DNA from: a virus | Direction: 5' to 3' (one strand) | IMG/VR virus record: IMGVR_UViG_3300046167_000876 | Length of the DNA stretch: 64,000 nucleotides | Shown here: positions 1-64,000 of the stretch, piece after piece | Layout: each line of letters starts with the position of its first letter | Position numbering within the stretch: position 1 is the first letter of the stretch | Position numbers and translations under genes: made by a program | The notes under the pieces: model-generated | What the model was told of the DNA's origin: nothing | The model's input: the letters and a program-made list of their open reading frames with translations, nothing else | Database searches by the model: none

Positions 1-1
1 A

Positions 2-322
2 AATTGGGTTTGGGACTTTGGAGGTATGAAAAGAGCTAAAACTAAAATAGATGGTAAGTCTCCTAAAGAATGGATGGATTATATGTTTGATCATACTTTA
101 ATTGTTGCTGAAGATGACCCATTTTTAGAAGCATTTAAGCAAATGGAAGAATCAGAAGTAGCTCAAGTTAGAGTAATCCCAGCTACTGGTGCAGAAAAAT
201 TTGCTGAATATATTTATACTAAATTAAATAGTTTTGTTCAAACTGAAACTGAAGGTAGAGTAAGAGTTACTAAAGTTAAGTTTGCGGAACATGGAAAAAA
301 TGCTGCTTATTACAGCGAGTAA
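2..322 (+). CDS. queD: 6-carboxy-5,6,7,8-tetrahydropterin synthase (QueD/PTPS), 5'-truncated by the window edge
   Basis: Frame open from base 2 (NWVWDFGGMK...); FDHT, TGAEKFAEYIY and C-terminal EHGKNAAYY motifs; adjacent to queE and folE. Confidence 0.85.
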   Translation, partial: NWVWDFGGMKRAKTKIDGKSPKEWMDYMFDHTLIVAEDDPFLEAFKQMEESEVAQVRVIPATGAEKFAEYIYTKLNSFVQTETEGRVRVTKVKFAEHGKNAAYYSE

Positions 323-331
323 GTTATAATA

Positions 332-1150
332 GTGAATGAAAAACCACTTAAAAAAATTAACAATATGCACAAACAATTGAAACGTATTGAGGATTACGAT
401 AAAAATCTTCCGATTGTAGAAGTTTATACTGCAGTCCAATCTGAAGGCTCTAGAGCAGGATACCCCACAGTAGTAATTAGAACAACAGGATGCACTCACA
501 GATGTTATTTCGGTGAAGGTGGTTGGTGTGATAGTTGGTATACAAGTATCCACCCAGAAAAAGGCCAATTTAATTTTAATAATATTATACAAAAGTATAA
601 AGATAATCCTCATATTAAAGAGATGATGCTTACTGGTGGTTCACCTACTATGCATCCCGCTTTAGTAAATGAGTTAACCCATTTTGCACATGAAAATGAT
701 ATATTCATTACTATCGAAACTGAAGGATCTCATTTCCTCCCCACTGATTATCCTATTAATCTTTTGTCAATTTCTCCTAAGTTTAGTAATAGCGTTCCCG
801 TTGTTGGTGTTGCTACTCCTCAAGGAGGAATTACAGACGAAAGGATGGTTAAAAAACATAATTCGAAAAGGTTGAATTATGAAGCAATGAAACAATCAAT
901 TGCTTACCACTCAGACTATCATATTAAACCAGTATGGGATGGTAAAGATGAAGATGCGTTAGCTGAAATTATGGATTGTTTAGAAAAACTTGAAGTATCC
1001 CAAGATAAAGTTTGGTTTATGCCCGCAGGTGATTCAAGAGAAGCATTATTTAAATCATACCCCATATTATTTGATTGGGTAAGAGATAATGGTTACAGAA
1101 TGACTTGGAGACCCCACATTATAGCATTTGAAGATCAAAGAGAAGTATAA
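332..1150 (+). CDS. queE: 7-carboxy-7-deazaguanine synthase (radical SAM)
   Basis: EVYTAVQSEG..GYPTVVIRTTGC, CTHRC-X7-CDS, LTGGSP, IETEG, SISPK, RPHI motifs; start may be ATG 365. Confidence 0.9.
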   Translation: MNEKPLKKINNMHKQLKRIEDYDKNLPIVEVYTAVQSEGSRAGYPTVVIRTTGCTHRCYFGEGGWCDSWYTSIHPEKGQFNFNNIIQKYKDNPHIKEMMLTGGSPTMHPALVNELTHFAHENDIFITIETEGSHFLPTDYPINLLSISPKFSNSVPVVGVATPQGGITDERMVKKHNSKRLNYEAMKQSIAYHSDYHIKPVWDGKDEDALAEIMDCLEKLEVSQDKVWFMPAGDSREALFKSYPILFDWVRDNGYRMTWRPHIIAFEDQREV

Positions 1151-1314
1151 TGAATAAAATTTGGAGGTATTGGGCTAGAGCATTAGGTGAAAAGGTAGGA
1201 GAAGATAATAAAAAAGCAGATACTGTAGCTTGGATTAGAACTTTTATTATAGCGCAAGCTGTAATAACAAACCTGCTTATAGCTATTAACATTTTAATAG
1301 TTTGGTTTGGATAA
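1150..1314 (+). CDS. small membrane protein (54 aa, MNKIWRYWARALGEK...), not in ORF track
   Basis: ATG overlaps queE stop (TAATG); hydrophobic C-terminal helix. Confidence 0.65.
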   Translation: MNKIWRYWARALGEKVGEDNKKADTVAWIRTFIIAQAVITNLLIAINILIVWFG

Positions 1315-1444
1315 GCAAGAAGCCCTTCGTATATTAGAGGAAATAGAAGAAAATGTTAATACCTGCTGTGCTATTACTATGGAACCAGATGATGTATTAG
1401 TATTAATAGATAAATTGAAAGAATATTTAAATGAAAAAAATTAA
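1307..1444 (+). CDS. hypothetical protein (45 aa, TTG start)
   Basis: Open frame DKQEALRILEEIEEN...YLNEKN filling the gap; codon usage typical of this genome. Confidence 0.45.
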   Translation: MDKQEALRILEEIEENVNTCCAITMEPDDVLVLIDKLKEYLNEKN

Positions 1445-1515
1445 AAATATAGTTATATTAAAAATATTTTTATTTAAATTATGGTTACAAAGAATTAAAA
1501 TTAAAATCAAGTTAA

Positions 1516-2214
1516 ATGTCAGAAAATAAACGTAGAAAAGTTCATGAAGAATTAGAAGTAGTAAAAGTAGGTTATGCGAATGGTGTTGCAGAAGGATTTC
1601 CCTTTACAGATAAAGAAAAATTAAAAATGATTGATAAAGCAGAAAAAGCTTATGGTAAGTTTTTAGATGCTTTAAAATGTGATTGGAGAGATGATCCCAA
1701 TTCAATGGAAACACCTCGACGAGTAGCTAAAGCTTATGTGAATGATCTATGGGCTGGTAGATACACAGCAATGTCCCCAATTACATCATTTCCCTCGGAT
1801 GGTTATGATGGTATTGTTATTGAACGTAACATACCATTAACTTCAATGTGTTCTCATCACCATCAAACAATTGGAGGTGTAGTTCATATTGGATATATAG
1901 CAGGAGAAGGTGGTCAAGTAATTGGTTTATCTAAATTAAACAGAATTGTAGAATTATTTGGTCGTAGAGGAGCAATACAAGAACAATTAACATCAGCAAT
2001 CCATAATGCTGTAGATAAAATTACAGAAGGAAATAAAGGTGTTATTGTTACTATAGTAGGTACTCATAATTGTGTATCTTGTAGAGGAGTTAAACATCAG
2101 GGTGCAGCAATGGTTACAACTAAAGCATCAGGTGTATTTAAAGATAATAAAAATTTAGCTCGTAAAGAATTCTTTGATAGTCTTAAAATTAATAACGGGG
2201 GACATAATATATAA
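1516..2214 (+). CDS. folE: GTP cyclohydrolase I
   Basis: ETPRRVAKAY, SMCSHH, IGLSKLNRIV, IQEQLT, HNCVSCRGV motifs. Confidence 0.95.
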   Translation: MSENKRRKVHEELEVVKVGYANGVAEGFPFTDKEKLKMIDKAEKAYGKFLDALKCDWRDDPNSMETPRRVAKAYVNDLWAGRYTAMSPITSFPSDGYDGIVIERNIPLTSMCSHHHQTIGGVVHIGYIAGEGGQVIGLSKLNRIVELFGRRGAIQEQLTSAIHNAVDKITEGNKGVIVTIVGTHNCVSCRGVKHQGAAMVTTKASGVFKDNKNLARKEFFDSLKINNGGHNI

Positions 2215-2219
2215 GAGAA

Positions 2220-2678
2220 ATGGCATTAGTAGACAAATCAGAAAATAAAATATATTTAAGTTGGGGAGATATTAATGATGCGGTTGATAACTTATGTAAC
2301 AAGATTAGACATGATCAACCCAACATAGACTCAATCCATGGTATTGCTAGGGGAGGATTAATTCCCGCAGTTTTAATTTCTCATAAATTAGGTTTACCTT
2401 GGACTGATGTTATTTTACCTAATACTTTAGTAGTAGATGATGTATGTGATTCAGGGGTAACATTAGAAAATGCACCAGGTGTTTGGACAGCAGTATTACA
2501 TTATAAACCCCACACATCATGTTTTCAACCTAGTATATGGGCAGAAATACATGAAGGTGATGAGTGGTTAATTTACCCTTGGGAAACTAAAGATTCAAAA
2601 CCTATTCAAGATTATTTAAAACCTGGAGCTAAAGAATATAGAGATAAACTAGATGAATATTATAAATCAAATGAATAA
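2220..2678 (+). CDS. purine phosphoribosyltransferase (xanthine-guanine PRT-like, type I)
   Basis: GIARGGLIPA, PRPP-binding VVDDVCDSGVTL, WLIYPWE. Confidence 0.85.
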   Translation: MALVDKSENKIYLSWGDINDAVDNLCNKIRHDQPNIDSIHGIARGGLIPAVLISHKLGLPWTDVILPNTLVVDDVCDSGVTLENAPGVWTAVLHYKPHTSCFQPSIWAEIHEGDEWLIYPWETKDSKPIQDYLKPGAKEYRDKLDEYYKSNE

Positions 2679-2680
2679 AT

Positions 2681-2878
2681 ATGGAATATTGGCAAATTAA
2701 AACTCAAAATGAATTTGAGAATGAAAGAGGTAGGATACAAAAAACAACTGAATTATATTTAGTAGTAGCAGTATCAGCAACGGATGCAGAAGCTAAGATG
2801 TACAAACATAATGAAGGTATGTCTAATTTTAGAGTTGTAGAAGTAAAGAAAACCAAATTTTTAGAAGTAATAAGCTAA
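2681..2878 (+). CDS. hypothetical protein resembling small Bacteroidota DUF4494-type proteins
   Basis: GRIQKTTELYLVVAVSATDAEAK pattern; tightly coupled to neighbours. Confidence 0.55.
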   Translation: MEYWQIKTQNEFENERGRIQKTTELYLVVAVSATDAEAKMYKHNEGMSNFRVVEVKKTKFLEVIS

Positions 2879-3417
2879 TGGGAAAACAATTAGAATTATT
2901 TAGCAAAGCCGACGTGCCCTTTGTTAATGAAGTAGAAACTTTTAACCGCACGTTCGGAAAACCAAACAATTATGAACCGACAATACCAGAAAAAAAGGAG
3001 TGGGAATTCGTATACGACTTTGTACTTGAAGAATTGGAAGAATATAGACAGGCTTGCGAAAACGGAGACATCGTGGAAGTTTTGGATGCTCTGTGTGATA
3101 TTGCTTACGTTTCCCTTGGGAACGGTACTATGTTACACGGCCTTAAAGATAAGATATGGCCTGCATATCAAGAAGTACAAGGAAGCAATATGTCGAAGTC
3201 TTGTAGCACTAAAGAGGAAGCCATGGAAACTGTCACCCTCCGCTCTAAAGAACAAGATGAGCCATGTCACTTTGAACAGATCGAAGACCGATTCGTAGTA
3301 TACAGAACACGTGATCGTAAAGTAATGAAATCAATTAATTACTATAGACCAGATTTAAAACAATTCTTTACAGGAGATGAATTACAAAAATTCCATAAAC
3401 CAGCAACCTTTATTTAA
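2878..3417 (+). CDS. MazG-superfamily nucleoside triphosphate pyrophosphohydrolase (PRA-PH-like/dUTPase-like)
   Basis: EELEEY...EVLDALCDIAYV acidic helical motif and EVQGSNMSK. Confidence 0.8.
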   Translation: MGKQLELFSKADVPFVNEVETFNRTFGKPNNYEPTIPEKKEWEFVYDFVLEELEEYRQACENGDIVEVLDALCDIAYVSLGNGTMLHGLKDKIWPAYQEVQGSNMSKSCSTKEEAMETVTLRSKEQDEPCHFEQIEDRFVVYRTRDRKVMKSINYYRPDLKQFFTGDELQKFHKPATFI

Positions 3418-5168
3418 TGTATAAAAAGTGTTATTTAGGAGATAAAATAAAACCTAATGTTTTTCAAATGCATCTTTGGGAAGAAGATGGGGGACATCAA
3501 ATTATTGAATATGAAAATGTAGCATATCAAGAATGTACTGAAGAAGAACATACACATAAAGGATTAAATGGAGAATTTTTAAAATCCCAACCTAAATGGT
3601 TTTATTCTAAAAATCCGGATTATAGTCATAAAAATACACCTGGTTTACATTTCCATGATATGAAACCTCATCAAAAATTTTTAGTTGAGCGTTATGGTGT
3701 AAATGATGTTCCTTCTAAGGGACATAGAGAAGTATTTTTTGATATTGAGTGTGAAATAGGAGGAGCATTAACTGAAGAATATATTGAAGATGCTCCTATG
3801 CCTATTACTTCTATTGCTTGGTGGGATAAACAAAAAGATTATTGGTCTATACTTATTTTAGATAAAAAAAATCAACTATCACATACTAAAACAGGAAAAA
3901 ATAAAAATAAAGAAATTATTCCTTGTACTACAGAAAATGAATTGTTAGCTAAATTTATTGAAGCTATAAGAGAGATGGATCCCGATATACTAGTAGGTTA
4001 CAACTCAGATTATTTTGATATACCTTATTTATATTATAGAATGTGTAGAACAATAGGTAAAGATTGGGCTGATCATTTATCTCCTATTGGTAAAGTAGTT
4101 TCTAAGAAAAATAATAAATATTTTTTTAAACAAAATCAATATGTAGATATTGTAGGTATTGAATCTTTAGATTATATTCGTTTACATAAAAAATATAGTT
4201 GGAAAGATGAACCAAGTTGGAAATTAGATGCAATTGGGGCCAAATATGTAGGTATGAATAAAGTTGAATATGATGGAAATTTAGATCAACTATTTGAAAC
4301 TGATATTCATAAATTTATTCAATATAACTTTGTTGATGTAGAAATTTTACAAAAGTTAGATGAAAAATTACAATATTTAGCTTTAACTAAAAACTTATCC
4401 CATAAAGGTAAGCATAATTATAGTGAAGTTTATTCTAATAGTATTACTCAAGATGGAGCAATTTCTGCTTATTTATTATCCCAAAATATAGTTCCACCTC
4501 CTAAAGAACCTTTCCCTCAAAAGAAAGATAGTTATGCAGGAGGATATCTTTTTTGCCCTAAAGCAGGATTATACAAATATATGTTTGATGAAGATTTAAC
4601 ATCGTTATACCCATCTATAATTATGTCAATTAACATTGGTAAAGAAACATTCGTGGGTCGTATTATAGATGCAGATGACCGTAATAATAGATTGGGTCTT
4701 AACGATTTAAAAGAACGTGACCCCGAAGAAAAATTATTAGTAGAAAATGCAAAACGAAAACAAACCTATGTTAATGCTGGTAGGTTAGTTGAAATGATCA
4801 AACAAAATGATTTAGCAGTAGCGGCTAATGGTTCAATGTTTAGAACAGATAAAGAAGCAGTATTATCCACTATACTTAAAAAATGGTTTAAGGAGCGTGT
4901 TATTTATAAAAATGCAATGAAAAAAGCATATAAAGAAGGAAACAAAGAATTAGGTGAATATAATCATTTAATGCAATACACAATGAAAATTCTTTTAAAT
5001 TCATTGTATGGTGCAACTGCATTACCTTCATTTAGGTATGGTATGAATTTCCAAACCCTAAGTGAAGCAATTACATTATCAGGACACAGAATAATCCAAG
5101 AATCAGCCCTTTGTGCTAATAGACATATGAATAAAGTTATGCGAGGGGAATTAAAATTAGAAATATGA
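3417..5168 (+). CDS. family B DNA polymerase, N-terminal gene (3'-5' exonuclease plus palm motifs A and B)
   Basis: FDIEC (ExoI), GYNSDYFDIPY (ExoII), YNFVDV (ExoIII), YAGG, DLTSLYPSII (motif A), KILLNSLYG (motif B); ends before motif C. Confidence 0.92.
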   Translation: MYKKCYLGDKIKPNVFQMHLWEEDGGHQIIEYENVAYQECTEEEHTHKGLNGEFLKSQPKWFYSKNPDYSHKNTPGLHFHDMKPHQKFLVERYGVNDVPSKGHREVFFDIECEIGGALTEEYIEDAPMPITSIAWWDKQKDYWSILILDKKNQLSHTKTGKNKNKEIIPCTTENELLAKFIEAIREMDPDILVGYNSDYFDIPYLYYRMCRTIGKDWADHLSPIGKVVSKKNNKYFFKQNQYVDIVGIESLDYIRLHKKYSWKDEPSWKLDAIGAKYVGMNKVEYDGNLDQLFETDIHKFIQYNFVDVEILQKLDEKLQYLALTKNLSHKGKHNYSEVYSNSITQDGAISAYLLSQNIVPPPKEPFPQKKDSYAGGYLFCPKAGLYKYMFDEDLTSLYPSIIMSINIGKETFVGRIIDADDRNNRLGLNDLKERDPEEKLLVENAKRKQTYVNAGRLVEMIKQNDLAVAANGSMFRTDKEAVLSTILKKWFKERVIYKNAMKKAYKEGNKELGEYNHLMQYTMKILLNSLYGATALPSFRYGMNFQTLSEAITLSGHRIIQESALCANRHMNKVMRGELKLEI

Positions 5169-5429
5169 CATTAAAAAAACAATCTATTAGAAAAAATCAA
5201 CTAATTACTGTAGAAGGTAAACCTATATCTAAAGAAGAAATAATCACTAGAAGTGAAAAATGGAGTGAAATCCAAGAGAATTTTTTTAAAAAAATGCTTA
5301 AACAAGGGGGGAACATTTAAAGTAGCGGGAATAAAATATAAAGTAGAATTAATTGAAAGAAGTGATTTAGACTCTAACGGAAATAAACCAATAACTGTAC
5401 CACCATTACCAGGTGAAAGAACATTTTAA
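5165..5429 (+). CDS. hypothetical protein (~87 aa) broken by one extra G in the G6 run at 5306-5311
   Basis: MTLKKQSIRK...KMLKQGG continues as TFKVAGIKYK...GERTF* if one G is removed; ATGA overlap with the polymerase stop. Confidence 0.55.
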
Positions 5430-5431
5430 TT

Positions 5432-6127
5432 ATGATATTACAAGAGGCATTTAATTGGTATTTAAATTATAACCCAAATACTGATTCTTTAAGATCTTCT
5501 CAATTAAATAAAGTAATTGGGGAAATAGAAGATGAATTTATTAGTAATTTTGATTCTTCTAAAAAAATAATTTGTATAGAAACAGGTGCTTCCCATAATT
5601 GGAATGATGGTTGTGTTGGAGCTTTTTTTGCAAAATTATGTGAATTAACAAATGGGAAATTCTATTCTGTAGATATAAATTCTGAATTAATTGATAATAG
5701 TAAAACATTATATAATAGCTTAGGATTTACTAATATAACTCATCATATTGATGACTCAGTAAATTATTTAAAGAATACAAAAGTTATTCCTAATATAGTT
5801 CATTTGGATTCATGGGATTTAAATCTTCGAGATCCTTTTCCTAGTGCATTACATGGGTGGAATGAATTTTTAGCTATTGAAGATAAAATGCCTTTAGGGT
5901 CTCTTTTAATTATAGATGATAATTATTTTAATGGAACTTGGGTTAATTGGAAAGATAATCGTAATGATAAAGAATGGGATAGAGTAACAATTAATTATCC
6001 AATTGTAGGTAAAGGAAGTCATATTTACAGTTATGTTGAAAGTGGTAATAGTAATTGGATAAAATTAAGTAATGACCATGTTGGAACAAATGAAAAATTA
6101 GTTTATAAAAAAGTAAAATTATGTTAG
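5432..6127 (+). CDS. class I SAM-dependent methyltransferase-like protein
   Basis: ICIETG, YSVDIN, DDSVNYL, VHLDS, LIIDDN pattern of Methyltransf_24-like proteins. Confidence 0.65.
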   Translation: MILQEAFNWYLNYNPNTDSLRSSQLNKVIGEIEDEFISNFDSSKKIICIETGASHNWNDGCVGAFFAKLCELTNGKFYSVDINSELIDNSKTLYNSLGFTNITHHIDDSVNYLKNTKVIPNIVHLDSWDLNLRDPFPSALHGWNEFLAIEDKMPLGSLLIIDDNYFNGTWVNWKDNRNDKEWDRVTINYPIVGKGSHIYSYVESGNSNWIKLSNDHVGTNEKLVYKKVKLC

Positions 6128-6504
6128 TAGAAATTTCAAACGGAGAATTATTAGATAAAATTTCAATTTTAGAGTTAAAATTACTTAAAATTGAAGATGA
6201 AGAAAAACTAATAAATATTAAAAAAGAATTTGAAACATTAAACCCTTTAGTAATAGAACTATTTGAAAAGTATGATGGTCAATTACAAAATCATTATCTT
6301 GAATTAGCTAAAATTAATGGTCAACTTTGGGATATAGAAGATTGGATTAGAGATTGTGAACGTGAAAAGAGATTTGATAAAGAATTTGTAGAACTAGCCC
6401 GTTCTGTGTATATTACCAATGATAAAAGATGTGAAGTTAAAAAATTAATCAATTTAATGACCTCATCAGGATTAGTAGAAGAAAAATCATATAAAGAATA
6501 TTAA
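6121..6504 (+). CDS. DUF6165-like helical protein
   Basis: VEISNGELLDKISILELK...INGQLWDIED..R...FVELARSVYITNDKR..K..IN...EEKSY. Confidence 0.75.
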   Translation: MLVEISNGELLDKISILELKLLKIEDEEKLINIKKEFETLNPLVIELFEKYDGQLQNHYLELAKINGQLWDIEDWIRDCEREKRFDKEFVELARSVYITNDKRCEVKKLINLMTSSGLVEEKSYKEY

Positions 6505-7439
6505 TGAAACATTTAGAAGAAACACCTTGGTGGATATGTGATACAGATGATGAAAATTATTGTGCCTACGTTGATACTGATTCTAATTATTTTAATGCTG
6601 AACCTTTACTTTTTAAGTTATATCCTAATTTTGAAGAATTATCTGCAGAAAAAAAAGATGATATTTTAGAAAAGGTAGCAATGAAATATCAAGATGTAAT
6701 TAATGAAGATTATGATAGATTAGCTAAAGAGTGTTTTAATGTAACTGAACATCGACTTGAAATGAAAACTGAATGTGTTATTCGTTCAGCTTATTTTAGA
6801 GCAACTCGTCGTTATGCTCAATGGATTACTAAACAAGAAGGAATTGCTAAAGAATCTTTAGATATTAAAGGTTTGGAATTTATGAAAGCAAATTTTCCAC
6901 CTATCTTAGGATCATTTTTTAATGACATACTTCAACAGGTACTAAAAGGTGAAGAAAAATCTAGTATTTTAGATCAAATTAAAATATTTAAAAAACAAAT
7001 CTTAGATGGTACAATACCACTTACTAAACTAGGTAATCCATCAGCAGTTAAAAAATTAGAAAAATACTCGGGTAAAAATGCTAGAGCAGGAGAAATGTTT
7101 ACAGAAATACTTAAAGGAGCTCCTGCACCTGTACGTGCTACAATTCGTTATAATGATTTATTAAGGTTATGGCAATTAGATAAAAAATATAATTTAATTA
7201 CACAAGCAGATAAAGTTAAATGGATTTATTTAAGAGATAACCCTTATAAAATAGAAGCATTAGCATTTCAAGATTTTGATGTGCCTGAAAAAATTAATGA
7301 TTTTTTAAATGCTTATGCTGATAGACAAAAAGTATTTGATTCAATATTATTAAATAAATTAGAAGGATTCTTTAGTGACTTACAATGGTCATTAGATTTA
7401 AATCCTTATACAAATGCATTAGCATCTTTTGAGATATAA
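6504..7439 (+). CDS. family B DNA polymerase, C-terminal gene (motif C plus thumb)
   Basis: YVDTDS catalytic motif C, RRYA, IKGLE, GAPAPVRATIRYN. Confidence 0.92.
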   Translation: MKHLEETPWWICDTDDENYCAYVDTDSNYFNAEPLLFKLYPNFEELSAEKKDDILEKVAMKYQDVINEDYDRLAKECFNVTEHRLEMKTECVIRSAYFRATRRYAQWITKQEGIAKESLDIKGLEFMKANFPPILGSFFNDILQQVLKGEEKSSILDQIKIFKKQILDGTIPLTKLGNPSAVKKLEKYSGKNARAGEMFTEILKGAPAPVRATIRYNDLLRLWQLDKKYNLITQADKVKWIYLRDNPYKIEALAFQDFDVPEKINDFLNAYADRQKVFDSILLNKLEGFFSDLQWSLDLNPYTNALASFEI

Positions 7440-7458
7440 AATAAACTTCGTATATTAC
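7428..7458 (+). promoter_or_regulatory. Bacteroidota-type -33/-7 promoter; predicted +1 coincides with the ATG of the clamp gene
   Basis: TTTG-N19-TATATTAC with the shared TTCG-TATATT core. Confidence 0.6.
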
Positions 7459-7462
7459 AACT

Positions 7463-8185
7463 ATGGTAAATAAAACAACACTAACATCAGTTATTTCAAA
7501 ATATTATTTAAATGGTTTAAATAATCAAGTAAAATGGCGTATTAAAGATAACCAATTAACTGTTTATGCGGGTGAAAATGGTAGAGTATGTAAAGTAATA
7601 CATAATAATTTTAACCTTGAAGACTCAGAATTAGGTGTATTTGATACTCATAAACTTAGTAAATTACTTTCTATCACCAACGGTGAATTAAATATTTCAC
7701 TTGAAAAAATTAAAGCGGTTTATACTAAAATACATATCGCTGATTTAAACTTTGATTTAACTTATTCATTAGCTGATATTTTAATTTTAGGTAAAAATAC
7801 TTATTATGAAGATCCTGAAGAATTTGAAATACAAATTGATTTAACAAATGAAGATATTAATCATTTAATTAAAGCTAAAAGTGCTTTAGCTGATGTTAAT
7901 AATATGTTAATCACAAGTACCACAGATATGGATGGGACTAATATATGTGAAATTATATTTGGTGATAATACAGGATTTTCAAATAAAATTACTTATCAGC
8001 TTAGAGGTAATATTACTAAAGGAGATATTCAAATTCCTTTTGATTCAGATATATTTAAAGATATTTTAAATGCTAATAAAGATATGGAAAGTGGTACACT
8101 GAAAATATCTGAAGTAGGAATGTTAAAATTAAATTTTTCAACAACAGAAACAGAAAGTGAATACTTTATTGCAAGAAATGAGTAA
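7463..8185 (+). CDS. DNA polymerase sliding clamp (T4 gp45-like)
   Basis: 240 aa; ELGVFDTHKLSKLLS and C-terminal LKISEVGMLKLNF..EYFIA patterns; lies between the polymerase and clamp loader. Confidence 0.75.
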   Translation: MVNKTTLTSVISKYYLNGLNNQVKWRIKDNQLTVYAGENGRVCKVIHNNFNLEDSELGVFDTHKLSKLLSITNGELNISLEKIKAVYTKIHIADLNFDLTYSLADILILGKNTYYEDPEEFEIQIDLTNEDINHLIKAKSALADVNNMLITSTTDMDGTNICEIIFGDNTGFSNKITYQLRGNITKGDIQIPFDSDIFKDILNANKDMESGTLKISEVGMLKLNFSTTETESEYFIARNE

Positions 8186-8205
8186 ACACATATGTATAAT
8201 AGAAC

Positions 8206-8735
8206 ATAAAATGGAGCTAGGGCACGTGTTATGTTTAAATTAAATTAACCGAGAGCTACGGCCTCACAAAACTAAATGATATGAGTACATTATTCAATGA
8301 ACGTACACCGTTCGACTTACTATTCCGTAACTTTTTTAAAGCAGACGGATCTTTTCAACCAACAACGTTTGACAACAAACAACCTCACCCACTAGATATT
8401 TTTTACGACGAAGAAGGGCTTCACTTTGAGATTGCCTGTACTGGTCTAACTAAAAAAGATATTCAACTAGAAATAGATGGAGATCTTTTAAAAATTATCT
8501 ATGATAAACCAAAAGAAGAAGAAGATTATTCTGGTTATATCTATAAAGGATTAGCTAAACGATCTTTTAATCTAGGTTATAAAGTAGCAGCTAAATTTGA
8601 ACTTGAAAGTTTAACTGCTGGAATGAAAGATGGCTTACTTCATATTTTTATTCCAATAGCTGAATCTAAGAAGCCAAAAACAATTAAAATTCAATAATAA
8701 GTTTTATTAAAAAAGCGTGTCCTAGCGCATTTTAT
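8206..8735 (+). repeat. long-range inverted repeat flanking hsp20 (arms 8206-8227 and 8715-8735)
   Basis: ATAAAATG-GA-GCTAGGGCACGT pairs with GCGTGTCCTAGC-G-CATTTTAT (8+12 bp, two G.U pairs). Confidence 0.75.
8281..8697 (+). CDS. small heat shock protein (Hsp20/alpha-crystallin)
   Basis: PLDIF..EIACTGLTKKDIQL..GDLLKI, YIYKGLAKRSF, AGMKDGLLHIFIP, KPKTIKI. Confidence 0.92.
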   Translation: MSTLFNERTPFDLLFRNFFKADGSFQPTTFDNKQPHPLDIFYDEEGLHFEIACTGLTKKDIQLEIDGDLLKIIYDKPKEEEDYSGYIYKGLAKRSFNLGYKVAAKFELESLTAGMKDGLLHIFIPIAESKKPKTIKIQ

Positions 8736-8747
8736 TTCGTATATTAA
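8716..8747 (+). promoter_or_regulatory. -33/-7 promoter (variant -33) overlapping the 3' arm of the hsp20 duplex
   Basis: CGTG-N20-TATATTAA with the TTCGTATATT core. Confidence 0.5.
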
Positions 8748-8767
8748 CGTCTAAATAAATAAGTTAT

Positions 8768-9085
8768 ATGATAAAAAAAAGAAAGTCTATTCAGACTATT
8801 ACCGATCCCTTACTAGAACCATTCTTTATTACTAAGGACGAATACAGTTATACTGTAAAACAAAATGTGACATCTGATGCCAATCATTTTAGGGCTAAAG
8901 GTAAAGCAAAAACTTATGAAAAATCCCTATATTATTATGCTAATTTTGAACAGGCTTTACAAAAAATAGCTAAATTACAAGCTGATATTGAAGATTTTGA
9001 TAGTTTAGATGAATATATTAACAATTATACAAAAATAAGTACTAACATTAAAAATTATACAAATGGAATTAGAAGCATTGTTTGA
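8768..9085 (+). CDS. hypothetical protein
   Basis: ORF with typical codon usage, overlapping the groES start. Confidence 0.7.
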   Translation: MIKKRKSIQTITDPLLEPFFITKDEYSYTVKQNVTSDANHFRAKGKAKTYEKSLYYYANFEQALQKIAKLQADIEDFDSLDEYINNYTKISTNIKNYTNGIRSIV

Positions 9086-9374
9086 TGCCGTTATTGTAAA
9101 ACCCCAAGAAGTTGAAGAAACTACTTATGGGTCAATTATTGTGCCTGATTTAGGTAAAGATAGAAATGAGCATGGAACTGTAGTAGCAGTAGGTCCTGGT
9201 AAACCAACTGTAACTGGAACTTTTTTACCAACAACTGTAAAGGTTGGGGATAAAGTAGTTTTACCAACAGTAGGTTTTACTAAATTACAACATTTAGGAG
9301 ATGAATATTATATTGGCCCCGAAAATCAAATTTTAGCAAAAATTAACCAAACAGAGAAAAAAGAAGATGAATAA
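9063..9374 (+). CDS. groES: co-chaperonin GroES
   Basis: LFDAVIVKP, mobile loop EETTYGSIIVPD, GTVVAVGPG, VKVGDKV. Confidence 0.92.
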   Translation: MELEALFDAVIVKPQEVEETTYGSIIVPDLGKDRNEHGTVVAVGPGKPTVTGTFLPTTVKVGDKVVLPTVGFTKLQHLGDEYYIGPENQILAKINQTEKKEDE

Positions 9375-10986
9375 ACAAGTTACATTAGGTTCAAAAGCTA
9401 GAACCAATTTAGTAAAAGGAATTGATACCTTAGCTGATGCTGTAGTATCAACACTAGGACCAAATGGTCGAAATGTAGTAATAGCAAACGAAATGGGAGT
9501 TCCACAATCAACAAAAGATGGAGTTACAGTTGCTAAATCAATTAAACTAAAAGATCCTGAACAAGAATTAGGAGTACAATTAGTAAAACAAGCTGCAATT
9601 AAAACAGCTGAAAAAGCAGGTGATGGTACAACTACATCTACTTTATTAGCTCGTGAAATGGTAAAAGCAGGATTAAATGCTTTAAATAATAATGAAAATG
9701 CAGTCCAAATTAAACGTGATATTGATTCTACAGTTGAAAAAGTAGTTAACAATCTTAGAAACAATATTTCAGAAGATATCTCAGGAGAAGAACAATTAGA
9801 ACAAATTGCAACTATATCAGCAAATAATGATCCAGAAACCGGAAAATTAATTGCTACTGCTATTGACAAAGTAGGAATGGAAGGAGTTGTTCATATAGAA
9901 GAATCCCGAACAGGAGAAACATATTTGGAAACAGTAGAAGGTATGCAATTTGATAGAGGTTATAAATCCCCGTATTTTGTAACTGATAATAATACAATGA
10001 CTGCTACTTTAGATAATCCACTTATATTAATTGCGGATAGTAAAATTACTCAAGTAAAAGAATTATTACCTATTCTTGAAAGTGTTTCTTCACAAGCAAA
10101 ATCATTACTTATTATAGCAGAAGATATTGATCAAGAAGCATTAGCAACTCTTATTGTTAATAAAATGAGAGGTACTATGAAAGTATGTGCTGTAAAAGCC
10201 CCAGATTTTGGTGATAGACGTAAATTAGTTTTAGAAGATATTGCAGTCACAACAGGTGGTGTAGTATTTGATAAACAAAAAGGAATGAAAATGGATAAAT
10301 TTAGTTGGGAATGGTTTGGAGAAGCTAGAACCGCAACTATAGATAAAGAAAAGACAACACTGGTAGATGGAAAAGGAACAATTGAATCAATTGAAACACG
10401 TATTGAAGAACTACAACAACAAATTGACAAAGCAGACTCACCGTTCGAAATCGAAAAACTCCAAGAAAGACTTGCAAAATTTGTCGGAGGAGTAGCAGTT
10501 ATTCATGTAGGTGGAAATACTGAAACTGAAATGAAAGAGAAAAAAGATAGGGTTGATGATGCTTTACATGCAACAAAAGCCGCTATTGAAGAAGGTATAG
10601 TACCTGGTGGTGGAACAGCATTATTATATGCATCATCAGGATTAGAAGCTAAAACAACAGGAGCAGCTATTGTAATAGAAGCTTGTGCTAAACCCTTTAA
10701 TCAAATTTTAGTTAATGCTGGGTTTGATGAAGTTAAGGGGCAAATTTTAGCTGATAATTTAGTTAACTCTGGTAATGATACTTGGGCTGGATTTAATATT
10801 AAAAATGAAAAAACAGTTAATATGAAAGAAGCTGGTATTATCGATCCAACTAAAGTAGCAAGAACTGCATTGCAAAATGCGGCATCTGTTGCTGGTACAG
10901 TATTACTAACAGAATGTACTGTAGTAAATGAAATTACTGAGGAAAATCCTCAACAACAAGTTGATCCATCAATGATGGGTTATTAA
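9367..10986 (+). CDS. groEL: chaperonin GroEL
   Basis: TLGPNGRNV, TKDGVTVAK, AGDGTTT, GMQFDRGY, KAPDFGDRRK, GIVPGGG, GIIDPTKV. Confidence 0.97.
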   Translation: MNKQVTLGSKARTNLVKGIDTLADAVVSTLGPNGRNVVIANEMGVPQSTKDGVTVAKSIKLKDPEQELGVQLVKQAAIKTAEKAGDGTTTSTLLAREMVKAGLNALNNNENAVQIKRDIDSTVEKVVNNLRNNISEDISGEEQLEQIATISANNDPETGKLIATAIDKVGMEGVVHIEESRTGETYLETVEGMQFDRGYKSPYFVTDNNTMTATLDNPLILIADSKITQVKELLPILESVSSQAKSLLIIAEDIDQEALATLIVNKMRGTMKVCAVKAPDFGDRRKLVLEDIAVTTGGVVFDKQKGMKMDKFSWEWFGEARTATIDKEKTTLVDGKGTIESIETRIEELQQQIDKADSPFEIEKLQERLAKFVGGVAVIHVGGNTETEMKEKKDRVDDALHATKAAIEEGIVPGGGTALLYASSGLEAKTTGAAIVIEACAKPFNQILVNAGFDEVKGQILADNLVNSGNDTWAGFNIKNEKTVNMKEAGIIDPTKVARTALQNAASVAGTVLLTECTVVNEITEENPQQQVDPSMMGY

Positions 10987-11004
10987 CCAATAAATAATAA
11001 AAAA

Positions 11005-11172
11005 ATGACAAAACAAGAAATTTTTGAGATTATTGAAACAAATTTCAATATCTTAGCAGCAGAAAACGATGGAACTACTAAGGCAAGTCAAGCACGAGCT
11101 AGAAAAGCAGCCCAAGCTATTAAACGAGTAATCACAGATTATAAAAAAGCATCTGTGGCTGAGTCAAAATAG
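11005..11172 (+). CDS. histone H1-like (Hc1 family) protein, 55 aa, not in ORF track
   Basis: MTKQEIFE...TTKASQARARKAAQAIKRVITDYKKASVAESK resembles the KAA.TRARK...K.FRK.S pattern of Bacteroidota Hc1-like proteins. Confidence 0.7.
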   Translation: MTKQEIFEIIETNFNILAAENDGTTKASQARARKAAQAIKRVITDYKKASVAESK

Positions 11173-11183
11173 TTTCGTATATT

Positions 11184-11453
11184 ATGGCTACAAAGATTGA
11201 AGAAAAAAATATCCTAATCGCTCGGAGAGTTCCTCCGGGCGACAAATGGAGATTAGTTGCAAATGAACCAGATGGTCCTGTACATAAAACTTTAACTGAT
11301 GCCTTAGAAGCATACATGGTCAAAACAGGATTTAAAGGTCACTACAGGTTAGAACCACTTAAAAGTAGTTTATATGCAATTGATTCTAAAGAAACAGAAG
11401 TAATACCAGAACCAGAAAAGAAATATTCAATATATGGCGAATACGGAGAATAG
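11184..11453 (+). CDS. hypothetical protein (ARRVPPGDKW motif)
   Basis: ORF overlapping the clamp loader start. Confidence 0.7.
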   Translation: MATKIEEKNILIARRVPPGDKWRLVANEPDGPVHKTLTDALEAYMVKTGFKGHYRLEPLKSSLYAIDSKETEVIPEPEKKYSIYGEYGE

Positions 11454-12369
11454 TTTATTAGTAGAAAAATATAGACCTAAAACATTAAATAATTATGTTG
11501 GAAATGAAAATATAAAAAAATCTATATCTGCCTATTTAAACCAAAATGATATTCAAAATTTTATATTTTATGGTCCTGCAGGAACTGGTAAAACAACGTT
11601 AGCAAAAATTATTGTTAATAGTCTAGACTGTGATCATCTATATATTAATGCTTCTGATGAACGTGGTATTGAAACCATTAGAGATAAAGTTTCTAGTTTT
11701 GCATCTGTTGCTTCGTTTAAACCACTTAAAGTGGTTATTTTAGATGAAGCAGATTTTCTTACAATTCAAGCTCAAGCATCACTTAGAAATATAATTGAAA
11801 CATTTTCTCGTACTACAAGATTTATTATGACTTGTAATTTTGTAGAACGTATTATTGATCCCCTACAATCTAGATGTCAAGTACTTAAAATTGTACCTCC
11901 AACCAAAAAAGATGTTGCTAAACATTTAAATTGGATTTGTAATGAAGAATCAATTACACATGAAATAAATGATTTAGTACCTCTAGTTAATCAATATTAT
12001 CCCGATTTACGTAAGTGTATTAATACTATACAATTATCAACTGTAGATGGTGGGGCAAATGATTTATATCTTAGGTTAGATCAATCCATACTAGTATCAT
12101 CTAATTATATAGACAAGGTTATTACTGAATTATCTAAAGGTAATAAAGTATCATCATTTAATACCATACGTCAAATTATAGCAGATGCTAATGTAGATGA
12201 CTTTGATGAGTTATTTAGAGCACTTTATGATCGTTCATCTGAATATTATAAAGATAAAGAAGGCACAGCAACACTAGCAATAAACGAACACCAATATAAA
12301 GCAAATTTCCGTATTGACAAGGAAATAAATATAATGTCATTAATTCAAACTTTAATAAAATATAAATAA
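11434..12369 (+). CDS. clamp loader AAA+ subunit (T4 gp44/RFC-like)
   Basis: VEKYRPK, GPAGTGKTT, INASDERGIETIR, ILDEAD, LQSRC, PDLRKCIN. Confidence 0.93.
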   Translation: MANTENSLLVEKYRPKTLNNYVGNENIKKSISAYLNQNDIQNFIFYGPAGTGKTTLAKIIVNSLDCDHLYINASDERGIETIRDKVSSFASVASFKPLKVVILDEADFLTIQAQASLRNIIETFSRTTRFIMTCNFVERIIDPLQSRCQVLKIVPPTKKDVAKHLNWICNEESITHEINDLVPLVNQYYPDLRKCINTIQLSTVDGGANDLYLRLDQSILVSSNYIDKVITELSKGNKVSSFNTIRQIIADANVDDFDELFRALYDRSSEYYKDKEGTATLAINEHQYKANFRIDKEINIMSLIQTLIKYK

Positions 12370-12376
12370 TTAAACT

Positions 12377-12619
12377 ATGGAACAACCAGTTCAACAACCC
12401 AAAATCGATTTATCCAACACTACTGCATTAAAAAACTTTGATGGAGGGGATACATTTACTCAACAATTTATCATTCGTAAAGTTTCTAGATTTGTAACAG
12501 GTACTGATGAAGATGCTATGATGCCTATTCCAGTATTTGTATGTACAGAATCAGGTAAAATTGTAGGAGAAGGATTACCTCCTGAATTAAGAGAAGAATA
12601 TAAAGATCAACTTCTTTAA
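12377..12619 (+). CDS. hypothetical protein
   Basis: ORF between the two clamp loader subunits. Confidence 0.7.
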   Translation: MEQPVQQPKIDLSNTTALKNFDGGDTFTQQFIIRKVSRFVTGTDEDAMMPIPVFVCTESGKIVGEGLPPELREEYKDQLL

Positions 12620-13032
12620 TGAAAAATATTTTTGATTGGTTAAAAGCAATTAATAATACCAAACCCCCAGCTGAGTCTTTTACAGACAAAGATTGGGAGG
12701 TTTGGAACAGTTATATGATACATAGATTTTTATCTATGAATCCTGATTATTTAGAAATTGTAAATTATGTTCAAGATTTTCCCCCGCAGGAAAAAAGAAT
12801 GATTTATAATATTTATAGAGAATTTATTCCAAAAAATAATAAATGGAGTAAATATATTAAATCTAAAGTAAAACAACCAAATAAAGATTTAATTATTAAT
12901 ATTAAAAATTATTTCCAATGTTCATCAAAAGAAGCAAAAGAATATATAAATATATTGGATTCTACAGACGTAGGTCGTATATTATCTAGTATAGGATTAG
13001 AAAAAAAAGAAATTAAACAATTATTAAAATGA
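12619..13032 (+). CDS. clamp loader small subunit (T4 gp62-like)
   Basis: IFDWLKAIN..K, YMIHRFLS, IKNYFQCSSKEAKEY pattern. Confidence 0.75.
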   Translation: MKNIFDWLKAINNTKPPAESFTDKDWEVWNSYMIHRFLSMNPDYLEIVNYVQDFPPQEKRMIYNIYREFIPKNNKWSKYIKSKVKQPNKDLIINIKNYFQCSSKEAKEYINILDSTDVGRILSSIGLEKKEIKQLLK

Positions 13033-13259
13033 CAAAAGAATTATATAATATGTTAAAAACATCTGCTGAGGCAGATAAAGCTAAAGCATTATTATCACTT
13101 GAATTACTTGGTAATAAAGCAGTAGGAATTGGAGATCACTCTACAGAAGATTTTTATAAAAATGCTGAAGAAGCACTTATAAATCTAGTTGATGCTGATG
13201 ATAGATTAGCAGCACTAAATACTTATTTTCTAGATAGTAAAGAACAAATCAATGGGTGA
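13029..13259 (+). CDS. hypothetical protein (AVGIGDH motif)
   Basis: Coupled ORF; small conserved phage-type protein. Confidence 0.7.
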   Translation: MTKELYNMLKTSAEADKAKALLSLELLGNKAVGIGDHSTEDFYKNAEEALINLVDADDRLAALNTYFLDSKEQING

Positions 13260-13731
13260 TTCAGTTAAAAAATACATGGAGAGTTTAGAAAATAAAATTA
13301 ATAGCGGGGGACATTTTGCTTCCAACGCCATCCAATTATCAAAATTTATGAGTGATAGAGAAATTATGAATGCTAAAAACGGGGTATCAACAAAATTAAG
13401 TGTACAAGTATTCGAAAAAGAATACCCTGAATTATCTAAGGAATTTAAAAAAATCCAAAAAGAAATGTATGAAATGTTTGCCCGTAAACATATGGATTAT
13501 GGTTTAAATAACATTGCTTTAGGTGGAGATATCGTTAATAACAGCGATGATAAACAATTTTCATTAACTGGGTTATGTATTAGATTAACTGACAAAATAT
13601 CACGTTTAAAAAATTTACTAATTAATGGTAGATCATTTGTTGAAGGTGAAGGTATGCAAGATACATTTATAGATATTGCTAATTATGGAATAATCGGTCT
13701 TTTAGTAGGTCGAGATAAATGGAAAAAATAG
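13252..13731 (+). CDS. DUF1599 / nucleotide-modification-associated domain protein (MazG-like fold)
   Basis: KHMDYG...IRLTDKISRLKNL...EGMQDTFIDIANYGII. Confidence 0.75.
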   Translation: MGDSVKKYMESLENKINSGGHFASNAIQLSKFMSDREIMNAKNGVSTKLSVQVFEKEYPELSKEFKKIQKEMYEMFARKHMDYGLNNIALGGDIVNNSDDKQFSLTGLCIRLTDKISRLKNLLINGRSFVEGEGMQDTFIDIANYGIIGLLVGRDKWKK

Positions 13732-13732
13732 T

Positions 13733-14707
13733 TTGGCTAAAAAACTTCCAAAAATAGTAAAAGAGATTAGAAATAATCCCCCACCACCTATTAATTATGC
13801 ATATCAAAAGAATATATCATATTCTCAGATGTCTATATTTAGAGGATGTCCTCATAGATGGAAACTTCAGTATAAAGATAAAATTAAACGATTTACATCT
13901 TCTATCCATACTGTATTTGGAACTGCTATGCATGAATCAATGCAATATTATCTAGATTATGCTTATGAAAAATCATTTGCTGCTGCTGATAGAGATATTG
14001 ATTTAAAAGAAGATTTTCAAGGTCGATATATAAGTGAATATCAAGTACAATATAGAAAGAATAATGATTCTCATTTTTCTGATGCCGTTGAAATGAGAGA
14101 ATTTTTTGAAGATGGGGTAGCTATTTTAGAATGGTTTAAGAAAAAGCGTAATAGATATTTTAGTAAAAAGGGTACATATTTAGTTGGATGTGAAATACCA
14201 ATTGTAGTAGCACCAAATAAAATGTTAAATAACGTATTATATGTGGGGTATCTTGATGTTGTAACATATTGTGAAACAACAGATACATTTAAAATAATCG
14301 ATATAAAAACAAGTACTAATGGGTGGAATGATTATTCTAAAAAAGATGAAAATAAACAATTCCAACTATTACTCTATAAACAATACTTTTCAGAACAATA
14401 TAATATACCTTTAAATAAAATTGAAATTGAGTTTTTTATTCTTAAAAGAAAGGTATTAGATCCTAATGATGAAAAGCTTATGTCACCTTATCAAGCTTAT
14501 AGGGTACAACAATTTGCACCACCAAGTGGTAAAATTAAACTATCAAGAGCAAAAAATGCTATTAATGATTTTATTAATGAATGTTTTAATTCAAGTGGTA
14601 AAATAAAAGAAGCAGATTATCCAAAATCTCCTTCTAAATGGAATTGTAATTTTTGTCCTTATGGAGAAGATAAAGAATTATGTGGAGCTAAACAACATTT
14701 TTCGTAG
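13733..14707 (+). CDS. PD-(D/E)XK exonuclease (RecB/Cas4-like, Fe-S cysteines)
   Basis: SYSQ..CP, FGTAMHE, GYLD, IIDIKT, QLLLY, CNFCPY...C; TTG start. Confidence 0.85.
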   Translation: MAKKLPKIVKEIRNNPPPPINYAYQKNISYSQMSIFRGCPHRWKLQYKDKIKRFTSSIHTVFGTAMHESMQYYLDYAYEKSFAAADRDIDLKEDFQGRYISEYQVQYRKNNDSHFSDAVEMREFFEDGVAILEWFKKKRNRYFSKKGTYLVGCEIPIVVAPNKMLNNVLYVGYLDVVTYCETTDTFKIIDIKTSTNGWNDYSKKDENKQFQLLLYKQYFSEQYNIPLNKIEIEFFILKRKVLDPNDEKLMSPYQAYRVQQFAPPSGKIKLSRAKNAINDFINECFNSSGKIKEADYPKSPSKWNCNFCPYGEDKELCGAKQHFS

Positions 14708-14755
14708 GTTTCCACATACGTATATATATAAATAATGTTTTAATAAATAAAGACT

Positions 14756-14956
14756 ATGAGTTCAACAAAAAACCAAACACTAACTAGTGTTAAAGTCCAA
14801 ACCCCTTTATTTGAGGAATTTAAAATTGAATGTGTAAAGCGTAAATTTTCATTTCAAAAACTTGCTGATCGTGCTTTGTTTTTGTATCTTACAGATGAAG
14901 ATTTTCGTAAAAAAATTACAAATCAAATTAACCTCCAAATAAAAAAGAATGGATAG
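14756..14956 (+). CDS. small DNA-binding protein (ribbon-helix-helix-like)
   Basis: LTSVKV strand followed by two helices; heads the glycosylation operon. Confidence 0.55.
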   Translation: MSSTKNQTLTSVKVQTPLFEEFKIECVKRKFSFQKLADRALFLYLTDEDFRKKITNQINLQIKKNG

Positions 14957-16397
14957 AAAATTTAGTTATATTCCCAAAGATAAACGTAAAAAAATACTTT
15001 TAATTTGTGATGATATCAGAGTACATTCAGGTGTTGCTACTGTTGCTAAAGAAATTGTAGTACATACTGCAAATCATTTTAATTGGTGTCAAATAGCAGG
15101 TGCTATTAGACATCCTGAAAAAGGAAAACAACTAGATCTATCAGATGAAACTAATAAAGTAGCAAAAATTGAAGATTCTTATGTAAAATTATTCCCTGTA
15201 GATGGTTATGGTAATGAACAGATTTTAAGAGAAATTTTAAAATTTGAAAAACCAGATGCCGTAATGTTGTTTACAGATCCAAGATATTTTGAGTTTGTTT
15301 TTAGAATGGAGGCTGAAATTAGAAAAATTTGTCCTATTATGTATCTTAATATTTGGGATGATTTACCTGCTCCTATGTATAACAGTGCTTACTATGAAGC
15401 TTGTGATTTATTAATGGGAATTTCAAAACAAACTGTAAATATTAATAAGTTAGTTTTAAAAGGAAAAGAAAAAAATAGACTATTTAAATATTTACCTCAT
15501 GGTAAAAATGAAAATATCTATTACCCTTTAACACAAGAAGAAAAATCATCAAAAGATTTTATTAACTTTAAAAAAAGTATATTTAAAAATAAAAACCCTA
15601 AATTTGTTGGTTTCTTTAACTCTAGGAATATTAGAAGAAAACAAATCCCTGATACTTTATTAGCTTTTAGAGAATTTTTATATTCATTACCTAAAGAAGA
15701 AGCTAAAGAATGTTTTCTAATATTACATACAGAAGCAGTAACTGATCATGGTACAGATCTATATAAAGTAAGAGAATATTTATTTGGAGAAGATTTTGAA
15801 GATCAAATTATATTTTCCCACCAAAAATATGATGATAGAATATTAAATTGGTTATATAATATAGCTGATGTACAACTATTAATTACATCAAATGAAGGAT
15901 GGGGATTAACAATTACTGAGGCTATTTTAGCAGGTACTCCTATTATAGCTAATACTACAGGTGGGATGCAAGATCAAATGAGATTTGTAGATAATGAAGG
16001 TAAATGGTTTGAACCGGATGAGAATGTGCCTTCTAATCATAGGGGTACATATAAAGAACATGGTGAATGGGCATTTCCAGTTTATCCAACTTCAAATTCA
16101 ATACAAGGTTCTCCTCCTACTCCTTACATTTATGATGATAGATGTTCATGGGAAGATGTTAGTAAAAGATTAAAAGAAGTATATCTTATGAATAAAGAGG
16201 AACTTCAATCTAGAGGGTTAAAAGGTAGAGAATGGGCTATAAGTAATGAAGCTGGTTTTACATCAAAACACCAGGCTGAAAGATTTGTAGAATATGTAAA
16301 TGAACTATTTGATACTTGGGAACCAAGAGAAAAATATGAAATAGTAAATGCAAATGAATATAAAGGAAAATTTTTAAACCATAAAATAATTTATTAA
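14949..16397 (+). CDS. glycosyltransferase, GT-B fold (GT4-like)
   Basis: RNIRRKQ, EGWGLTITEAILAGTPII (EX7E). Confidence 0.88.
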   Translation: MDRKFSYIPKDKRKKILLICDDIRVHSGVATVAKEIVVHTANHFNWCQIAGAIRHPEKGKQLDLSDETNKVAKIEDSYVKLFPVDGYGNEQILREILKFEKPDAVMLFTDPRYFEFVFRMEAEIRKICPIMYLNIWDDLPAPMYNSAYYEACDLLMGISKQTVNINKLVLKGKEKNRLFKYLPHGKNENIYYPLTQEEKSSKDFINFKKSIFKNKNPKFVGFFNSRNIRRKQIPDTLLAFREFLYSLPKEEAKECFLILHTEAVTDHGTDLYKVREYLFGEDFEDQIIFSHQKYDDRILNWLYNIADVQLLITSNEGWGLTITEAILAGTPIIANTTGGMQDQMRFVDNEGKWFEPDENVPSNHRGTYKEHGEWAFPVYPTSNSIQGSPPTPYIYDDRCSWEDVSKRLKEVYLMNKEELQSRGLKGREWAISNEAGFTSKHQAERFVEYVNELFDTWEPREKYEIVNANEYKGKFLNHKIIY

Positions 16398-17671
16398 TGA
16401 GTAAAACAAGTTTTGTAATAAGTTGCCCATTTGACACTTATAGTGGATATGGAGCTAGATCAAGAGATATAGTTAAAGCTATAATACAATCTGGAAAATA
16501 TGATGTAATGTTATTACCCCAGAGATGGGGATCAACTTCTTGGGGTTTTTGTGATGCACACCCTGAATGGAAGTTTTTAAATGATTTAAAAATTAATAGA
16601 TTAACTAAACGTCCTGATATTTGGATGCAAATTACAATACCTAATGAATTTCAACCAGTTGGGAGATATAATATTGGATGTACCGCAGGTATTGAAGCTG
16701 ATAAATGCAAACCAGAATGGATTGCTGGTTTAAATAAAATGGATAGGAATTTTGTGTCTTCTAAATTCACAAAAAAGATGTTTGAAGAACAAATATTTGA
16801 TCAAAAAGATAAAAAAACAAACCAAGTTATAGGAAGTATTAAATTAGAAAAACCTATAGATGTTGTATTTGAAGGTGTAGATTTAGATACATATAAACCT
16901 CTAAAAAGTACTGAATTAACTACTTTTGATTTTAGTAAAATTAAAGAATCATTTTGTTATTTATTTGTAGGACATTGGATGAAAGCAGATTTTGGTCATG
17001 ATAGAAAAAATGTTAGTTTATTAGTAAAAGCATTTTATGAAACATTTAAAAATAAAAAGAAAAAACCTGCTTTAATATTAAAATCATCTACTGGAGTAGC
17101 AGGATATATGAGTAGAGATGAAATTTTAGATAAAATTAACAAAATTAAAAAATCAGTAGATTCTAAAATTTTACCTAATATTTATGTTTTAAATGGAGAA
17201 TTTAGTGATTCTGAAATGAATGAATTATATAACCATCCTAAAGTAAAAGCAATGGTTAGTTTAACTAAAGGAGAAGGGTTTGGTAGACCATTACTAGAAT
17301 TTACTACAACAGGTAAACCTGTAATAGCTTCAGGTTGGTCTGGTCATACAGATTTTTTACATAATCAATTTTCAGTTTTAATACCTGGAGAATTAGAACC
17401 TGTACACGCCTCTGCTGCTAATAATTGGTTAATTACTGAAGCTAAATGGTTTAAACCTGATACTAGATATGTTGGAGGTTCTTTTAAAAATGTATTTGAG
17501 AAATATAAAGATTTTAGAACAAAAAGTAAAAGACAAAAATATTATACACAACAAAATTATAGTTGGAAACATATGGAAAAATTAGTTAATGAAATTTTAG
17601 ATAATAATCTTCCAGAGTTTCCTAAAGAAATGGAGCTAAAACTCCCAGAATTAAATATACCAAAATTATGA
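16397..17671 (+). CDS. glycosyltransferase, GT-B fold (GT4-like)
   Basis: SGYG, DRKN, GEGFGRPLLE...GKPVIASGWSGHTDF. Confidence 0.88.
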   Translation: MSKTSFVISCPFDTYSGYGARSRDIVKAIIQSGKYDVMLLPQRWGSTSWGFCDAHPEWKFLNDLKINRLTKRPDIWMQITIPNEFQPVGRYNIGCTAGIEADKCKPEWIAGLNKMDRNFVSSKFTKKMFEEQIFDQKDKKTNQVIGSIKLEKPIDVVFEGVDLDTYKPLKSTELTTFDFSKIKESFCYLFVGHWMKADFGHDRKNVSLLVKAFYETFKNKKKKPALILKSSTGVAGYMSRDEILDKINKIKKSVDSKILPNIYVLNGEFSDSEMNELYNHPKVKAMVSLTKGEGFGRPLLEFTTTGKPVIASGWSGHTDFLHNQFSVLIPGELEPVHASAANNWLITEAKWFKPDTRYVGGSFKNVFEKYKDFRTKSKRQKYYTQQNYSWKHMEKLVNEILDNNLPEFPKEMELKLPELNIPKL

Positions 17672-18111
17672 AACATGACTCACTAAAAATATGCACCAGA
17701 TGTGGTTCAGATGCTTGTTATACCCAAGAAGTAACTAAAGATATTAATATAGAAATGTGTTATGGATGTGGTTTTCAAAGTAACAGTATAATTAAAAAAG
17801 GAAATGAATTCTTTAATCAACAATTTGAAAATCTTCCAGAATTATATAAAGAATTAATGGATGAAGAAGAAGAAACAGGTAAAATATGGATGCCCACTAT
17901 TATTAACTTAAAAGATAAGGGTATGGTTTTTGCTGATGGAACTGGAAGAAATAATTGGAGATGGGCTGCAGTCAAAGCAGTAGAAATACCTAAGGAAGAA
18001 CAAGAAAAATTTAAAGGAGAAAAACATAAAGCTGATATGTCTACTATAAAACATTTTGTAGAACGTGAATTTATAGAAGCACTTTCATATATTGGCGTAT
18101 TACCAGAATAA
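17668..18111 (+). CDS. hypothetical protein with N-terminal Zn ribbon
   Basis: CTRC...CYGC. Confidence 0.65.
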   Translation: MKHDSLKICTRCGSDACYTQEVTKDINIEMCYGCGFQSNSIIKKGNEFFNQQFENLPELYKELMDEEEETGKIWMPTIINLKDKGMVFADGTGRNNWRWAAVKAVEIPKEEQEKFKGEKHKADMSTIKHFVEREFIEALSYIGVLPE

Positions 18112-18966
18112 ATGAAAATATTAGTTACAGGTGGAGTTGGATTTGTAGGAACAGCTCTAATTAAAAAATTGTTAACCGAGGGACATAATGTTCACTCATT
18201 AGATAATTATGAAATTGGTGTTATTGAAAATGAAATAGCTGGTTGTAATTATCATATTGGGGATATAGAAAATATAAGTTTAATGGATAAAGATTTTGAT
18301 CTAATATTTCATTTAGCTGCTCTATCTAGAATACAACCTTCATTTAATAATCCAAATGAAACCTACAGAGTTAATACAATTGGAACACAAAGGGTATGTG
18401 AATTTGCTAGATTAACGGGAGCTAAAGTTGTATATGCTGGTTCCTCTTCTAGATGGCATGATCCATATCAATCACCTTATGCTGCGTGTAAACACATGGG
18501 AGAAGAAGCATGTAAAATGTATAAAAAAACCTATGGTATGAATATTGAAATAGTTAGGTTTTATAATGTTTATGGTCCTGGTGAAATAGTAGATGGAGAT
18601 TGGGCTGCGGTTATAGGAAAATGGAGACGTCAAGTTAGAGATGGAGAACCAATAACCATTGTAGGTAATGGTGAACAAAGAAGAGATTTTACCTATATAG
18701 ATGACATTATAGATGGACTATGGAAAATTGGAATGAAGGAATTAACACATGAAGATGCCTGGGAATTAGGAACGGGTATGAATTATTCTATTAATGATGT
18801 TTATTTAATGTTTAAGGAAAGATTTGGAGTTGATTTTATTAACTTACCAGACCAATCAGGCAATTATAGAGCTACTTTAAGAGAAAATGATGATAGTTTA
18901 GATAAATTAAATTGGAAACCTTCAGATAAATTAAGAGATTATATCTTAAGTTTAAACAAAAATTAA
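18112..18966 (+). CDS. NAD-dependent nucleotide-sugar epimerase/dehydratase (extended SDR)
   Basis: TGGVGFVG, HLAA, YAACK (YxxxK), RFYNVYGP, QRRDFTY. Confidence 0.92.
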   Translation: MKILVTGGVGFVGTALIKKLLTEGHNVHSLDNYEIGVIENEIAGCNYHIGDIENISLMDKDFDLIFHLAALSRIQPSFNNPNETYRVNTIGTQRVCEFARLTGAKVVYAGSSSRWHDPYQSPYAACKHMGEEACKMYKKTYGMNIEIVRFYNVYGPGEIVDGDWAAVIGKWRRQVRDGEPITIVGNGEQRRDFTYIDDIIDGLWKIGMKELTHEDAWELGTGMNYSINDVYLMFKERFGVDFINLPDQSGNYRATLRENDDSLDKLNWKPSDKLRDYILSLNKN

Positions 18967-18968
18967 AT

Positions 18969-19598
18969 ATGAAAATAAGTTATGCAATAACCGTATGTGA
19001 TGAGTTTCTTGAAATACAAAAACTTCTCTCACTATTATTAAATAATAAAAGACAACAGGATGAAATTGTAGTATTAGTTGATTTAAGTAAAAATGAACCT
19101 ACATCTGAACTTTTAAGTTATCTTCATGAACTAAGTTCTGAAGATTGTATTAAGTTAGTTGAAGACAATTTTAAAGGACATTTTGCTAATTGGAAGAATT
19201 TATTAACTAATCATTGTTCTGGAGATTTTATATTTCAAATAGATGCTGATGAAACCCCCCATGAAGTATTATTAGGTTATCTTCCTGAAATATTAGGAAA
19301 TAATCCTAATAATGAAGTATATTTAGTTCCTAGAGTTAATACTGTAGAAGGATTAACAGATGAACATATTAAAAAATGGGGATGGAGAGTTAACGATGCC
19401 GGTTGGGTAAATTGGCCTGATTATCAATGGCGTATTTGGAAAAATAAACCAGAAATTAAATGGGTAAATAAAGTACATGAAAAACTAGAAGGTTTTAAAA
19501 CATATGCTACCATTCCTTTAACTGAACAATTATCTTTATACCACCCTAAAAATATTAATCGTCAAGAAAAACAAAACGCTTATTACGATACATTATGA
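18969..19598 (+). CDS. glycosyltransferase family 2
   Basis: ISYAITV, QIDADE (DxD), WPDYQWR, KVHE. Confidence 0.85.
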   Translation: MKISYAITVCDEFLEIQKLLSLLLNNKRQQDEIVVLVDLSKNEPTSELLSYLHELSSEDCIKLVEDNFKGHFANWKNLLTNHCSGDFIFQIDADETPHEVLLGYLPEILGNNPNNEVYLVPRVNTVEGLTDEHIKKWGWRVNDAGWVNWPDYQWRIWKNKPEIKWVNKVHEKLEGFKTYATIPLTEQLSLYHPKNINRQEKQNAYYDTL

Positions 19599-20470
19599 AA
19601 ATATTATATGTAACAAATCATAATGATATTTTTGATTTTACTAAAGGGGTTATTAATGATTACCAAAATGATTTAGTATTTCATGGTTTAAGAGAATTAT
19701 TTGGAGATGATGTTGTAGATAGTACACAAATAATATCTTTATATAAAGAATTTGAAGGTAAGATTTTGCCTCAAAACTTATGGGGACGTATGACTCTTTT
19801 TTGGTTAATAGGTGATAATAATATAGATAGAACTAATATTGAAGATAAAATTAAAGATAAATATTATGATTTAATTATTTATGGGTCAATTAAACGTTGT
19901 AGAAATTATTATAATCTAGTTTCTAAAGTATACCCACCTGATAGAGTTATACTAATTGATGGAAATGATGAAGAAACTTTAGATCCTTTACATACTAAAC
20001 ATCTATATTTTAAAAGAGAATTTTTACCTGGCTATGAACATAAAAATATCCATCCTATAACTTTTGGTATTCCTTCTTCTAAAATAGCCAAATTGCCTAT
20101 AACAAAAACACAACAATATGCAACTAACATCCCAGGTAAACCTGAAACTTATATTTTTAAAGATGAAAAAAGTTACTATGAAGATTACCAAAAATCATAT
20201 TATGGAGTAACTACTAAAAAAGCAGGATGGGATTGTATGAGACACTATGAGATATTAGGTAATTATTGTATGCCTTATTTTCCAGAATTAGAAAAATGTC
20301 CTAAGAATACTTTATCTTTACTACCAAAAGAATTACTTATAGAAGGAAGAGAGTTAACGAAAAATTTTAATATTGAAAGATATTATAATATTTTAGATGA
20401 ACTATTTGATTATACTAAACAAAATCTTACTACAAAAAATGTAGCTGAGTATATATTATCTAAAATATGA
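19595..20470 (+). CDS. putative glycosyltransferase-like protein
   Basis: IDGND, YFKRE, KKAGWDCMRHYEILGNYCMPYF resemble GT47/exostosin-like C-termini; cluster context. Confidence 0.55.
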   Translation: MKILYVTNHNDIFDFTKGVINDYQNDLVFHGLRELFGDDVVDSTQIISLYKEFEGKILPQNLWGRMTLFWLIGDNNIDRTNIEDKIKDKYYDLIIYGSIKRCRNYYNLVSKVYPPDRVILIDGNDEETLDPLHTKHLYFKREFLPGYEHKNIHPITFGIPSSKIAKLPITKTQQYATNIPGKPETYIFKDEKSYYEDYQKSYYGVTTKKAGWDCMRHYEILGNYCMPYFPELEKCPKNTLSLLPKELLIEGRELTKNFNIERYYNILDELFDYTKQNLTTKNVAEYILSKI

Positions 20471-21258
20471 TATTAAAGGAAATTATAAATAAATCATATT
20501 ATGGTACCTGTAATTATATTGGTAATCTTAATGATCTTAAAAGATTAGAACAACTTATTTTATATAATTTTAATGTACTAAAAGAATATAAAGGTATTAT
20601 AGTAGCCACTAACTATGGAAATCTAGATTTATCCTCCCAAAATTCAGAAATGTGGTTAAAGTATTTCCCTAATTGTCATATAATTGATTTAAATGAAAAT
20701 AGAGGACATAATTTTGGGACTGCTGATTTAGACAATGTCTTATTTGATTATTGTAAACAAAATAATATAGAATGGTTATGTAAATCATCAGGAGATACTA
20801 TTTTAGAAATAGAAGTACTTAATAATAGAATTGAAGAAAGTGATTTTTATTACTTAAATGGAATTGGTTATGGTGGAATGGTTAAATATAATTTTAATTT
20901 AGATGTAATAATTAAAGAAGATTTTTATCCACAAACTAATTTTTATTTTATAAATGTATCAAAAACAGATTATTTAAATGATAAAGATTACATTAATAAA
21001 ACATATGACACTATTAAAAATAATTCTGAATATAATGGAAAAATTTGGGAATATTTTAGTGGGTGGAGTTGTGAAGATTTCTTAAAAAATTGTGTTATTA
21101 GAAATAATCTTTCCAAATTTCATTTGGTTACTCCAAAAAATTATCGTATATTACTTCAATATATAAAAGATTCTCAAATACATGACTGTAGTCATAAACA
21201 AATAATGATTGAAAATATTTGTCATTTACATGAGGGTAATAATATAATAAAACTTTAA
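20467..21258 (+). CDS. hypothetical protein, possible GT-A fold
   Basis: ENRGHNFG segment and position within the glycosylation cluster. Confidence 0.5.
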   Translation: MILKEIINKSYYGTCNYIGNLNDLKRLEQLILYNFNVLKEYKGIIVATNYGNLDLSSQNSEMWLKYFPNCHIIDLNENRGHNFGTADLDNVLFDYCKQNNIEWLCKSSGDTILEIEVLNNRIEESDFYYLNGIGYGGMVKYNFNLDVIIKEDFYPQTNFYFINVSKTDYLNDKDYINKTYDTIKNNSEYNGKIWEYFSGWSCEDFLKNCVIRNNLSKFHLVTPKNYRILLQYIKDSQIHDCSHKQIMIENICHLHEGNNIIKL

Positions 21259-21259
21259 T

Positions 21260-22412
21260 ATGAAACAAACAAAAAAAATTTGGTATGCTCCTTATAAGCA
21301 TGAAGCTTATGGTCAAGAAGAAATTGATGCCGTAGTTGAATCACTAAAATCAGGTTGGTTAGGAGGACAAGGTCCTAAATCAGTTGAATTTGAAGAAAAA
21401 ATTGCTAAAACATTTGGTAAAAAATATGGTGTATTTGTTAACTCGGGTTCATCAGCATGTTTATTAGCTATTGCTGCTTTAGACTTACCTAAAGGAACTA
21501 AAATTATTACACCTGCTTGTACATTTGCTACCACATTAGCTCCTATTATCCAATTAGGATATGTACCTGTATTTGTAGATGTAGATTTAACTACATATTG
21601 TGCAAATATAGATCAAGTTATAGCTAAAGTAACAGATGATACATCAGCAATTATGTTGCCAAATTTAATTGGTAATAAACCAGATTGGCCTAGACTTAAA
21701 AAGGCATTAGTTGATATGGGTAGAGAAGATATTTATTTAATTGAAGATTCAGCTGATACTTTAACTCAAACACCTGAAACAGATGTTGCCACTACTAGTT
21801 TTTACGCTTCACACGTTATTACAGCTGGTGGAGTAGGTGGAATGGTAATGTATAATGATAAAAAACATGTTACTAAATGTTTACAATATAGAGATTGGGG
21901 TAGATTAGGTGATGATTCTGAGATTATGGATGATAGATTTAATCATATAGTAGATGGGATTCCTTATGATCATAAATTTTTATATTCAGTATTAGGTTAT
22001 CATATGAAAGCTAGTGAAATGAATGCCGCATTTGGTATTGTTCAATTAGAAAGATTTGGTGTTAATAGTAAAATTAGAAGAGATAATGTTGAACGTTATT
22101 TAGAAAATTTAAAAGGGGTTGGGGATCTAATTTTACCTGATGATAGTATTAAACCTAATTGGTTAGCAATACCCTTACAAACAGAAAAAAGATTTGAATT
22201 ATTAAACTTTTTAGAGGAATAATAACATCCAAACTAGAGTAACATTTGCCGGTAATGTAACTAGACACCCAGTTTATCGTGAGTATTTAGAAGACTTTGA
22301 AAATTCAGATACTATTATGAAAAATGGATTTTTACTAGGAGCTCATCACGGGATGACTGTTGAAGATGTAGATATTGTATGTGATAAAGTTAAAGAATTT
22401 TTTAATAAATAG
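21260..22412 (+). CDS. DegT/DnrJ-family PLP enzyme, RfbH/ColD-like sugar 3-dehydratase; one extra base near 22219
   Basis: VNSGSSA, IEDSAD, SFYASHVITAG; continues in the +1 frame as NNIQTRVTFAGN...KVKEFFNK* to TAG 22410-22412. Confidence 0.8.
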
Positions 22413-23096
22413 ATGAAAGTAGCTATATTAGGGGATGGATTACTAGGAATAGAATTATCAAAACAAACTAATTGGGATATTATTAGTAGAAATTCTCATG
22501 GTCTTGATTTTAATGATATATCATCTTGGTATCAATATTTAGTTAAATATGATGTAATTATTAATTGTATAGCTAACACTGATTCATACTCCAAAGATAA
22601 AACCCAACATTGGAACATAAATTATAAATCAGTAGTAAGACTATGTAATTGGTGTAATGAATATGATAAAAAATTAGTACATATATCTACTGAATTTGTT
22701 TATGCTAATAATGAAAAACCACCTACAGAAGAAGATATTCCATCCCCTGATAATACTTGGTATGCTTATACTAAATTATTAGCAGATGAATATATTAAAC
22801 TTACTAGTTTTAATTATCTAATTTGTAGAGAATTACATAAACCAAATCCATTCCTATATGATGAGGTTTGGAAAGTCCAAACATCAGGAGATACAGTTGA
22901 TAAAATAGCTAATTTAATAATACAATTAATAAATAAAAATGCTAGTGGAGTTTTTAATGTTGGTACTGGGGATAAATGGTTAAAAGAACTTGCACCTAAA
23001 ACAAGTAAAGTAATACCACCTCCATTTAAAACCCCATTTGATACTAGAATGGACTTAACTAAACTTAATAACTTTTTAAATGAGAATAATATATAG
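22413..23096 (+). CDS. dTDP-4-dehydrorhamnose reductase-like (RmlD)
   Basis: GDGLLG, INCIANT, HISTEFVY, YAYTK. Confidence 0.75.
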   Translation: MKVAILGDGLLGIELSKQTNWDIISRNSHGLDFNDISSWYQYLVKYDVIINCIANTDSYSKDKTQHWNINYKSVVRLCNWCNEYDKKLVHISTEFVYANNEKPPTEEDIPSPDNTWYAYTKLLADEYIKLTSFNYLICRELHKPNPFLYDEVWKVQTSGDTVDKIANLIIQLINKNASGVFNVGTGDKWLKELAPKTSKVIPPPFKTPFDTRMDLTKLNNFLNENNI

Positions 23097-23775
23097 AATA
23101 TCAGATGCTGGTTATAATAAAGTCAAACCAGAATATATTAATAATGAAAATTGTTTAGCTAATGCTACTAAGGTATTTGATAATTCAACCTGGAGTGTTA
23201 TAGCAGATAATGTATCCCCAGATACTAATAATATGATTCAAAAATATGTAACACGTAATTGTATTTTATATGCTGAAAAAGGTAATGGGGCTGCAACATT
23301 TAATTTAGCATTGGATGAAGCCTTAACTTATGATGATGAAGAAATAATATATTTTATAGAGAATGATTATTTGCATAAACCTGAATCTGAAAAAATAATA
23401 GAAGAAGGATTTAAATTAGGAGCATCATTTGTATCATTATATGACCATCCAGATAAATACATTACACCTGAAAATGGTGGTAATCCTTATTGTCAAGGTG
23501 GAGCTGAAGACACAAGAGTATATTTAACTGATTCTTGCCATTGGAAAATAACTAATAGTACTACTATGACTTTTGCTGCTAAAGTAAAAACATTAAAAAA
23601 AGTAGAACCTACACTTAGAGCTTATACTACTGGAACCTACCCTCAGGATTTTAAAATGTTTTTGGATTTAAGAAAACAAGGACATTTGTTAGTAACACCT
23701 TTACCTGGATATTCTACTCATGGAGAAACTGCTTGGTTAACTCCTTTAACTAAATGGGAACAATATATAAAATGA
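23080..23775 (+). CDS. putative glycosyltransferase (GT-A-like)
   Basis: YFIENDYLH, YDHPDKY, STTMTF motifs; cluster context. Confidence 0.6.
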   Translation: MRIIYRISDAGYNKVKPEYINNENCLANATKVFDNSTWSVIADNVSPDTNNMIQKYVTRNCILYAEKGNGAATFNLALDEALTYDDEEIIYFIENDYLHKPESEKIIEEGFKLGASFVSLYDHPDKYITPENGGNPYCQGGAEDTRVYLTDSCHWKITNSTTMTFAAKVKTLKKVEPTLRAYTTGTYPQDFKMFLDLRKQGHLLVTPLPGYSTHGETAWLTPLTKWEQYIK

Positions 23776-24536
23776 TAACAGTAGTAATTACAACATATAA
23801 AGAACCTAAGGCATTAGATATTTGTTTACAATCCGCTATTAAAGGACAAGTCCACGATAATCAGATTATTGTAGTAGTAGATGGTTATTATGACTTAAAT
23901 AAAGAAGTACTAGATAAATATAAGGATAAAATAAATACCCTTAATTTAGAAAATAATTTAGGAATGATTAAGGCCATGAATTTAGGTCATTATAATGCCC
24001 ATCATGATTTGGTATTTCATGTTCAAGATGATAATGTATTTCCAAATAAATGGGATGAAAAATTATTAGAACATTATAAAGAAGGATCAGTTTTAACCCC
24101 AAACCAAATAGAACCTAATCCAAGTATGTTTCCTCAATTTAGTATAAAAGATTTAGGAACGGATTTAAATAACTTTAATTTATCTTCATTTTGGGATTAC
24201 AATGAATTAATATCTAAAAATGAATTTGATGAATGTGGTTCAACTTTCCCTTTCTTAATATCTAAATCTGATTATCTAAAAATAGGTGGATTTGATGAAT
24301 CATACCCAGGACCTTGGGTTGTTGATTGGGAATTTTTTATGAAATGTCAAATGAATGGATTAAAAATGATTAGAACTTATAACTGCCATTTTTACCATTT
24401 TGTATCATTAGGGACAAAATCACAAGAACAATTAGAGGAAGCAAAACAAAAAGAAAATTTATGTCATAAATTTGCCTTATACAAATGGGGTTCGTATATT
24501 AAACATAACCCCCAAAATAATTTAAAATATATTTAA
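23754..24536 (+). CDS. glycosyltransferase family 2
   Basis: VVITTY, VVVDG, QDD, IGGFDE, DWEF; likely start ATG 23772. Confidence 0.85.
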   Translation: MGTIYKMITVVITTYKEPKALDICLQSAIKGQVHDNQIIVVVDGYYDLNKEVLDKYKDKINTLNLENNLGMIKAMNLGHYNAHHDLVFHVQDDNVFPNKWDEKLLEHYKEGSVLTPNQIEPNPSMFPQFSIKDLGTDLNNFNLSSFWDYNELISKNEFDECGSTFPFLISKSDYLKIGGFDESYPGPWVVDWEFFMKCQMNGLKMIRTYNCHFYHFVSLGTKSQEQLEEAKQKENLCHKFALYKWGSYIKHNPQNNLKYI

Positions 24537-24977
24537 ATGAAAAAATATAAATTAGGTTTTACTGCTGGTAATTTTGATTTACTTCATCCCGGTTATATTT
24601 ACACATTTGAAGAGGCAAAACGTCATTGCGAAAAATTTATAGTATTTTTACAAAGAGATCCTTCATTGCATAGAAAATCCAAGTATAAACCTGTAATTCC
24701 ATCTTGGGATAGATATAAAGCATTAATGTCAATTCAACACATTGATGAAGTTTATATGTATCAGACTGAAGATGAATTACTTGATTTAATTAAAATATTT
24801 AAACCTGATCTAAGGATTTTAGGTGAGGATTATTTAGGTAAATCCTTTACAGGAGACGATTTACCTATTAAAATATTGTATACTTCTAGATCACATGGTT
24901 GGTCAACAACTAAATTAAAAGATTTAATTACTAAACAAACCATTAAACAAAACCCAGACATGTTAAATGAAAAATAA
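24537..24977 (+). CDS. cytidylyltransferase (TagD/RfaE-II-like)
   Basis: AGNFDLLHPGY (HxGH variant), LGEDY, RSHGWSTT. Confidence 0.8.
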   Translation: MKKYKLGFTAGNFDLLHPGYIYTFEEAKRHCEKFIVFLQRDPSLHRKSKYKPVIPSWDRYKALMSIQHIDEVYMYQTEDELLDLIKIFKPDLRILGEDYLGKSFTGDDLPIKILYTSRSHGWSTTKLKDLITKQTIKQNPDMLNEK

Positions 24978-25413
24978 TATACCAGTTTTTACTGATGTTA
25001 GAGGTGATTTTATTCCTTATGACTTAAAAGGTTGGGATCAGATGAATATTAGTATCAACGAAGCTAGATATACATTCAGAGGTCTACATTATCAAATTAA
25101 CCCTCGACAAACTAAGTTAGTTAAAGTTATTCAAGGAAAAGTTTTAGATATTATATATGACTTAAATTCTTCTAATATTGAATTTTATAAGTTAGATAAA
25201 AATAATGATTTGTATATAACAGATAATTATGCTCATGGTTTTTTAACATTAGAACCTAATACTATATTTACTTATCTAGTTAAAGGGGAATACAATCCTA
25301 AAGAGGAGTATAGTATTGTTTGGGATAAAATCCCAGAGGTAAAATCCATTATTGAACATTATACCACAGCAGATAGATTAACAATTTCAGAAAAAGATAA
25401 ATTAGGAAAATGA
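24967..25413 (+). CDS. rmlC: dTDP-4-dehydrorhamnose 3,5-epimerase
   Basis: FTDVRG, RGLHYQ, QTKLV, AHGFLTL, ISEKD. Confidence 0.85.
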   Translation: MKNNIPVFTDVRGDFIPYDLKGWDQMNISINEARYTFRGLHYQINPRQTKLVKVIQGKVLDIIYDLNSSNIEFYKLDKNNDLYITDNYAHGFLTLEPNTIFTYLVKGEYNPKEEYSIVWDKIPEVKSIIEHYTTADRLTISEKDKLGK

Positions 25414-26300
25414 GAATAGTAATTACAGGAGCATTTGGATTTATTGGATCACATTTTGCAAAATGGGTATTTAATTTAGATGACGATATTAAAATATTAG
25501 TGGTAGATAATTGTACTTATGCAGCCAATAGAGATAATTTAAAGGGTATTACTTATGAATGGTTAAATAAAGATATTTGTGATGTAACAGCTGAAGATTT
25601 AGGAGAATATGATTATTTAATTAATTTTGCAGCTGAATCCCATGTTGATAATTCAATTAAAGATGGAAGACCATTTGTTAGAACAAATGTAGAAGGTACA
25701 TTCAATTTATTAGAAGTAGCAAGACAAAACCCAGATTTAAAGAAATTTATCCAAATATCAACAGATGAAGTTTATGGGGATATGGATGATTATGGTCCTG
25801 GTGTTTTAGCTGATGAAAAATTTAGTTTAATTGGGTCATCATATTATTCATCAACTAAGGCGTCTGCCGATTTATTAGTTCAAGCAGCAGGTAGAACGTA
25901 TAAGTTACCATATTTAATAACACGTACGTGTAATAATTATGGTAAAAACCAACATCAAGAAAAATTATTGCCTACAATAATAAATTGTGTTAAAAATAAT
26001 CTTAAAATTCCTATCTATGGAGATGGTCAAAATATAAGAGAATGGATACATGCTGATGATAATTCAATGATAATATTCAATTTATTAAATTCAGATAAAA
26101 CAGGAGTACATAACATAGGTTCAGGTGAAAGATATACTAATTTACAAATAATTGAAACTATAGAAAAAATATTAGGTTATCAATTAGATTTAAAGTTTGT
26201 AGAAGATAGAAAAGGCCATGATAGAGCTTATGGTTTATTAACTAATTATACACCTGTATTACAAAATAACTTGACAAAATATTTAACAGAACAATTATGA
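25410..26300 (+). CDS. rmlB: dTDP-glucose 4,6-dehydratase
   Basis: GFIGS, FAAESHVDNSI, ISTDEVYG, YSSTKA, NNYG, REWIH, DRKGHDRAY. Confidence 0.92.
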   Translation: MRIVITGAFGFIGSHFAKWVFNLDDDIKILVVDNCTYAANRDNLKGITYEWLNKDICDVTAEDLGEYDYLINFAAESHVDNSIKDGRPFVRTNVEGTFNLLEVARQNPDLKKFIQISTDEVYGDMDDYGPGVLADEKFSLIGSSYYSSTKASADLLVQAAGRTYKLPYLITRTCNNYGKNQHQEKLLPTIINCVKNNLKIPIYGDGQNIREWIHADDNSMIIFNLLNSDKTGVHNIGSGERYTNLQIIETIEKILGYQLDLKFVEDRKGHDRAYGLLTNYTPVLQNNLTKYLTEQL

Positions 26301-27127
26301 AAATAGGAATTATAGGACAAGGATTTGTAGGTAATGCTATATACCAAAAGTTTAAAAATTATTATAATGTAATAACTTATGATTTAAAACCAAATTTATG
26401 TAATTCTACATTTGAAGAAGTAGCTAAACAATTAGTTATATTTGTTTGTCTTCCTACTCCAATGAATATGGATGGAAGTTGTAATATTGATTTAATTGAA
26501 AAAACTCTTTTAAAAATATCTCAATCTCCATCTCCAAATTTATTTAGAACAATAGTAATTAAATCAACAATCCCCCCAGGTACAACTGATAAATTAAATG
26601 CTAAATATGATAATCTTCATATTATGTTTAATCCTGAATTTTTAACTGAAGCTAATGCTATAGAAGACTTTAATAATCAAAATAGAATAATTTTAGGAGG
26701 TCATAAAGATGTTACATCCTACCTTAAAACTATATACATTAAAGTATTTCCACAAGCACGTATAATTAAAACTGATTCAACTCATGCAGAAATGGTAAAG
26801 TATCTAATAAATACATTTCTTTCAACCAAAGTATCTTTTGCAAATGAGATGTACGAAATAAGTAAATCATTAGGTATTGATTATGATAAGGTTATTGAGT
26901 ATGCAACATTAGATGATAGATTAGGAAAATCACATTGGAATGTACCAGGACCAGATGGGGATTTTGGATTTGGTGGACATTGTTTTCCAAAAGACCTCCA
27001 GGCATTGATATCATTAGCACACGATTTAAATGTATCCCCAAGAATATTAACAGCAGTTGATTGTAAAAACAATGATGTTAGAAAAAACAAAGATTGGAAA
27101 CAAATGAGAGGGAGAGCTGTAATATAG
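26297..27127 (+). CDS. UDP-glucose/GDP-mannose dehydrogenase family (short form lacking the C-terminal domain)
   Basis: GQGFVG, CLPTP, KSTIPPGTT, NPEFL, AEMVKY, GFGGHCFPKD. Confidence 0.88.
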   Translation: MKIGIIGQGFVGNAIYQKFKNYYNVITYDLKPNLCNSTFEEVAKQLVIFVCLPTPMNMDGSCNIDLIEKTLLKISQSPSPNLFRTIVIKSTIPPGTTDKLNAKYDNLHIMFNPEFLTEANAIEDFNNQNRIILGGHKDVTSYLKTIYIKVFPQARIIKTDSTHAEMVKYLINTFLSTKVSFANEMYEISKSLGIDYDKVIEYATLDDRLGKSHWNVPGPDGDFGFGGHCFPKDLQALISLAHDLNVSPRILTAVDCKNNDVRKNKDWKQMRGRAVI

Positions 27128-27158
27128 TTGTTTACCTAATCTCTTTTTCATATATTTA
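27127..27158 (+). promoter_or_regulatory. -33/-7 promoter
   Basis: GTTG-N20-TATATTTA. Confidence 0.5.
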
Positions 27159-27189
27159 TATATTGCAATTTAAATTTAAATAATAGTTA

Positions 27190-27336
27190 ATGACAACAAC
27201 TCAACAATCAAACAATGGGCAAACTCAAGTCAATAGTACTAGAGAAACGTTCAATGCAAAGGTATCCCGATTAAGTATGTTAGGGAGATCTAAAAAAGTT
27301 GCCTGGGACAATGTAAGAAGAAACAGGTCAATTTAA
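27190..27336 (+). CDS. small hypothetical protein (48 aa), not in ORF track
   Basis: MTTTQQSNNGQ...RRNRSI* downstream of a promoter motif. Confidence 0.55.
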   Translation: MTTTQQSNNGQTQVNSTRETFNAKVSRLSMLGRSKKVAWDNVRRNRSI

Positions 27337-27356
27337 CACTTAAAAAGTAATAAAAA

Positions 27357-27608
27357 ATGAAAATGATTCCTTGTATTAAATGTAAGGCAGATATGCCTGA
27401 ATTAAGGTTAACTCAATATGGTTATAAAGTATGTGTTAATTGTTCTAGTGTAAGCACTAAACGTGGCATCCCAGTAACAAGGGGTTCAGGTGATCATACT
27501 TGGACTGAAACCGTAATAATGGAAGAAGATCAATATCAGTCTTTTGTAAACTCAACTTCTAAAGAAAGAGGTAGCAGTGGTGATACAGTAACCTTTAAAT
27601 TAAATTAA
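27357..27608 (+). CDS. DksA/TraR-type C4 zinc finger protein
   Basis: CIKC..MPELRL......CVNC. Confidence 0.6.
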   Translation: MKMIPCIKCKADMPELRLTQYGYKVCVNCSSVSTKRGIPVTRGSGDHTWTETVIMEEDQYQSFVNSTSKERGSSGDTVTFKLN

Positions 27609-28225
27609 TGCCTAAGGCAAAACCTTTATCTAAAGAACAAATAGTAGCGGCTCAAGCGAAAACAAAATCTAATATGGCTGCTGCTCGTTATCTTCATGTG
27701 TCATATCAACACTATAAGAAGTGGGCTAAGTTATATAAATTATTTGATGGACATAAAAATCAAAGTGGTAAAGGTATACCTAAGTTTTTAAAGGGGCCTA
27801 AAAAAATGCCTCATATGTTAGAAATAATTGAGGGTAGGATAGCTGCATCTTCATTTGATCCAAATAAACTTAAATATGCTCTAATAGAACAGGGATATTT
27901 ATCAGAGGAATGTTCTATATGTTCATTTAAAGAAAGAAGGGTATTAGATTACAAGATTCCTTTATTACTTCATTTCAAAGATAATAATAGTAATAATTAT
28001 AGTTTAGATAATGTACAGTTATTATGTTATAATCATTATTTTCTAACTGTAGGAGATGTTTTTAATGCTAAAGATGTAAAACAAATTGAATCAAAACAAG
28101 AACATTTTGGTACAAGTGAAAAAGTAGAATGGGAAGTTGATGATTATCATTTACAACGTTTAAAAGAATTAGGATTAGGAGATGATGATGAAGATGATAT
28201 TAATCAATATATTTCAAGAATATGA
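27608..28225 (+). CDS. HTH plus HNH-like domain protein
   Basis: SNMAAARYLHVSYQHYKKW (HTH); CSIC...LHFKDNNSNNYSLDNVQLLCYNH (HNH-like). Confidence 0.7.
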   Translation: MPKAKPLSKEQIVAAQAKTKSNMAAARYLHVSYQHYKKWAKLYKLFDGHKNQSGKGIPKFLKGPKKMPHMLEIIEGRIAASSFDPNKLKYALIEQGYLSEECSICSFKERRVLDYKIPLLLHFKDNNSNNYSLDNVQLLCYNHYFLTVGDVFNAKDVKQIESKQEHFGTSEKVEWEVDDYHLQRLKELGLGDDDEDDINQYISRI

Positions 28226-28401
28226 AAAAATCTAGACGAGCTAAATCATTAGAAAAAAAACATCATAAAATTACTAAGGATTACGATAAACAAAAAGAAC
28301 GTCATTTAGAAAAACTTGCATCAAAAACTTTGGCTAATGACGAAAAGTTTCGTAAATTACATGATAAGAAAATCAAGGGTGATTTCTTAAAAAATTTTTA
28401 A
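28222..28401 (+). CDS. small basic hypothetical protein (59 aa), not in ORF track
   Basis: MKKSRRAKSL...DFLKNF*; ATGA overlap. Confidence 0.6.
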   Translation: MKKSRRAKSLEKKHHKITKDYDKQKERHLEKLASKTLANDEKFRKLHDKKIKGDFLKNF

Positions 28402-28403
28402 TT

Positions 28404-28709
28404 ATGGAATTTGCACACAAATGGGAATTTGATAGTGAAGATGAATTAAATAATATCTTTACTGACGGTAAAAAAGAATTAAATGATCTAATTGTAGATA
28501 TAGCATTAGATAATTTGCATACTAAAATTAATGATATACCTGTACTATCAATCTATACTAAAGATACAGATATGTTTTATGATATTATGATTGAACGTCC
28601 TGATATGGTAGAAACATTAGAACAAAATCTTACAGCAATGGAGGAATATGAGGATTATGAACGTTGTTCTAAGATTATTAAAGCAATAGATTATCTTAAA
28701 AATCAATAA
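28404..28709 (+). CDS. hypothetical protein with C-terminal E[D/E]YE.C..I (UVR-like) motif
   Basis: EEYEDYERCSKI; same motif in 45245..45679. Confidence 0.65.
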   Translation: MEFAHKWEFDSEDELNNIFTDGKKELNDLIVDIALDNLHTKINDIPVLSIYTKDTDMFYDIMIERPDMVETLEQNLTAMEEYEDYERCSKIIKAIDYLKNQ

Positions 28710-28710
28710 T

Positions 28711-29298
28711 ATGAAAACTACGTTAAAAATTGGAATTATAGGAATATCAATTTTTTTACTAGCATTTAAAGATTATAGAGAAAAACTACTCCCAGTTACT
28801 CCAGTATTAGATTTACCCGTTAAAGGTATAAATAATATTGAAGTTACACCATTAACGGTACCTCATATTGAATTAAAATCAAATTCCCATGAAGAATTTT
28901 TAAAAGCTATTGGATTTAAAGAATCAGGTAATAGATATGATGTTGTAAATCGTTTTGGTTATATGGGTAAATATCAATTTGGAAAACGAACACTCAGAGG
29001 TTTAGGATTTAAAGTAAGTAAAGAAGAATTTTTAAATTCCCCTGAAATTCAAGAAGCTGCTATGAGAAAATTACTCCAAACTAATAAAAAATATTTACAA
29101 AAATATATAGATGAGTTTGAGGGAAAAGTAGTAAATGATATTCTAGTAACAGAATCAGGATTATTAGCTGCTGCACATTTAGGAGGTGCTGGGAGTGTTA
29201 AAAAATGGTTCCGTACTGGTAAAGTTAAAAAAGATGGTAATGGAGTTAAAATAACTACATATATGGAGCGTTTTTCTGGATATGATTTATATTTATAA
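28711..29298 (+). CDS. lysozyme-like/lytic transglycosylase with N-terminal signal anchor (candidate endolysin)
   Basis: Hydrophobic N-terminus; FKESG catalytic Glu, GKYQF, LAAAHLGG. Confidence 0.7.
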   Translation: MKTTLKIGIIGISIFLLAFKDYREKLLPVTPVLDLPVKGINNIEVTPLTVPHIELKSNSHEEFLKAIGFKESGNRYDVVNRFGYMGKYQFGKRTLRGLGFKVSKEEFLNSPEIQEAAMRKLLQTNKKYLQKYIDEFEGKVVNDILVTESGLLAAAHLGGAGSVKKWFRTGKVKKDGNGVKITTYMERFSGYDLYL

Positions 29299-29311
29299 GC
29301 AAAAATAGATT

Positions 29312-29446
29312 ATGGCAAGGATAGTTGTAAATAATTACACCCCAAATAGTAGAAAAAAACGCCCTGGGGTACATGCTAAAAGCAAAACTAGTAAATTAAA
29401 AAAAAGTAAAAATTATGTCAAAGCGTATCGTGGTCAAGGGAGATAG
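29312..29446 (+). CDS. small basic protein ending YRGQGR (44 aa), not in ORF track
   Basis: MARIVVNNY...KKRPGVHAKSK...KAYRGQGR*; preceded by ATATTTATAA. Confidence 0.7.
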   Translation: MARIVVNNYTPNSRKKRPGVHAKSKTSKLKKSKNYVKAYRGQGR

Positions 29447-29447
29447 T

Positions 29448-29609
29448 ATGGATTTAAGTACTATATCTTTATTTAACCATATGACAGATGATGATTTTCT
29501 AGCTGTACATAATGCTGGACAATTAAAAAACTTATGTACGGCTTTATCATTAGATTTACAATCAATTAAAGATGAAAAAATTAAAACAAATAACACTTAC
29601 ACAGCATGA
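29448..29609 (+). CDS. hypothetical protein
   Basis: ATG 29448 follows the previous stop directly; preferred over 29415. Confidence 0.6.
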   Translation: MDLSTISLFNHMTDDDFLAVHNAGQLKNLCTALSLDLQSIKDEKIKTNNTYTA

Positions 29610-29730
29610 ATGGATTGATGCTATGAAACTTCCTACACCTCATAGGAATAAAAAGAAATACTATAGAAAAGAAAAACACAGAGCTGCTTGGAAAAGCGGC
29701 TCTTCTTCATTATATTTACATAGTAAATAA
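29572..29730 (+). CDS. ArfA/BrfA-like alternative ribosome rescue factor candidate (52 aa), not in ORF track
   Basis: HRNKKKYYRKEKH matches the ArfA NKK...YxRKxKH pattern; terminator hairpin inside the CDS. Confidence 0.55.
   Translation: MKKLKQITLTQHEWIDAMKLPTPHRNKKKYYRKEKHRAAWKSGSSSLYLHSK
29680..29717 (+). terminator. intrinsic terminator-like hairpin inside the ArfA-like CDS
   Basis: AGAGCTGCTT-GGAA-AAGCGGCTCT (10 bp, GNRA loop) followed by TCTTCATTATATTT. Confidence 0.6.
29687..29718 (+). promoter_or_regulatory. -33/-7 promoter overlapping that hairpin
   Basis: CTTG-N20-TATATTTA. Confidence 0.55.
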
Positions 29731-29735
29731 AGGTT

Positions 29736-30176
29736 ATGTTATACGAATTTAAAAATTATAATAAACACGGTAATGTAAGGACAAGGATAGTACCTGGTCC
29801 CAAGGGTAAAGCATTTAGTGTTAATCCAAAAGGTTTAGGTAATTATATTGGTGTTAGAGTATTCAAATATGAATATAAACATGAACTATTACCTCCAAGT
29901 TTATTAAGTATAGGTGGTAAAAGATATATTGTTCCTACTTGGCAAGAAGTACTACCAGAAACTGAATTGAGTGATATAAAATGGATCAAACCAAAACCAA
30001 AGGTTAAACAAGAACCAATTATTGAGACCCATATTAGCAGTAGCAACGCAAATAAAACGTATAAAACAATATACTACCCAGAATCAGGTAAATTCCATTG
30101 CGATTGTCCAGGTAGATGGAGAGCGTTTGATAACCGTTGTAAACACATAAAATCATTAGAAAAAAAAGTAAAGTAA
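29736..30176 (+). CDS. SWIM zinc finger protein
   Basis: C-terminal CDC...CKH. Confidence 0.7.
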   Translation: MLYEFKNYNKHGNVRTRIVPGPKGKAFSVNPKGLGNYIGVRVFKYEYKHELLPPSLLSIGGKRYIVPTWQEVLPETELSDIKWIKPKPKVKQEPIIETHISSSNANKTYKTIYYPESGKFHCDCPGRWRAFDNRCKHIKSLEKKVK

Positions 30177-30263
30177 TGCGCGGGAAATTTTGATACCCGG
30201 GCTAGGGTTCGTATATTTACCACGTTGATGCAGTTAAGCATCACGTTAAAACCAATAAGAGTT
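30169..30263 (+). promoter_or_regulatory. repeated promoter/5'-hairpin cassette, copy 1
   Basis: AAAGTAATGCGCGGG, TTTG-N19-TATATTTA, hairpin TGATGC-AGTTAA-GCATCA, then GAGTT-ATG. Confidence 0.8.
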
Positions 30264-30482
30264 ATGTATATTCAAGTCAAAAACACAACAAAGAAAAGAA
30301 ACAACCAATTTAGAGTTCAAACAATGTCTGCTGGATTAAAAGAAATTAAATCTAGAGGATGGATTGTTAATGACTGTAAATTTGAGCAATTAAGAGATGA
30401 ATTAGTTACTAATAAGTACAAAGAATTAGATGGTAGAATGAATACCAGAGGTAAACAATTTGCACAAAGAGCTGGATTATAA
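30264..30482 (+). CDS. hypothetical protein
   Basis: ATG 30264 after the cassette; the listed upstream start lies inside the leader hairpin. Confidence 0.7.
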   Translation: MYIQVKNTTKKRNNQFRVQTMSAGLKEIKSRGWIVNDCKFEQLRDELVTNKYKELDGRMNTRGKQFAQRAGL

Positions 30483-30500
30483 ATTTAAAATAAATAGGTT

Positions 30501-30995
30501 ATGAAATTATCACCAACAAGAGAAATGCTTAGACCATATTCAGATTTGATTTTGGCATCATTAGATGTAAATCAAGTAGCAACTAGAGTAGGTGCTGTGG
30601 CTGAATTTATTTTAATGAACCATTATGGTTGGTTAAAAAATGGAGATATAGGTAACGAAAAAGGATATGATGCTACTGACAAAGATGGCAATAAACATGA
30701 AATAAAAGGTATGTCATATGAAACTAAAACACACTATGTTGCTTATAAACATGCTGTAAAAGGGGATAGATATGATTATTTAAGCATTCTTCATTTTAAT
30801 GAAAAAAGGGTAGCACATATTCCTAGAGAAGAAATAAATAAATTTATTGAAGAAAATACATTACCAGGTAGAAAAACTAAATCATTACGTTTATGTTTTA
30901 GTGATCCTATTTTAACTAAACTTGGGAAACCAAGAAAAAAGTCATTATTTTTAGCATTATTTTTAAAATACGAAGATAAACAATTTACATTTTAA
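30501..30995 (+). CDS. PD-(D/E)XK restriction-endonuclease-like protein
   Basis: GAVAE...KGYDATDKDGNKHEIK. Confidence 0.6.
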   Translation: MKLSPTREMLRPYSDLILASLDVNQVATRVGAVAEFILMNHYGWLKNGDIGNEKGYDATDKDGNKHEIKGMSYETKTHYVAYKHAVKGDRYDYLSILHFNEKRVAHIPREEINKFIEENTLPGRKTKSLRLCFSDPILTKLGKPRKKSLFLALFLKYEDKQFTF

Positions 30996-30996
30996 T

Positions 30997-31389
30997 ATGA
31001 GTAGAGGTAGACCAAGTGAACAAGTAGAAAGATTAGATAAATGGACTATAGACAGTACTGATTATGATGGATCTAGATCAATTATTAAATTTGATAGATC
31101 CAAATCAGCAAATGGTCCTTATTCATGGGAAAATATCCCACCTAAAGGGTTTAGACAACCTAAACCAAAAATTGATCAACGAATGTATGGTAACAATCCT
31201 GTAGTTGTAGTATTTAAAACATCAAATCGTTCTAATGCCAAAACTAAAATGAAAGTAATTAACAAAAATATTGATTATGTCCTATCAGCTAAAAAAATAC
31301 CAGGAATACCTGCTATTGCTGAATGGCTTGATGTTGGTGTTGGTAAATCATTTGTAAATAAATATAAACAAAAATATAATTTAGCTTAG
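30997..31389 (+). CDS. hypothetical protein
   Basis: Coupled ORF with N-terminal RGRP. Confidence 0.7.
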   Translation: MSRGRPSEQVERLDKWTIDSTDYDGSRSIIKFDRSKSANGPYSWENIPPKGFRQPKPKIDQRMYGNNPVVVVFKTSNRSNAKTKMKVINKNIDYVLSAKKIPGIPAIAEWLDVGVGKSFVNKYKQKYNLA

Positions 31390-31431
31390 TCTTTATATAT
31401 TTATAACAAAATATTAATTAATAAATTTATT

Positions 31432-31734
31432 ATGTTAAAAATTATAGGTCTTATAGTAGTAATTTTAGTAATCGGAGCAGCTGTTTACTATTTTGGTTTT
31501 TATAGAAAAGGTAAAATCAACGATAGAGATGGAGATTATATTCCTGATGAAATCGAAGATGCAGTTGAAGATGTTAAAGAAGTAGTTAAAGAAACTAAAC
31601 GCAGAGCTAAAGCAGTAAAAAAAGAACTTAAGGATGTTGCTGATGCAGCAAAAGAAGTTGTTAATCAAGCTGGTGATGTAGCCGCGGCTGCAAAAGGAAA
31701 ACCAAGAAGAGGAAGAAAACCAAAGAAAAAATAA
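31432..31734 (+). CDS. membrane-anchored protein with coiled-coil and basic tail
   Basis: N-terminal TM helix, DRDGDYIPD, C-terminal KGKPRRGRKPKKK; ATATTTATAA upstream. Confidence 0.7.
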   Translation: MLKIIGLIVVILVIGAAVYYFGFYRKGKINDRDGDYIPDEIEDAVEDVKEVVKETKRRAKAVKKELKDVADAAKEVVNQAGDVAAAAKGKPRRGRKPKKK

Positions 31735-31738
31735 AAAT

Positions 31739-32743
31739 ATGAGCAAATATAATTTAATAGATATTTACGAGCAATATCAAATTGGTTCAGGTTGGACTAG
31801 AGACTTTGATTATGATGGAATGTTAAAAGCCGGACTTAAAACAGGAGTTGATACTGATATTGAGCTTTTAAAGAAAATGGCTGAAGATTATACTGATGTT
31901 AATTATCACAGAGAAGCATCTCATTTATATAACGCTATTGAAGCATTAGAAGAGAATGCTATTAAAGAAGCAAGTATGTTCTTTGGAGATTTTCATGCTG
32001 AAATTGAAGAAACTATGAAAAGCCAAGGTATGGATATTGAACCAACATTAGGTAAATTTATGGCTTCTAAAATGGAAGAAGATAAAGATAAAGAACCTAA
32101 AGATAAAGAACCTAGAGATGGAGTTAAAAGTGCTGCATCTAAACTAGGAATAAAACCAAAGCACGTAAAAGAAGTATCTTTACGTGAAGGATATAGTATT
32201 GAAGGTTTACTTAGTATTCCTTTAAAAGCTAAATTCTTAGAAGCATTTCAAGATTTATATTTTGATTTAGTTGAAGAAGATCCATTTATGGCTGAGGATG
32301 TAGTTGATCATTTAAGTGTTGAAATGTTAAAACATTTAGATGCTATTCAAGCTCAAGGTGATAAATTAGCTGGTATAGAACAAGAAGAATTTATAGCTAT
32401 TGATGAATTAGATAATACTTTAAACATTGATAAAGTAGCATCTCCAGATGCTAAAGCACATGATTATGGGGATGAAATTAAAGGTATATCTGATGAAGAT
32501 GATACTGAAGAAAAATATGCTCATGGAATGGTATTGCCTCTAGAAGAAATGTTTGGTCCTGTTAAGTTCCTTAAGTCTAAAGGTATCGATGATGATATAA
32601 TTGCAGATTTTATGAAAACCCACGCCGAAGATATTGTAGGTGCTAGTGAAGATGAAATCATGGATGAATTTGAAAACTTTAGATCAGTAAACTATGATTA
32701 TATAGATGAAGATTTAAGGACACATTTTAAAAGGTTTATATAA
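31739..32743 (+). CDS. acidic hypothetical protein (possible virion internal protein)
   Basis: 334 aa, E/D-rich, short KDKEP duplication. Confidence 0.65.
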   Translation: MSKYNLIDIYEQYQIGSGWTRDFDYDGMLKAGLKTGVDTDIELLKKMAEDYTDVNYHREASHLYNAIEALEENAIKEASMFFGDFHAEIEETMKSQGMDIEPTLGKFMASKMEEDKDKEPKDKEPRDGVKSAASKLGIKPKHVKEVSLREGYSIEGLLSIPLKAKFLEAFQDLYFDLVEEDPFMAEDVVDHLSVEMLKHLDAIQAQGDKLAGIEQEEFIAIDELDNTLNIDKVASPDAKAHDYGDEIKGISDEDDTEEKYAHGMVLPLEEMFGPVKFLKSKGIDDDIIADFMKTHAEDIVGASEDEIMDEFENFRSVNYDYIDEDLRTHFKRFI

Positions 32744-32753
32744 ACGCTTTCCC

Positions 32754-32852
32754 GGGAGGGCATGGCTGGGGTATTGGAGAGGAAATCCCGTCTCTTGGCA
32801 TTAATTTGGCAACGCGGTGGCATTCTTACGCCCTTTCGTTTGACGCCCTCCC
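32754..32852 (+). ncRNA. candidate structured non-coding RNA, family unknown
   Basis: GC-rich island closed by GGGAGGGC/GCCCTCCC, internal hairpin, followed by an intrinsic terminator. Confidence 0.55.
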
Positions 32853-32860
32853 TCATATAC

Positions 32861-32898
32861 AGAAAAAGGAGCTATCTAGCTCCTTCTTTTGTCTTTTT
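32861..32898 (+). terminator. intrinsic terminator
   Basis: AAGGAGCT-ATCT-AGCTCCTT followed by CTTTTGTCTTTTT. Confidence 0.75.
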
Positions 32899-32909
32899 AT
32901 ATGTAAAAA

Positions 32910-32984
32910 TTTGGTTACCTGGGATATCTTTCGTATATTTACCCTGTTGATAATTAAGTCAACGCATTAAATAGAGGTTATATT
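32910..32984 (+). promoter_or_regulatory. repeated promoter/5'-hairpin cassette, copy 2
   Basis: TTTG-N20-TATATTTA, hairpin GTTGAT-AATTAA-GTCAAC. Confidence 0.8.
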
Positions 32985-33272
32985 ATGAAAACATTTGACG
33001 ATTTAGAATTTACAAAACATAGTGTTACTAAAAAAGCTATTATGGCATCACTTGAACTTAAACCTAATGTGTTTATATCAGTAGTTGCAGGTGAAGGAAT
33101 GTACAGTACATCTAGAAAAGGTGTTAAAGCCGAATGTACTAAAGTTGAAGATGCTTCTTCATTTGAAGTTGCCATTATAGATGAAAATTTACCTGATGAC
33201 CAACAACAATGGGATGTTAATGGTTGGCAGACAAGAGAAGATATTAATAAATTAATAATTGAGAACTCATGA
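32985..33272 (+). CDS. hypothetical protein (MKTFDDLEF...DVNGWQTREDI type)
   Basis: First gene after the cassette. Confidence 0.75.
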   Translation: MKTFDDLEFTKHSVTKKAIMASLELKPNVFISVVAGEGMYSTSRKGVKAECTKVEDASSFEVAIIDENLPDDQQQWDVNGWQTREDINKLIIENS

Positions 33273-33505
33273 GTAAAGAAAAAAGATATGTAGTGACAAT
33301 GGATATGTACGTTTATGCTGATAACGATTATATGGCTAAAAAACGAGCTAATGATTTAAGATTATCAATAGAAAATAGACGACATTCAGGTGATGTTAAA
33401 ATAACTGAAATTGGTGAACAACCATTTGCTAGTTTTAATTATCGTAAATTAGATGATCCAACATTCACACCTAAAGATTTGTCTAACGAACCGTTACCAT
33501 TTTAA
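33269..33505 (+). CDS. hypothetical protein
   Basis: ATGA overlap; C-terminal PLPF. Confidence 0.7.
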   Translation: MSKEKRYVVTMDMYVYADNDYMAKKRANDLRLSIENRRHSGDVKITEIGEQPFASFNYRKLDDPTFTPKDLSNEPLPF

Positions 33506-33506
33506 T

Positions 33507-33644
33507 ATGAAAAAAGGAGATTGGATATTATATAATAATAAACGCAAAAAGTGCTTTGGTATACACCATAATGGTAATATTCTAATTAAGATGAATGGTA
33601 CTATAGTTCAAGTACATAAAGAAAAAATAAGAACTCCCGCGTAA
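33507..33644 (+). CDS. hypothetical protein (45 aa)
   Basis: MKKGDWILY... start chosen directly after the previous stop. Confidence 0.55.
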   Translation: MKKGDWILYNNKRKKCFGIHHNGNILIKMNGTIVQVHKEKIRTPA

Positions 33645-33647
33645 AAA

Positions 33648-33722
33648 TTTGGTTACCCGGGCTAGAGTTCGTATATTTACCACGTTGATGCAGTTAAGCA
33701 CAACATTAAATTAATTAAGGTT
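33648..33722 (+). promoter_or_regulatory. repeated promoter/5'-hairpin cassette, copy 3
   Basis: TTTG-N20-TATATTTA; 33654-33700 matches 30194-30240 at 46 of 47 bases; hairpin GTTG(A)TGC-AGTTAA-GCACAAC. Confidence 0.85.
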
Positions 33723-34469
33723 ATGACAAATACAGAAACAATGCAATTAGATTTATTTCATGGAGTAGTATTAACTACTGAACAACAAAAAGAAGTTAAT
33801 ACATTTATTAAAAGACAAGCTGAAAGAGCAGTTGATAGTCAAAATGATGTTAATAGAAAAATGTTATTATTGGATGAAGCAGGTTTTGTTCAAGGAGTTG
33901 ATTATGATAGTAATTTTGAAGTTTACGAGGTTACTAAAGAAGCATCATTTGGTTATTCATATAATAATACAAATTATGAGCATGAAGTTACTTACATGAA
34001 TGCTGTAGGTGGTGTTTATCTTAAAGTTAATACCATTAAAGAGGGTAAAATAAAAGAATATAAAGCTTCAGTTGATAGAGAAGGTGGTAAATTAATGTGT
34101 ACTAATATTACTCAACAATATAGATATTATAAGCCAAGTTCATTGCTTACTAAATTTAATGAGCATAATGAGCGTAAAATAAATGAGCTTGAACATAATA
34201 ATAAGCAAAAAATTGCTTTAGATATTATAGTTGCTAAGTACCAGAAATTATATCCTAAAGCTGAGGTTAAAATTAGTTCTGATTATTATAGAAGATCTTA
34301 TCATAGTTTTCCAACTGTTAAAGTTAAATTTGAATCAGGTAGTTCAGTTGAATTTACTTTAGGTTATGGTGATGAAATGGAAAAAGAAAGATTTCATAAA
34401 AAATATGATGCTCAACATGAAACAACAAAAGATTTATTAGATAGATTTAATAATCAAAAAGCTAAGTAA
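33723..34469 (+). CDS. hypothetical protein
   Basis: 248 aa ORF directly after the cassette. Confidence 0.75.
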   Translation: MTNTETMQLDLFHGVVLTTEQQKEVNTFIKRQAERAVDSQNDVNRKMLLLDEAGFVQGVDYDSNFEVYEVTKEASFGYSYNNTNYEHEVTYMNAVGGVYLKVNTIKEGKIKEYKASVDREGGKLMCTNITQQYRYYKPSSLLTKFNEHNERKINELEHNNKQKIALDIIVAKYQKLYPKAEVKISSDYYRRSYHSFPTVKVKFESGSSVEFTLGYGDEMEKERFHKKYDAQHETTKDLLDRFNNQKAK

Positions 34470-34470
34470 T

Positions 34471-34611
34471 ATGAAAAATGAAAATTGGGATCCAGAAAAA
34501 TTTCAGGGTAAATCTAAAAAACAAGTAGAGTCTTCCACAATAGGATGTTTTATAGGAAGTATAGGTATATTTTTAGTTTTATTATGGTTATTAATGTTAA
34601 AAAATTTATAA
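34471..34611 (+). CDS. small membrane protein (46 aa), not in ORF track
   Basis: MKNENWDPEKFQG... with a C-terminal TM helix; fills the gap exactly. Confidence 0.6.
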   Translation: MKNENWDPEKFQGKSKKQVESSTIGCFIGSIGIFLVLLWLLMLKNL

Positions 34612-34612
34612 T

Positions 34613-34921
34613 ATGGTAAGGTATAGAAATAGATACGGTGATGAATACACATTTACTAAACAAAAAGATGGTAATGTATTATGGGAAGGTGATTTTGAAT
34701 ACATAAGAGCTGGGGATGACTTTATAGATCCATCAGGTGGACCATTTATTAGAGTAGGTCAAATGTTATCTCATATTATACATGGGGATGAAATGAATGT
34801 AATAGTAGAAGGTTTTACTAATACAGAAAAAGGTATATTAATTAATACAAAACCTCATGATTATGATCCTAAAGACTTTAGTCATTTAGAAGATAGGGGT
34901 ATAATTGGAGGTATAATTTAA
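34613..34921 (+). CDS. hypothetical protein (NRYGD...DPSGGPFI motif)
   Basis: Coupled ORF. Confidence 0.7.
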   Translation: MVRYRNRYGDEYTFTKQKDGNVLWEGDFEYIRAGDDFIDPSGGPFIRVGQMLSHIIHGDEMNVIVEGFTNTEKGILINTKPHDYDPKDFSHLEDRGIIGGII

Positions 34922-34930
34922 ATTAAATAT

Positions 34931-35158
34931 ATGAAAGTAGAAAGACAAGTTTTACATAATTGCTTGGATAAGGCAAAAAGTTTTTATAAATTAGGGGAAC
35001 GAGATAAGGCAAGAGACTATTGTGATATGGGAATTGGTTATGTTGCTGCTAAAAAAGAAGATGGTGCTGATGGGGAAGACTTAATTGAAGGAGTTAGAAT
35101 CAATTTATGGTTAGAACGTTTTTGGATGTTTTTAGAAAATAAAAATTTAATGTTATAA
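34931..35158 (+). CDS. hypothetical protein
   Basis: Coupled ORF. Confidence 0.65.
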   Translation: MKVERQVLHNCLDKAKSFYKLGERDKARDYCDMGIGYVAAKKEDGADGEDLIEGVRINLWLERFWMFLENKNLML

Positions 35159-35159
35159 T

Positions 35160-35348
35160 ATGGAAAACGAAGCAAATAAATGGTGGGAAATTTCAGTAGC
35201 ATGGAAATGGCCACATGAAGGATTTACAGTTGGTTATGATTTAATTGAACCAATAGAAGAAGATGAAGCTAAATATTTTAGTTTTAATTTATATTTAGGA
35301 TTATTATCTGTACTTATTAATTGGGGAAAACATAGTTGGAATGAGTAG
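35160..35348 (+). CDS. hypothetical protein
   Basis: Coupled ORF. Confidence 0.6.
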   Translation: MENEANKWWEISVAWKWPHEGFTVGYDLIEPIEEDEAKYFSFNLYLGLLSVLINWGKHSWNE

Positions 35349-35493
35349 AATAGAAGAATTAGTATATAGTGCTCATGAATATGGTAAACGAGCTCAATTG
35401 TTTGATGAGGTTTCTAAGATAAAATTAGAATCTCCAACAATGCAATTAGAAGAAGTTTATGATAAAGCATATCAAAATGTAATGAATACTTAA
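35341..35493 (+). CDS. hypothetical protein (50 aa), not in ORF track
   Basis: MSRIEELVYSAHEYGKR...; fills the gap before fabH. Confidence 0.6.
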   Translation: MSRIEELVYSAHEYGKRAQLFDEVSKIKLESPTMQLEEVYDKAYQNVMNT

Positions 35494-35495
35494 AT

Positions 35496-36515
35496 ATGAG
35501 TAATTCTAAAATTATAGGATTAGGACATTATGTCCCAAATAATATTATTACTAACAACGATTTATCTGAAATGTTAAATACATCAGATAAATGGATTCAA
35601 AGTCGTACTGGAATTAAAGAACGTAGATGGGTTACTAAAGAAAGTGGTGATACAGCTGCTACAATGGGAACTAAAGCAGCAAAAATAGCTATTGAAAATG
35701 CTGGTCTAAAAAAAGATGATATTGATTTCATTATATTTGCTACTATGACACCTGATTATTACTTTCCTGGTTGTGGTGTTCAAGTCCAGAATGAATTAGG
35801 TATTAAAAATATAGGTGCTTTAGATGTTAGAAACCAATGTTCAGGTTTTATTTATGCCTTATCTGTTGCTGATAAGTTTATTAAAACAGATACTTATAAA
35901 AATATATTAGTAATAGGAGCAGAATTACATTCAGGTGGATTAGATAAAACACCAAGAGGTAGAGATGTAAGTGTAATATTTGGAGATGGAGCGGGTGCTT
36001 TAGTATTATCTAGAACAGACAAAAACAAAGGTATATTATCTACTCATTTACACTCAGATGGAAAATACGCTGAAGAATTAGCTGTAGTAGGACCTTCACC
36101 TAGACATGGTGTTGGAAAAGATAATCATTGGATCAAAAGTGTTCAAGATAAACCTGAGGAAACATTTTATTTTCCTTATATGAATGGGAAATCAGTATTT
36201 AAACATGCCGTTTTTAGATTTAGTGATGTAATTACTGAAGGATTATCTGTAAATCAATTAAACCCATCTAATGTTGATCTATTTATTCCACATCAGGCAA
36301 ACTTAAGAATATCTGAATTTGTGCAAAAGCAATTTGACTTCAGAGATGACCAAGTATTTAACAACATACAAAAATATGGTAATACAACTGCAGCATCAAT
36401 TCCTATAGCATTAAGTGAAGCATTTAAACAGGGTAAAATTAAAGATAATAATATAATAGTATTAGCTTCATTTGGTAGTGGTTACACTTGGGGTAGTATA
36501 ATAATAAAGTGGTAA
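35496..36515 (+). CDS. fabH: beta-ketoacyl-ACP synthase III
   Basis: WIQSRTGIKERR, NQCSGF (catalytic Cys), FGDGAGA, MNG, PHQAN, YGNTTAASIP, FGSGYTWG. Confidence 0.93.
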   Translation: MSNSKIIGLGHYVPNNIITNNDLSEMLNTSDKWIQSRTGIKERRWVTKESGDTAATMGTKAAKIAIENAGLKKDDIDFIIFATMTPDYYFPGCGVQVQNELGIKNIGALDVRNQCSGFIYALSVADKFIKTDTYKNILVIGAELHSGGLDKTPRGRDVSVIFGDGAGALVLSRTDKNKGILSTHLHSDGKYAEELAVVGPSPRHGVGKDNHWIKSVQDKPEETFYFPYMNGKSVFKHAVFRFSDVITEGLSVNQLNPSNVDLFIPHQANLRISEFVQKQFDFRDDQVFNNIQKYGNTTAASIPIALSEAFKQGKIKDNNIIVLASFGSGYTWGSIIIKW

Positions 36516-36868
36516 TGAATATAGAAAAATTATTAATAGGTATATTTTGGTTTATTTTGGGTCATGTAGCAGTGTTTTTTCAATTAAACGGTCAATTTAA
36601 ATGGGAATGGTTTAAAAAAAATGAATTCATATTAGCATTAGCTGGTCTTATAATATCATATTTTTATATATGGGGTACAAAACATACCGTAGAAGGGTTT
36701 AATGGTTTATTATGGCCTGCTAGATTTATAGGATTTAGTATAGGAATATCCGTTTATGCTTTGGGTGTTGGATATTTCTTTAAAGAGGGTATTACAAATA
36801 AAACATTTGTAAGTTTACTATTATGTGTTATATTAGTAGCAATTCAAGTATTATGGAAAACTAAATAA
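36509..36868 (+). CDS. multi-pass membrane protein (SMR/DMT-like topology)
   Basis: Four hydrophobic helices. Confidence 0.65.
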   Translation: MVMNIEKLLIGIFWFILGHVAVFFQLNGQFKWEWFKKNEFILALAGLIISYFYIWGTKHTVEGFNGLLWPARFIGFSIGISVYALGVGYFFKEGITNKTFVSLLLCVILVAIQVLWKTK

Positions 36869-36869
36869 A

Positions 36870-37142
36870 ATGGCAGCAAGAAAAAAAATTACATTTAAAC
36901 GATGGCTACTCAGAAGATTAGTATATGTAAATAAACTCACCCCATATCAGAAATTTGCTTCACGAGTAGGTTATATGGGTAGTGGGTTTTTAATAGCAGC
37001 ACAATGGACAATTGAACCATATTTATACGTGATAGGGTTTTGTTTTGTTATAGTACAAACATCATCAAGAAAACAATGGAACTTAGTTGCATTAAATATA
37101 AATGGATTAATAGCTTGGATTACACACCTCTTAAATACATAA
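36870..37142 (+). CDS. small membrane protein
   Basis: Basic N-terminus, 2-3 TM helices, KQWNLVALN. Confidence 0.65.
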   Translation: MAARKKITFKRWLLRRLVYVNKLTPYQKFASRVGYMGSGFLIAAQWTIEPYLYVIGFCFVIVQTSSRKQWNLVALNINGLIAWITHLLNT

Positions 37143-37144
37143 AA

Positions 37145-37282
37145 ATGGACCTACAAGAAAGAACAAACAAAATTAAAGAATTAAGTAGCATGATAGTGGA
37201 TCTAAAAAAGAATAGAACAGTAGATTCTAAAAAAACCATTCAAAAACTACAACAAGAAATAGATAAGCTAATATATGATTAA
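37145..37282 (+). CDS. small coiled-coil protein
   Basis: MDLQERTNKIKELS...; start chosen after the previous stop. Confidence 0.55.
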   Translation: MDLQERTNKIKELSSMIVDLKKNRTVDSKKTIQKLQQEIDKLIYD

Positions 37283-37484
37283 TAGAGAATTAATAACTAA
37301 GGATAATAAAATGTATGAAGTAGTATCATCTGTTTCTTCACATATGTTTCTTAATAAAGATAAATCTCTAAACCAACAAGTATTAGGATTGTATGTTAAT
37401 GAATATAAAGGAGATAGAGTGTTACAACGTGAAGATAAATTCTTAATATGTAAGCAAATAGAAGAAGCACAAATAATAGAATAA
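37275..37484 (+). CDS. hypothetical protein
   Basis: Coupled ORF. Confidence 0.65.
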   Translation: MINRELITKDNKMYEVVSSVSSHMFLNKDKSLNQQVLGLYVNEYKGDRVLQREDKFLICKQIEEAQIIE

Positions 37485-38109
37485 CAATTTGGATAAGTAA
37501 AAAAATAATTGTATATTATGATTAATATAGGTAAAGAATGGCGTTGGATGGATGATGAGTTGTTAGAACAAGGTGTAGATGATTTTATATCATATTCAAC
37601 AGGTAGTGGAGCAGTAGAAGATTAGTTATGAGAAAAAAAAGAGAATATAGAGGTTGTGAATGGGAAAGTCCAATATTTAGAGAAATAATGAGAGAAAAAT
37701 GGGCTAAAGAAGGTAAAACGAAAATAAACGAATATAAAACAAAAAGAGGCAAACGAAGCTCTTTATAACACCACACAATAACCTAATACGTATATACAAA
37801 CATGAGTAAATCTATAAATAACTTAATAAAGATATTAGAACAAGATATCAAATTAAATGATGATCAACCACTTACTACTAAAAAATTAAAACGTATATTG
37901 GAGGTAGCAGTAGAAAATAAATCAGAATAATATGTTGGTAGGAGTAGGTATAGCAATATTTATTGTAGTTTGGATTTGGATAATTTGGGAACTTTATACT
38001 GCTCCACTTATTGATGATGTTGGAAATATTGATGTTACAGATGTTGACATTGAAGATGACTTGTGGGATAAGAACCACATTGAAGATATGGATTAAAAAA
38101 TAAATTAAA

Positions 38110-38268
38110 ATGCCGTTATATAAAATAGGAATTACCCCAGTAGATAGTGAAATTGAACCTTATGTAGTTAAAATTGAGACAGACGACATTGAATGGTCTA
38201 TGGAACAATATCAACGTAATAGAGAACCACTTGAGTGGGAGATGTTGAATTGGAATATTAGAGTATAA
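38110..38268 (+). CDS. hypothetical protein (52 aa), not in ORF track
   Basis: MPLYKIG...IETDDIEWSMEQYQRNR; TAATG overlap with the next gene. Confidence 0.6.
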   Translation: MPLYKIGITPVDSEIEPYVVKIETDDIEWSMEQYQRNREPLEWEMLNWNIRV

Positions 38269-38465
38269 TGTCGTGTTCAAAACATGACATAGAAGAAGAA
38301 TATGTATTTGAGTTTAAAGGTAAACGATATGAATGCATAGGTGAAGATAGGGAATTTCAAATTACACAATTCAGATTTGCAATAAAGGATAAACAATGGC
38401 TAACGGTCAGTAATCGAATAATAAATCAACTTAAATGGGGTCCAAACATAAGGATAGTAAATTAA
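38268..38465 (+). CDS. hypothetical protein
   Basis: Coupled ORF. Confidence 0.6.
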   Translation: MSCSKHDIEEEYVFEFKGKRYECIGEDREFQITQFRFAIKDKQWLTVSNRIINQLKWGPNIRIVN

Positions 38466-38806
38466 ATTATTGTGAGTGGTGTGGTAATAAAACACCATTA
38501 GGTAGGACAATGCAAGCGGAAACACCAATATTGGAATTTATGGAGGAAAAGATTGATTTGATTGGTAGAGAAGATATTTGGGGTGTTCATGGTGATTGGA
38601 GTACGGTTGATATTGATAGTGATCTGGAAGCTGAGTTGTTGATATATGATGAGATGTTGAATACGGTTAGTAAACGAACTGTATGTGAAGTGTGTTTAGT
38701 ACAAGATAATAAAATGTATAAAAAATATTATAGCGGAATGATAGGGGAGGTAAATAACGATTCAGATGACGACGATGAAGATCATTATATAATAGAGTTA
38801 GAGTAG
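38435..38806 (+). CDS. hypothetical protein with two CxxC pairs and an acidic tail
   Basis: CEWC, CEVC, DSDDDDED. Confidence 0.65.
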   Translation: MGSKHKDSKLNYCEWCGNKTPLGRTMQAETPILEFMEEKIDLIGREDIWGVHGDWSTVDIDSDLEAELLIYDEMLNTVSKRTVCEVCLVQDNKMYKKYYSGMIGEVNNDSDDDDEDHYIIELE

Positions 38807-38830
38807 AAACAATCAACAATAAAATAATAT

Positions 38831-39004
38831 ATGGGTAAAAATGGAGGAATATTTCGATTTAAGTATACTGAATTATTAAGTAATGGTGTTGAACAGGAAG
38901 GATCATTGATTATAGAAACAAAAGATGTGGTTCGTTCAATTGGAAGATTTGGTGAGAGTAGACAATTAATAGATTTAGATGTAAAACAATTAAACAATAA
39001 ATAA
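38831..39004 (+). CDS. hypothetical protein (57 aa), not in ORF track
   Basis: MGKNGGIFRF...IETKDVVRS; similar to 38110..38268. Confidence 0.55.
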   Translation: MGKNGGIFRFKYTELLSNGVEQEGSLIIETKDVVRSIGRFGESRQLIDLDVKQLNNK

Positions 39005-39594
39005 CATGAGTAAAAACAGTCACAAAGCGTTGTACGAGCAGTTGATGCAATGGTTACCAACGTTGAAAACTAAACGTAAAAAACCGGTTAAACGAGGCAA
39101 TACACAACCTAGGTTTATCGATTATAATGTTAAAATTAAAAATGGATCAAATGCGAGACGATAATAAACAATTGTATAAACAAATTGGTAGTATGTTTGG
39201 GGATCTTGTAATGGCCTTGGTTGTTGGTATGTTAGGAGTGGTTGCTTTGTTTGGAATCGTGAGTGCAATATGGAATTTGATTGCATAAGTGTGACAAACC
39301 ATATACAAAGTATGGAATATGGATATTGAGATATTTAAACATCCGTATATTTGGTTATAGTAGGTGACAAATAGTTAATGTGTTGTGTGGGTTGAGATGA
39401 AGGTGGTGTTAACCCATTCACATAGGCAACCACGCCTCTTCGACTTACCTTAAAGTATATACGTCGAATTGCATTATCCGCAATTGGCACACGTGTACAT
39501 TCTTTTTATTCACAATGGCCTGGCATTAAAAATGAGGATATGACAAAGCCAAATACATTTGTAATAAGGCATGAACACATTGTTCACGAATAAA

Positions 39595-39667
39595 TTTGGA
39601 TACACGGGATAGAGTTCGTATATTTACCATGTTGAGCAATTAAGCATCAGCAATAAATAAAGGTTAT
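39595..39667 (+). promoter_or_regulatory. repeated promoter/5'-hairpin cassette, copy 4
   Basis: TTTG-N20-TATATTTA, hairpin GTTGAGC-AATTAA-GC(A)TCAGC. Confidence 0.8.
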
Positions 39668-39817
39668 ATGTCAACAATGCACTCGTACACACTATTAGAA
39701 TCAATCGTTTATGAATTACAATCAAAAGGCGCTATCGTCGATCCATGTGTTGTAGATGATTTAATTACCTGTATCACTACCACTAAAAAAGTTGAATACA
39801 ATAAAATAAAATTATAA
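39668..39817 (+). CDS. hypothetical protein (49 aa), not in ORF track
   Basis: First ATG after the cassette. Confidence 0.55.
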   Translation: MSTMHSYTLLESIVYELQSKGAIVDPCVVDDLITCITTTKKVEYNKIKL

Positions 39818-39832
39818 TATTAAATAAAGGTT

Positions 39833-40018
39833 ATGAAAAGTATAATTAAAGGCAGTGAACCAATCCCAAAGTATGTGTTAACAGTTGATATAAACATTGG
39901 CTATGAAAACATATGGCGTGGTGATGACATTAAAGAGGGTATACACTATAGAGATATCGCAATTAAACATTGGGGGCAAAGACGCTGTAGCGCTATTGCC
40001 AGCCGAATAACATTATAA
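39833..40018 (+). CDS. hypothetical protein
   Basis: AAAGGTT-ATG start context. Confidence 0.6.
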   Translation: MKSIIKGSEPIPKYVLTVDINIGYENIWRGDDIKEGIHYRDIAIKHWGQRRCSAIASRITL

Positions 40019-40324
40019 CAAACATATTACTTACTACCGTGGTACTCCTTACCGCGGTGGCACTTCTGTACACCGTACTTACTACCTTACCCGTACATAC
40101 TGATTACATACTTAATACATAAGTTATGCCGGCGTACCGCCGCATATATATGTACATAATCCCATACGCGTTGGTATCCATATAGCGTGTATATGTGAAG
40201 AAAAGGGTGTAGACCAACACATAAAGCTCGTACGATCTTACACCATCGAATTGTATATACTTATATCGCAAAGCCTATTTAGGCCAAAAAATACAAAATG
40301 TCAAAGATCCGAAATTTTTTTTTC

Positions 40325-40943
40325 TTAAAAATTTTCGCCGTCGATAAATTCTTCAAATAAATCTATGGCTTTATCCCATGGAACTAAGTTATCCCAATCA
40401 TCCTTATTATAACCTAATATAAAACATAGCGTCCACCTTCCTTCTTCGGTTGGATTATATGAAGAATGGAATGTACCCACGTTAACTAAACTTGGTTGAT
40501 CGGTATTTGCTTCATATACCAACTCACATTCTTCTTCTTTCAATACTATACTCCTATGATGTCTATCAGAGAAGTTTTCTGACTTGACATTATCATACTC
40601 ATCTATGCTCCTATAGTTACTATTATATTCTTCTTTTTCAGTGAAAATTGGGGGCATTCCACCATCTTGTTGTTCCCTCCGGAGGACCCCATGAAACATT
40701 AATTTTAACATGATCATCTTGTTTCCAATCATCAATGTGTATAGGTAGTTTTTTACCCCCAGGAGTATAAAATAATTCAGTATTAACTATAATCAAACCT
40801 AGTTGATCAGCTAGTTTTTCTATGTTCTCATCTTTATGGTAGGGTATATCATAATGTTTTAAATCTTTGGGTTTAACATTACAAATTTGAGGTTTTCGTA
40901 TTTCAAAAGGTAAATTAAGATATCTATGATATTTATTAAGCAT
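40325..40943 (-). CDS. cupin/2OG-Fe(II) oxygenase-like protein; the two listed ORFs joined across one extra base near 40650
   Basis: LPIHIDD (HxD) in the first part and TFHSSYN...RWTL in the second; removing one base of the G5 run restores one frame. Confidence 0.6.
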
Positions 40944-41679
40944 ACCCCAGAATTTTTTTAATATGGTTTTTTCTTATCTCATCAGTATTATCATCATATA
41001 ATTCATGTGCTAATTCTAAAATCTTTTTTTGTTCTTCTTCCTCAATCTCTTTAGTTATTACAGAGTTATCTATTTTAACCTCTAAACCAATATAGGGGTA
41101 ATATTTATCTTCATTATAGTGATTATCTTTATTCCAGACAGGACTAGATTCAATGGCTTTACAATCAGGATGTAACCAACCCTTTTCTTTCGCTACATTT
41201 TCATCAACATGGTATTCCATAGACACCATAACCATATTTTTTCTACCCTTTATTTTTTTAATCCCATAACGAGATATACCTCTAACTTCTACCCATACTT
41301 CATTTACGTCAATTTCTTTTTCACTTGTGGGTTTTTGTAACATTACATTAAAACGGACAGCAATTTTCCCTTTTAAATTGTCACTTCTAATTGGTTCTTC
41401 TTCAAACCCACTAGAATACCACGAAATATTATAATTATAGTATGGATTTAGTTCGGTTTCTAAATCTAACCCATAATGGGACAAGATAATTTGTCCTATA
41501 ATCTCTATACTAGTATAATTTAACCCTAAACCATTAATAAATTCTTCTTCATTCTTAGAAAAATTATGAGTCCTACCATTTTCACCTATTGGATTTAAAT
41601 AACTATCCCTGTTTTTTTTATTTAAAATCCAATTTAATGTAGGTTCGGTTAAATCCTTATCAATTATTAGTTTTTCCAT
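40936..41679 (-). CDS. hypothetical protein, degenerate 2OG-Fe(II) oxygenase-like
   Basis: NISWYSSG...VRFNVMLQKP scaffold without an HxD motif. Confidence 0.55.
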   Translation of the reverse strand: MEKLIIDKDLTEPTLNWILNKKNRDSYLNPIGENGRTHNFSKNEEEFINGLGLNYTSIEIIGQIILSHYGLDLETELNPYYNYNISWYSSGFEEEPIRSDNLKGKIAVRFNVMLQKPTSEKEIDVNEVWVEVRGISRYGIKKIKGRKNMVMVSMEYHVDENVAKEKGWLHPDCKAIESSPVWNKDNHYNEDKYYPYIGLEVKIDNSVITKEIEEEEQKKILELAHELYDDNTDEIRKNHIKKILGYA

Positions 41680-42087
41680 TTAATAATTACTTGTCATGTT
41701 TGGATCTTGCGCCATAAATTTTATGGTGTTTTTTAATTGCATTATTTCATTAAATGCATCCGTAACATTTTTGTTAAACACTTTATTCGATTGTTCAATT
41801 TTACTCACATTCCCATATGCTACCGTATCTAATTCTTTTATACGCTTATTGATACTACTCAGACTCTCATACTGATCTTTCTCCATATTCGCCTGAATAT
41901 CTTTAACTAATACTTTCAGATCATCTATTGCATCATCCACATCCGCATTTCTAATAGAGGAGATATTTGATTGTGATTGATGTCGCGCCAGCAATTCCGT
42001 ATGTGAAGATTTTACCGAACGTAATAACTTAACCCCATATAGTATCCCTACCGATAGTACTCCACTAATAAAATATAATAATTCCAT
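41680..42087 (-). CDS. membrane-anchored coiled-coil protein
   Basis: N-terminal TM helix followed by heptad-rich region. Confidence 0.65.
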   Translation of the reverse strand: MELLYFISGVLSVGILYGVKLLRSVKSSHTELLARHQSQSNISSIRNADVDDAIDDLKVLVKDIQANMEKDQYESLSSINKRIKELDTVAYGNVSKIEQSNKVFNKNVTDAFNEIMQLKNTIKFMAQDPNMTSNY

Positions 42088-42090
42088 AAT

Positions 42091-42408
42091 TTACAAATAT
42101 TCGTTTTTTACAATTTTTTCTATGTCAAACCATAGTGTTTCTAAATTAATTCTCGCTTTATAATACCCTCTTTCAAAATATGCAATTGTAGGTACTTCTT
42201 CTATAGTATTTGGATATAATAATACTGATCTAGGAGAAGATTGTACATCTACATATGCTATTGGAATTAAATCACTCACATTTTTTAATTTAGGTTTTAT
42301 TCTTTTACAAGCTCCACAACCCATAGACCCAAATACTACTAGTATTTTAGGTGCGGATAAAAAATTAGAGAGATTATCCCTTGTTATTTCAATAAAGTTT
42401 TTATTCAT
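42091..42408 (-). CDS. thioredoxin-fold protein
   Basis: VFGSMGCGACK, EVPTI; start placed at ATG 42408 because the listed upstream extension overlaps a promoter. Confidence 0.75.
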   Translation of the reverse strand: MNKNFIEITRDNLSNFLSAPKILVVFGSMGCGACKRIKPKLKNVSDLIPIAYVDVQSSPRSVLLYPNTIEEVPTIAYFERGYYKARINLETLWFDIEKIVKNEYL

Positions 42409-42412
42409 GTGG

Positions 42413-42444
42413 TTAATATACAAACCCCAATTCAAGTATACACG
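42413..42444 (-). promoter_or_regulatory. -33/-7 promoter for the minus-strand island
   Basis: CGTG-N20-TATATTAA on the reverse strand, 4 nt before ATG. Confidence 0.5.
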
Positions 42445-42557
42445 CTATTTTTAGTATTTTTTTATATATATTGTATATACGTATTTATGGATATGAGCAT
42501 GTATAAGAGAAAGAGTCGTTTTTCGCCCCTTACATATTTATAATAAAAAACAATCAT

Positions 42558-42914
42558 ATGGCATCATATACTGCAAAACAATTAAATGGAAAAGGAACAC
42601 CTATTGAAGAATTAACAGCAGGTACATCTTATGGTTTTGTAATTACTAATCTAAATAGTACGGGATCATCTTATTTTACTGTAGAAACAGTTAGAAATTT
42701 AAGTGGATCATATGCGGGGCAACCTACTAATGCTTTAGGGACTTATTCTGATTTTAATGGGATTGATAATAATACTTTAATTACTTCATCTTATATTTCA
42801 TCAGTTGTAGTTCCAAAAGGACAAGGGAGATATACTTTTACACCCACCGGAACTGTAGATGCTGGTTCTTCTATGTTAAGAGCTACAGGTGGGATTTCTC
42901 TTGTGATTTCTTAA
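42558..42914 (+). CDS. probable virion-associated beta-rich protein
   Basis: S/T/G-rich with TGS/SGS/TSS motifs; ATATTTATAA upstream. Confidence 0.6.
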   Translation: MASYTAKQLNGKGTPIEELTAGTSYGFVITNLNSTGSSYFTVETVRNLSGSYAGQPTNALGTYSDFNGIDNNTLITSSYISSVVVPKGQGRYTFTPTGTVDAGSSMLRATGGISLVIS

Positions 42915-43008
42915 AAGTAATGCGCAGGAGGTTTGGCTACCCAGGATATCATTCGTATATTCACCATGTTGTGATAATGAAGTTACAGCACTAAAAACAA
43001 TAAAGGTT
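42913..43008 (+). promoter_or_regulatory. repeated promoter/5'-hairpin cassette, copy 5
   Basis: AAAAGTAATGCGCAGG, TTTG-N20-TATATTCA, hairpin GTTGTGAT-AATGAA-GTTACAGC. Confidence 0.8.
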
Positions 43009-43353
43009 ATGACAGTTCAAGAAGTTAAAAATTTCAGAGTTGATTTTGAAAATGCAGTTACAGAATTGCAAAAAAAGTATGGTGTTAATATTAGCACAGG
43101 TGCTATCCGTTATTCAGATAGTGAATTAAGATTTAAAGTTACCGCTCGTAAAGGTAAAGTTACTCCTAAATTAACTAAAGAAGCTTTCCAAGTGGGAGAT
43201 GTTGTTAAAATTAATCATAAAAGTGCTATTGGTAAGCAATTTAAAATTGAAAAAATTATGACTAAAAACATTAGGGTTACAGAAATTAATCTTCCTAAAG
43301 GTCGTATTGGAGGTCAAGTTAGAGTTTCACCAAGTTTATTAGAAAAGCTTTAA
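43009..43353 (+). CDS. hypothetical protein with C-terminal SH3/KOW-like region
   Basis: FQVGDVVKI...VRVSPSLL. Confidence 0.7.
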   Translation: MTVQEVKNFRVDFENAVTELQKKYGVNISTGAIRYSDSELRFKVTARKGKVTPKLTKEAFQVGDVVKINHKSAIGKQFKIEKIMTKNIRVTEINLPKGRIGGQVRVSPSLLEKL

Positions 43354-43432
43354 AAGTAATGCACGGGAAGCTTGGCTTCCCGGGCTATCTTTCGTATATT
43401 CAAGTATATTAATAATTAAATAAATCAAAGTT
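43352..43432 (+). promoter_or_regulatory. repeated promoter cassette, copy 6 (no GTTG hairpin)
   Basis: AAAAGTAATGCACGGG, CTTG-N20-TATATTCA, CCCGGG in the spacer. Confidence 0.75.
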
Positions 43433-44242
43433 ATGTTAAATTACACAAATTCAGAGTTTAAAAGTTTAGAAGAGTTAAAAGAAATCGCTCCAAGTATTTT
43501 TACCCAAGTTGGTTCAGAAAATACAAGTGATAAGTACACCCACATTCCAACTGATCAAGTGATCAAAGATATGGAATTATTAGGTTGGGGAGTTGTTGAT
43601 GCAAAAGAAGTTAAATCTAGAAAAGAATCAACAAATGGTTTCCAAAAACATTTAGTTGTTTTTAGAAATAATGATGTTGTTATTAATGGTGAAGATGGTG
43701 ATACTGTTTACCCACAAGTATTACTTACAAATTCACATGATGGAAAAAATTCATTCCAATTTACAGCTGGATTGTTTAGAATGATTTGTGAAAATGGTTT
43801 AGTTATAGCTACAGATACATTTGAGGATATTAAGATTCGTCATATGGGTTATGATTTTTCAACTTTACAAGATACTATTAAAGAAATGGTTGAAAAATTA
43901 CCTTTAACTGTTGAAGCAATGAATAAGATGAAAGAAGTTGAATTACAAGAAGAACAAATGTTTGATCTTGCTAAATCGTTTCTAAATATTAGAGTAGAAG
44001 GTACGGAAAATACCTTTGATGATCAAGCAATTGAAGAAGTTTTAGAAGCTCAACGTTCAAAAGATGAAGGTAATATGCTTTGGGAAGTATTTAATCGTGT
44101 TCAGGAAAATATTATTGAAGGTAATTTCGAATATATTACAAAAACAGGAAAAAAACGTCAAGCTCGAGTTATTAAAAACTTTAAGCAAGATCAGATTGTA
44201 AATAAAAAAATGTTTAGTAAAGCTTTAGAATTTGCAGCATAA
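43433..44242 (+). CDS. DUF932/DUF945-family protein
   Basis: APSIF, SDKYTHIPT, LTNSHDG, AGLFRMICENGL, LWEVFNRVQEN. Confidence 0.85.
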   Translation: MLNYTNSEFKSLEELKEIAPSIFTQVGSENTSDKYTHIPTDQVIKDMELLGWGVVDAKEVKSRKESTNGFQKHLVVFRNNDVVINGEDGDTVYPQVLLTNSHDGKNSFQFTAGLFRMICENGLVIATDTFEDIKIRHMGYDFSTLQDTIKEMVEKLPLTVEAMNKMKEVELQEEQMFDLAKSFLNIRVEGTENTFDDQAIEEVLEAQRSKDEGNMLWEVFNRVQENIIEGNFEYITKTGKKRQARVIKNFKQDQIVNKKMFSKALEFAA

Positions 44243-44892
44243 TGAAAAAGTTAATTTACATAAGTTTAGTAATTTCCCTCCTTGCATGTAGTAAGGAGGA
44301 GATTACTTTATCTCCATATCCATGTTTAGATGGAAATTGTGATACCTTCTTTTATATTGACCCCGTAGTTTCTCCTGGGGTGTATCAAGATGGGAATGGA
44401 TATTGGCATATTCAACATTGGGGATATCAATATTTTACTATTAAAGGTGAACTAGATGAAATACATCCAGATTATATTATTAATGGTACTCCTTTAGTTG
44501 AAACTATATTTGATTCCAATTATTGGCTTTGGATAAATGGTCTTACTTTTACAGTACCCTTGTATAGTGTTCTTGGTTTTTTTACTAGTGGGGATTATTT
44601 AAATCCTATTCCTGTTGGAAATTTAACCTATACTATTGAAAATATGACTGAACTCCATCCTCCACTTAATATTGTAGGTTATGAGGTTAGTAAACACCAA
44701 TGTTTAGATTGTCCTTATACTTCTGAATTGTTAGGTACACGTAGTAAATACACTACATTTCCCCAACAACAAATTTTCTTTGATAATCAAATGGTAGGGG
44801 ACACAGCTACTATATTTATAAAAACTATATTTAATACCGATATAGGGCCTAAAGCTGAAGTTGAAAAAGAACTTAATATTATATTTGACTAA
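44242..44892 (+). CDS. lipoprotein
   Basis: MKK + hydrophobic stretch + LLAC lipobox, followed by SKEE. Confidence 0.75.
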   Translation: MKKLIYISLVISLLACSKEEITLSPYPCLDGNCDTFFYIDPVVSPGVYQDGNGYWHIQHWGYQYFTIKGELDEIHPDYIINGTPLVETIFDSNYWLWINGLTFTVPLYSVLGFFTSGDYLNPIPVGNLTYTIENMTELHPPLNIVGYEVSKHQCLDCPYTSELLGTRSKYTTFPQQQIFFDNQMVGDTATIFIKTIFNTDIGPKAEVEKELNIIFD

Positions 44893-45033
44893 TGAATTAC
44901 CAAATTAAAGAAAGATTATATTATAAAGTAAATAAAGCTATTGATTCTTTGGAATCACGAGATATTAATGGTACCTTACTTATATTAGAAAGTTTAAGAA
45001 AAGAAATACAAGATAAAATTTACGATTAAAATT

Positions 45034-45225
45034 ATGGAAAAACAAACATTAGAAGAACAAAAAGCAGAATTAATTAATGATTTATTAGCAGTTAGTACTG
45101 TAATGGATGAATTATGGGATTACCACCCAGATAACCCTAATAAAAAAGATGTTGTTCATGAATATAAAGTCTTAGAAAAGATTTTAAAGGATGTAGAACA
45201 GGAAATTAAGGAATTAGAGAATTAA
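45034..45225 (+). CDS. hypothetical protein (LWDYHPDNP motif)
   Basis: Helical hairpin ORF. Confidence 0.65.
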   Translation: MEKQTLEEQKAELINDLLAVSTVMDELWDYHPDNPNKKDVVHEYKVLEKILKDVEQEIKELEN

Positions 45226-45244
45226 TTTACATATTTATAATTAA

Positions 45245-45679
45245 ATGACATTAATGATAGATAAAAATAAAATATTTCAACTATTTGTAGATGGTAAGGA
45301 AATCGAAGATGATAAGACCAAACAAGAAATAAAAGATTTTATGAATGGACCTTATGCTAAAATAGGGATGTTTGTTAAACTCATTCAAAATCATGAAATA
45401 TTCCATAAAAAATTAGAAAAATTTCTTAAACAAGAACAACCAGATTATAATGTTGAATCTACTAAGGAAGCATCTGAATATACTGTCTATCACAGGGCTT
45501 GGAGTTATATAAAGCAAATTAATTTAGATCAAAAAGATGATATTAATGCTATTATAAATTTTAATCCAAAAATATTTCTTAAAACTTTAGACAGCGCAAT
45601 CCAATTTTTTGAATCATATGAAGAATATGAAAAATGCGCACATATATATAAAATCAAAGAAATAGTTAAAGCAGTTTAA
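45245..45679 (+). CDS. hypothetical protein with C-terminal EEYEKC (UVR-like) motif
   Basis: Shares its C-terminal motif with 28404..28709. Confidence 0.7.
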   Translation: MTLMIDKNKIFQLFVDGKEIEDDKTKQEIKDFMNGPYAKIGMFVKLIQNHEIFHKKLEKFLKQEQPDYNVESTKEASEYTVYHRAWSYIKQINLDQKDDINAIINFNPKIFLKTLDSAIQFFESYEEYEKCAHIYKIKEIVKAV

Positions 45680-45814
45680 AAATAATTAGGTTCCCCAAAA
45701 ATCTATTCGTACATTAGTATTACAGGTTTTGTAAGAAAAGGGAATAAGAAGGGATTGGAAATAAAGGTAATAAAAGGGGTTAAGGAATACCCTGTTAATC
45801 AATATAAATATATT

Positions 45815-45979
45815 ATGAAAAACAAAGATTATGTAATTCAATTATTAGAAAAATTAGAGGGTAAATTTGCCCAATTAGATTTTATCACTACCAGACAAGA
45901 ACCATTAGAAACTTATAAAAAGGTACTTAATGAGGGTAAAGATATTATATCAGATGTAAAAACAGCAATTGAAAGATAA
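45815..45979 (+). CDS. hypothetical protein (54 aa)
   Basis: ATG 45815 preferred; the listed upstream extension is a purine-rich leader. Confidence 0.6.
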   Translation: MKNKDYVIQLLEKLEGKFAQLDFITTRQEPLETYKKVLNEGKDIISDVKTAIER

Positions 45980-45993
45980 ATAAATAAAGGGTT

Positions 45994-46770
45994 ATGAAAT
46001 TAACAGCAGAGCAAATTCAAGCAAATTGGGTTGAATTTAATACTAATATCGAAACATATATAACTGGTGATCGTAAACAGAAATTACTTGATTTCTATAA
46101 AAAATATGAAGACCGTATTATTCTAATGCCGGCATCCCATAAGAAAGAATACCATTCAGCATTCCCAGGTGGGTATGTAGATCACGTTAATAGAGTAGTA
46201 AAAGCCGCTTTATCCATGTCCGCTGTATGGGAAGGATTTGGTTGTGATATGACTACTTTTACCCAGGAAGAATTGGTATTTTCGGCGATTAATCATGATT
46301 TAGGTAAAATGGGAGATGAAGAACATGAATCTTACATACCTCAGACTGATCAATGGAGAAGGGATAAATTAGGTGAAGAATATATGCATAATAAGAAAAT
46401 TGCATTTGCTTCTGTACCAGATCGTGGATTATTTTTATTACAATCATATGGGATACAATATACATTTAATGAAATGTTAGCTATCCAGACCCATGATGGT
46501 TTATATGATTCTGCTAATGAAAAATATTTAAAATCATTTATGCCAGAAACAAAACCTCGTACATCTTTACCATTTATATTACACCAAGCTGATATGATGG
46601 CTGCACGTATTGAATTTGAAATTGAATGGCTTCCAAAGTTTTCTAAAGATAGCGTGGCTACGCCAAAGAAGAATTATACATTGTCATCAAATAAAAAAAC
46701 TAATACCAAATCTAAGGCACTTAATACAATTACAAGCCCAGGTTTAAAAAATATGTTAGATAATTTGTAA
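45994..46770 (+). CDS. HD-domain phosphohydrolase (YhaM/TraI-like HD)
   Basis: PAS...YHSAFPGGYVDH, NHDLGK, THDG, LHQAD. Confidence 0.85.
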   Translation: MKLTAEQIQANWVEFNTNIETYITGDRKQKLLDFYKKYEDRIILMPASHKKEYHSAFPGGYVDHVNRVVKAALSMSAVWEGFGCDMTTFTQEELVFSAINHDLGKMGDEEHESYIPQTDQWRRDKLGEEYMHNKKIAFASVPDRGLFLLQSYGIQYTFNEMLAIQTHDGLYDSANEKYLKSFMPETKPRTSLPFILHQADMMAARIEFEIEWLPKFSKDSVATPKKNYTLSSNKKTNTKSKALNTITSPGLKNMLDNL

Positions 46771-47042
46771 TGATAGAAATCATAATTATTATATTAAGCT
46801 TATTAGTCGTTATCTTAGGATATACGACTTTTAACCTTTTACGTAAAAATGAAAGAGCAGAAGATATTATAATTCAATACAATGAATATATTGGTGAATT
46901 CAATAAACAACTTAAATTTACTAGTGATCGATTAAATAAAATTGATGCTAAAGGAATTTTTGAAAGTGATGATGAAATCGGTTGGTTTTTTAAACAAATA
47001 AAAAACTTACAAGACGGGATGGATAAGTTCCGAATCAACTAA
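46770..47042 (+). CDS. membrane-anchored protein
   Basis: N-terminal TM helix, FESDDEIGWFF. Confidence 0.7.
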   Translation: MIEIIIIILSLLVVILGYTTFNLLRKNERAEDIIIQYNEYIGEFNKQLKFTSDRLNKIDAKGIFESDDEIGWFFKQIKNLQDGMDKFRIN

Positions 47043-47753
47043 ATGGCACTACCTAAAAAAAGAAGAAAAAAGAGTAAAAACTACTTTACTCAAGAGACAG
47101 AGGACTATATTGTTAAATATAATAACCAACCTGATCCAGAAATAAGAAGTGTGATATATGAACAACATATTCATTATCCCTTTTTTAAGCTTACTCAAAA
47201 TATAATTCATACTTTTAAATTTTATCATACTGAGGTTGAGAATTTAGAACATTTGCAACATGAAATAATAACCTTTTTATTGTCTAAGATGCATTTATTT
47301 GACCCTGGAAGGGGAGCAAAAGCCTATTCTTATTTTGGAACTATAGTAAAACGTTGGTTAATACTATATAACCAAAAAAATTACACTAAAAAAATAAAAA
47401 AAGTAGATGTAGATGTACTTACTAGTGAAAACTCAACCCATACTTATAAAATGGATGAGAATAAAACTAAAAGTGATTTAGATAAATATATAGATTTATT
47501 TGTAGATCATACTACTCAAAATATATTAGAACTTTTCCCAAAAAAGAATGATGCTCAAATAGCAGATGCTATTCTTGAATTATTCAGAAAAAGAGAAACA
47601 TTAGAAGTATTTAATAAAAAAGCACTTTATATATACATTAGGGAAATGGTAGATGTAAAAACTCCAAAAATTACAAAAATAGCGGATAAATTACATGATG
47701 TATTTAAATCACAATATATTTTTTACCTAGAGAACGGTTACGCTAAATTCTAA
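47043..47753 (+). CDS. phage sigma factor (T4 gp55-like, late transcription)
   Basis: KNYFT N-terminus and region-2-like LFDPGRGAKAYSYFGTIVKR; directly upstream of the structural module. Confidence 0.7.
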   Translation: MALPKKRRKKSKNYFTQETEDYIVKYNNQPDPEIRSVIYEQHIHYPFFKLTQNIIHTFKFYHTEVENLEHLQHEIITFLLSKMHLFDPGRGAKAYSYFGTIVKRWLILYNQKNYTKKIKKVDVDVLTSENSTHTYKMDENKTKSDLDKYIDLFVDHTTQNILELFPKKNDAQIADAILELFRKRETLEVFNKKALYIYIREMVDVKTPKITKIADKLHDVFKSQYIFYLENGYAKF

Positions 47754-47768
47754 ATCCTTTTTATATTC

Positions 47769-47778
47769 ATATTTATAA
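47769..47778 (+). promoter_or_regulatory. candidate late promoter ATATTTATAA (also at 29289, 31397, 42534, 45231, 50975)
   Basis: Exact 10-mer 4-25 nt upstream of six start codons, several of them virion genes. Confidence 0.55.
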
Positions 47779-47790
47779 TAAAATAATATT

Positions 47791-48150
47791 ATGGGATCAT
47801 TGGATAGTGTTGTATTTGGGAAGAAAAAATTTTCCAATATTTTAGAAGAAATATACAACAATCAAAAAAAGAAAGAAAAACAAATATCAGGTTTAATCTC
47901 TGAACTTAAACCCCTTATTAATGATATAGGTGATGCAACTTTAATTGTACCCCTTATAAAAGAATATATGGATATTGGTGTTCGTAACGATGAACAATTA
48001 ATTAAAATGGCTACTATAGTACAACGTGCACTCAATAATAGTTCCAGCGAAGATTCTATGGGTATAACAGAAGAAGAAAAAGCAGATTTAATGGCTGAGT
48101 TAGACAAACTTAATAATAACTTCGAGGAAAAAAAGGAAAATAATGAATAA
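47791..48150 (+). CDS. hypothetical protein (helical)
   Basis: First gene of the late module. Confidence 0.7.
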   Translation: MGSLDSVVFGKKKFSNILEEIYNNQKKKEKQISGLISELKPLINDIGDATLIVPLIKEYMDIGVRNDEQLIKMATIVQRALNNSSSEDSMGITEEEKADLMAELDKLNNNFEEKKENNE

Positions 48151-49477
48151 AGCAGGATTTGGTGGTTTAAATTCTACATTTAATGCAACAATCCAGAATA
48201 GAGAAGATATTTTTTCTCAACTAGATTCATTAAAAGCTCAATTTATTACTGCTAGAGTAACGGATATAATTATTAGTAATACTCATCCCCTATTTAATAC
48301 TTATGGTGGGTGGAATGGGTTAGGTACTATATTTTTTGAGCCTATTTCTAATTTGGGATCAATTGAAGAAACAACTACTAATCCAACAGCAACCCCTTTA
48401 TTACCTTATTTAAAAAATTATCCTTTAATTAATGAAATAGTAGTATTATTTAACCTTCCAGGTAAAAATGTAAGTCAAATTACAAATAATACTAATATAT
48501 TACAATATTATTATCTTAATCCTGTAGGTATTTGGAATCACCCACATCATAATGCTTATCCTAATTCTTTAAGTACAAATAATCCTGGAAAAGAAGTAGA
48601 TTATGAACAAATTGAAAGTGGTATAGTTCGTAGAGTTACAGATTTTTCAACAGATATAAAATTAAATAGCCCCTTATTAGAAAAAGGTTCATTTGTAGAA
48701 AAAACCAATATCCATCCTTTACTTCCCTTTGCTGGTGATAATATATATGAAGGTAGATGGGGAAATTCTATAAGGTTAGGTAGTACAGTTCCTAAAAATT
48801 CAATATCGGGTTCTTCTAATACTGATGATTATCAAAATAATTGGTCATTTGTTGGAAAAAATGGAGATCCTATTACAATATTAAGAAATGGTCAACCTAA
48901 AGATTCATCTGATGCTGGATGGTTGCCTATTATAGAAGATATAAAAGAAGATTTATCATCTATTTATATGACTTCATATCAACAGATCCCTTTAAGAGCA
49001 GCAAGTGAAAATTATTCTGCATTAAACCCAGAACCTTTATTACCCCGAGAATTTTTTAATCCCCAAATAATTTTAAACTCAAATCGTTTAATATTTAATG
49101 CTTCTTCTGATAGTATATTAGCAAGTGCTCAGGATTCAATTTCTTTGTCTTCAAATAATCAAATAGGACTTACTTCTAAAAATATAAATATTTCATCCCC
49201 AAGTATTAAAATAGGAGGTACAACTGCAGATGAACCTGCTTTACTAGGAGGTTCTTTTATACAACAATTTAGTATTTTAGTTGAGCAAATTCAAGTATTA
49301 GCTGTTGCTTTAAATGGTTTAGAAGGTTATGATATAAATGCAACCAACATTGAAACATCAGGTGTTGATTTAGCTGCTCAATCTTTAATGGATGTATGTA
49401 AAAATATAAAAAATTTACTACCAAAAGATGGTAAGATTACATCCCCATTATTATCTAATTCTATAAGACTAAAATAA
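48143..49477 (+). CDS. probable baseplate hub/spike protein (gp5/GpV-like)
   Basis: YPLINEIV (OB-like), GDNIYEGRWGNSIRLGS, beta-repeat-like C-terminus; next to gp25 and gp6. Confidence 0.55.
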   Translation: MNKAGFGGLNSTFNATIQNREDIFSQLDSLKAQFITARVTDIIISNTHPLFNTYGGWNGLGTIFFEPISNLGSIEETTTNPTATPLLPYLKNYPLINEIVVLFNLPGKNVSQITNNTNILQYYYLNPVGIWNHPHHNAYPNSLSTNNPGKEVDYEQIESGIVRRVTDFSTDIKLNSPLLEKGSFVEKTNIHPLLPFAGDNIYEGRWGNSIRLGSTVPKNSISGSSNTDDYQNNWSFVGKNGDPITILRNGQPKDSSDAGWLPIIEDIKEDLSSIYMTSYQQIPLRAASENYSALNPEPLLPREFFNPQIILNSNRLIFNASSDSILASAQDSISLSSNNQIGLTSKNINISSPSIKIGGTTADEPALLGGSFIQQFSILVEQIQVLAVALNGLEGYDINATNIETSGVDLAAQSLMDVCKNIKNLLPKDGKITSPLLSNSIRLK

Positions 49478-50970
49478 TGGCAAAAGATAATTCAAATCCA
49501 AATAATGTAGGTAGTTTAGGTACTCAATCCTATTTAGCTTCTTCATCTTTAATTAGACAAGGAACTAATGATATAGGATATATTAACATTTTATCTTTAA
49601 ATGATGGTGCTTTAAAAACAGAAACTGTTGTAACTAGCACAGATTCAATACCTAATAAAATATCAGAAGCTTCAGATACTTTACCTAATGACCAATTAAT
49701 AATTAATGCCTTAGATGAACTTCAAAAAGATATGAATGTTGATCCTGGTACTTATACTATTAGTTCTACAACCTATTATGAAGTACCTAATACAATTAAA
49801 AAAGAATATATAATTAAGGGTACTGTAATTGACTTTTATAAAAATGAAACTATAGCTAATGCTAATGTAATATTACCTCTTCCTGGGACTAAGTTTAGTA
49901 CTAGAACAGATAAAAATGGAAGATTTAAAATTAAAGCTACCTACCCAGTTAATAAAGATACTGAAAAAGTTGCTATAAAACCCCCTATTTTAGTTACAGC
50001 AAAAGGATTTATTCCTCAAAAATTAACTCCGTATGCTTTAGATTCAACAGTAAGAGAAGATCTAAAAACTACAGAATTAAAATCTGTAAAGGGTTTAACG
50101 GATAAAGCTAAAGCCGATTTAGCAAGAACTAAAGCACAAACTATACTTTTAATACAAGCATTAGGCAAAAAAAGTACATTAAAAATTTTGCTAAAAATGT
50201 TTATTCAACAATGTAAAGAAAGATTAATACCTTTACTTTTAACTTTATTACAATCTTTTTTAATAGGTGAAATAATTAAATATCTAACTGGTCAAATCAC
50301 CGCAGAAGAATGTGAAGGACCATGCCCATCCCCAGAAGAAGTAGAAAAAATAAAGGCAAAAAGAAATAGAATTGTAAAACAGTTAAATCAAATTTATAAA
50401 ATGTTAAATACTGCTTTAATTATAGCAGGAATTTTAGGTGGATTATCAGCTTTACTTTTAATTGCTTCTCAAATTATTAAATCAATACCACTACCAACTT
50501 CTGTTCCTCCTGGTGTTGGTATCCCTACAAGTTTAATCCTTAGATTTCAAACCTTAATAACAAAACTAGAAACTTTATCTAAAACCATCTTCACCCTATC
50601 TTTAGGTATAGCAGGTGCATTACTTGTTTTATTAGGATTATTAAAACAAATAATTCAATTACTAAACTTATTAGACCAACAATTTGAAAGATGTAGTGAT
50701 ACCGAAGGGTTAGATGAACTTGATTTCCAATTAATCCCAGATGAAGCAGAATTAGATACTCCATCAAATGATACAGTAAATGGTTTTACTTTAACCACAG
50801 TAGCTGATAATAAAGGAATAGTTGGTTCATTACAAAAAAGATATGCTACGGCAACAGATTCATTAGGTGTTGTAGTTTTAAAAGGAGAACCATCATTTAG
50901 TGCAAGTGACCAAATTTTAATCGATGAACTTGCATTTTATATACGATCAAATGATTTAAAAGCAAACTAA
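49477..50970 (+). CDS. structural-module protein with carboxypeptidase-regulatory-like domain and hydrophobic hairpin
   Basis: IKGTVID...ANANV...RTDKNGRFKI; long hydrophobic helices around IPLPTSVPPGVGIP. Confidence 0.55.
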   Translation: MAKDNSNPNNVGSLGTQSYLASSSLIRQGTNDIGYINILSLNDGALKTETVVTSTDSIPNKISEASDTLPNDQLIINALDELQKDMNVDPGTYTISSTTYYEVPNTIKKEYIIKGTVIDFYKNETIANANVILPLPGTKFSTRTDKNGRFKIKATYPVNKDTEKVAIKPPILVTAKGFIPQKLTPYALDSTVREDLKTTELKSVKGLTDKAKADLARTKAQTILLIQALGKKSTLKILLKMFIQQCKERLIPLLLTLLQSFLIGEIIKYLTGQITAEECEGPCPSPEEVEKIKAKRNRIVKQLNQIYKMLNTALIIAGILGGLSALLLIASQIIKSIPLPTSVPPGVGIPTSLILRFQTLITKLETLSKTIFTLSLGIAGALLVLLGLLKQIIQLLNLLDQQFERCSDTEGLDELDFQLIPDEAELDTPSNDTVNGFTLTTVADNKGIVGSLQKRYATATDSLGVVVLKGEPSFSASDQILIDELAFYIRSNDLKAN

Positions 50971-50998
50971 TCTAATATTTATAATAAATCAATATAAC

Positions 50999-51394
50999 AT
51001 GAAATTAAGTCAATTAAAAACTATTGTAAAAGATGCTGTAAAAGAGGCAATTCAAGAGGAAATGAAAGACATTCTTATGGAAGCTGTACGCTCTCCTAAA
51101 CAAACTGTTTATGAAAATAGAATGGGTACTCCTACAACAAATGTAGCAGCACCAACCCCAATGAACCCAGTGATGCAATCATCACTTCCTGAAACCGATA
51201 AAGCAACATTAAGAGAAAATATGATGAATGTTTTAGATGGTATGAGACCTGGAGCTAATGGTACATTAAGTGCAAATACAAATAATATGCCTTTAAAAGT
51301 AGCAAGTGGTGATACAACATCTCCAAACGGAAGTTTACCTGAAGGAAATGTTAGTATGGATCAAATTATGGGATTAATGAAAGGTAAAGTATAG
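50999..51394 (+). CDS. hypothetical protein (likely virion/assembly)
   Basis: MKLSQLKTIVKDAVKEAIQEE N-terminus; late motif upstream. Confidence 0.65.
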   Translation: MKLSQLKTIVKDAVKEAIQEEMKDILMEAVRSPKQTVYENRMGTPTTNVAAPTPMNPVMQSSLPETDKATLRENMMNVLDGMRPGANGTLSANTNNMPLKVASGDTTSPNGSLPEGNVSMDQIMGLMKGKV

Positions 51395-51395
51395 T

Positions 51396-51803
51396 ATGGC
51401 ATTTGGAGCACAAAGAATATTTCCCAATGACCAAAGACCTCAAGTAGCAATTGGTTTTAACCTTCCTATGAATGAAGGTGGGGTATTCACTCCTAATTAT
51501 CAAACTAAACAAGCAATTAAAAACAATTTAATTAATTATTTTTTAACTAACCCAGGAGAAAGACCTGGTAATCCTACTTTTGGAGCAGGATTAAGAGAAT
51601 ATATTTTTTCTCAAATTGATAGTCAAGATTTAGATTATATTAGAGGTGATATACAACAAAAATTAATAGATTATTTTCCTAATGTAAGAGTAAATAATAT
51701 AACAGTATTACCAGCAGAAGAAGAAAATACCATAAATATAACCATAACATATAGTGTAGCAGATACAAATATAAATGATACACTAAATTTAAGCTTTAAC
51801 TAA
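51396..51803 (+). CDS. baseplate wedge protein (T4 gp25/GpW-like)
   Basis: IKNNLINYFLTNPGERPGNPTFGAGL. Confidence 0.88.
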   Translation: MAFGAQRIFPNDQRPQVAIGFNLPMNEGGVFTPNYQTKQAIKNNLINYFLTNPGERPGNPTFGAGLREYIFSQIDSQDLDYIRGDIQQKLIDYFPNVRVNNITVLPAEEENTINITITYSVADTNINDTLNLSFN

Positions 51804-53715
51804 TGGCAATAAGAAGAAATATAAATTATACGAATAAAAATTTTAGAGACTATCGTTCTCAATTAATTAATTATTCCCAAACCTATTTTCCAAATACCTA
51901 TACAGATTTTACAGAAACTTCTCCAGGTATGATGTTTATAGAGCAGGCTGCTTATGTTGGTGATGTTTTATCTTTTTATTTAGATAACCAGGTTCAAGAG
52001 AATTTTTTACAATACGCTAGACAAAGTAGTAATTTATATGATTTATCTTATATGTACGGCTATAAACCTAAAGTAACAGGTTTATCTTCTGTTGAATTAT
52101 CATTTTATCAATTAGTTCCATCTAAGATATCGTCAAGTATAGATTCAGGAGGAAATACAAATAACCTTTATGTTCCTGACTTTAGTTATGCTCTTTATAT
52201 TGGAGCTAATACTACTTGTCAAACAGATAATAGTATATCTTTTACTATAGAAGATCCAGTTGATTTTACAATATCTGGTTCATCTGATCCAACTAATATA
52301 AGTGTTGCTCAAGTATCTAATAATGAACCTACTTATTATTTACTAAAGAAAAAAAGAAATGCATTATCTGGAGCTATAAAAAATCAAACTTTTTCATTTA
52401 ATGAACCTCAGGAATTCCCTACAGTAGTACTAGAAGATAATAATATAGGAGGTATATTAGATTGTATTGATAGTCAAGGTAATCAATGGTTTGAAGTAGA
52501 TTATTTAGGACAAGAACAAATATTTACAAATATAAAAAATGTAAATGTAAATGATCCTAATAATTATGCTGAGAGTGATAATGCTCCTTATTTACTTCAA
52601 ACTAAACAGGTACAAAATAGATTTGCTACTAGATTTTTATCTTCCAATCAACTTCAAATACAATTTGGATCAGGAAATCCTGCAGATACAGATGAAGATA
52701 TAATTCCTAACCCTTTTAATGTAGGTTTAGGATTACCTTTTGAACGTAATAAATTAACAACTGCTTATTCTCCAACTAATTTTATATTTACTAATACTTA
52801 TGGAATAGCACCTAGTTTTACTACTTTATCAATTAGATATTTAAAAGGGGGAGGTGTTTCTTCTAATGTAGCTGCTAATAGAATTACAAAAATAAATACT
52901 AATAATACTAGATTCCAAACCCAAACACTTAACTCTACAGTAGCCCAAACAGTATTTGATTCAATACAAGTAAACAATGAATCCGCAGGCTAGTGGAGGT
53001 AGTAATGGAGATTCAACTGAAGAATTAAGACAAAATTCTATATCACAAATATCAAGTCAGTTACGAAATGTAACTGCAGATGATTATTTAGTAAGAGCCT
53101 TAAGTATGCCAGCAAAATTTGGTATTATTTCTAAAGCAATTACTCAAAAACCAAAAGCAAATGATCCTAATACTACTTTAGATTTATATGTTTTATCCCA
53201 AGATTTAAATGGTAATTTAACATATGCTTCTAATGCTTTAAAATCTAACCTAAGAACATATATTAATCAATATAGAATGATAGGGGATACTATTAATATA
53301 AAAGATGCTTTTATAATTAATATATGTATTAACTATGAAATAATAACTCTCCCAGATTTTAATAATAGTAATGTATTAACTTCTTGTAATGTTGCTTTGC
53401 AAAATATTTTTAATATAAATAATTGGCAAATTAATGAACCAATATTATTAAGAGATATAAGTACAACATTAGATAATGTTCAAGGAGTTCAAACAGTAAC
53501 AAATGTATCTATTTTAAATAAAGCTGGAACACAATCTGGATATTCAAAATATGGATATGATGTAACCGGAGCTTTGCAAAATGGTACTATATTCCCTTCT
53601 ATTGATCCCATGATATTTGAAGTAAAATACCCAAATACTGATATAGTAGGTAGAGTAGTTAGTTTAGGACAAGGTGGGGGGAAGTACAACAAATGGTGGA
53701 GGTAGAAATTATTAA
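51803..53715 (+). CDS. baseplate wedge protein (T4 gp6/baseplate J-like); extra bases near 52988 and 53676-53681
   Basis: FPNTYTDF...GDVLSFYLD..E.FL..AR, IQFG, ASGGSNGDS.EELR, RNVTADDY; two listed ORFs joined. Confidence 0.82.
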
Positions 53716-53725
53716 AACATAAACA

Positions 53726-54877
53726 ATGGCAGTATATAAAATTTTCCCACTTCAAGATGCAACCGTGTATTCAGGATACCCAGAAATGAATACGGGTATA
53801 GATGCAATTTTAGAAATATCTAGTACATATCCCTCTACATTTTCTACTCCTATTGTAGCAAGATCTTTAATCCAATTTGATCAATCTCAAATTAATAGTA
53901 TTATTGATACTTTAAATACTGGTTCTACTGCAATATCTGCAAGTTTAAAATCATTTATTTCAACAGCTAATGGTATAGTGATGAAATCTGATTTATATGT
54001 ATATCCTATCTCAGGATCTTGGAATAATGGAAGTGGTGAATATTCAGATAGCCCACCTACAACTAATGGTGTTAGTTGGGAATTTAGATCAAATAACGGG
54101 TCTAATGCTTGGTCTACTAATAATTTCGCAACTAATGTTACAGCTTCATTTATAACGGCATCTGAAGGTGGTGGTACATGGTATACAGCATCTAGTGATA
54201 CTAGACTTAATTTAGAATATTCTCAATCTTTTAATTTAAGAACTGAAAAAGATATAAATGTAGATGTAACAGATATAGTTAAAACATGGTACTCTAGTTC
54301 ATATAACATACCTGGTACTTATACTGAGATAGAAAATAATGGGTTTATTTTAAAATGGAGTGATGAAATTGAATTTGATTCTAATTTATCTATCCAACCT
54401 AAAATGCAATTTTATTCTGTTGATACAAATACCTATATATCCTCCTCAATTAGAAATAAAATGGAGAGATTATAAATATTCTACAAATTTACCTATAATT
54501 AGTACACCTGATTTATATTTAGCTATTGATAATAATCAAGGAGTATTTTATAGTGAAAGTATTAACCAATTCAGAATAAACTGTAGGCCAGAATTCCCAA
54601 CTAGAACGTTTCAAACCTCTTCTGTATATACCTGATAATTTTGCCCTTACCCGAAGAATCATATTATGCTATAAAAGATTTAGATACAAATGAATTTGTA
54701 ATTGATTTTGATGAAGAATTTACTCAAATTAGTTGTGATTCCACAGGAAGTTATTTTACATTATATATGAATGGACTAGAACCTGAAAGATATTATGAAA
54801 TATTAATTCAAACTACTGTAGATAATAATACTATAGTAAAAGATGATCAATATTATTTTAAAGTTGTAAATGGTTAA
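53726..54877 (+). CDS. virion structural protein; three listed ORFs joined across single-base insertions (~54432, ~54631, ~54645)
   Basis: Removing single extra C bases gives a continuous frame (DTNTIYPPQLEIKW...YTDNFALPEESYY). Confidence 0.65.
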
Positions 54878-54882
54878 ATATT

Positions 54883-55359
54883 ATGCAAACTGAAAACATT
54901 GATTTAAAAAAAGAAGTTTTTAATAAAACTCAATATGAACAAGTAATTGATACCAGTTTTTCTCAATTAGGCGTCCCTTCAGTTAGTGCTAGTGCTGAAG
55001 ATCACAATAAGTGTTGAAGAATTCTTTGCATATTATAATGCTCTTTTTTATGATATACCACCTAATGGGGATACTAATTCACATCAATTTTTAGTAGAAC
55101 AAAGTGGTCAATATATTAATTTTGATGATTTATCAGCAGAAATTATAGCACTACAAGAAGAAATTGCAGGTTTAAGAAAAGAATTACTAGCAGAACAAAT
55201 AAAAGTATTAGAATTAGAATCTGGAGTTTCACTGTTGATACTGGTTCTTTAGATTTAGGAGTAGATAATAACCCATTAATCAAATATTTCTACTAATATA
55301 GCTAGCAGGTGGTGCATCAGCAAATTAGTGGAACAGATACAAATACTAGTGTTTATTAA
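54883..55359 (+). CDS. virion-module hypothetical protein with several single-base insertions; 3' end uncertain
   Basis: MQTENIDLKKEVF...AED joins TISVEEFFAYY after a +1 base near 55003. Confidence 0.5.
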
Positions 55360-55371
55360 TAGCAACATTAA

Positions 55372-58300
55372 ATGGAAAAAATACATAGTCATAAATACCA
55401 AGTAGATCCTCAAACATTTGAATTTCAAGATTATTCTACTTCAGATGAAACTTTAATTGCTAATAACAGTTTAGATACTGCTTTTACTGCCTCTAGTGAT
55501 TATATTGAAGCCTACATATATGATGGGAACCAAAATAGAATTTCAAGTCAAGTTCCTTATACTAATTATAGTGTTACTGAAGGAGATATAGTATTAAAAC
55601 CCTCTAATGATTTAGAAAGATTAGGTTTTGATATGGGTTCATATTATATATCATATGACTTTTATAGACCAAGATTAGGTTCTACTTTAAATACCCAATA
55701 TTATATAAGTGAAATTAGTTCGGATAGAACTGAAATTCGATTAGATAGTACCCAAATTACTAATGAATTATTAATAAGTTCTAGTTTAGAATTTATAGCA
55801 TATAGAGATGAAGCAGAATATTTTGTAGATTTTTTCCTTAATTTTGGTAACAATCAACAAGTAATTGCTAATAATATTGAACTAGATTTAGAAGATGAAT
55901 TAAACCCTACGGTTTTAATTAAATTGTATGAACCTCTTCCTAGTAATTTTACAACAAAATCTCAATGTACCGTTGTAGAACAAATATCTACACCTCAATC
56001 TTATAATGTTGTTTTTCCTCCATTAGATTTTACACCAGATGATTTTAGTTATATATCAGGCCCTAATTATAGTTTAAATATTAAAGGAGAATCAGGGTAC
56101 TCCTGGAATGGATTTTTCATATAATACTTTAGTAGAATCTGATTTAACGTCTTCTTTTAATCAAATAAATAGTTTACTTACTCGTAAAGAAATTGATATT
56201 AATATTAATTATGAAGATTATAATGATTTTATTTACTTTTCTTCTGCCTATACCAGATTACAAAACTTTTATCATAAAGTAGGAGTAATACAATCTGCTA
56301 GTTTACAGTTAGGTAAAATTACCTCAGCAACAACTGGCTCAGAAATTTATAGTTCTAGTCAAGCAGTATTTAGTCAAACAATTCAAGATACTATTAAAAA
56401 TTTTGATGGTTATGAATATTTTCTTTACTTTAACAGTGGATCAGATTCTTCTTATCCTAAATCTAATTCGGAACCACCATTTATTTTATATCCTACGGGT
56501 AGTACAGAAGTTTTAGAATGGTTAGGTTCAACAGATGATGAAAGCCCTTATTATGGTGGTCAATCAATTACTGCTTCTAATTATGATGAAGAAAATCAAA
56601 ATTCATTATATTTTGCAATTCCAGAATATCTAAGAAGTGATCCTCAAAATGTCAAATATGAATTGTTTGTTGATATGGTGGGACAACATTATGATAATTT
56701 ATGGTTATATACTAAAAATATTACTACTAAATTTGATGCTGATAACCGTCTAGATTATGGTATTGCAAAAGATATGGTAGCCGATGCTATTAGAGATTTT
56801 GGGGTAAAATTATATTCTAATAATTTTAATACTAACGACTTATATACAGCATTTTTAGGACTAACCCCTTCAGGTAGTTCATTTCCTTTCCCATATATGA
56901 CAGGATCAATTGGTGGTGCTGTTAATACACCTTCTGGGTATGAATATGTAGATTCAACAATATCTGCATCAAACGATATAGTTCCATTAGACGATGTTAA
57001 TAAACGTTTATATAAACGAATTTACCATAATTTACCTTATTTACTTAAAACTAAAGGAACAGTAGCTGGTTTAAGAGCATTAATTACTTCATATGGTATC
57101 CCAGATACAATTTTAAGAATAAATGAATTTGGGGGTAAAGATAGAAATAACTCCCAAGATTGGGATTTAAAACAAGATTTTTATAATGTTGGGTTAAATA
57201 CAACCAGTTCAGCTTTTACTTCTTCATTTAATTTAAATAGTGATTTTAACGCAGATGAAAACTCACCGGGTGCTATTCAATTTAGATTTAAAACAAATGG
57301 AATACCTTCTGCTTCTAATACTCCTATCACTCAATCATTCTTTTATAGCAGCACAGGAGTTGGGAGTAAAATTGCAATGGCTTTAGAATATAATGAAAGT
57401 TTATTATTAACTGGATCATATTCAGGATCAACAGAAAGTAAATATAAAAACTATGGTACTTTAAAATTTTGGCCTAATGAAACAATAAACCCTGGAAATT
57501 ATGCTTCGTTATATTTACCATTTTGGGATGGTGATTGGTGGTCAGTTCAAATTAATAGAAAAGATGGTAAATTTGAATTATTATCTGCTAATGCAATAGG
57601 AGAAAATTTAGGATTTACAGGAAGTGATGAAATTAATGCTGATACTACTAAGTGGGAAGCTGCGGATCAAATGTTTTGGTTACCTCAAACTTATGTTTTA
57701 TTTGATAGTACTTATTACTTTCCATTCTCTGGATCATTACAAGAAGTAAGATATTTTACAGAACCCTTAAGTCAAAGTGTATTTTTTGATTATACTATGA
57801 ATCCTTATTCATTTGAAGGAAATAATATAAATAGTGCTCCTAACCAACTAGCATTTAGATTACCATTAGGTACAATGTTAAAAACAGGTTCATTTAATAC
57901 ATCCATCCACCCTAAAGTTACTGGATCTTGGGTTACTACCTCTTCATTTAGAAATGATATAGCAAGTACTGCATCATTTTCATCAGCTAAACCTACATGG
58001 TTAAAAAATATAGAAGATGTATACCCTGATCAATCTCCATCAGGAATGAGAAATAGAGTAACAGATAAAATACAGACAGAAGCACTTATACTTCCTGAAG
58101 GTGATACTTTATCTGGATATGAATCAATACAACAAACTTCATATGTAAGTGAAAGTTTTACTCCTAGTATAAATTATTTAGAAGTAGCATTTTCACCTCA
58201 AGATCAAATTAATGATGATATTACAGGTCAATTAGGGTATTTTAATATAGGGGAATATATTGGTGATCCACGATTAATATCCTCATCAGATAGAACTTAT

Positions 58301-61300
58301 CCTGATTTAGATGTTTTAAGAGATGCATATTTTGAAAAATATATAACTAATTATGATGTAACTGATTTTGTTAGATTAATAAAATTCTTTGATAATTCAT
58401 TATTTAAAATGATAGAAGATTTTACTCCTGCAAGAACAAGTTTATCTTCTGGTGTTGTTATTAAACAACATTTATTAGAAAGAAATAGACAAAGACCAGC
58501 TCAGGTAACTTCTTCTTTCCATAATTATTCAGGCTCAGTTAGAAATTTACCTAAAAATTATAGTTTAGGATCAAATGATTATCCACAATATTCAGATTCG
58601 GGTTCTGCTATATATAAATTTAGTGGAGGTACAGGTGGTGGATTTGAACCTTTTAATGGTTTACAAACTTACCCATCTGGAACCTTAAATTTAGGTCCTG
58701 ATAATAGATATTTTGTAACACAAAGTTGGAATGAAGCTTGGGAATCTATTAGTGGTTCAGCTCCAATTGATAGAACAGATCAAAGAGAATTTTATAATGG
58801 AGAGTTTAGTGGTTCTAATATTGAAGTAGGTTTAAATGATATTTGTAGTGCATATTTTAAAGTTAGTATGACTGAATATAGATATATACCTGTATTTTGG
58901 AGTGCTGATGGAAATAATAATACTAATACTATTTCTGAACAAGACTTCTTAGACCCAAGTAATCAACCTCCATCAGGGTTTGTATGGTTTTGGAATAATG
59001 GTCAAACTTTAAGTACTAATAGTGATGGAGTTGTAACTTATATAAAAATGTCTTTAGAGACATATAATGGTTATAATATTGCTTCTTTTATACAGGGAGT
59101 TGAATTTATTATATTTAGTTTTAGTAATGCAACAGATTTTAATGGGAATATATTAACTGAAAGAAATGCTACATATTATATAGAATCAGTAGCAATCCAA
59201 CCAGCAGATTTATCACCAAATGCTAATAGTGTTGGTGCCGCTTTAGCTTTTACAGTACCAGAAATTTCATCAACTGCTGTTTCTTCTGCAGATTCTGCAT
59301 TTTTTGATTTTAACTTTTCAGCAAGTGGAGACTTTATTTGGTATGCTACAGATGATACAAGTACTGATCCTGATGTAGTAATAAACACAGGAATATCATC
59401 CTCAATACCACAAGGTTATTTCCCCTTACCTGGAAGTCCTTTAGTAAACAAAAACTACCCTACAGAATCATTTTTTAGAGGTTGGGCTAGTTCTAATTTT
59501 TATCAAAATGGTACTTTTATATCTTCTACAGGTATATTAAGTGATGTATTAGATAACTTTAATACAGGATCACATGAAATAGATAATACTGATACTACAT
59601 TACAGTCAGGAACAGATCCCGCAAGTAATTACCCATGGTTTATGAATGCTCATTTAGACCAACAGGGAAGTAGCTGGATACAAATTCCATCAGAATCATT
59701 TTTAGATTATTCTAATATTCCGGATTCATCAGTAGGACCTGTAGCAACAAATAATTATTTTAATATAGCTTGGACTAGCCAAAGTTCGGCTCAAGGAGTA
59801 AATTATTATTATAATGCTAGCAATAATGCTATTTATATATCTGGTTCTCAATTTCAAAACGATTTAAAAACCCCAGGTGCTTTATATTCAAGTAGTCTAG
59901 TAGCACAAATAATATCTCAAGGAACTAATCTACCAGGAGGTTATACTCCTCCGGGTCAAACAAGTTTAACAATCCCAATTTCTAATGATAATGAATTATG
60001 GGTATACCAAGGAGAAAATAGTGGATTTACTGCTGGAGGTGAATGGCAAAATGCTGCCCCAGATGCAAATGCTTGGAGATATAATAGATATATCCATAGA
60101 CCATTTAAAATTTATTATTTAACAGAAACAGGATCAGGAGCTCCAAGTGAACCCTATTTAGAATATGATCCTATGGTATATAGTGGTAGTCCGATTATTT
60201 CGTTAACTGGTCCTCCACCCTATTATGATGATGTACGACGAAAATTTGCAACTATGTTGGGTACACAAGGAAATATTCCAAATACCTTAACCTATCAAAA
60301 ACCTTTAAATGCAACAGAAACTTTCCCATCAGTAACTCAAACATCAGGAAGTTTTCAAATATATAGTGAATTAAGACAAGTAAGACCTTTTATATTTACA
60401 ACTTACCAAACTAAACTAAATATTCCAGGTGCTATAGGTCCAGCTATTGGTTCTGGTTCAGCAATATCGATTTCACAATCAGATGGTACTCCTTTTGCTA
60501 CATTAAGAATGTATCAAAATGAACAAGCTTCTGTACCACCACCAACTCCAACTGGAAATTCTTATGATGTAACTTGTAATGATTTTATATGTCAACTTTA
60601 TTATACTGATGAAGATGGAGTGCTTACAGGACCTATTTCAATGCTTAATACTCAAACAGTAGCTATTTGTGCAGATGCTAGTTTAAATCAAAGTCAAGTT
60701 ATATCTCCAATTTCGTTTGGTAGTTTTTCAATTGTATTAGATGTAAATAATACAAATGGAGCTTGTTCAGCAGTTATTACTAATCCATTAGGAGGAGGAG
60801 GAGGTGGATTTAACCTACTTGGTGGTACTTATGTTAATCAACATCCTTATTTTTATGATTTAACAACCAATAATGGTGAAACAGTTCAAAATTCTACAGC
60901 TTTAGGATTTGGGCAAGATCCAATATTATTTGGAGAACTTTATGATGGTGAAAATACATCATCACTATCTCTTTTAACTGGAACACAACCCGCAGGAGAT
61001 CAAACCTTACCTGATATAATATTTCCTAGAGGAGATTATATCTTCACAATGAGTGATTTTGATACTGGTAGATTTACTAATGGTAGAACAGAATTTGGTT
61101 TATGGACTAGATTTGGAGATTATGCAACTTATGATTTAGAAAACCAAGTAGGATCAGGACATAACCCTATTACTATAGATTATAAAGATACAAATAATAC
61201 ATCACAAACTATAGATGTATATCAATTTGCAGCTGTTAGTTTTGATGGAGTTGGTCTAAGTCCTGGAGCTGATAATGGAGGAGCACAAAATATAAGTGAA

Positions 61301-64000
61301 GATATGCGATTCTTTGGTTTTCCATTTGGTCCTTCATATCGTAGAATAAATATTACAATTGGTGGTGATTATAATGTTAGACTTTTTAGAAATCAAAATG
61401 CTGGTAATCTAAGAATATATATTAATAATGATATTACAACCACAGGACAAATAACATCAGCAGATGGATCCTCAGTATATTCATTACAATCAGGTTTATT
61501 ATCTGCTGATACAACAATTACATTACAAGCAGGACAACAGTTAGTATTATCTGTTGAAAATCCAGTTGTAGGATTATCAGTTAATTTTAGTGAAATATAT
61601 AATACTTCATTACCAAACCCGCAAATTGATGCTGTTGTAGGTAGTCCATTTCCAAATGAACTTACAACTTGGAATAATCCTTATGTAGTAACAGGATCAG
61701 TAAGTAATAGATATGTAGGTGGAGTACCAATACCAGCAGGTTTTGCAACTAAAATTATAGATGCATATGTTGTATATTCTCAATCTGCAACTTCAAGTTT
61801 AGATGGTGCCTATATATTTGATGTAACACCACAATTTGGAACATTGTCAATGACTGCTTCTGTTTTTGTACAAGCTTTTGATGCCTCTGCTCCTACATCA
61901 GCATTATATGGAAATGCTGAATATGGAACTGATGAATATGGCGGATCAGGAATTAGCCCAGCAGCGGGTGGTACATGGACAACAGCATCTCTAATAATAT
62001 ATTCAGGTTCAGCAAACAACTTCCCTAATGAAATGCCAGAATTAGGTGGAGATATAATGTATATAACTAGTTCATATAGTACAGCTCATGGAAATGGAAA
62101 AAGAATTACATTACAAGAAAATATTTTACCTGCTCAATTAGATTATAATACAGTTTTAAAAATGGCTTTATTAGTAAGCAGTGGATCTAATAACGCAGCA
62201 GTAGTTCAAAAGGGACTTATTGTTACTGAATATAGTATGAGTTTTTCTTCATCAATTCCTCCTAATGTAGATCCTTCTATACCTACTGTATTTAGTGATG
62301 ATTCTAACTTTAATCTTGCTTTAGATTGCCAACCTTTATTAAATAATTATAGTGAAGGAAGAAAAAATGATAGATTACAAGATGTAGATTATAATTTTGG
62401 TACAGTTATACCAAGTAATTGGCAACAAATTATTGACTTTTCAGCTTCAAGAGCCTCAGTACCTGAATCTAATTATACTAAATTTTCATCTGCAAATCCT
62501 AGATATTTTGGTACTCGAACAAATAGTGCTAAAATAAATTCATGGACTCCTGGTGATTCTGGTGGATATGGAAAATTACCAAATATTGAAATATCAAGAG
62601 GATTTTTAGCTTATTTTAAAAATACTACAGATTTATATCCTTTATTAAATAATACTACTCAATATAACATACAATATTTAATTGGACAAGATGGAGCTGC
62701 TACTCAACCTAAATTATCAGATATTACTTTATATAATGTTCAAGGTACATTTGATTCATATCCTGAGATATCTAAAGGAACAGTAGCTTTAAATCAAAAT
62801 ACAGATAATACTATATTAAATCCTTTAAATGGGTTAGTTGAATTTAAAAAAGTAACCCAAAAACCAGTTCCTATTATATACACTCAGAAATCAAATTTAT
62901 TCCCTATAACATCTTCTTTTGATACCGCTACAGGCCTACCAGATGAGTTTTGTGAGGGACTAGATTTGATTGGAGATGAACCTGTGGATCCTACTATTGT
63001 TCCAACTTTTGCAAATTATGGTTTTTTAGCCGAAAGTGAAGAAGTTGGGGTACAAGGAATAAACTTTACTGATGAATTTAATTCAACAGTCAAAAACCCA
63101 AATGGGAATGTTTCTCCTAATGTTACAGCTTCATTTGTAGATGGTAGTACTACTTATCAAGTATATGATACTGCAACAGGAATAATAAGAATCCCAAATG
63201 ACGATGATTATCCAGTAGGTAATGCAGGCAATGGTAATTCTACTTCTCAACCTTATACTTTAGAAATGAAAGTAGGTATTGATACTTCCCCTCTTACTTA
63301 TGCAGTTCAAACTTCAAATGAGAGTAAAAGTGGTAATTATAATACTTCTGTACAATTGGGAAGTATGAACATTAAGTTTCAAAGAACAAATACTCAAGGT
63401 CCTTCTAGTACCTCATTTAATACCTTTGCTACCATCAAATGTTAAAGTTGAATTAGTAACTTATATACTACAATCAGATGGTAATCTTTTAACAAATACT
63501 ATTAATTATTCACAAGTAGCCCTCTGCTTATATTACCGGTACTTCAGGAACTGGTGGAGTTACAGTTAATTGGAATGCCGATGTGATTGATGGTTTACTT
63601 GCTAATCAAGGTATAACTGCTCAAGCAGTACAATTAGGAGGTACTATTCAAAAACAAAGATGGTATGTTTCATGTACAGTACCTTCATCTACTATTAGAC
63701 AAGGTAGAAACTTTAGAGCTATAGGAACAGGTAATATGATTGTTTTAACCTCGGGTCAAAGAAATGTAGCATTAGATCCTGTATTTTTTCCAACGGGTCA
63801 AGGTGGTGGATTTGAAGTACGAATGGCATTAAATGGTGCACAAAGTAATCCTGTTACAGCAGCAGTTGCTCCTTTTTGGATATTTAAAGAAGATGGTAGT
63901 GGAAACAAAATTACTAATACTTTAATAATGAGTTCATCTCAAATGAATAAGGCATATGGAAGAGGATTTATTCAAAAAGATTTAATTTATACTTCAAGTT
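55372..64000 (+). CDS. very large baseplate/tail structural protein (gp7/tail protein I-like region plus beta-rich domains), 3'-truncated; insertions near 56096, 63431, 63520
   Basis: ISEISSDRTEIRL in the N-terminal part; YHNLPYLLKTKGT..GLRALITSYGI; frame stays open to the window end after removing single extra bases. Confidence 0.7.

Follow-up and report, generated by a model that had tools for sequence, protein, structure and literature searches.

A loop-less guanine-type phosphoribosyltransferase in a putative DpdA3-type 7-deazaguanine operon of a marine myovirus

Introduction

At one end of the 64-kb stretch of viral DNA analyzed here (the window), genes for 7-deazaguanine synthesis run together with genes for a phosphoribosyltransferase (PRT), a MazG-like pyrophosphatase and a DNA polymerase. 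The locus raises the question of whether the modified base would enter DNA before replication, as a nucleotide made by the PRT, which the first-pass annotation had proposed, or by exchange against guanine already in DNA, with the PRT in a supporting role. The source is a marine myovirus, kin of Immutovirus, with a host presumably among the Flavobacteriia. Our best overall explanation of the gene content, held at about even confidence, is that a DpdA3-type operon for hypermodification of DNA with 7-deazaguanine accounts for the locus, positions 2-7439 making up its downstream two-thirds and leading directly into the replication module.

Gene content of the locus

The co-directional que-folE-PRT-MazG-like-polB run described by the first-pass annotation is borne out. 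The named genes all lie on the + strand, in the order QueD, QueE, two small ORFs, FolE, the 152-aa PRT, DUF4494, MazG-like pyrophosphatase and family B polymerase (Table 1), and they are tightly coupled, with end/start positions of 322/332 (QueD/QueE), 1150/1150 (QueE/ORF), 2214/2220 (FolE/PRT), 2678/2681 (PRT/DUF4494), 2878/2878 (DUF4494/MazG) and 3417/3417 (MazG/PolB).

Table 1. Features of the locus, in window positions
Feature	Position	Strand	Evidence
QueD, 6-carboxytetrahydropterin synthase	2..322	+	Pfam PTPS, E 8.4e-07
QueE, radical SAM 7-carboxy-7-deazaguanine synthase	332..1150	+	Top NCBIfam hits: five QueE models, none reaching the cut-off
Small ORF, 54 aa, variable accessory gene	1150..1314	+	phrog_1679 (unknown function), E 1.6e-16
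Small ORF, 45 aa, putative coding	1307..1444	+	Matches neither Pfam nor PHROG
FolE, GTP cyclohydrolase I, first step from GTP	1516..2214	+	PF01227, E 2e-42; hits to NCBIfam FolE models (E 3e-41) do not reach the cut-off
Loop-less Gpt-like 6-oxopurine PRT	2220..2678	+	PF00156, E 6.7e-08
DUF4494 small protein, 65 aa	2681..2878	+	PF14902, E 3.8e-10
MazG-like all-alpha nucleoside triphosphate pyrophosphohydrolase	2878..3417	+	PRA-PH, E 2.4e-10; phrog_671, E 1e-27
Family B DNA polymerase, N-terminal part	3417..5168	+	PF03104 and PF00136, E ~4e-21
Three cargo ORFs: 51 aa; 231 aa (phrog_24975); 127 aa (DUF6165)	5165..6504	+	
Family B DNA polymerase, C-terminal part	6504..7439	+	Weak PF00136/PF20286 matches, C-terminal half of profile

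QueD is truncated at its 5′ end by the window edge (106 of ~154 aa present); the full-length QueD of relative G002, which is 91-99% identical to the window, contains the CxxxHGY motif common to the immuto, phiST and MaInes QueD proteins. The region between QueE and FolE varies, as positions 1158-1307 have no counterpart in G002 and a flavodoxin gene takes the place of the 45-aa ORF in relative G001. What had been noted as a mere small ORF between PRT and MazG is in fact a conserved DUF4494 gene, which keeps this position and occurs at 11 of 80 viral PRT loci.

The polymerase is indeed of family B, but its gene is split. The N-terminal part holds motifs A and B as well as the exonuclease domain with Exo I-III (FFDIECE, YNSDYFD, DLTSLYPS and KILLNSLYG in the translation), and its C-terminal part motif C (YVDTDS) and the thumb, the halves being separated by three unrelated cargo ORFs. 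The split is kept in relatives G001 and G005 with different cargo (four ORFs and a single 87-aa ORF, respectively). This would be the replicative polymerase and simply the next gene after the operon.

Two characterized phages come closest to this arrangement, Flavobacterium phage immuto_2-6A, in which fdPreQ1 stands in place of every G (~100%), and Cellulophaga phage phiST, which has dDG (PMC10516641, Table 1). The locus is syntenic with the immuto_2-6A cluster (MW353175). Homologous QueD, QueE, FolE, PRT, DUF4494 and MazG-like proteins (55-82% identity; QueD 65%, QueE 82%, DUF4494 64% to gp62, MazG-like 72% to gp63) are encoded in one co-directional block, followed by polymerase and GroES/GroEL. 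Unlike in immuto_2-6A, FolE precedes PRT and the polymerase is a split PolB rather than PolA. The dDG system of phiST consists of FolE, QueD, QueE, DpdL and a DpdA3 only distantly similar; QueD, QueE and FolE are 58-72% identical to those of the window (QueD 58%, QueE 72%; FolE 61-63% to the immuto and phiST proteins), an NTP pyrophosphatase lies within the cluster and the polymerase comes next after it. Points of difference are that phiST encodes DpdL and a P-loop kinase, lacks the QueC found in close relatives of the window, and has a MazG of a different family and a Pol III alpha polymerase, while its PRT homologue (28% identical) keeps the loop and is encoded elsewhere in the genome, near RNase H and RNR.

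DpdA3 and QueC in close relatives

No homologue of DpdA3, QueC or QueF was found across the entire 64-kb window. The first-pass annotation had reported DpdA/TGT and QueC as absent and perhaps located upstream. The absence holds for the window, and an upstream location is likely: in all close relatives tested (G001, G002, G003, L036, L038, L040) DpdA3 and QueC lie directly upstream of queD, ending ~2.1 kb and ~0.6 kb, respectively, before window position 1. The relatives' DpdA3 is 36-37% identical to immuto DpdA3 (E 1e-50), with a profile matching the solved DpdA 7UI4 (E 0.002), and their QueC (Pfam 2e-37) is Cys-less and 69% identical to immuto QueC. In immuto_2-6A the two genes are instead located downstream of MazG. 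Judging by these relatives, the window starts just downstream of both genes, so their apparent lack is an artefact of the window edge and the premise of a DpdA-less system falls away.

Since QueF, DpdN and DpdL were not found, the predicted base is dPreQ0 (or dADG); with QueF, DpdN and Tmk not found on the window side, it would be preQ0 or ADG rather than the formyl-preQ1 of immuto_2-6A. Occupancy is probably very high, as in other DpdA3 phages.

The phosphoribosyltransferase and its link to FolE

The fold and PRPP motifs of the PRT are those of guanine/xanthine PRTs. Its AF2 model (pLDDT 88) is nearest to P. horikoshii 1VDM, S. solfataricus HGXPRT and E. coli XGPRT (1A95/1NUL), with TM ~0.6-0.68, and shares with these Gpt-type and archaeal 6-oxopurine enzymes the RGG PPi loop, the DD..D.G.T PRPP motif and the W..PWE hood, all conserved in 63 homologues. 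Unlike them, it lacks ~21-26 residues of the flexible-loop hairpin and scores far below the NCBIfam XPRT cut-off (NF006613, 44.6 bits against 138). Its activity is uncertain because this catalytic loop is missing. It also differs from stand-alone Gpt-type genes in being embedded in a deazaguanine operon.

The proposed link between PRT and que genes is well supported. Deazaguanine genes (FolE, QueD, QueE, QueC or DpdL) occur at 67/80 viral PRT loci, in many phage lineages, as against 5/80 in a prokaryotic genome and MAG collection, where cellular Gpt-like genes do not have them as neighbors, which supports a functional tie between the PRT and these genes. Just 24 of 50,697 phage records encode the PRT. 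They comprise the immuto, phiST and CP220/CP21 groups, two records of uncultured phages from human faeces, and two Brevundimonas phages that have a DpdA3-like gene; among isolates, none of the three lineages with demonstrated replacement of every G lacks it. The immediate neighbor is mostly FolE (42/56 loci), rarely QueE (5/39), QueD (2/44) or QueC (1/28); both FolE-PRT and PRT-FolE orders occur, as do PRT-FolE fusion ORFs.

The association had been expected to hold where dpdA is absent. The opposite was found, as in every lineage of isolates that combines PRT and que genes, DpdA3 or a DpdA3-like gene is there too. Chryseobacterium phage MA9V-3 and Weizmannia phage Youna2, both with complete genomes, carry DpdA3-like and que genes and lack the PRT, which is therefore accessory and dispensable, not an obligatory insertion route.

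Guanine recycling as the preferred reading

The reading that fits best, with about an even chance of being right, is one that the first-pass annotation had listed as an alternative, guanine salvage after DpdA exchange. FolE, QueD and QueE would convert GTP to CDG, and QueC, placed just upstream, CDG to preQ0. DpdA3 would then swap guanine in DNA for the deazaguanine, and the loop-less Gpt-like PRT would join the freed guanine to PRPP, giving GMP, which would refill the GTP used by FolE and clear the exchange product. The adjacency of PRT and FolE is suggestive of such recycling, not proof. GMP is two kinase steps away from the FolE substrate, a point against the scheme.

That DpdA3 makes the exchange after replication is itself an inference, as Cui et al., who read DpdA3 as a DNA transglycosylase, could not make it work in E. 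coli (PMC10516641).

The MazG-like enzyme would belong to the nucleotide module as a DR2231-like (d)NTP pyrophosphatase, most likely of dUTPase or house-cleaning type. It has the invariant residues E51, E52, E55, D70 and D74, and its AF2 model is nearest to the dUTP-specific DR2231 of Deinococcus radiodurans, sharing the helical bundle and acidic metal ligands of the all-alpha NTP pyrophosphatase superfamily (MazG, HisE, dimeric dUTPase, T4 gp56, MazZ), although identity to DR2231 is just 18-22% (TM ~0.55) and a C-terminal beta hairpin and helices are added. A trimeric dUTPase was looked for in G001 and G005 and not found. A dedicated pool-biasing part, as had been suggested, is not favored, since the family (249 phage records) is widespread in phages without deazaguanine genes.

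Nucleotide-level alternatives

Total base replacement in other phages is achieved through the dNTP pool, a point against the exchange scheme. Here, nucleotide-level, pre-replicative routes taken together are doubtful. The less improbable one, itself unlikely, has DpdA3 acting on nucleotides, in parallel to T4 (dCTPase, dCMP hydroxymethylase, dNMP kinase) and the Z-genome phages (MazZ, PurZ). The MazG-like enzyme would convert dGTP to dGMP, DpdA3 would put preQ0 in place of the guanine in dGMP or in some other guanine nucleotide, kinases would raise the product to the triphosphate for the phage polymerase, and the PRT would return freed guanine to GMP and then GTP for FolE. We know of no TGT-family enzyme that acts on free nucleotides. 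The failure of DpdA3 on DNA in E. coli would be consistent with this route, as would its small size (~265 aa, compared with 436 aa for 7UI4) and missing invariant cysteine, and the ~100% replacement of G in DpdA3-bearing relatives (PMC10516641); an ADG nucleoside in CP220-infected cells is also mentioned there, from a cited report. The window and immuto clades have an all-alpha NTP pyrophosphatase inside the cluster, phiST has an unrelated MazG, and the cluster adjoins the polymerase gene in four lineages with different polymerase families. However, the closeness of the pyrophosphatase model to a dUTP-specific enzyme and the wide occurrence of its family speak against this route, as do the lack of any kinase found in either the window or G001 and the transglycosylase interpretation of Cui et al.

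Nucleotide kinases are conserved beside DpdA3 elsewhere (Tmk in immuto-type clusters, a P-loop kinase adjoining DpdA3 in MA9V-3 and in phiST-type clusters), which would favor the nucleotide route and have no use in a pure exchange scheme.

The route of the first-pass annotation itself, which we consider quite unlikely, has a TubE/ToyH-like PRT joining preQ0 (or CDG) to PRPP, the ribonucleotide being phosphorylated, reduced and incorporated as dNTP, with the MazG-like enzyme removing dGTP and DpdA3 as back-up or clean-up. The precedent is real, as TubE- and ToyH-type PRTs ribosylate CDG or preQ0 (PMC6112128; bioRxiv 10.64898/2026.04.15.718813). TubE, the PRT of tubercidin synthesis, is specific for CDG, and homologues of FolE/QueD/QueE are encoded alongside it (PMC6112128); in toyocamycin clusters a PF00156 purine-type PRT is encoded with preQ0 genes, QueC among them. 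What these clusters produce are free nucleoside antibiotics, and an enzyme for insertion into nucleic acid is missing from them, in contrast to the DpdA3-bearing relatives here. The common features are the PRT family and the gene context; neither TubE nor ToyH is among the best 80 prokaryotic relatives of the PRT. The specific association with que genes agrees with this route, and 7-deazaguanines would retain the 2-amino-6-oxo edge read by a Gpt-type pocket. Three larger contigs (G004, G005, G006) have PRT and que genes with no DpdA3 or TGT detected, but all are incomplete (27-84%). Against this route stand, besides its absence from MA9V-3 and Youna2 and the DpdA3-type gene in every isolate lineage, the missing catalytic loop and its coupling to FolE, the first step, and not to the base-making QueC, QueE or DpdL.

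That the genes raise queuosine precursor supply for host tRNA and leave phage DNA unmodified, as proposed earlier for phages with que genes and without DpdA (PMC6884629), is very improbable, since all close relatives tested have DpdA3, no tRNA-type TGT was found in them, and DNA modification by the syntenic clusters of immuto and phiST is complete (PMC10516641).

Significance

As far as its genes tell, the operon is of a known kind, in which guanine of phage DNA is replaced by a 7-deazaguanine base. The small guanine-type PRT, for whose role in these operons we found no explanation in the literature searched, is a conserved helper of this operon type, and may return the guanine freed by DpdA3 towards GTP.

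Deazaguanine gene run and split polymerase

The genes between positions 2 and 7439 of the window are tightly packed on the + strand, with junctions that mostly overlap or measure less than 10 nt. The co-directional run from queD to polB proposed in the first-pass annotation is present, and its gene identities are confirmed by Pfam and NCBIfam matches. FolE, QueD and QueE are found together, as is expected of a DpdA3-type system. A scan for sigma-70 promoters and terminators gave background level only and is uninformative on operon structure. In G001, a contig of a close relative, the place of the two small ORFs after QueE is taken by a flavodoxin gene (L018 14192-14719), ahead of FolE; the radical SAM enzyme QueE usually receives its electrons from flavodoxin.

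Genes of the deazaguanine run, with positions in the window
Gene	Position	Strand	Remarks
QueD	2-322	+	cut by window edge; Pfam PTPS, E 8e-07
QueE	332-1150	+	
Two small ORFs	1150-1314, 1307-1444	+	
FolE	1516-2214	+	PF01227, E 2e-42
Phosphoribosyltransferase (PRT), 152 aa	2220-2678	+	PF00156, E 7e-08
DUF4494 protein, 65 aa	2681-2878	+	
MazG-like NTP pyrophosphatase	2878-3417	+	PRA-PH, E 2e-10
Family B polymerase, split	3417-5168 and 6504-7439	+	motifs read in translation

The family B polymerase has a full set of Exo I-III and A/B/C motifs, but it is divided over two ORFs, the first carrying Exo I-III and motifs A (DLTSLYPS) and B (KILLNSLYG) and the second motif C (YVDTDS) and the thumb. The break falls between motifs B and C, where three unrelated ORFs are inserted. 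Relatives keep the split but differ in its cargo, which numbers three ORFs in the window and four in G001 and comes down to a single ORF of 87 aa in G005, a larger contig with PRT and que genes. In some T4-like phages gp43 is split as well, and we take the arrangement at 3417-7439 to be similar.

Further along the window are genes for Hsp20, GroES and GroEL (8281-10986), of which Flavobacterium phage immuto_2-6A (immuto) shares the GroES/GroEL pair. At 13252-14707 a PD-(D/E)XK nuclease gene comes after one whose product has DUF1599 (“nucleotide modification associated domain 1”). Sugar-nucleotide and glycosyltransferase genes make up an island of 12 kb (14949-27127), which contains two GT1, three GT2, NAD-dependent epimerases/dehydratases, a DegT aminotransferase, RmlD-like and RmlC-like proteins, a cytidylyltransferase and a UDP-glucose dehydrogenase. 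A FabH-like 3-oxoacyl-ACP synthase III gene is located at 35496-36515, and the structural region includes a 2445-aa ORF (56108-63445).

DpdA3 and QueC upstream of the window

DpdA3 was defined as a TGT homologue so diverged that ordinary searches miss it, and it is the presumed inserting enzyme (PMC10516641). The Pfam TGT profile (PF01702) is blind to it, and a negative result with that profile is therefore uninformative. Searches of the 64-kb window by tblastn with proteins of immuto and Cellulophaga phage phiST returned no homologue of DpdA3, QueC, QueF, DpdN, Tmk or PolA. Two ORFs that might have been unrecognised DpdA-like genes, one of 231 aa (5432-6127) and one of 240 aa (7463-8185), were rejected, their matches being only weak or of unknown function.

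Relatives retrieved by an exact 47-mer comprise three IMG/VR contigs, G001 (119 kb, 77-81% identical to the window), G002 (11.5 kb, 91-99% identical) and G003. The metagenome collection adds two new ones, L036 and L038, its third match (L037) being a duplicate of G001 (99.9% identity). In G001, G002, G003, L036, L038 and L040, the last an IMG/VR contig whose PRT is 84% identical, a DpdA3 homologue lies 2-3 kb upstream of queD, with 36-37% identity to immuto DpdA3 (E 1e-48 to 1e-50). The DpdA3 profile also weakly matches the solved bacterial DpdA 7UI4 (E 0.002). QueC is located between DpdA3 and QueD in all relatives tested, followed by a thioredoxin gene, and L040 has the same DpdA3-QueC-thioredoxin-QueD order. 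Position 1 of the window corresponds to position 9585 of G002, where DpdA3 (6683-7480) ends 2.1 kb short of the window start. Since both genes stand directly upstream of queD in the relatives, their absence here is probably, judged by shared gene order, an effect of where the window starts. The earlier statement that the window has no DpdA/TGT or QueC holds for these 64 kb and does not support a DpdA-less system.

The QueC of G002 (L017 8232-9020; Pfam QueC, E 2e-37) and that of immuto (L001 460-1341) are without the four-cysteine zinc site, which is kept in the QueC of Brevundimonas phage MaInes and Weizmannia phage Youna2. The Cys-less form appears functional, because immuto still makes a preQ1-derived base.

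Comparison with known clusters and predicted base

Essentially all dG is replaced by fdPreQ1 in immuto DNA, and dG is replaced by dDG in phiST DNA (Cui et al. 2023, PMC10516641). The immuto record runs QueD, QueE, PRT, FolE, DUF4494, NTP pyrophosphatase, DpdA, formyltransferase (DpdN), Tmk and QueF, then PolA and GroES/GroEL. The window shares with it a common block and, further on, GroES/GroEL, with the shared proteins 55-82% identical; its clade differs in being without the QueF/DpdN/Tmk tailoring set, in its gene arrangement and in its split PolB. The locus is probably a further example of DpdA3-type systems, with a gene cluster otherwise ordinary for the described system. From the absence of QueF, DpdN, Tmk and DpdL in G001 (73% complete), the base in the window's clade is predicted to be preQ0 (dPreQ0) or ADG. 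We found no report of DpdA3 combined with either base for flavobacterial phages. The genes for DpdL, a P-loop nucleotide-kinase-like ATPase and DpdA3 overlap one another in dDG-type clusters, as a conserved group of three (Chryseobacterium phage MA9V-3, L139 7572-9741; phiST, L002 11348-12933).

A reduced phosphoribosyltransferase as pathway partner

The PRT is closest in sequence and structure to small 6-oxopurine PRTs, that is, P. horikoshii 1VDM, S. solfataricus HGXPRT, E. coli/Yersinia XGPRT and H. pylori XGHPRT; its model (pLDDT 88) has 1VDM, HGXPRT and XGPRT as best fold matches, which gives a type I PRT fold. The PPi loop (R44 G45 G46) and PRPP motif (D73 D74 D77 G79 T81) are invariant in 63 sequences, and the hood (W116..P120 W121 E122) is conserved in 63 homologues. 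The flexible catalytic loop (loop II) is missing, the PRTs of window and immuto type having lost about 21-26 hairpin residues: RGG and DD are 24 aa apart vs 45-65 aa in distant phage homologues, and residues 50-84 of 1VDM (35 residues) correspond to only 9 PRT residues (59-67). Against NCBIfam XPRT NF006613 the protein scores 44.6 bits for a cut-off of 138, with the match limited to residues 6-64. The PRT has a Gpt-like fold and is no Gpt equivalog.

By tblastn the PRT occurs in only 24 of 50,697 phage records, belonging to the immuto phages, the phiST group, the Campylobacter CP220/CP21 group, two Brevundimonas phages and two faecal phage records. The immuto, phiST and CP220/CP21 groups are the lineages reported to replace every G (PMC10516641). 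The PRT of the CP220/CP21 group adjoins a radical SAM gene. The order in MaInes is QueC, QueD, QueE, a small ORF and a 266-aa DpdA3-like protein, which aligns with DpdA3 over its full length and has the invariant motifs in common, then PolA, RNR, dNMP kinase, FolE and PRT.

The suggestion that the PRT co-occurs with que genes is borne out by a wider comparison. FolE, QueD, QueE, QueC or DpdL is found in the fetched flanks of 67 of the 80 best PRT loci in IMG/VR (several of the other 13 end at the PRT), compared with deazaguanine genes at only 5 of the best 80 loci of the prokaryotic genome and MAG collection used as control. Those five are three MAG contigs with phage-type cluster genes and two Planctomycetaceae MAG contigs with a PRT-FolE fusion ORF; among the same 80 loci, no deazaguanine genes accompany the Gpt-like genes of Sphingomonadales, Actinomarina and others. 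The PRT immediately adjoins FolE, in both orders, in 42 of 56 loci, QueE in 5 of 39, QueD in 2 of 44 and QueC in 1 of 28. The PRT-FolE fusions (L108 553-1686, L111 9707-10840, L154 3923-4957, L155 7869-8903) are single ORFs matching both profiles or FolE-matching ORFs spanning the PRT match. No paper was found in the literature searched that brings together a phosphoribosyltransferase, phage 7-deazaguanine and DpdA; PMC7824862 makes no such connection, and the main text of Cui et al. mentions neither ribosyltransferase nor kinase (PMC10516641). By its genomic company, this reduced PRT of guanine type belongs to the deazaguanine pathway as a conserved partner, unexplained in that literature.

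The companion expectation of PRT and que genes in the absence of dpdA did not survive, as all isolate lineages with PRT and que genes carry DpdA3 or a DpdA3-like gene. Conversely, the PRT is absent from two complete genomes with DpdA3-like and que genes, MA9V-3 (QueD, QueE, FolE, DpdL, kinase, DpdA3) and Youna2 (QueC, QueD, QueE, FolE, DpdA3-like, PolA). On this distribution, DpdA3 is apparently the constant part and the PRT an accessory; together with the adjacency or fusion to FolE, it points to a helper role at the start of the pathway.

Guanine recycling or a nucleotide-level route

Every base that DpdA3 inserts by exchange would set one guanine free, and a GTP is spent on each deazaguanine made. 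A guanine PRT would close the guanine-to-GTP loop and clear the exchange product. That the PRT recycles guanine released by exchange is the reading we prefer, with about even confidence.

We consider it possible, though rather unlikely, that DpdA3 phages, the window's included, replace guanine before replication at the nucleotide level, either through DpdA3 acting on dGMP/dGTP or through a PRT-made nucleotide. Such a route, if true, would account for replacement of every G. Complete base replacement in other phages runs through the dNTP pool, and the original dNTP proposal for Campylobacter phages is reportedly that of Crippen et al. in 2019. All-alpha NTP pyrophosphatases of two unrelated families occur in the immuto/window and phiST clusters, and kinases are conserved beside DpdA3. 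In the immuto type the kinase is Tmk, accompanied by DpdN and QueF; in phiST, MA9V-3 and locus L060 it is a P-loop kinase whose gene overlaps DpdA3. The only paper on DpdA3 failed to reconstitute it and deduces post-replicative exchange from the presence of the gene alone (PMC10516641). Neither DpdA3 nor TGT could be detected on three larger contigs that have both the PRT and que genes (G004, G005 and G006, 27-84% complete). G005, a clade relative, has ThyA directly before QueD-QueE-FolE-PRT-x-MazG-split PolB (L130 2754-11545), and its 111 kb (65% complete) show neither QueC nor DpdA3, which might make it a variant of CDG type or one without DpdA. In G006, a 202-kb contig, a GATase-QueC fusion, PRT, dCMP deaminase, QueE and FolE stand in a row (L121 18424-19689 to L122 69-551); a 293-aa ORF upstream of the fusion was rejected as DpdA3 (hhalign probability 0.2). 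Against the nucleotide-level route, systems of the pre-replicative type (T4 hmC, Z-genome) need no post-replicative insertion enzyme, but DpdA3 is kept in every close relative tested and throughout the isolate lineages with the PRT.

The version in which the MazG-like enzyme converts dGTP to dGMP, DpdA3 swaps the base on the nucleotide, a kinase and the polymerase follow, and the PRT recycles guanine would employ every conserved part; we hold it to be unlikely. The first-pass annotation suggested that the pyrophosphatase could bias the pool, and a pre-replicative system would call for an enzyme destroying the canonical dNTP, in this case dGTP; a MazG-like enzyme is present. The protein is an all-alpha NTP pyrophosphohydrolase with a helical-bundle fold and invariant E51, E52, E55, D70 and D74, of a family generic in phages (249 records, mostly without deazaguanine genes). 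A sequence search of the PDB gave nothing useful; the informative match, from the fold search only, places the model (pLDDT 86) nearest the dUTPase-like DR2231, a MazG-like protein whose solved structures contain dUMP and dUMPNPP. Neither G001 nor G005 yielded a trimeric dUTPase. The enzyme would be at least as likely to serve as a dUTPase type or in house-cleaning as to remove dGTP.

The version in which the PRT makes a deazaguanine nucleotide in the manner of TubE seems improbable to us, in spite of a precedent: TubE and the toyocamycin PRT (ToyH) are PF00156 enzymes beside FolE/QueD/QueE able to ribosylate CDG or preQ0 (PMC6112128; bioRxiv 10.64898/2026.04.15.718813). The window likewise has a PRT beside CDG/preQ0 synthesis genes, but TubE/ToyH-type clusters have no nucleic-acid insertion enzyme, whereas those of the window's relatives do have DpdA3. 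No Streptomyces TubE- or ToyH-like locus is among the best 80 loci of the prokaryotic genome and MAG collection.

Significance

The DpdA3-type cluster itself is known; its PRT partner, often adjacent or fused to FolE, is conserved. The locus and its relatives offer a clean enzyme-level handle on the mode of complete G replacement in DpdA3 phages. They also predict, from gene content, a DpdA3 phage clade with preQ0 or ADG as its base. The PRT, the NTP pyrophosphatases and the nucleotide kinases of the sister clusters travel with the pathway and give a means of telling guanine recycling from a route through the nucleotide pool.

Follow-up and report, generated by a model that had tools for sequence, protein, structure and literature searches.

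The leader and trailer of a phage hsp20 gene carry two complementary arms, and in more than 100 distinct relatives from IMG/VR the pairing between these arms is conserved and the arms covary. In the predicted fold the arms enclose the hsp20 cistron in a loop of about 490 nt. We give a probability of roughly 55% to the reading that the helix is an end-to-end clamp, defining and protecting the ends of the hsp20 message within a terminator-less region that is probably polycistronic.

Genomic setting

The DNA analysed, referred to here as the window, is a 64,000-nt stretch of the IMG/VR record IMGVR_UViG_3300046167_000876. It has a G+C content of 29% and carries nearly all of its genes on the plus strand. 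The features in and around hsp20 are listed in Table 1. The clamp loader encoded in the same neighbourhood showed 36 to 40% identity to its counterparts in Microcystis phage Mel-JY01, Pelagibacter phage HTVC008M, and cyanomyoviruses, and the source phage was therefore regarded as an uncultivated marine T4-like myovirus. Protein identity to cultured relatives was only 27 to 40%, and a search of the INPHARED phages with the window at the DNA level gave no match. Virioplankton contigs with a small heat-shock gene ahead of groES-groEL are on record, in passages that describe no RNA structure (PMC5649160). A full-text literature search likewise found no description of an hsp20 leader-trailer helix.

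Table 1. Features of the hsp20 region, with window coordinates
Feature	Position	Strand	Remarks
Family B polymerase			C-terminal half of split gene; near hsp20
240-aa gene			No family match; near hsp20
Promoter-like -10 motif TGTATAAT	8193-8200	+	Just before 5' arm; candidate promoter
5' arm	8202-8227	+	In MFE and centroid folds of 8195-8750; covaries with 3' arm in relatives
Helix III	8202-8204 with 8736-8738	+	3 more pairs beyond bulged C8205
Hairpin 1	8203-8235	+	GC-rich core of 5' arm in loop; shares 8203-8209 with long-range helix
Helix II	8206-8213 with 8728-8735	+	8 bp
Internal loop	G8214, A8215 opposite G8727	+	Separates helices I and II
Helix I	8216-8227 with 8715-8726	+	12 bp
Hairpin 2	8251-8265	+	GAG-A-GC UACG GC-CUC; bulged A8254, tetraloop; ends 16 nt before start codon
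hsp20 CDS	8281-8697	+	138 aa; Pfam HSP20, E value of 1.2e-11
3' arm	8715-8738	+	G8727 unpaired; nearly invariant within closest family
Promoter-like motif CGTATATT of next unit (orf105-groES-groEL)	8738-8745	+	Strand-biased, 31 vs 8
orf105	8768-9085	+	105 aa; conserved downstream neighbour, outside bracket; weak PHROG match only
groES and groEL			Same neighbourhood; unit orf105-groES-groEL
gp44-type clamp loader			Same neighbourhood as groES/groEL

Leader-trailer helix in the window

An initial annotation of this DNA had proposed that the segment at 8206-8227 (ATAAAATGGAGCTAGGGCACGT) is complementary to that at 8715-8735 (GCGTGTCCTAGCGCATTTTAT), forming a duplex of 20 bp with two G.U pairs. 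Both statements held when checked on the sequence: the duplex consists of 12 and 8 bp around a small internal loop, and the two wobbles (G8222.U8720 and U8227.G8715) lie in helix I. With helix III included, the helix spans 8202-8227 and 8715-8738 and comprises 23 bp, two of them G.U. The MFE and centroid folds of 8195-8750 both contained this long-range helix, the whole fold having a z score of -4.8, and in partition function calculations on the whole message its pairing probability was at least 0.97 from 10 to 55°C.

The 11-mer core was present in the window only at the two arms (0.12 occurrences expected; 0 of 100 shuffles had two), and shuffling of the trailer gave z = -3.5 for leader-trailer pairing. 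By energy alone, 6 of 1,814 other 70-nt segments bound the leader at least equally well. The window sequence by itself was thus suggestive of the pairing and provided modest evidence for it; that the pairing is more than chance was judged from the comparative data described below, not from the single sequence.

When the intergenic pieces of the window were compared in all pairs, no second convincing gene-bracketing helix emerged, and an Rfam search of 7400-11400 with E values up to 5 returned nothing relevant. An ungapped complementarity scoring equal to the hsp20 core was noted elsewhere, between 37605-37616 (AGTGGAGCAGTA) and a site about 300 nt downstream, within 37960-38079. This pair sits in a 780-nt stretch without long ORFs.

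Conservation and covariation in relatives

About 270 loci came from five IMG/VR scans in which the hsp20 protein queries were progressively more divergent. The first three scans provided 101 distinct leader/trailer flank pairs, falling into about 9 arm families, and the leader-trailer duplex was present in all 101 (-19.6 to -41.4 kcal/mol). With the two further scans there were about 16 arm families of different sequence, and the new families also kept the duplex. Examples of the arms are GCTAGGGCAC/GTGTCCTAGC, GACCTAAGGGCGC/GCGCCCTTTAGGTT, CTTTAGGGAGC/GCTCCCTAAAG, AAGGCGCGCT/AGCGCGCCTT, and CACTGCGGGTTGG/CCAGCCCGCAGTG. In the 21 representatives measured, the quasi-continuous helix was 17 to 37 bp long. 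Most families have a GC-rich inner half and an AU-rich outer half, and most keep the central bulge between helices I and II, the length of which varies among relatives. In three complete relatives of 158 to 164 kb, the core motif occurred exactly twice, as the two arms.

Cognate arms paired with a mean energy of -30.7 kcal/mol, compared with -18.3 ± 5.2 kcal/mol for swaps between families. Within the closest family, the AU-rich outer helix scored -5.10 with its own partner and -3.67 ± 0.18 with permuted partners (0 of 300 permutations). Compensatory double changes were observed, for example from U-A to C-G in L066 (GCCAGGG/CCTGGC) and from G-C to A-U in L072 (GAGC/GCTC). In a MAFFT alignment (A1), helix I was 85% paired, individual positions switching between G-C, G.U, and A-U, and the whole structure was 67% paired vs 34 to 50% in slid controls. 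Since the arms of different families are out of register in this alignment, column-wise covariation is diluted in it, and we therefore relied on the alignment-free swap tests. Conservation and covariation of the arms in relatives, on which the initial annotation had made its proposal depend, were thus found by swap and permutation tests and by compensatory changes. That annotation had also pointed to a repeat, GAGCTA(G/C)GGC, in the leader. The repeat is present (GAGCTAGGGC at 8214 and GAGCTACGGC at 8253) but is not conserved as a repeat in relatives, and for this reason it is probably a coincidence.

Strand asymmetry of the pairing

The initial annotation had noted that the two G.U pairs work only as plus-strand RNA. 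Of the 101 sequences, 87 had a plus-strand duplex more stable than the minus-strand one; the same held for 28 of 38 representatives and for 12 of 16 families, the other 4 families favouring the minus strand. When medians of the families, which were defined by eye for this test, were compared, the Wilcoxon test gave p = 0.0034 and the sign test p = 0.08. A loose count of distinct mismatches gave 53 plus-type vs 20 minus-type wobbles, whereas a strict count, restricted to isolated mismatches in distinct contexts with three matches on either side, gave 5 of each type. The strand argument rests mainly on the energy comparison. The strand signal is therefore real on average, but it is not clean and is less robust than the swap test.

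These data bear on the possibility that the element acts in DNA, the arms being opposite-orientation sites for a protein that controls the two promoter-like motifs of the chaperone genes, and changing together because the protein changes. Such sites would be in keeping with the promoter-like motif that each arm abuts, with the near-invariance of the 3' arm in the closest family, and with the imperfect strand asymmetry. The two copies, however, differ by bulges of 1 to 5 nt, and bulges of variable length are better accommodated by RNA than by a protein site. The complementarity moreover extends over 17 to 37 positions and includes AU-rich parts that are wholly different between families, the arms are not palindromes, and the motif is found nowhere else in the three complete genomes. 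Where the copies differ, it is the plus-strand duplex that is more stable on average, as expected from wobble pairs. We consider protein-binding sites in the DNA quite improbable as an explanation of the arms, and the sequence comparisons support the view that the conserved pairing would fit plus-strand RNA better than DNA. For the near-invariance of the 3' arm in the closest family taken singly, a DNA-level role at the next promoter could be an equally good explanation; this near-invariance also fits a double constraint, from RNA pairing and from the next promoter.

Leader hairpins and the start region

The local stem that had been set against the long-range pairing (8203-8209 with 8229-8235) does exist (-9.2 kcal/mol, z = -3.2), and hairpin 1 has covarying pairs in the closest family (C-G/U-A/A-U and U-A/C-G). 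No stable counterpart was found in the large L080 family. In partition function calculations on the complete message, hairpin 1 had a probability of about 0 from 10 to 65°C, while helices I and II of the long-range pairing had probabilities of 0.87 to 0.99 over the same range. Because the long-range helix holds throughout this range and the local stem does not, hairpin 1 is read as probably a transient co-transcriptional fold that would be displaced once the 3' arm exists.

Hairpin 2 was predicted with an energy of -6.1 kcal/mol and a probability of 0.99 at 37°C, and it covaries at two pairs (G-C/U-A/A-U at one and A-U/G-U/G-C at the other). The 16 A-rich nucleotides between this hairpin and the AUG were unpaired in both the MFE and the centroid folds, and the start is therefore open in the closed form. 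From the end of the 5' arm to the AUG there are 53 nt in the window and 41 to 60 nt (usually 50 to 55) in 21 of 21 representatives.

The initial annotation had suggested a switch or thermosensor, in which the local hairpin and the long-range helix would alternate and thereby tune hsp20 expression. The appeal of this suggestion lies in the heat-shock protein that the gene encodes and in the two folds, which share 8203-8209 and both covary in the closest family. The in silico probabilities nevertheless leave the long-range helix paired, and the local stem absent, over the full temperature range. The start region is unpaired and lies outside both folds, a stable local hairpin is missing from the L080 family, and the arms can be 200 nt farther apart with no loss of pairing. 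RNA thermometers of the ROSE and fourU kinds place a labile helix over the Shine-Dalgarno sequence or AUG; no such helix was found here, the long-range helix being stable to 65°C. Thermosensing and an equilibrium switch are therefore not supported and appear very improbable.

Two further observations concern this part of the message. The sequence around the start codon (8273-8291, AAATGATATGAGTACATTA) is almost invariant in 101 relatives and contains a two-codon mini-ORF, ATG-ATA-TGA, that overlaps the hsp20 ATG. In S-CRM01 (L169:1400-1470), the hsp20 leader has a UUCG-capped hairpin (AGTGGTTGCC TTCG GGGACCACT) after a late-type motif, CTATAAATA. A leader hairpin may thus be a shared trait of phage hsp20 genes, including those that lack the long-range helix.

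Promoter-like motifs and terminators

The promoter-like motif just before the 5' arm was kept upstream of hsp20 in relatives, even in those with a different upstream gene. The motif family (C/T)GTATA(A/T)T is strand-biased in the window and often stands in front of genes, and a generic sigma-70 scan of the AT-rich window was uninformative (13 sites vs 11.7 expected). Should hsp20 be transcribed from the motif at 8193-8200, its RNA may begin within the 5' arm and be without the outer part of that arm, which would count against the clamp reading. The overlap of the 3' arm with the next promoter, also part of the initial annotation, was borne out in that the 3' arm occupies the would-be -35 region and spacer of the CGTATATT motif, itself a putative promoter. 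The 3' arm of the L080 family includes TTGGTT, a hexamer that forms the -35-like element of other promoter-like units in the window and by its sequence would tie the 3' arm to the next promoter-like motif.

Cassettes consisting of a terminator stem-loop and an early promoter (PeSL) are known in T4-type phages (PMC2839356, PMC4122927). Repeated PeSL-like units were noted in the window at 30175-30250, 32905-32965, 33630-33705, 39585-39650, 42915-42990, and 43355-43400. In these units a short GC stem overlaps a TTGG(T/A/C)TA -35-like hexamer and is followed by TTCGTATATT; in most of them a hairpin (of the ACGTTGATGC...GCATCACGT type) comes next, at what would be the extreme 5' end of the transcript.

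No terminator-like site was found after the hsp20 stop codon in the window, and the 3' arm alone was not significant as a local hairpin or intrinsic terminator (-5.8 kcal/mol, z = -1.0). An ordinary GC-rich terminator hairpin follows hsp20 in HTVC008M (Pelagibacter), S-CRM01 (Synechococcus), and distant IMG/VR relatives such as L167 and L275; leader-trailer pairing was absent from these. As these distant relatives have the terminator and not the pairing, the long-range helix is lineage-specific and stands at the terminator's place.

The helix might accordingly be thought of as a split terminator or insulator, in which helix I and a U-rich tail, with the whole gene in the loop, would stop or mark read-through shortly ahead of the next promoter. 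In a sib-like variant of this idea, the full helix would be present only in read-through transcripts and would decide their fate. The 3' arm is indeed placed relative to TTCGTATATT like the short GC stems of the window's promoter/stem units, hsp20 has no local terminator after it where the distant relatives have one, and the window tail after helix I is U-rich (CAUUUUAUUUC). This U-richness, however, was not kept in other families, and the U residues in question are themselves paired in helix II. Halves lying 490 to 700 nt apart would also be kinetically demanding, and we know of no precedent for termination by a helix so divided, which counts against the idea. We regard a split terminator or insulator as unlikely.

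A related possibility, in our estimation fairly unlikely, is that hsp20 has split a promoter-proximal stem-loop of the PeSL kind, which would still work over 500 to 700 nt with the gene in its loop. As in PeSL cassettes, the 3' arm lies directly before a promoter-like motif, and the window contains several local PeSL-like units. A difference is that the partner strand is not a few bases away but 490 nt upstream, across a gene, and no adjacent local stem-loop was found at the 3' arm. Possible roles for such a cassette are those of a long-range terminator or insulator and of a sib-like device, and the fate of the message would then depend on the promoter used. If the device is sib-like, the full RNase III helix would be confined to read-through transcripts, and the gene's own promoter would yield messages with no more than the protective inner clamp.

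Gene content of the bracketed unit

At three loci (L226, L227, and L232), the hsp20 stop codon and the 3' arm are separated by a 69-aa membrane-like ORF. The 3' arm is there about 220 nt past the stop, and pairing is kept at -38 to -41 kcal/mol. The close relative L224 is without this ORF and has its 3' arm 6 nt after the stop. Because the arms were kept despite the inserted ORF, they appear as the borders of the unit and are not bound to a fixed distance from the stop codon. The ORF itself (MKVTKLRS...WRIVGTLDT...) is found at L226:1003-1270, L227:835-1100, and L232:985-1250, where the helix brackets two genes. A role of the helix in ribosome recycling or re-initiation was considered and rejected, as the distance from stop codon to 3' arm varies from 2 to 18 nt and is about 220 nt with a gene between.

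The ORF upstream of hsp20 differed in 42 of 130 loci, and the arms stayed with hsp20 in all contexts. The junction just before the hsp20 promoter-like motif (8186-8200, and the same place in L001-L167) is a hot spot of indels or recombination. A variable upstream junction, together with an inverted repeat flanking a single accessory gene, is what might be expected if the arms were the terminal inverted repeats of a mobile or invertible hsp20 cassette. An orf105 homologue was nevertheless present downstream in 146 of 150 loci, with hsp20 in the same place and orientation relative to orf105-groES, and no recombinase was found among the hsp20 neighbours. The 69-aa ORF was inserted inside the repeat, not together with it, and each of the three complete genomes has only two copies of the motif and no second copy of the cassette. 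Neither cassettes in opposite orientations nor copies at unrelated sites flanked by target duplications were seen. Mobility of the cassette is hardly credible on these grounds.

Discussion

We favour the clamp reading, in which the helix holds the two ends of the hsp20 message together. In the scheme that we infer, both arms would be co-transcribed, and folding, nuclease action, and stabilisation would proceed as follows. The nascent 5' arm would be held in the local hairpin, with its GC-rich core displayed in the loop. The 3' arm, on emerging, would pair with this core and oust the local stem, closing the cistron in the plus-strand transcript. The resulting helix of about 23 bp would replace the terminator hairpin of the distant phages, blocking 3' exonucleases and hiding the 5' end. 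When transcription reads through, the host RNase III would probably find its substrate in the central bulge and the AU-rich outer half, and cleavage would leave the GC-rich inner 12 bp as a clamp, with the ends still held together. RNase III trimming of read-through transcripts is plausible by analogy because the helix is about two turns long, has a central bulge, and is divided into a GC-rich inner and an AU-rich outer half. Stems cut by RNase III are about 20 bp or longer; the helix has 23 bp in the window and 17 to 37 bp in the representatives. An RNase III gene was not found in the three complete relatives with a family that matches 8 of 14 control bacteria.

Several known messages offer comparisons. 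Long-range stems between 5' and 3' UTRs stabilise or regulate the hok, hbs, and icaR mRNAs (PMC9841398, PMC5737220, PMC3868564). In hok of plasmid R1, a long-distance 5'-3' UTR stem (tac/fbi) stabilises the full-length message, and in the nascent mRNA the 5' element forms a short-lived local hairpin with the sequence that immediately follows it (PMC9841398). The long-distance UTR stem of the window matches this arrangement, and hairpin 1, which covaries in the window's family but has no stable counterpart in the L080 family, may be the equivalent of the short-lived hairpin. The closed form of hok, however, hides the Shine-Dalgarno sequence and blocks translation and antisense binding, whereas in the predicted fold of the window the ribosome binding site is not hidden and the start is unpaired. 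The window also differs in having no toxin and no antisense RNA, and its helix is longer. In Bacillus subtilis hbs, a 14-bp UTR pairing modulates endonuclease access and so mRNA stability (PMC5737220). The likeness to the window lies in the long-range 5'/3'-UTR pairing, the difference in the mapped RNase Y site that overlaps the hbs pairing and in the strong Shine-Dalgarno sequence to which the hbs system is tied, the window helix having no mapped site. The icaR pairing of Staphylococcus aureus covers the Shine-Dalgarno sequence and blocks initiation, whereas the 5' arm of the window ends 53 nt before the AUG. Pairing of the 3' UTR with the Shine-Dalgarno sequence was not found in any of the 21 representatives.

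The leader-trailer stems of rRNA operons and the RNase III sites of T7 early mRNA are two-turn imperfect helices. The window helix resembles them in its length of about two turns, in its central imperfection, and in bracketing RNA within a longer transcript. The T7 sites, however, are local hairpins between genes, and the window helix closes around a whole cistron. In Escherichia coli, double-cleavage targets of RNase III have their two sites 16 to 1,080 nt apart (PMC6212723). All of these RNase III targets differ from the window in that its cargo is a single phage protein-coding cistron and its cleavage is putative.

For annotation, these results carry the warning that the hsp20 trailer in this lineage is terminator-less only when long-range partners are ignored. 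Few worked examples of long-range 5'-3' pairing in bacterial or phage messages are known to us (hok, hbs, icaR, and the rRNA-type stems). With more than 100 distinct sequences from uncultivated phages and about 16 arm families, the hsp20 helix provides an unusually rich record of natural mutagenesis. It offers a ready model for the effects that a clamp may have on a prokaryotic mRNA, namely on its stability, its processing, its insulation from neighbouring cistrons, and its co-transcriptional refolding, and it also illustrates how phages may tune their supply of chaperones.

Follow-up and report, generated by a model that had tools for sequence, protein, structure and literature searches.

A micro-gene conserved in marine viruses encodes a short peptide whose basic tail resembles that of ArfA

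A conserved micro-gene and its carriers

The window, which is the whole 64,000-nucleotide stretch of viral DNA that was analyzed, contains a small gene between a 64-aa ORF and a 146-aa gene. The features of this region, by position in the window, are as follows.

29415-29609, plus strand: upstream 64-aa ORF, which overlaps the start of the micro-gene by 38 nt
29572-29730, plus strand: full micro-gene ORF, 52 codons; codons 38-52 are without conservation at the protein level
29572-29682, plus strand: conserved micro-protein core M1-R37, with an amphipathic N-terminal part, two invariant prolines and a basic tail ending in K-x-K-H
29680-29703, plus strand: terminator-like 10-bp hairpin with a GGAA loop; the loop and the 5' arm hold a -33-like CTTGG
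29687-29719, plus strand: promoter-like element (CTTG, 20 nt, TATATTTAC), putative promoter for the next gene
29704-29711, plus strand: T-rich stretch TCTTCATT after the stem, a moderate terminator tail
29736-30176, plus strand: downstream 146-aa gene served by the promoter, with 47 related loci

An unannotated gene of 52 codons had originally been predicted at 29572-29730, with a translation identical to that obtained here, and it proved to be real. A tblastn search of IMG/VR with six peptide seeds yielded 420 relatives, and 71 clusters at E ≤ 1e-3, each of 32-111 residues, emerged when 1.8 billion representative proteins were searched with a profile. Hundreds of marine viral contigs carry the micro-protein in strongly conserved form, and nucleotide diversity in the clade of the window was.17,.08 and.42 at codon positions 1, 2 and 3, respectively. 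Given the dominance of third-position variation and the hundreds of relatives, 29572-29730 is a real phage gene. Its start at 29572 matches the start of the family despite the overlap with the upstream ORF. The K35-H36 codons occupy 29674-29679, and the stop codon TAA (29728-29730) lies 25 nt past the stem of the hairpin.

The conserved part of the protein comprises about 34-37 residues, with the consensus MKKIxLTxxEWxEAMKLPTPHRNKKKYYRKxKHK; 12 columns were invariant in alignment A1, which holds 45 distinct sequences. The functional part is the first ~36 residues, in which a short amphipathic helix is followed, after a turn at P-x-P, by an extended basic tail that closes with K-x-K-H. When AF2 was run on A2, the broader family alignment of 55 sequences, it placed a helix at residues 11-18 and left the remainder extended (pLDDT 80), a model consistent with folding of the peptide upon contact with its target.

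Curated resources were silent on this family. Comparison of the window protein with Pfam, NCBIfam and PHROGs gave nothing useful, and NCBIfam did not match its relatives either, for which the databases offered nothing more specific than "hypothetical protein" or a precomputed Pfam domain. A tblastn search of 50,697 phage records matched neither the window protein nor a short form, for which the low-complexity filter may be responsible. The cultured relatives Flavobacterium phage elemoA and Maribacter phage Panino are without the micro-gene, and no cultured phage carrying it was found in these two genomes or in the search of phage records.

We also detected 31 distinct loci in which a micro-gene of 36-44 codons lies wholly inside an ORF of 410-440 codons, between portal-like and capsid-like genes. 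Two examples from this podophage-like clade are the following.

L080, 2995-3117: embedded micro-gene, inside 2685-3926
L120, 3004-3123: embedded micro-gene, inside 2607-3926

In these loci, diversity at the three codon positions of the small frame was.17/.11/.40, and amino-acid diversity was.18 in the small frame versus.49 in the long one, a pattern which implies that the small gene is the more constrained of the two overlapping frames. Immediately before the embedded micro-gene, and in the alternative frame that it uses, we observed a second small ORF, which starts with M-P-F-K/Q and has no Pfam match (L080:2842-2982; L120:2839-2967). In addition, in two representative proteins (P0215 and P0237), the C-terminal half of the micro-protein is fused in frame behind an acidic N-terminus that resembles the one encoded by the long portal-capsid gene. 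This fusion could stem from a change of frame or from a programmed shift, or it could be an artifact of gene calling.

A Bacteroidota host had been suggested for the phage, and such a host is plausible from the likeness of neighboring genes to known phages and from MAG bins. The SLT-like neighbor in the window resembles Tenacibaculum phages, the capsid region of the embedded clade resembles Flavobacterium, Cellulophaga and Maribacter phages, and the MAG bins with relatives belong mostly to Flavobacteriales, Crocinitomicaceae and Sphingobacteriales. The promoter boxes of the window fit the Bacteroidota type as well. Elsewhere, the window carries nucleotide-sugar epimerase-like and UDP-glucose dehydrogenase-like genes (25410-27127) and an ORF of 2445 codons (56108-63445).

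Hairpin and promoter behind the conserved core

The hairpin predicted directly after the K-H codons is present at 29680-29703, with a GGAA loop and 10 pairs, one of which is G-U. The 71-nt stretch that contains it has a folding energy of -18.5 kcal/mol (z = -4.7), and none of 200 shuffled sequences was equally stable. It was also the top-ranked terminator-like site across positions 22000-38000. The stem is strong and the T tail, with five T in eight positions, is moderate to weak; a run of seven T follows the hairpin of the L059 type, and a strong T run follows that of some control loci. Hairpins found at this position in relatives differ in sequence and show compensatory changes. An Rfam scan of 28500-30500 gave no match, and a scan of the window for tRNA and tmRNA genes found none.

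The same DNA carries a promoter-like element. As originally described, CTTG (29687-29690) is followed after 20 nt by TATATTTA (29711-29718). When the element at 29687-29719 is lined up with the control loci and with six further promoter modules found in the window, all fall into the same register, with TTGG and TATATT.A invariant throughout. The Bacteroidota promoter consensus consists of TTTG at -33 and TAnnTTTG at -7. Two boxes with a spacing of about 20 nt, repeated before genes of the same phage, are what a Bacteroidota-type promoter should show, and the sequence shows them.

In the clade of the window, the ORF continues for 16-31 codons beyond K-H. Stop codons of the window-type tails lie 48-93 nt after K-H, and the -7 box motif is read in different frames by different relatives. 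Because both the frames and the tail lengths differ, the conserved object past K-H is DNA, namely the hairpin, the T-rich spacer, the -7 box and the leader of the next gene, AAAGGTTATG. What the last 15 codons of the micro-gene translate is the terminator-like hairpin together with the predicted -33/-7 promoter of the downstream gene; this block is read through because no stop codon occurs within the 0-7 nt that separate it from the core.

Loci that contain the downstream gene served as controls. In 33 of the 47, no micro-ORF was present within 700 nt upstream, and in the micro-gene-less loci inspected the promoter block also preceded the downstream gene, in some cases with a strong hairpin and a T run. 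The stop codon of the upstream gene in control loci lay 30-50 nt ahead of the hairpin. Since the block is present without the micro-gene, it is part of the downstream gene's promoter and of the region where the upstream transcription unit ends. A caveat attached to the original prediction, that the hairpin may just separate transcription units, was borne out by these phages. In addition, homologs of the upstream 64-aa ORF end directly before the promoter where the micro-gene is absent (L004, L005, L011, L012 and L036), and by this comparison of loci the micro-gene and its hairpin look like an insertion between the 64-aa ORF and the promoter.

Several other elements were noticed around these promoters. 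A 75-nt repeat with 64-87% identity (family D2) occurs at 30185-30259, 33645-33719 and 39592-39666; it covers a promoter module and a conserved transcribed leader that holds an inverted repeat. A very basic 44-aa ORF with the end Y-R-G-Q-G-R is located at 29312-29446, for which the only PHROG match had an E-value of 0.06, and an ORF with a similar end precedes the promoter in L029.

Proposed function and competing explanations

The product of the micro-gene had been described as ArfA/BrfA-like. The first half of this description stands at the level of profiles, where the basic tail resembles the mRNA-tunnel segment of ArfA; membership in the Pfam ArfA family did not hold, and the likeness to BrfA was not supported. 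The window protein was not matched by Pfam ArfA (PF03889, cut-off 25.5 bits) even at E ≤ 10, and the same model, run on five viral records carrying the micro-gene, gave one unrelated hit and no match on the gene. A BrfA chain was absent from both profile searches of PDB chains (E ≤ 10). The E. coli ArfA motif quoted with the original prediction is correct (residues 32-45).

Comparison of A2 with an ArfA alignment by hhalign gave a P-value of 5.4e-5 and a score of 24.3, compared with a mean of 8.2 and a maximum of 14.8 for 120 column shuffles; family residues 21-37 were paired with ArfA residues 27-47, with the G-K-G of ArfA deleted. When PDB chains were searched with the broader alignment, four of the seven matches at E ≤ 10 were ArfA chains (residues 26-49). 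Their E-values are about 5 each, and the result is informative only as a pre-specified test; no other natural small-protein family was recovered. The narrow alignment A1 yielded no match in this search. The ordered motif N-K-K-K-Y-x-R-K-x-K-H outscored all composition-matched shuffles, and the N-terminal halves of the family and of ArfA gave no significant alignment.

A protein of Pseudoalteromonas phage J2-1 (51 aa) was also similar to the family. It scored 41.3 bits against Pfam ArfA, above the 25.5-bit cut-off, and 28.6 bits against DUF7230. The family HMM gave it 18 bits, compared with at most 10.6 for 200 shuffles, and BLASTP between the two single proteins, one from each side, gave an E-value of 0.002. 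By hhalign with A2, the probability was 90% (E 1.5e-6) over 24 columns, an alignment that extends into the D-L-F-R strand and places D-A-M-K opposite D-L-F-R.

In ArfA, the part located in the vacant mRNA tunnel comprises residues 31-48, and the protein is no longer functional when truncated after M40 (PMC5378476). From the motif, we conclude that the tail of the micro-protein is probably an ArfA-type tunnel-binding module, which is attached here to a different N-terminal half. Both homology and convergence are possible; the latter is so because the similarity spans only about 18-24 lysine-rich columns. The tail would represent a shortened counterpart to the segment with which ArfA occupies the vacant 30S mRNA tunnel, and this likeness makes binding to ribosomes with an empty tunnel the most likely action of the peptide. 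Such binding would lead to rescue of ribosomes stalled on broken mRNAs in the infected Bacteroidota host. We estimate a probability of roughly 0.5 that the micro-protein is a distantly ArfA-like peptide with which Bacteroidota phages bind or rescue ribosomes.

One alternative, which we consider rather unlikely, is a basic nucleic-acid-binding micro-protein that serves, for instance, as a regulator, as a virion-associated peptide or as a chaperone for DNA or RNA, and whose likeness to the ArfA tail would be convergent. The limitation of the similarity to a lysine-rich stretch, the absence of any curated-family match and the position of the gene in the podophage-like clade, where it sits inside a portal-capsid gene among late structural genes, all agree with such a function. 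However, composition does not account for the order of residues in the tail motif, which scored above every shuffle, and the one natural small-protein family recovered from PDB was ArfA. Near-invariance of the peptide in very different phages also favors a universal host target.

Expression of the micro-protein is a separate question, to which the original prediction offered an answer: the hairpin ends or cleaves the transcript within the ORF, and the resulting non-stop product is tagged by tmRNA and degraded, so that it accumulates only when trans-translation is saturated. Transcripts ending at the hairpin would have no stop codon, and read-through transcripts would encode the 52-residue form; with efficient termination at the hairpin, the mRNA would necessarily be non-stop. 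For six types of hairpin, the distance from the core is 0-7 nt, and this gap contains no stop codon. Two of them belong to lineages that are 41-47% identical in protein to that of the window, in which the hairpin is separate from the promoter. Where the hairpin is absent, a stop codon occurs 4-8 codons after K-H, and the 30-50 nt between the upstream stop codon and the same block in control loci likewise set the micro-gene apart. In addition, the core is under purifying selection in the clade of the window, which implies that the product is made despite the hairpin.

Several observations weaken this model. The 11 distinct hairpins were stop-free in 100%, 91% and 82% of cases in the individual frames, so read-through is the default. 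Since these G+C-rich hairpins are stop-free in nearly every frame, only the missing stop codon in the short gap is informative, and for the same reason we dropped the openness of the ORF through the hairpin as evidence of selection. The lineages are related, and the hairpin types thus represent few independent events; moreover, the T tail in the window is weak. By the terms of the original prediction, homologs that stop right after K-H or lack the internal hairpin would count against it, and this is partly the case: more than half of the homologs stop 3-8 residues after K-H, many are without a hairpin, and with 87 of 158 family proteins (~55%) ending within 8 residues of K-H, non-stop expression is not a trait of the family. 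We therefore regard the complete model as doubtful, and tmRNA-gated expression may apply, tentatively, to the clade of the window only.

An improbable explanation is that the peptide inhibits translation by filling the mRNA channel of free host ribosomes, which would reshape translation during takeover. The hhalign similarity of the tail in a protein lacking a recognizable RF2-contacting N-terminus might be read in this way, but phage mRNAs would be blocked too, some phage proteins do score above the Pfam ArfA cut-off, and we know of no precedent for a tunnel-occupying inhibitor peptide. Finally, a chance open frame between two real genes, to which the shortness of the ORF, the 29% G+C content of the window and the silence of curated families might point, is refuted by hundreds of conserved relatives and by a third-position pattern seen even in ORFs embedded within another gene.

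If the rescue function is correct, ArfA-type rescue would reach Bacteroidota, for which no ArfA is known to us, through phages. Only ArfB homologs have been reported in this phylum, in about half of the genomes (PMC4235212). A rescue function would also define a minimal tunnel-sensing module of about 13 residues and provide a natural 36-residue peptide for structural work on empty-tunnel recognition. The family is abundant in marine viromes and unannotated, and naming it would give a label to hundreds of viral ORFs; its embedded copies clearly illustrate overprinting, with stronger selection on the embedded gene than on the host frame. The broadest interpretation, which we offer only speculatively, is a new class of rescue peptides invisible to Pfam and brought by Bacteroidota phages, which would combine an ArfA-type tail with a different N-terminal half and would be wired to tmRNA by a pre-stop terminator in one clade and overprinted between portal and capsid in another.

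Comparison with known rescue factors and small basic families

ArfA (YhdL), the RF2-dependent factor of beta- and gamma-proteobacteria, is of the same size class as the micro-protein and likewise has a hydrophobic N-terminal half and an extended basic tail. Its tunnel-binding part, residues 27-47, pairs with the ordered motif N-K-K..Y-x-R-K-x-K-H in the tail of the micro-protein, and arfA has a hairpin inside the ORF, as does the window gene. However, the micro-protein is 9-10 residues shorter up to K-H and is without G-K-G, and neither the RF2-binding strand (F25) nor the A18 region is recognizably kept. Ordinary stop codons in most relatives and Bacteroidota as the likely host phylum are further differences.

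ArfT of Francisella tularensis (40 aa) acts with RF1 or RF2 and has no equivalent of F25; its proposed tunnel-binding part is a basic stretch at the C-terminus (PMC6299226). Compared by description only, it shares the very short size of the micro-protein, whereas its motif K-K-G-G-S-T-N-K-K is different.

DUF7230 (PF23876) comprises uncharacterized small basic proteins. Distant members of our family scored 18-25 bits over profile positions 13-38, and no family member reached the 27-bit cut-off; viral records scored 11-15 bits and the window protein had no hit. In a true DUF7230 member (L151:1471-1620, minus strand), the N-terminal half differs from that of the micro-protein. We considered DUF7230 as a chromosomal host factor and rejected it, as 151 Bacteroidota genomes contained one match, in a phage-like contig. 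The J2-1 protein (L129:283-435) passes both the ArfA and the DUF7230 cut-offs and E. coli ArfA matches DUF7230 weakly; the two Pfam families may be related.

Phage ArfA genes have already been annotated, and an ArfA domain was reported for gp30 of pelagiphage HTVC027P (PMC12753301). Together with the proteins of J2-1 (ATN93434), Brevundimonas phage Bambus and Citromicrobium phage RXM, gp30 resembles the micro-protein in being phage-borne, short (39-60 aa) and ended by an ordinary stop codon. In contrast to the family of the window, the J2-1, Bambus and RXM proteins pass the Pfam ArfA cut-off, and all four phages infect Proteobacteria, unlike the likely hosts of the window family. The tail of the J2-1 protein, K-T-K-Y-R-R-K-K-K-H-K, is likewise without G-K-G, which makes this protein the best bridge between ArfA and the micro-protein family.

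Follow-up and report, generated by a model that had tools for sequence, protein, structure and literature searches.

Putative 5′-leader stem-loops in PeSL-like predicted early-promoter cassettes of an uncultured, probably T4-like marine phage lineage

Comparative sequence analysis of promoter cassettes in a 64,000-nt viral DNA (the window; IMG/VR record IMGVR_UViG_3300046167_000876) and in related viral contigs showed selection for a predicted RNA-level structure on the sense strand, a leader hairpin that is constant in position, size and stability while its sequence and loop are exchangeable. The cassettes are best read as PeSL-like (promoter-early stem-loop) early-promoter cassettes, in which an extra 5′-terminal leader stem-loop would be a variation on the known PeSL type. 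That this stem-loop, as the predicted transcribed 5′ leader of a ~100-bp PeSL-type cassette, acts generically in 5′-end protection or insulation is the likeliest of the readings weighed, at about even odds.

Predicted promoter cassettes and leader hairpins in the window

A promoter pattern that ignored the hairpin recovered six cassette copies within 13 kb (0.02 expected by chance), namely exactly the five hairpin sites and a sixth copy at 43371–43400. The cassettes are ordered as TTGG (−35/−33-like), spacer (TACCCGGG..), TTCGTATATT, hairpin, AU-rich linker, and AAAGGTTATG start, with the following coordinates.

30190–30266, + strand: cassette 1, TTGATA at 30190–30195 (−35-like), TATATT at 30212–30217 (−10-like), ATG at 30264 of a 72-aa ORFan
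30222–30246, + strand: leader hairpin 1 (H1), ACGU(U)GAUGC / AGUUAA / GCAUCACGU, core from G30224, −9.8 kcal/mol with outer pairs
32911–32987, + strand: cassette 2, TTGGTT, 17-nt spacer, TATATT at 32934–32939, ATG at 32985
32945–32964, + strand: leader hairpin 2 (H1), UGUUGAU / AAUUAA / GUCAACG, loop closed by a U.G pair
33649–33725, + strand: cassette 3, TTGGTT, 17-nt spacer, TATATT at 33672–33677, ATG at 33723
33684–33704, + strand: leader hairpin 3 (H1), GUUG(A)UGC / AGUUAA / GCACAAC
39596–39670, + strand: cassette 4, TTGGAT, 17-nt spacer, TATATT at 39619–39624, ATG at 39668 of a 49-aa ORF
39630–39652, + strand: leader hairpin 4 (H1), UGUUGAGC / AAUUAA / GC(A)UCAGCA
42415–42438, − strand: degenerate promoter core just ahead of a minus-strand gene block, weak (three mismatches), no hairpin
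42933–43011, + strand: cassette 5, TTGGCT, 17-nt spacer, TATATT at 42956–42961, ATG at 43009
42967–42990, + strand: leader hairpin 5 (H1), UGUUGUGAU / AAUGAA / GUUACAGCA, three G.U pairs
43364–43435, + strand: cassette 6, same promoter, no stable leader hairpin, ATG at 43433 of a DUF932 gene
43364–43382, + strand: strong GC stem-loop spanning the −35 in cassette 6, CGGGAAGC / UUG / GCUUCCCG, −17.9 kcal/mol, terminator-like in a terminator scan

TATATT is invariant across the cassettes, with each of the five hairpins beginning 5–7 nt beyond it, and the promoter sequence (TTGGYT or TTGATA, 16–17 nt, TATATT) is compatible with a primary-sigma (sigma-70) pattern and also with the Bacteroidota-like TTTG...TAnnTTT(A) pattern. 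A weaker GC stem-loop also lies over the −35 of cassette 3, and cassette 2 has its own intrinsic terminator directly 5′ of it (32866–32885 plus a T-run).

The five hairpins of a preliminary description, beginning with GTTG at 30224, 32946, 33684, 39631, and 42968, all read as it gave them, and the GTTG lies 6 nt after TATATT in all five, which equals the offset it claimed (4 nt after TATATT(T/C)A). Each was folded by RNAfold as a single hairpin with a 6-nt loop, with energies from −4.1 to −7.4 kcal/mol and z-scores relative to shuffled sequence from −2.6 to −5.6, or −5.7 to −9.8 kcal/mol when one or two outer pairs were added; for leader hairpin 5 the sense strand gave −8.4 versus −0.5 kcal/mol for the antisense. 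When whole leaders were folded with their first codons, the hairpin was the sole stable structure and the start codon region was unpaired in all five. A covariance-model scan, the check that had been proposed, recovered only these five in the window from a model of other copies. Rfam returned no match for the whole window at gathering thresholds, nor for 30000–43600 at E ≤ 1. The terminator scan flagged none of the five leader hairpins, and no U-tract follows their stems.

Pairing, loops and hairpin classes among related contigs

The same hairpin-blind promoter pattern was found in >115 viral contigs comprising ~118 distinct cassettes, 67% of which carry a leader hairpin while the remaining leaders are unstructured; the leaders are bimodal, with either such a hairpin or no structure whatever. 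Mean folding energy was −4.65 kcal/mol for sense, −2.84 for antisense, and −1.50 for shuffled leaders (Wilcoxon 2e-9). Among cassettes selected solely on their promoter, 78 bear a hairpin, and in these pairing begins 5 nt (interquartile range 5–6) after TATATT and the hairpin ends 17 nt (range 13–27) before the ATG. These hairpins fall into at least five unrelated sequence classes (H1, H2, H3, H4, and H5), with loops of 3–6 nt, whose common feature is the offset only; the median is 8 bp and about −7 kcal/mol in each class. H1 has a 6-nt loop, and H2 is GUUCGAA/UGG/UUCGAGC. G-U-(U/A) occurs at position 6–7 after TATATT in 89 of the 118 cassettes and is common to every hairpin class; promoter geometry and the conserved G-U-U together place the predicted +1 within the first stem pairs.

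More than one leader class occurs in nine of the ten gene families having at least three cassettes. Orthologues of the gene at 30264, for example, carry H1 in the window, a different H1 variant in contig L019, and H2 in L103; some orthologous genes have H2, H4, H5 or no hairpin in place of H1, and in L086 the hairpin is shortened through fusion of the loop with the start site. A classical G-tract/loop/C-tract stem-loop lies over the −35 in many relatives and covaries there, and in the family of cassettes that precedes the MKQKELF gene a stem-loop lies over the −10.

Pairing was assessed in 38 distinct H1 relatives. MAFFT alignments of the hairpins ignored structure, and loop-centred counting (Python) and a covariance-model-fitted alignment were used instead; one covariance model, R1, derives from a single H1 subclass and so fails to gather every H1 copy. 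Inner pairs were canonical in 171 of 190 cases versus 118 ± 7 with partners permuted (0 of 2,000 permutations reached 171), although the cassette copies share descent and such statistics overstate independence. Pairing was 91% versus 20–46% with the partner slid, and G.U pairs outnumbered A.C (42 versus 7). On the model-fitted subset, 99.3% of cells pair, three pairs are changed on both sides, and the covariation score was 0.40 versus 0.22 (0 of 500). The proposal that stems vary while pairing, including G.U, is kept was thus upheld.

The conserved A(A/G)U(U/G)AA hexaloop that had been proposed holds in part. Column identity is higher in the H1 loop (0.81) than in the two stems (0.43 and 0.52), and the 38 variants hardly differ at loop position 3 (U), at loop position 5 (A) or at the 3′ closing G, but the loop sequence itself varies (AGTTAA, AATTAA, AATGAA, GATTAA, AATAAA, ATTTAG, and others). 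The H1 loop plus closing G (AAUUAAG, AAUAAAG) is also the heptamer that precedes GUUAUG at start sites, where AATAAAG was counted 64 times and AATTAAG 22 times.

Phage lineage, gene context and likeness to PeSL cassettes

The family-B DNA polymerase has its best matches mostly among T4-type myovirus polymerases (28–33% identity), and GroEL is 59% identical to that of the Flavobacterium myovirus immuto; the source is an uncultured, probably T4-like marine phage lineage, and its host is probably a flavobacterium (Flavobacteriia). The structural genes in the window had no family matches, and Pfam/PHROG scans of the late-region genes yielded next to no hits. Neither the region nor one cassette searched in distant mode had a DNA match among cultured phages; in immuto, the nearest cultured relative by GroEL, the promoter pattern occurs at chance level only, and a literature search on flavobacterial T4-like early promoters found nothing relevant.

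Eight of the ten region genes scanned have no clear Pfam/PHROG family (one of the eight has a borderline PHROG match only, E 9e-4), including five of the six directly behind a cassette; among these, the 72-aa ORFan behind cassette 1 has neither a Pfam nor a PHROG family. The cassettes border gene modules that are moved or replaced among relatives: the module at 33638–34926, headed by cassette 3, is located elsewhere in L019, L103, and L031, and L003 and other contigs have different modules in place of those preceding cassette 6.

PeSL cassettes are known from the T4-type phages RB49/phi1, PST/T4, and nt-1/KVP40 (Arbiol et al. 2010, PMC2839356; Comeau et al. 2014, PMC4122927). The cassettes described here resemble them as repeated ~100-bp intergenic modules that carry a predicted early promoter of the primary-sigma type, a stem-loop containing G.T pairs and, at the 3′ end, a ribosome site with ATG, that stand ahead of family-less genes within a variable part of the genome, here probably a T4-like one, and at which relatives differ by module moves or replacements. 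In both, the stem-loop adjoins or overlaps the promoter, with a leader hairpin in five of the six window copies. Unlike PeSL stem-loops, the present hairpin occupies the predicted transcribed leader, from +1 to about +22, is AU-rich at ~−7 kcal/mol with no U-tract, is often the second stem-loop of its cassette, and has a predicted role in structuring the 5′ end of its own mRNA versus terminating upstream transcripts; the host phylum is also probably different. By sequence criteria only, the terminator trait of PeSL stem-loops is absent from the leader hairpins and present in the −35 stem-loop of cassette 6. The preliminary description drew no connection between the hairpin and the PeSL concept.

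Candidate functions of the leader hairpin

In the cassette as a whole, an optional GC stem-loop over the −35 is followed by TTGG, a 17-nt spacer, TATATT, the hairpin, a ~17-nt unstructured AU-rich linker, and AAAGGTTATG. In the proposed mechanism, transcription would start at the conserved G 6–7 nt after TATATT, and the mRNA would consequently begin base-paired, with zero free 5′ nucleotides. The stem-loop would hinder 5′-end-dependent decay, that is, pyrophosphate removal and then RNase E/G- or RNase J-type attack, and would make the ribosome-loading region insensitive to the sequence context upstream of it, without being a loop-specific protein signal. A generic role is suggested because related phages place unrelated hairpins at the same spot. 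Bacterial mRNAs such as ompA and papA are stabilised by stem-loops at the 5′ terminus that leave few 5′ nucleotides unpaired (PMC3997798, its references 92–95), and the Escherichia coli ompA/papA and Bacillus subtilis aprE-type leaders (PMC3997798) likewise place a hairpin at the extreme 5′ end (predicted here) ahead of a single-stranded ribosome-site segment. Their effect is sequence-independent, which the class swapping matches on comparative evidence; they are, however, leaders of single chromosomal genes with measured half-lives, whereas the unit here is a portable, repeated phage cassette known from sequence. Counting against a 5′-end role is that the hairpin is dispensable, with about a third of cassettes, including cassette 6, lacking one, and counting against a purely generic role is the conservation of the H1 loop (0.81 versus about 0.47 for the stems).

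If the 5′-end reading is true, these cassettes would be a natural portable unit of promoter, 5′ stabiliser, and start site from phages of marine Bacteroidota, for which expression tools are scarce and in which translation initiation is unusual. Unrelated hairpins swapped at one position offer a ready natural comparative experiment in which selection keeps structure and not sequence, and the PeSL idea of regulatory cassettes as recombination seams would extend past enterobacteria and vibrio phages to a large uncultured marine lineage. An elaboration that seems improbable is that the hairpin marks the phage's own early mRNAs, base-paired from their start, for escape from a 5′-end-dependent decay that the phage uses or induces against host transcripts, with the AAU(U/A)AAG loop of H1 serving additionally as a ribosome/S1 landing or titration site in a host without Shine-Dalgarno pairing.

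Several other functions were weighed against a generic 5′-end structure. A phage or host RNA-binding protein might read the H1 hexaloop and closing G, in RegA-like (T4) translational repression, in antitermination or at a standby site for the ribosome/S1, and so define a co-regulated set of H1 early genes; the near-invariant loop positions and the heptamer shared with start sites favour this, and given that conservation in H1 is higher in the loop than in the stems a binder for H1 alone may exist. Such an operator is nonetheless doubtful, as orthologues bear H2, H4, H5 or nothing instead of H1, unrelated classes with 3–5-nt loops share the offset, length, and stability, no boxA, Rfam match or candidate binding protein was identified, and the genome is 29% G+C, which makes AU-rich heptamers commonplace. 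It is unlikely that the hairpin is an attenuator or insulator against read-through from the upstream gene that limits spill-over between cassettes. That role has been shown for classical PeSL stem-loops, which terminate transcription in reporter assays and may sit 3′ of the −10 (PMC2839356), and leader hairpins are slightly rarer where an upstream GC stem-loop is strong (Fisher p = 0.03), an association that did not hold up in other tests (Mann-Whitney p = 0.24, Spearman rho −0.08); the leader stems are weak and AU-rich, are followed by A-rich and not U-rich sequence, were never flagged as terminator-like, and at cassette 2 coexist with a canonical terminator.

The inverted repeat could instead be a by-product of recombination, or a DNA-only feature of a mobile promoter module (a crossover point or single-stranded DNA structure) with no mRNA role. 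The position of cassettes at module borders, the shuffling of hairpin classes among genes, the fusion in L086, and the mapping of PeSL crossovers within a stem-loop (PMC2839356) are in keeping with this, yet sense-specific pairing (G.U far exceeding A.C) and compensatory changes show selection on a single-stranded sense molecule, and classes of unrelated sequence have come to share one offset, length, and energy; a recombination by-product or DNA-only feature is quite unlikely, although the sense molecule may be a hairpin in single-stranded non-template DNA. Very unlikely is an effect on initiation, in which the conserved G-U-U start, together with a hairpin formed early in the RNA, would modulate promoter escape or block backtracking where the promoter is very strong. 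All classes do keep G-U-(U/A) at the predicted +1, and PeSL promoters are strong enough to be toxic on cloning (PMC2839356), but hairpin-less cassettes keep the same promoter, and an RNA hairpin could form only after ~30 nt had been made, past promoter escape.

The preliminary description had offered either a protein-recognised leader, of the boxB/nut type or acting in translational control, or a 5′ shield against host RNA decay. The shield fits the unrelated classes of like offset, size, and stability that are swapped at orthologues, and the boxB/nut-like signal is unsupported. A boxB consists of a GC stem of ~5 bp with a GNRA-like pentaloop and is partnered with boxA and N protein. In lambda and P22, nut sites (boxA with boxB) likewise put a small hairpin in the first part of early phage transcripts (early timing being predicted here), but the present loops are 3–6 nt, AU-rich, and no GNRA-like pentaloop, the hairpin classes are interchangeable, a third of cassettes are hairpin-less, and boxA matches occurred at chance level, none of them within a leader. 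A crAss-like virion RNA polymerase promoter, considered on account of a 2445-aa ORF, was rejected given the T4-like polymerase and the lack of a PHROG match for that ORF; the phi14:2 paper, which reports no common motif upstream of phi14:2 early transcripts, was weighed against it as well. An N4-like DNA-hairpin promoter is unlikely, as pairing is better on the sense than on the template strand and sigma-type −35 and −10 elements lie directly upstream.

Promoter cassettes and their leader hairpins

The preliminary description placed 5′-terminal hexaloop hairpins at five sites, and their sequences were borne out exactly on re-reading. Alignment of the copies revealed that each hairpin is part of a longer repeated unit, a cassette, all on the plus strand:

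Cassette 1: leader hairpin at 30224, start codon ATG at 30264
Cassette 2: leader hairpin at 32946, ATG at 32985
Cassette 3: leader hairpin at 33684, ATG at 33723
Cassette 4: leader hairpin at 39631, ATG at 39668
Cassette 5: leader hairpin at 42968, ATG at 43009
Cassette 6: sixth promoter copy at 43371–43400, unstructured leader, ATG at 43433

The 5′ part of the cassette consists of TTTGG or TTGG, a spacer TAC(C/A)(C/T)(G/A)GG(A/C)TA..., and TTCGTATATT(T/C)ACC; the 3′ part runs from the hairpin through (N)TTAAA and an AU-rich region to (A)A(A/G)GTTATG, which supplies the ATG start codon (cassettes 2 and 4 have two additional bases, AT, between motif and start codon). The promoter-only pattern has six copies in the window vs 0.02 by chance. 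Its sequence fits a layout of the sigma-70 type (TTGGYT, 17 nt, TATATT), the Bacteroidota −33/−7 layout fits about as well, and under either the predicted +1 lies ∼6–7 nt past TATATT. A near-invariant spacer, TAC(C)CGGG(A/C)TA, and TTCG precede TATATT at 30194–30217 and in the other five cores; this conservation persists in cassettes 2, 4, and 5, in which the upstream stem-loop is only weak, and a DNA-binding factor possibly lies behind it. Additionally, a degenerate promoter core, GTTTGTATATTAACCAC, lies at 42415–42438 (−), immediately ahead of the ATG that heads the minus-strand gene block 40325–42435, with almost no leader.

At each of the five sites RNAfold predicted a single hairpin, always with a loop of 6 nt (−4.1 to −7.4 kcal/mol, z −2.6 to −5.6; −5.7 to −9.8 kcal/mol with one or two outer pairs added), and when the entire leader and first codons were folded, the hairpin was the sole stable structure and the start region was open. 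The hairpins had no match in Rfam, E ≤ 1 included. A covariance model trained on other copies matched only the five cassette sites in 64 kb, and the hairpin is thus found only with the promoter. The motif ATATTTATA, noted at 27152, 31397, 42534, 45231, 47769, and 50975, lies 10–25 nt upstream of several start codons and is a possible late promoter of the phage (in T4, late promoters read TATAAATA). The leaders behind these putative late-type motifs are short, unstructured, and AU-rich, so the hairpin is specific to the promoter class of the cassette.

Hairpin classes and pairing among relatives

IMG/VR was scanned with TACNNGGNNTANNNTTCGTATATT, a query blind to the hairpin, which recovered >115 contigs, some >160 kb (related contigs and loci carry L numbers below). 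With ≤2 mismatches allowed, ∼118 distinct cassette and gene combinations were obtained, a count that excludes a special cassette family ahead of the MKQKELF... gene. The leaders were bimodal, with a hairpin in 67% and no structure whatever in the remainder. The hairpins (median 8 bp, about −7 kcal/mol) start 5 nt past TATATT (interquartile range 5–6), end 17 nt ahead of the ATG (range 13–27), and comprise at least five sequence classes that are unrelated to one another. Common to all classes is G-U-(U/A) 6–7 nt past TATATT (89 of 118 cassettes), the most likely position of +1.

Sequence classes of the leader hairpin (5′ arm/loop/3′ arm)
H1: GUUG..hexaloop..CAAC, the type in the window; n = 44
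H2: GUUCGAA/UGG/UUCGAGC; n = 24
H3: GUUAGU/GAGGUU/GCUAAU; n = 2
H4: AAGUGAGAC/ACGAA/GUUUCAUUU; n = 3
H5: GUUGUU/AAUAAU/GACAAC; n = 2

The cassette ahead of the conserved MKQKELF... gene (L002, L004, L005, L020, L046, and ∼25 other loci; absent from the window) has no leader hairpin, and its promoter is itself a 12-bp inverted repeat across spacer and −10, TACCCGGAATAT/CTTTCGT/ATATTCCGGGTA.

The mean folding energy of the leaders was −4.65 kcal/mol in sense, −2.84 in antisense, and −1.50 in shuffles (Wilcoxon 2e-9 and 8e-13). The covarying stems noticed initially were also upheld: among 38 distinct H1 variants, 171 of 190 inner pairs were canonical vs 118 ± 7 with permuted 3′ arms (0 of 2000 permutations reached 171), although such pairing statistics overstate independence because the copies are related by descent. 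In the same variants, sliding the partner by 1–3 nt reduced pairing from 91% to 20–46%, G·U pairs numbered 42 vs 7 A·C mismatches, and stem ranks 2–5 each held three to five canonical pair types. In the subset fitted to the covariance model, an alignment biased towards structure by construction, 99.3% of cells were paired, three pairs had changed on both sides, and the covariation score was 0.40 vs 0.22 (0 of 500). The direction of these sequence comparisons is clear, pointing to a sense-strand, RNA-type structure.

More than one leader class was present in nine of ten gene families with at least three cassettes. Leaders of the MMSPE... gene comprised 12 H1, two H4, one H2, one H5, and two without a hairpin, and the window gene at 30264 has one H1 variant, its orthologs having a different H1 in L019 and H2 in L103. 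Since classes are swapped at orthologous genes, selection keeps a hairpin at this position and no particular loop. Whether a leader has a hairpin is also partly tied to the gene, as 10 of 11 relatives kept a cassette without one at the DUF932 gene (43433–44242 in the window).

Candidate roles of the hairpin

We favor, at roughly even confidence, a generic 5′-end hairpin mechanism for the cassette mRNA. The message, probably early, would begin at the conserved G and be base-paired from its first nucleotides; the 5′-terminal stem-loop would slow its 5′-end-dependent decay, and the single-stranded AU-rich linker of ∼17 nt would leave the start site accessible. Stem-loops at 5′ ends are known to slow such decay irrespective of sequence (review PMC3997798). 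The comparisons establish the structure, its strand, where it sits behind the promoter, and its exchangeability, whereas stabilization, early expression, and the point at which transcription starts are inferences.

In class H1, conservation of the loop (0.81) exceeds that of the stems (0.43 and 0.52), which speaks for a loop-specific binder, but class swapping at orthologs disfavors the boxB/nut-like signal proposed initially, or any other loop-specific signal, as the general function, and a search for boxA found none; a binder of H1 hairpins is unlikely. Slightly less probable is a read-through attenuator. None of the five leader hairpins was flagged in a terminator scan, the sequence 3′ of them is A-rich, not U-rich, and a separate canonical terminator lies directly upstream of cassette 2; by these sequence criteria, the leader hairpin is not an intrinsic terminator. 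To a recombination by-product or DNA-level element, for which the exchange of classes might speak and against which the sense-strand folding advantage stands, we assign a still smaller probability. An effect on initiation, with the G-U-(U/A) shared by all classes at the predicted +1 on its side and the unchanged promoter of hairpin-less cassettes against it, is the least probable. The generic 5′-end mechanism accommodates unrelated hairpin sequences.

Genome context and comparison with PeSL cassettes

The window has a G+C content of ∼29%, and most of its genes lack a Shine-Dalgarno sequence. Its family-B DNA polymerase matched mostly T4-type myovirus polymerases (∼30% identity), and its GroEL (9367–10986) shares 59% identity with the one encoded by Flavobacterium myovirus vB_FspM_immuto, the closest cultured relative found, which is without the cassette. 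None of the cultured phages searched had the window's DNA or cassette; the host is probably a member of the Flavobacteriia. Genes behind cassettes are mostly without known family; among the six directly behind those in the window, Pfam and PHROG gave a clear family only for the DUF932 gene at 43433.

By sequence and arrangement, the cassettes match the description of PeSLs ("promoter-early stem-loop" cassettes) in T4-type phages. PeSLs are ∼100-bp repeats that combine a strong promoter of the sigma-70 type with a ribosome site and a stem-loop variously placed around the promoter; they flank family-less genes in variable regions, where modules are shuffled through them (PMC2839356, PMC4122927). 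The classical G-tract/loop/C-tract stem-loop, whose loop contains the −35, is likewise present in many relatives, whereas the leader hairpin is a second, AU-rich stem-loop in the transcribed leader, with a predicted effect on the cassette's own mRNA. In this GC-rich classical stem-loop (window 43364–43382; L111, L051, L092, L103, L019, L034, and L098), the −35/−33 TTGG lies in the loop and the conserved TACCCGGG spacer forms the 3′ arm; the stem covaries (CGGGAGGC/GCUUCCCG, GCGCGUC/GACGCGC, GCGGUAAC/GUUACCGC). Cassette 6 has the only strong example in the window (43364–43382; −17.9 kcal/mol, terminator-like). The stem-loop is of the classical PeSL type and, judged by sequence, looks like a terminator for upstream transcripts. 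New here are the probable host group, the two-stem-loop layout, and a large natural data set of hairpin-class swaps.

Mosaicism is evident: the module at 33638–34926, with cassette 3 at its start, has a different location in L019, L103, and L031, and the modules ahead of cassette 6 differ in L003 and other contigs. The heptamer ahead of GTTATG at starts is the same as the H1 loop with its closing G (AATTAAG, AATAAAG); in L086 near 14760 (−), and similarly L106 near 232 (+), the start site is fused straight onto the hairpin's 5′ half, as though a deletion had removed what lay between the loop and start-site repeats. L088 and L025 lack the FabH/KAS III-like gene of the window (35496–36515; Pfam ACP_syn_III, E 1e-26 to 3e-34), and neither L019 nor L103 gave a match to it; the L088 flanks meet within 2–3 nt of the gene ends (35498/36515), indicating a clean gene-sized insertion or deletion.
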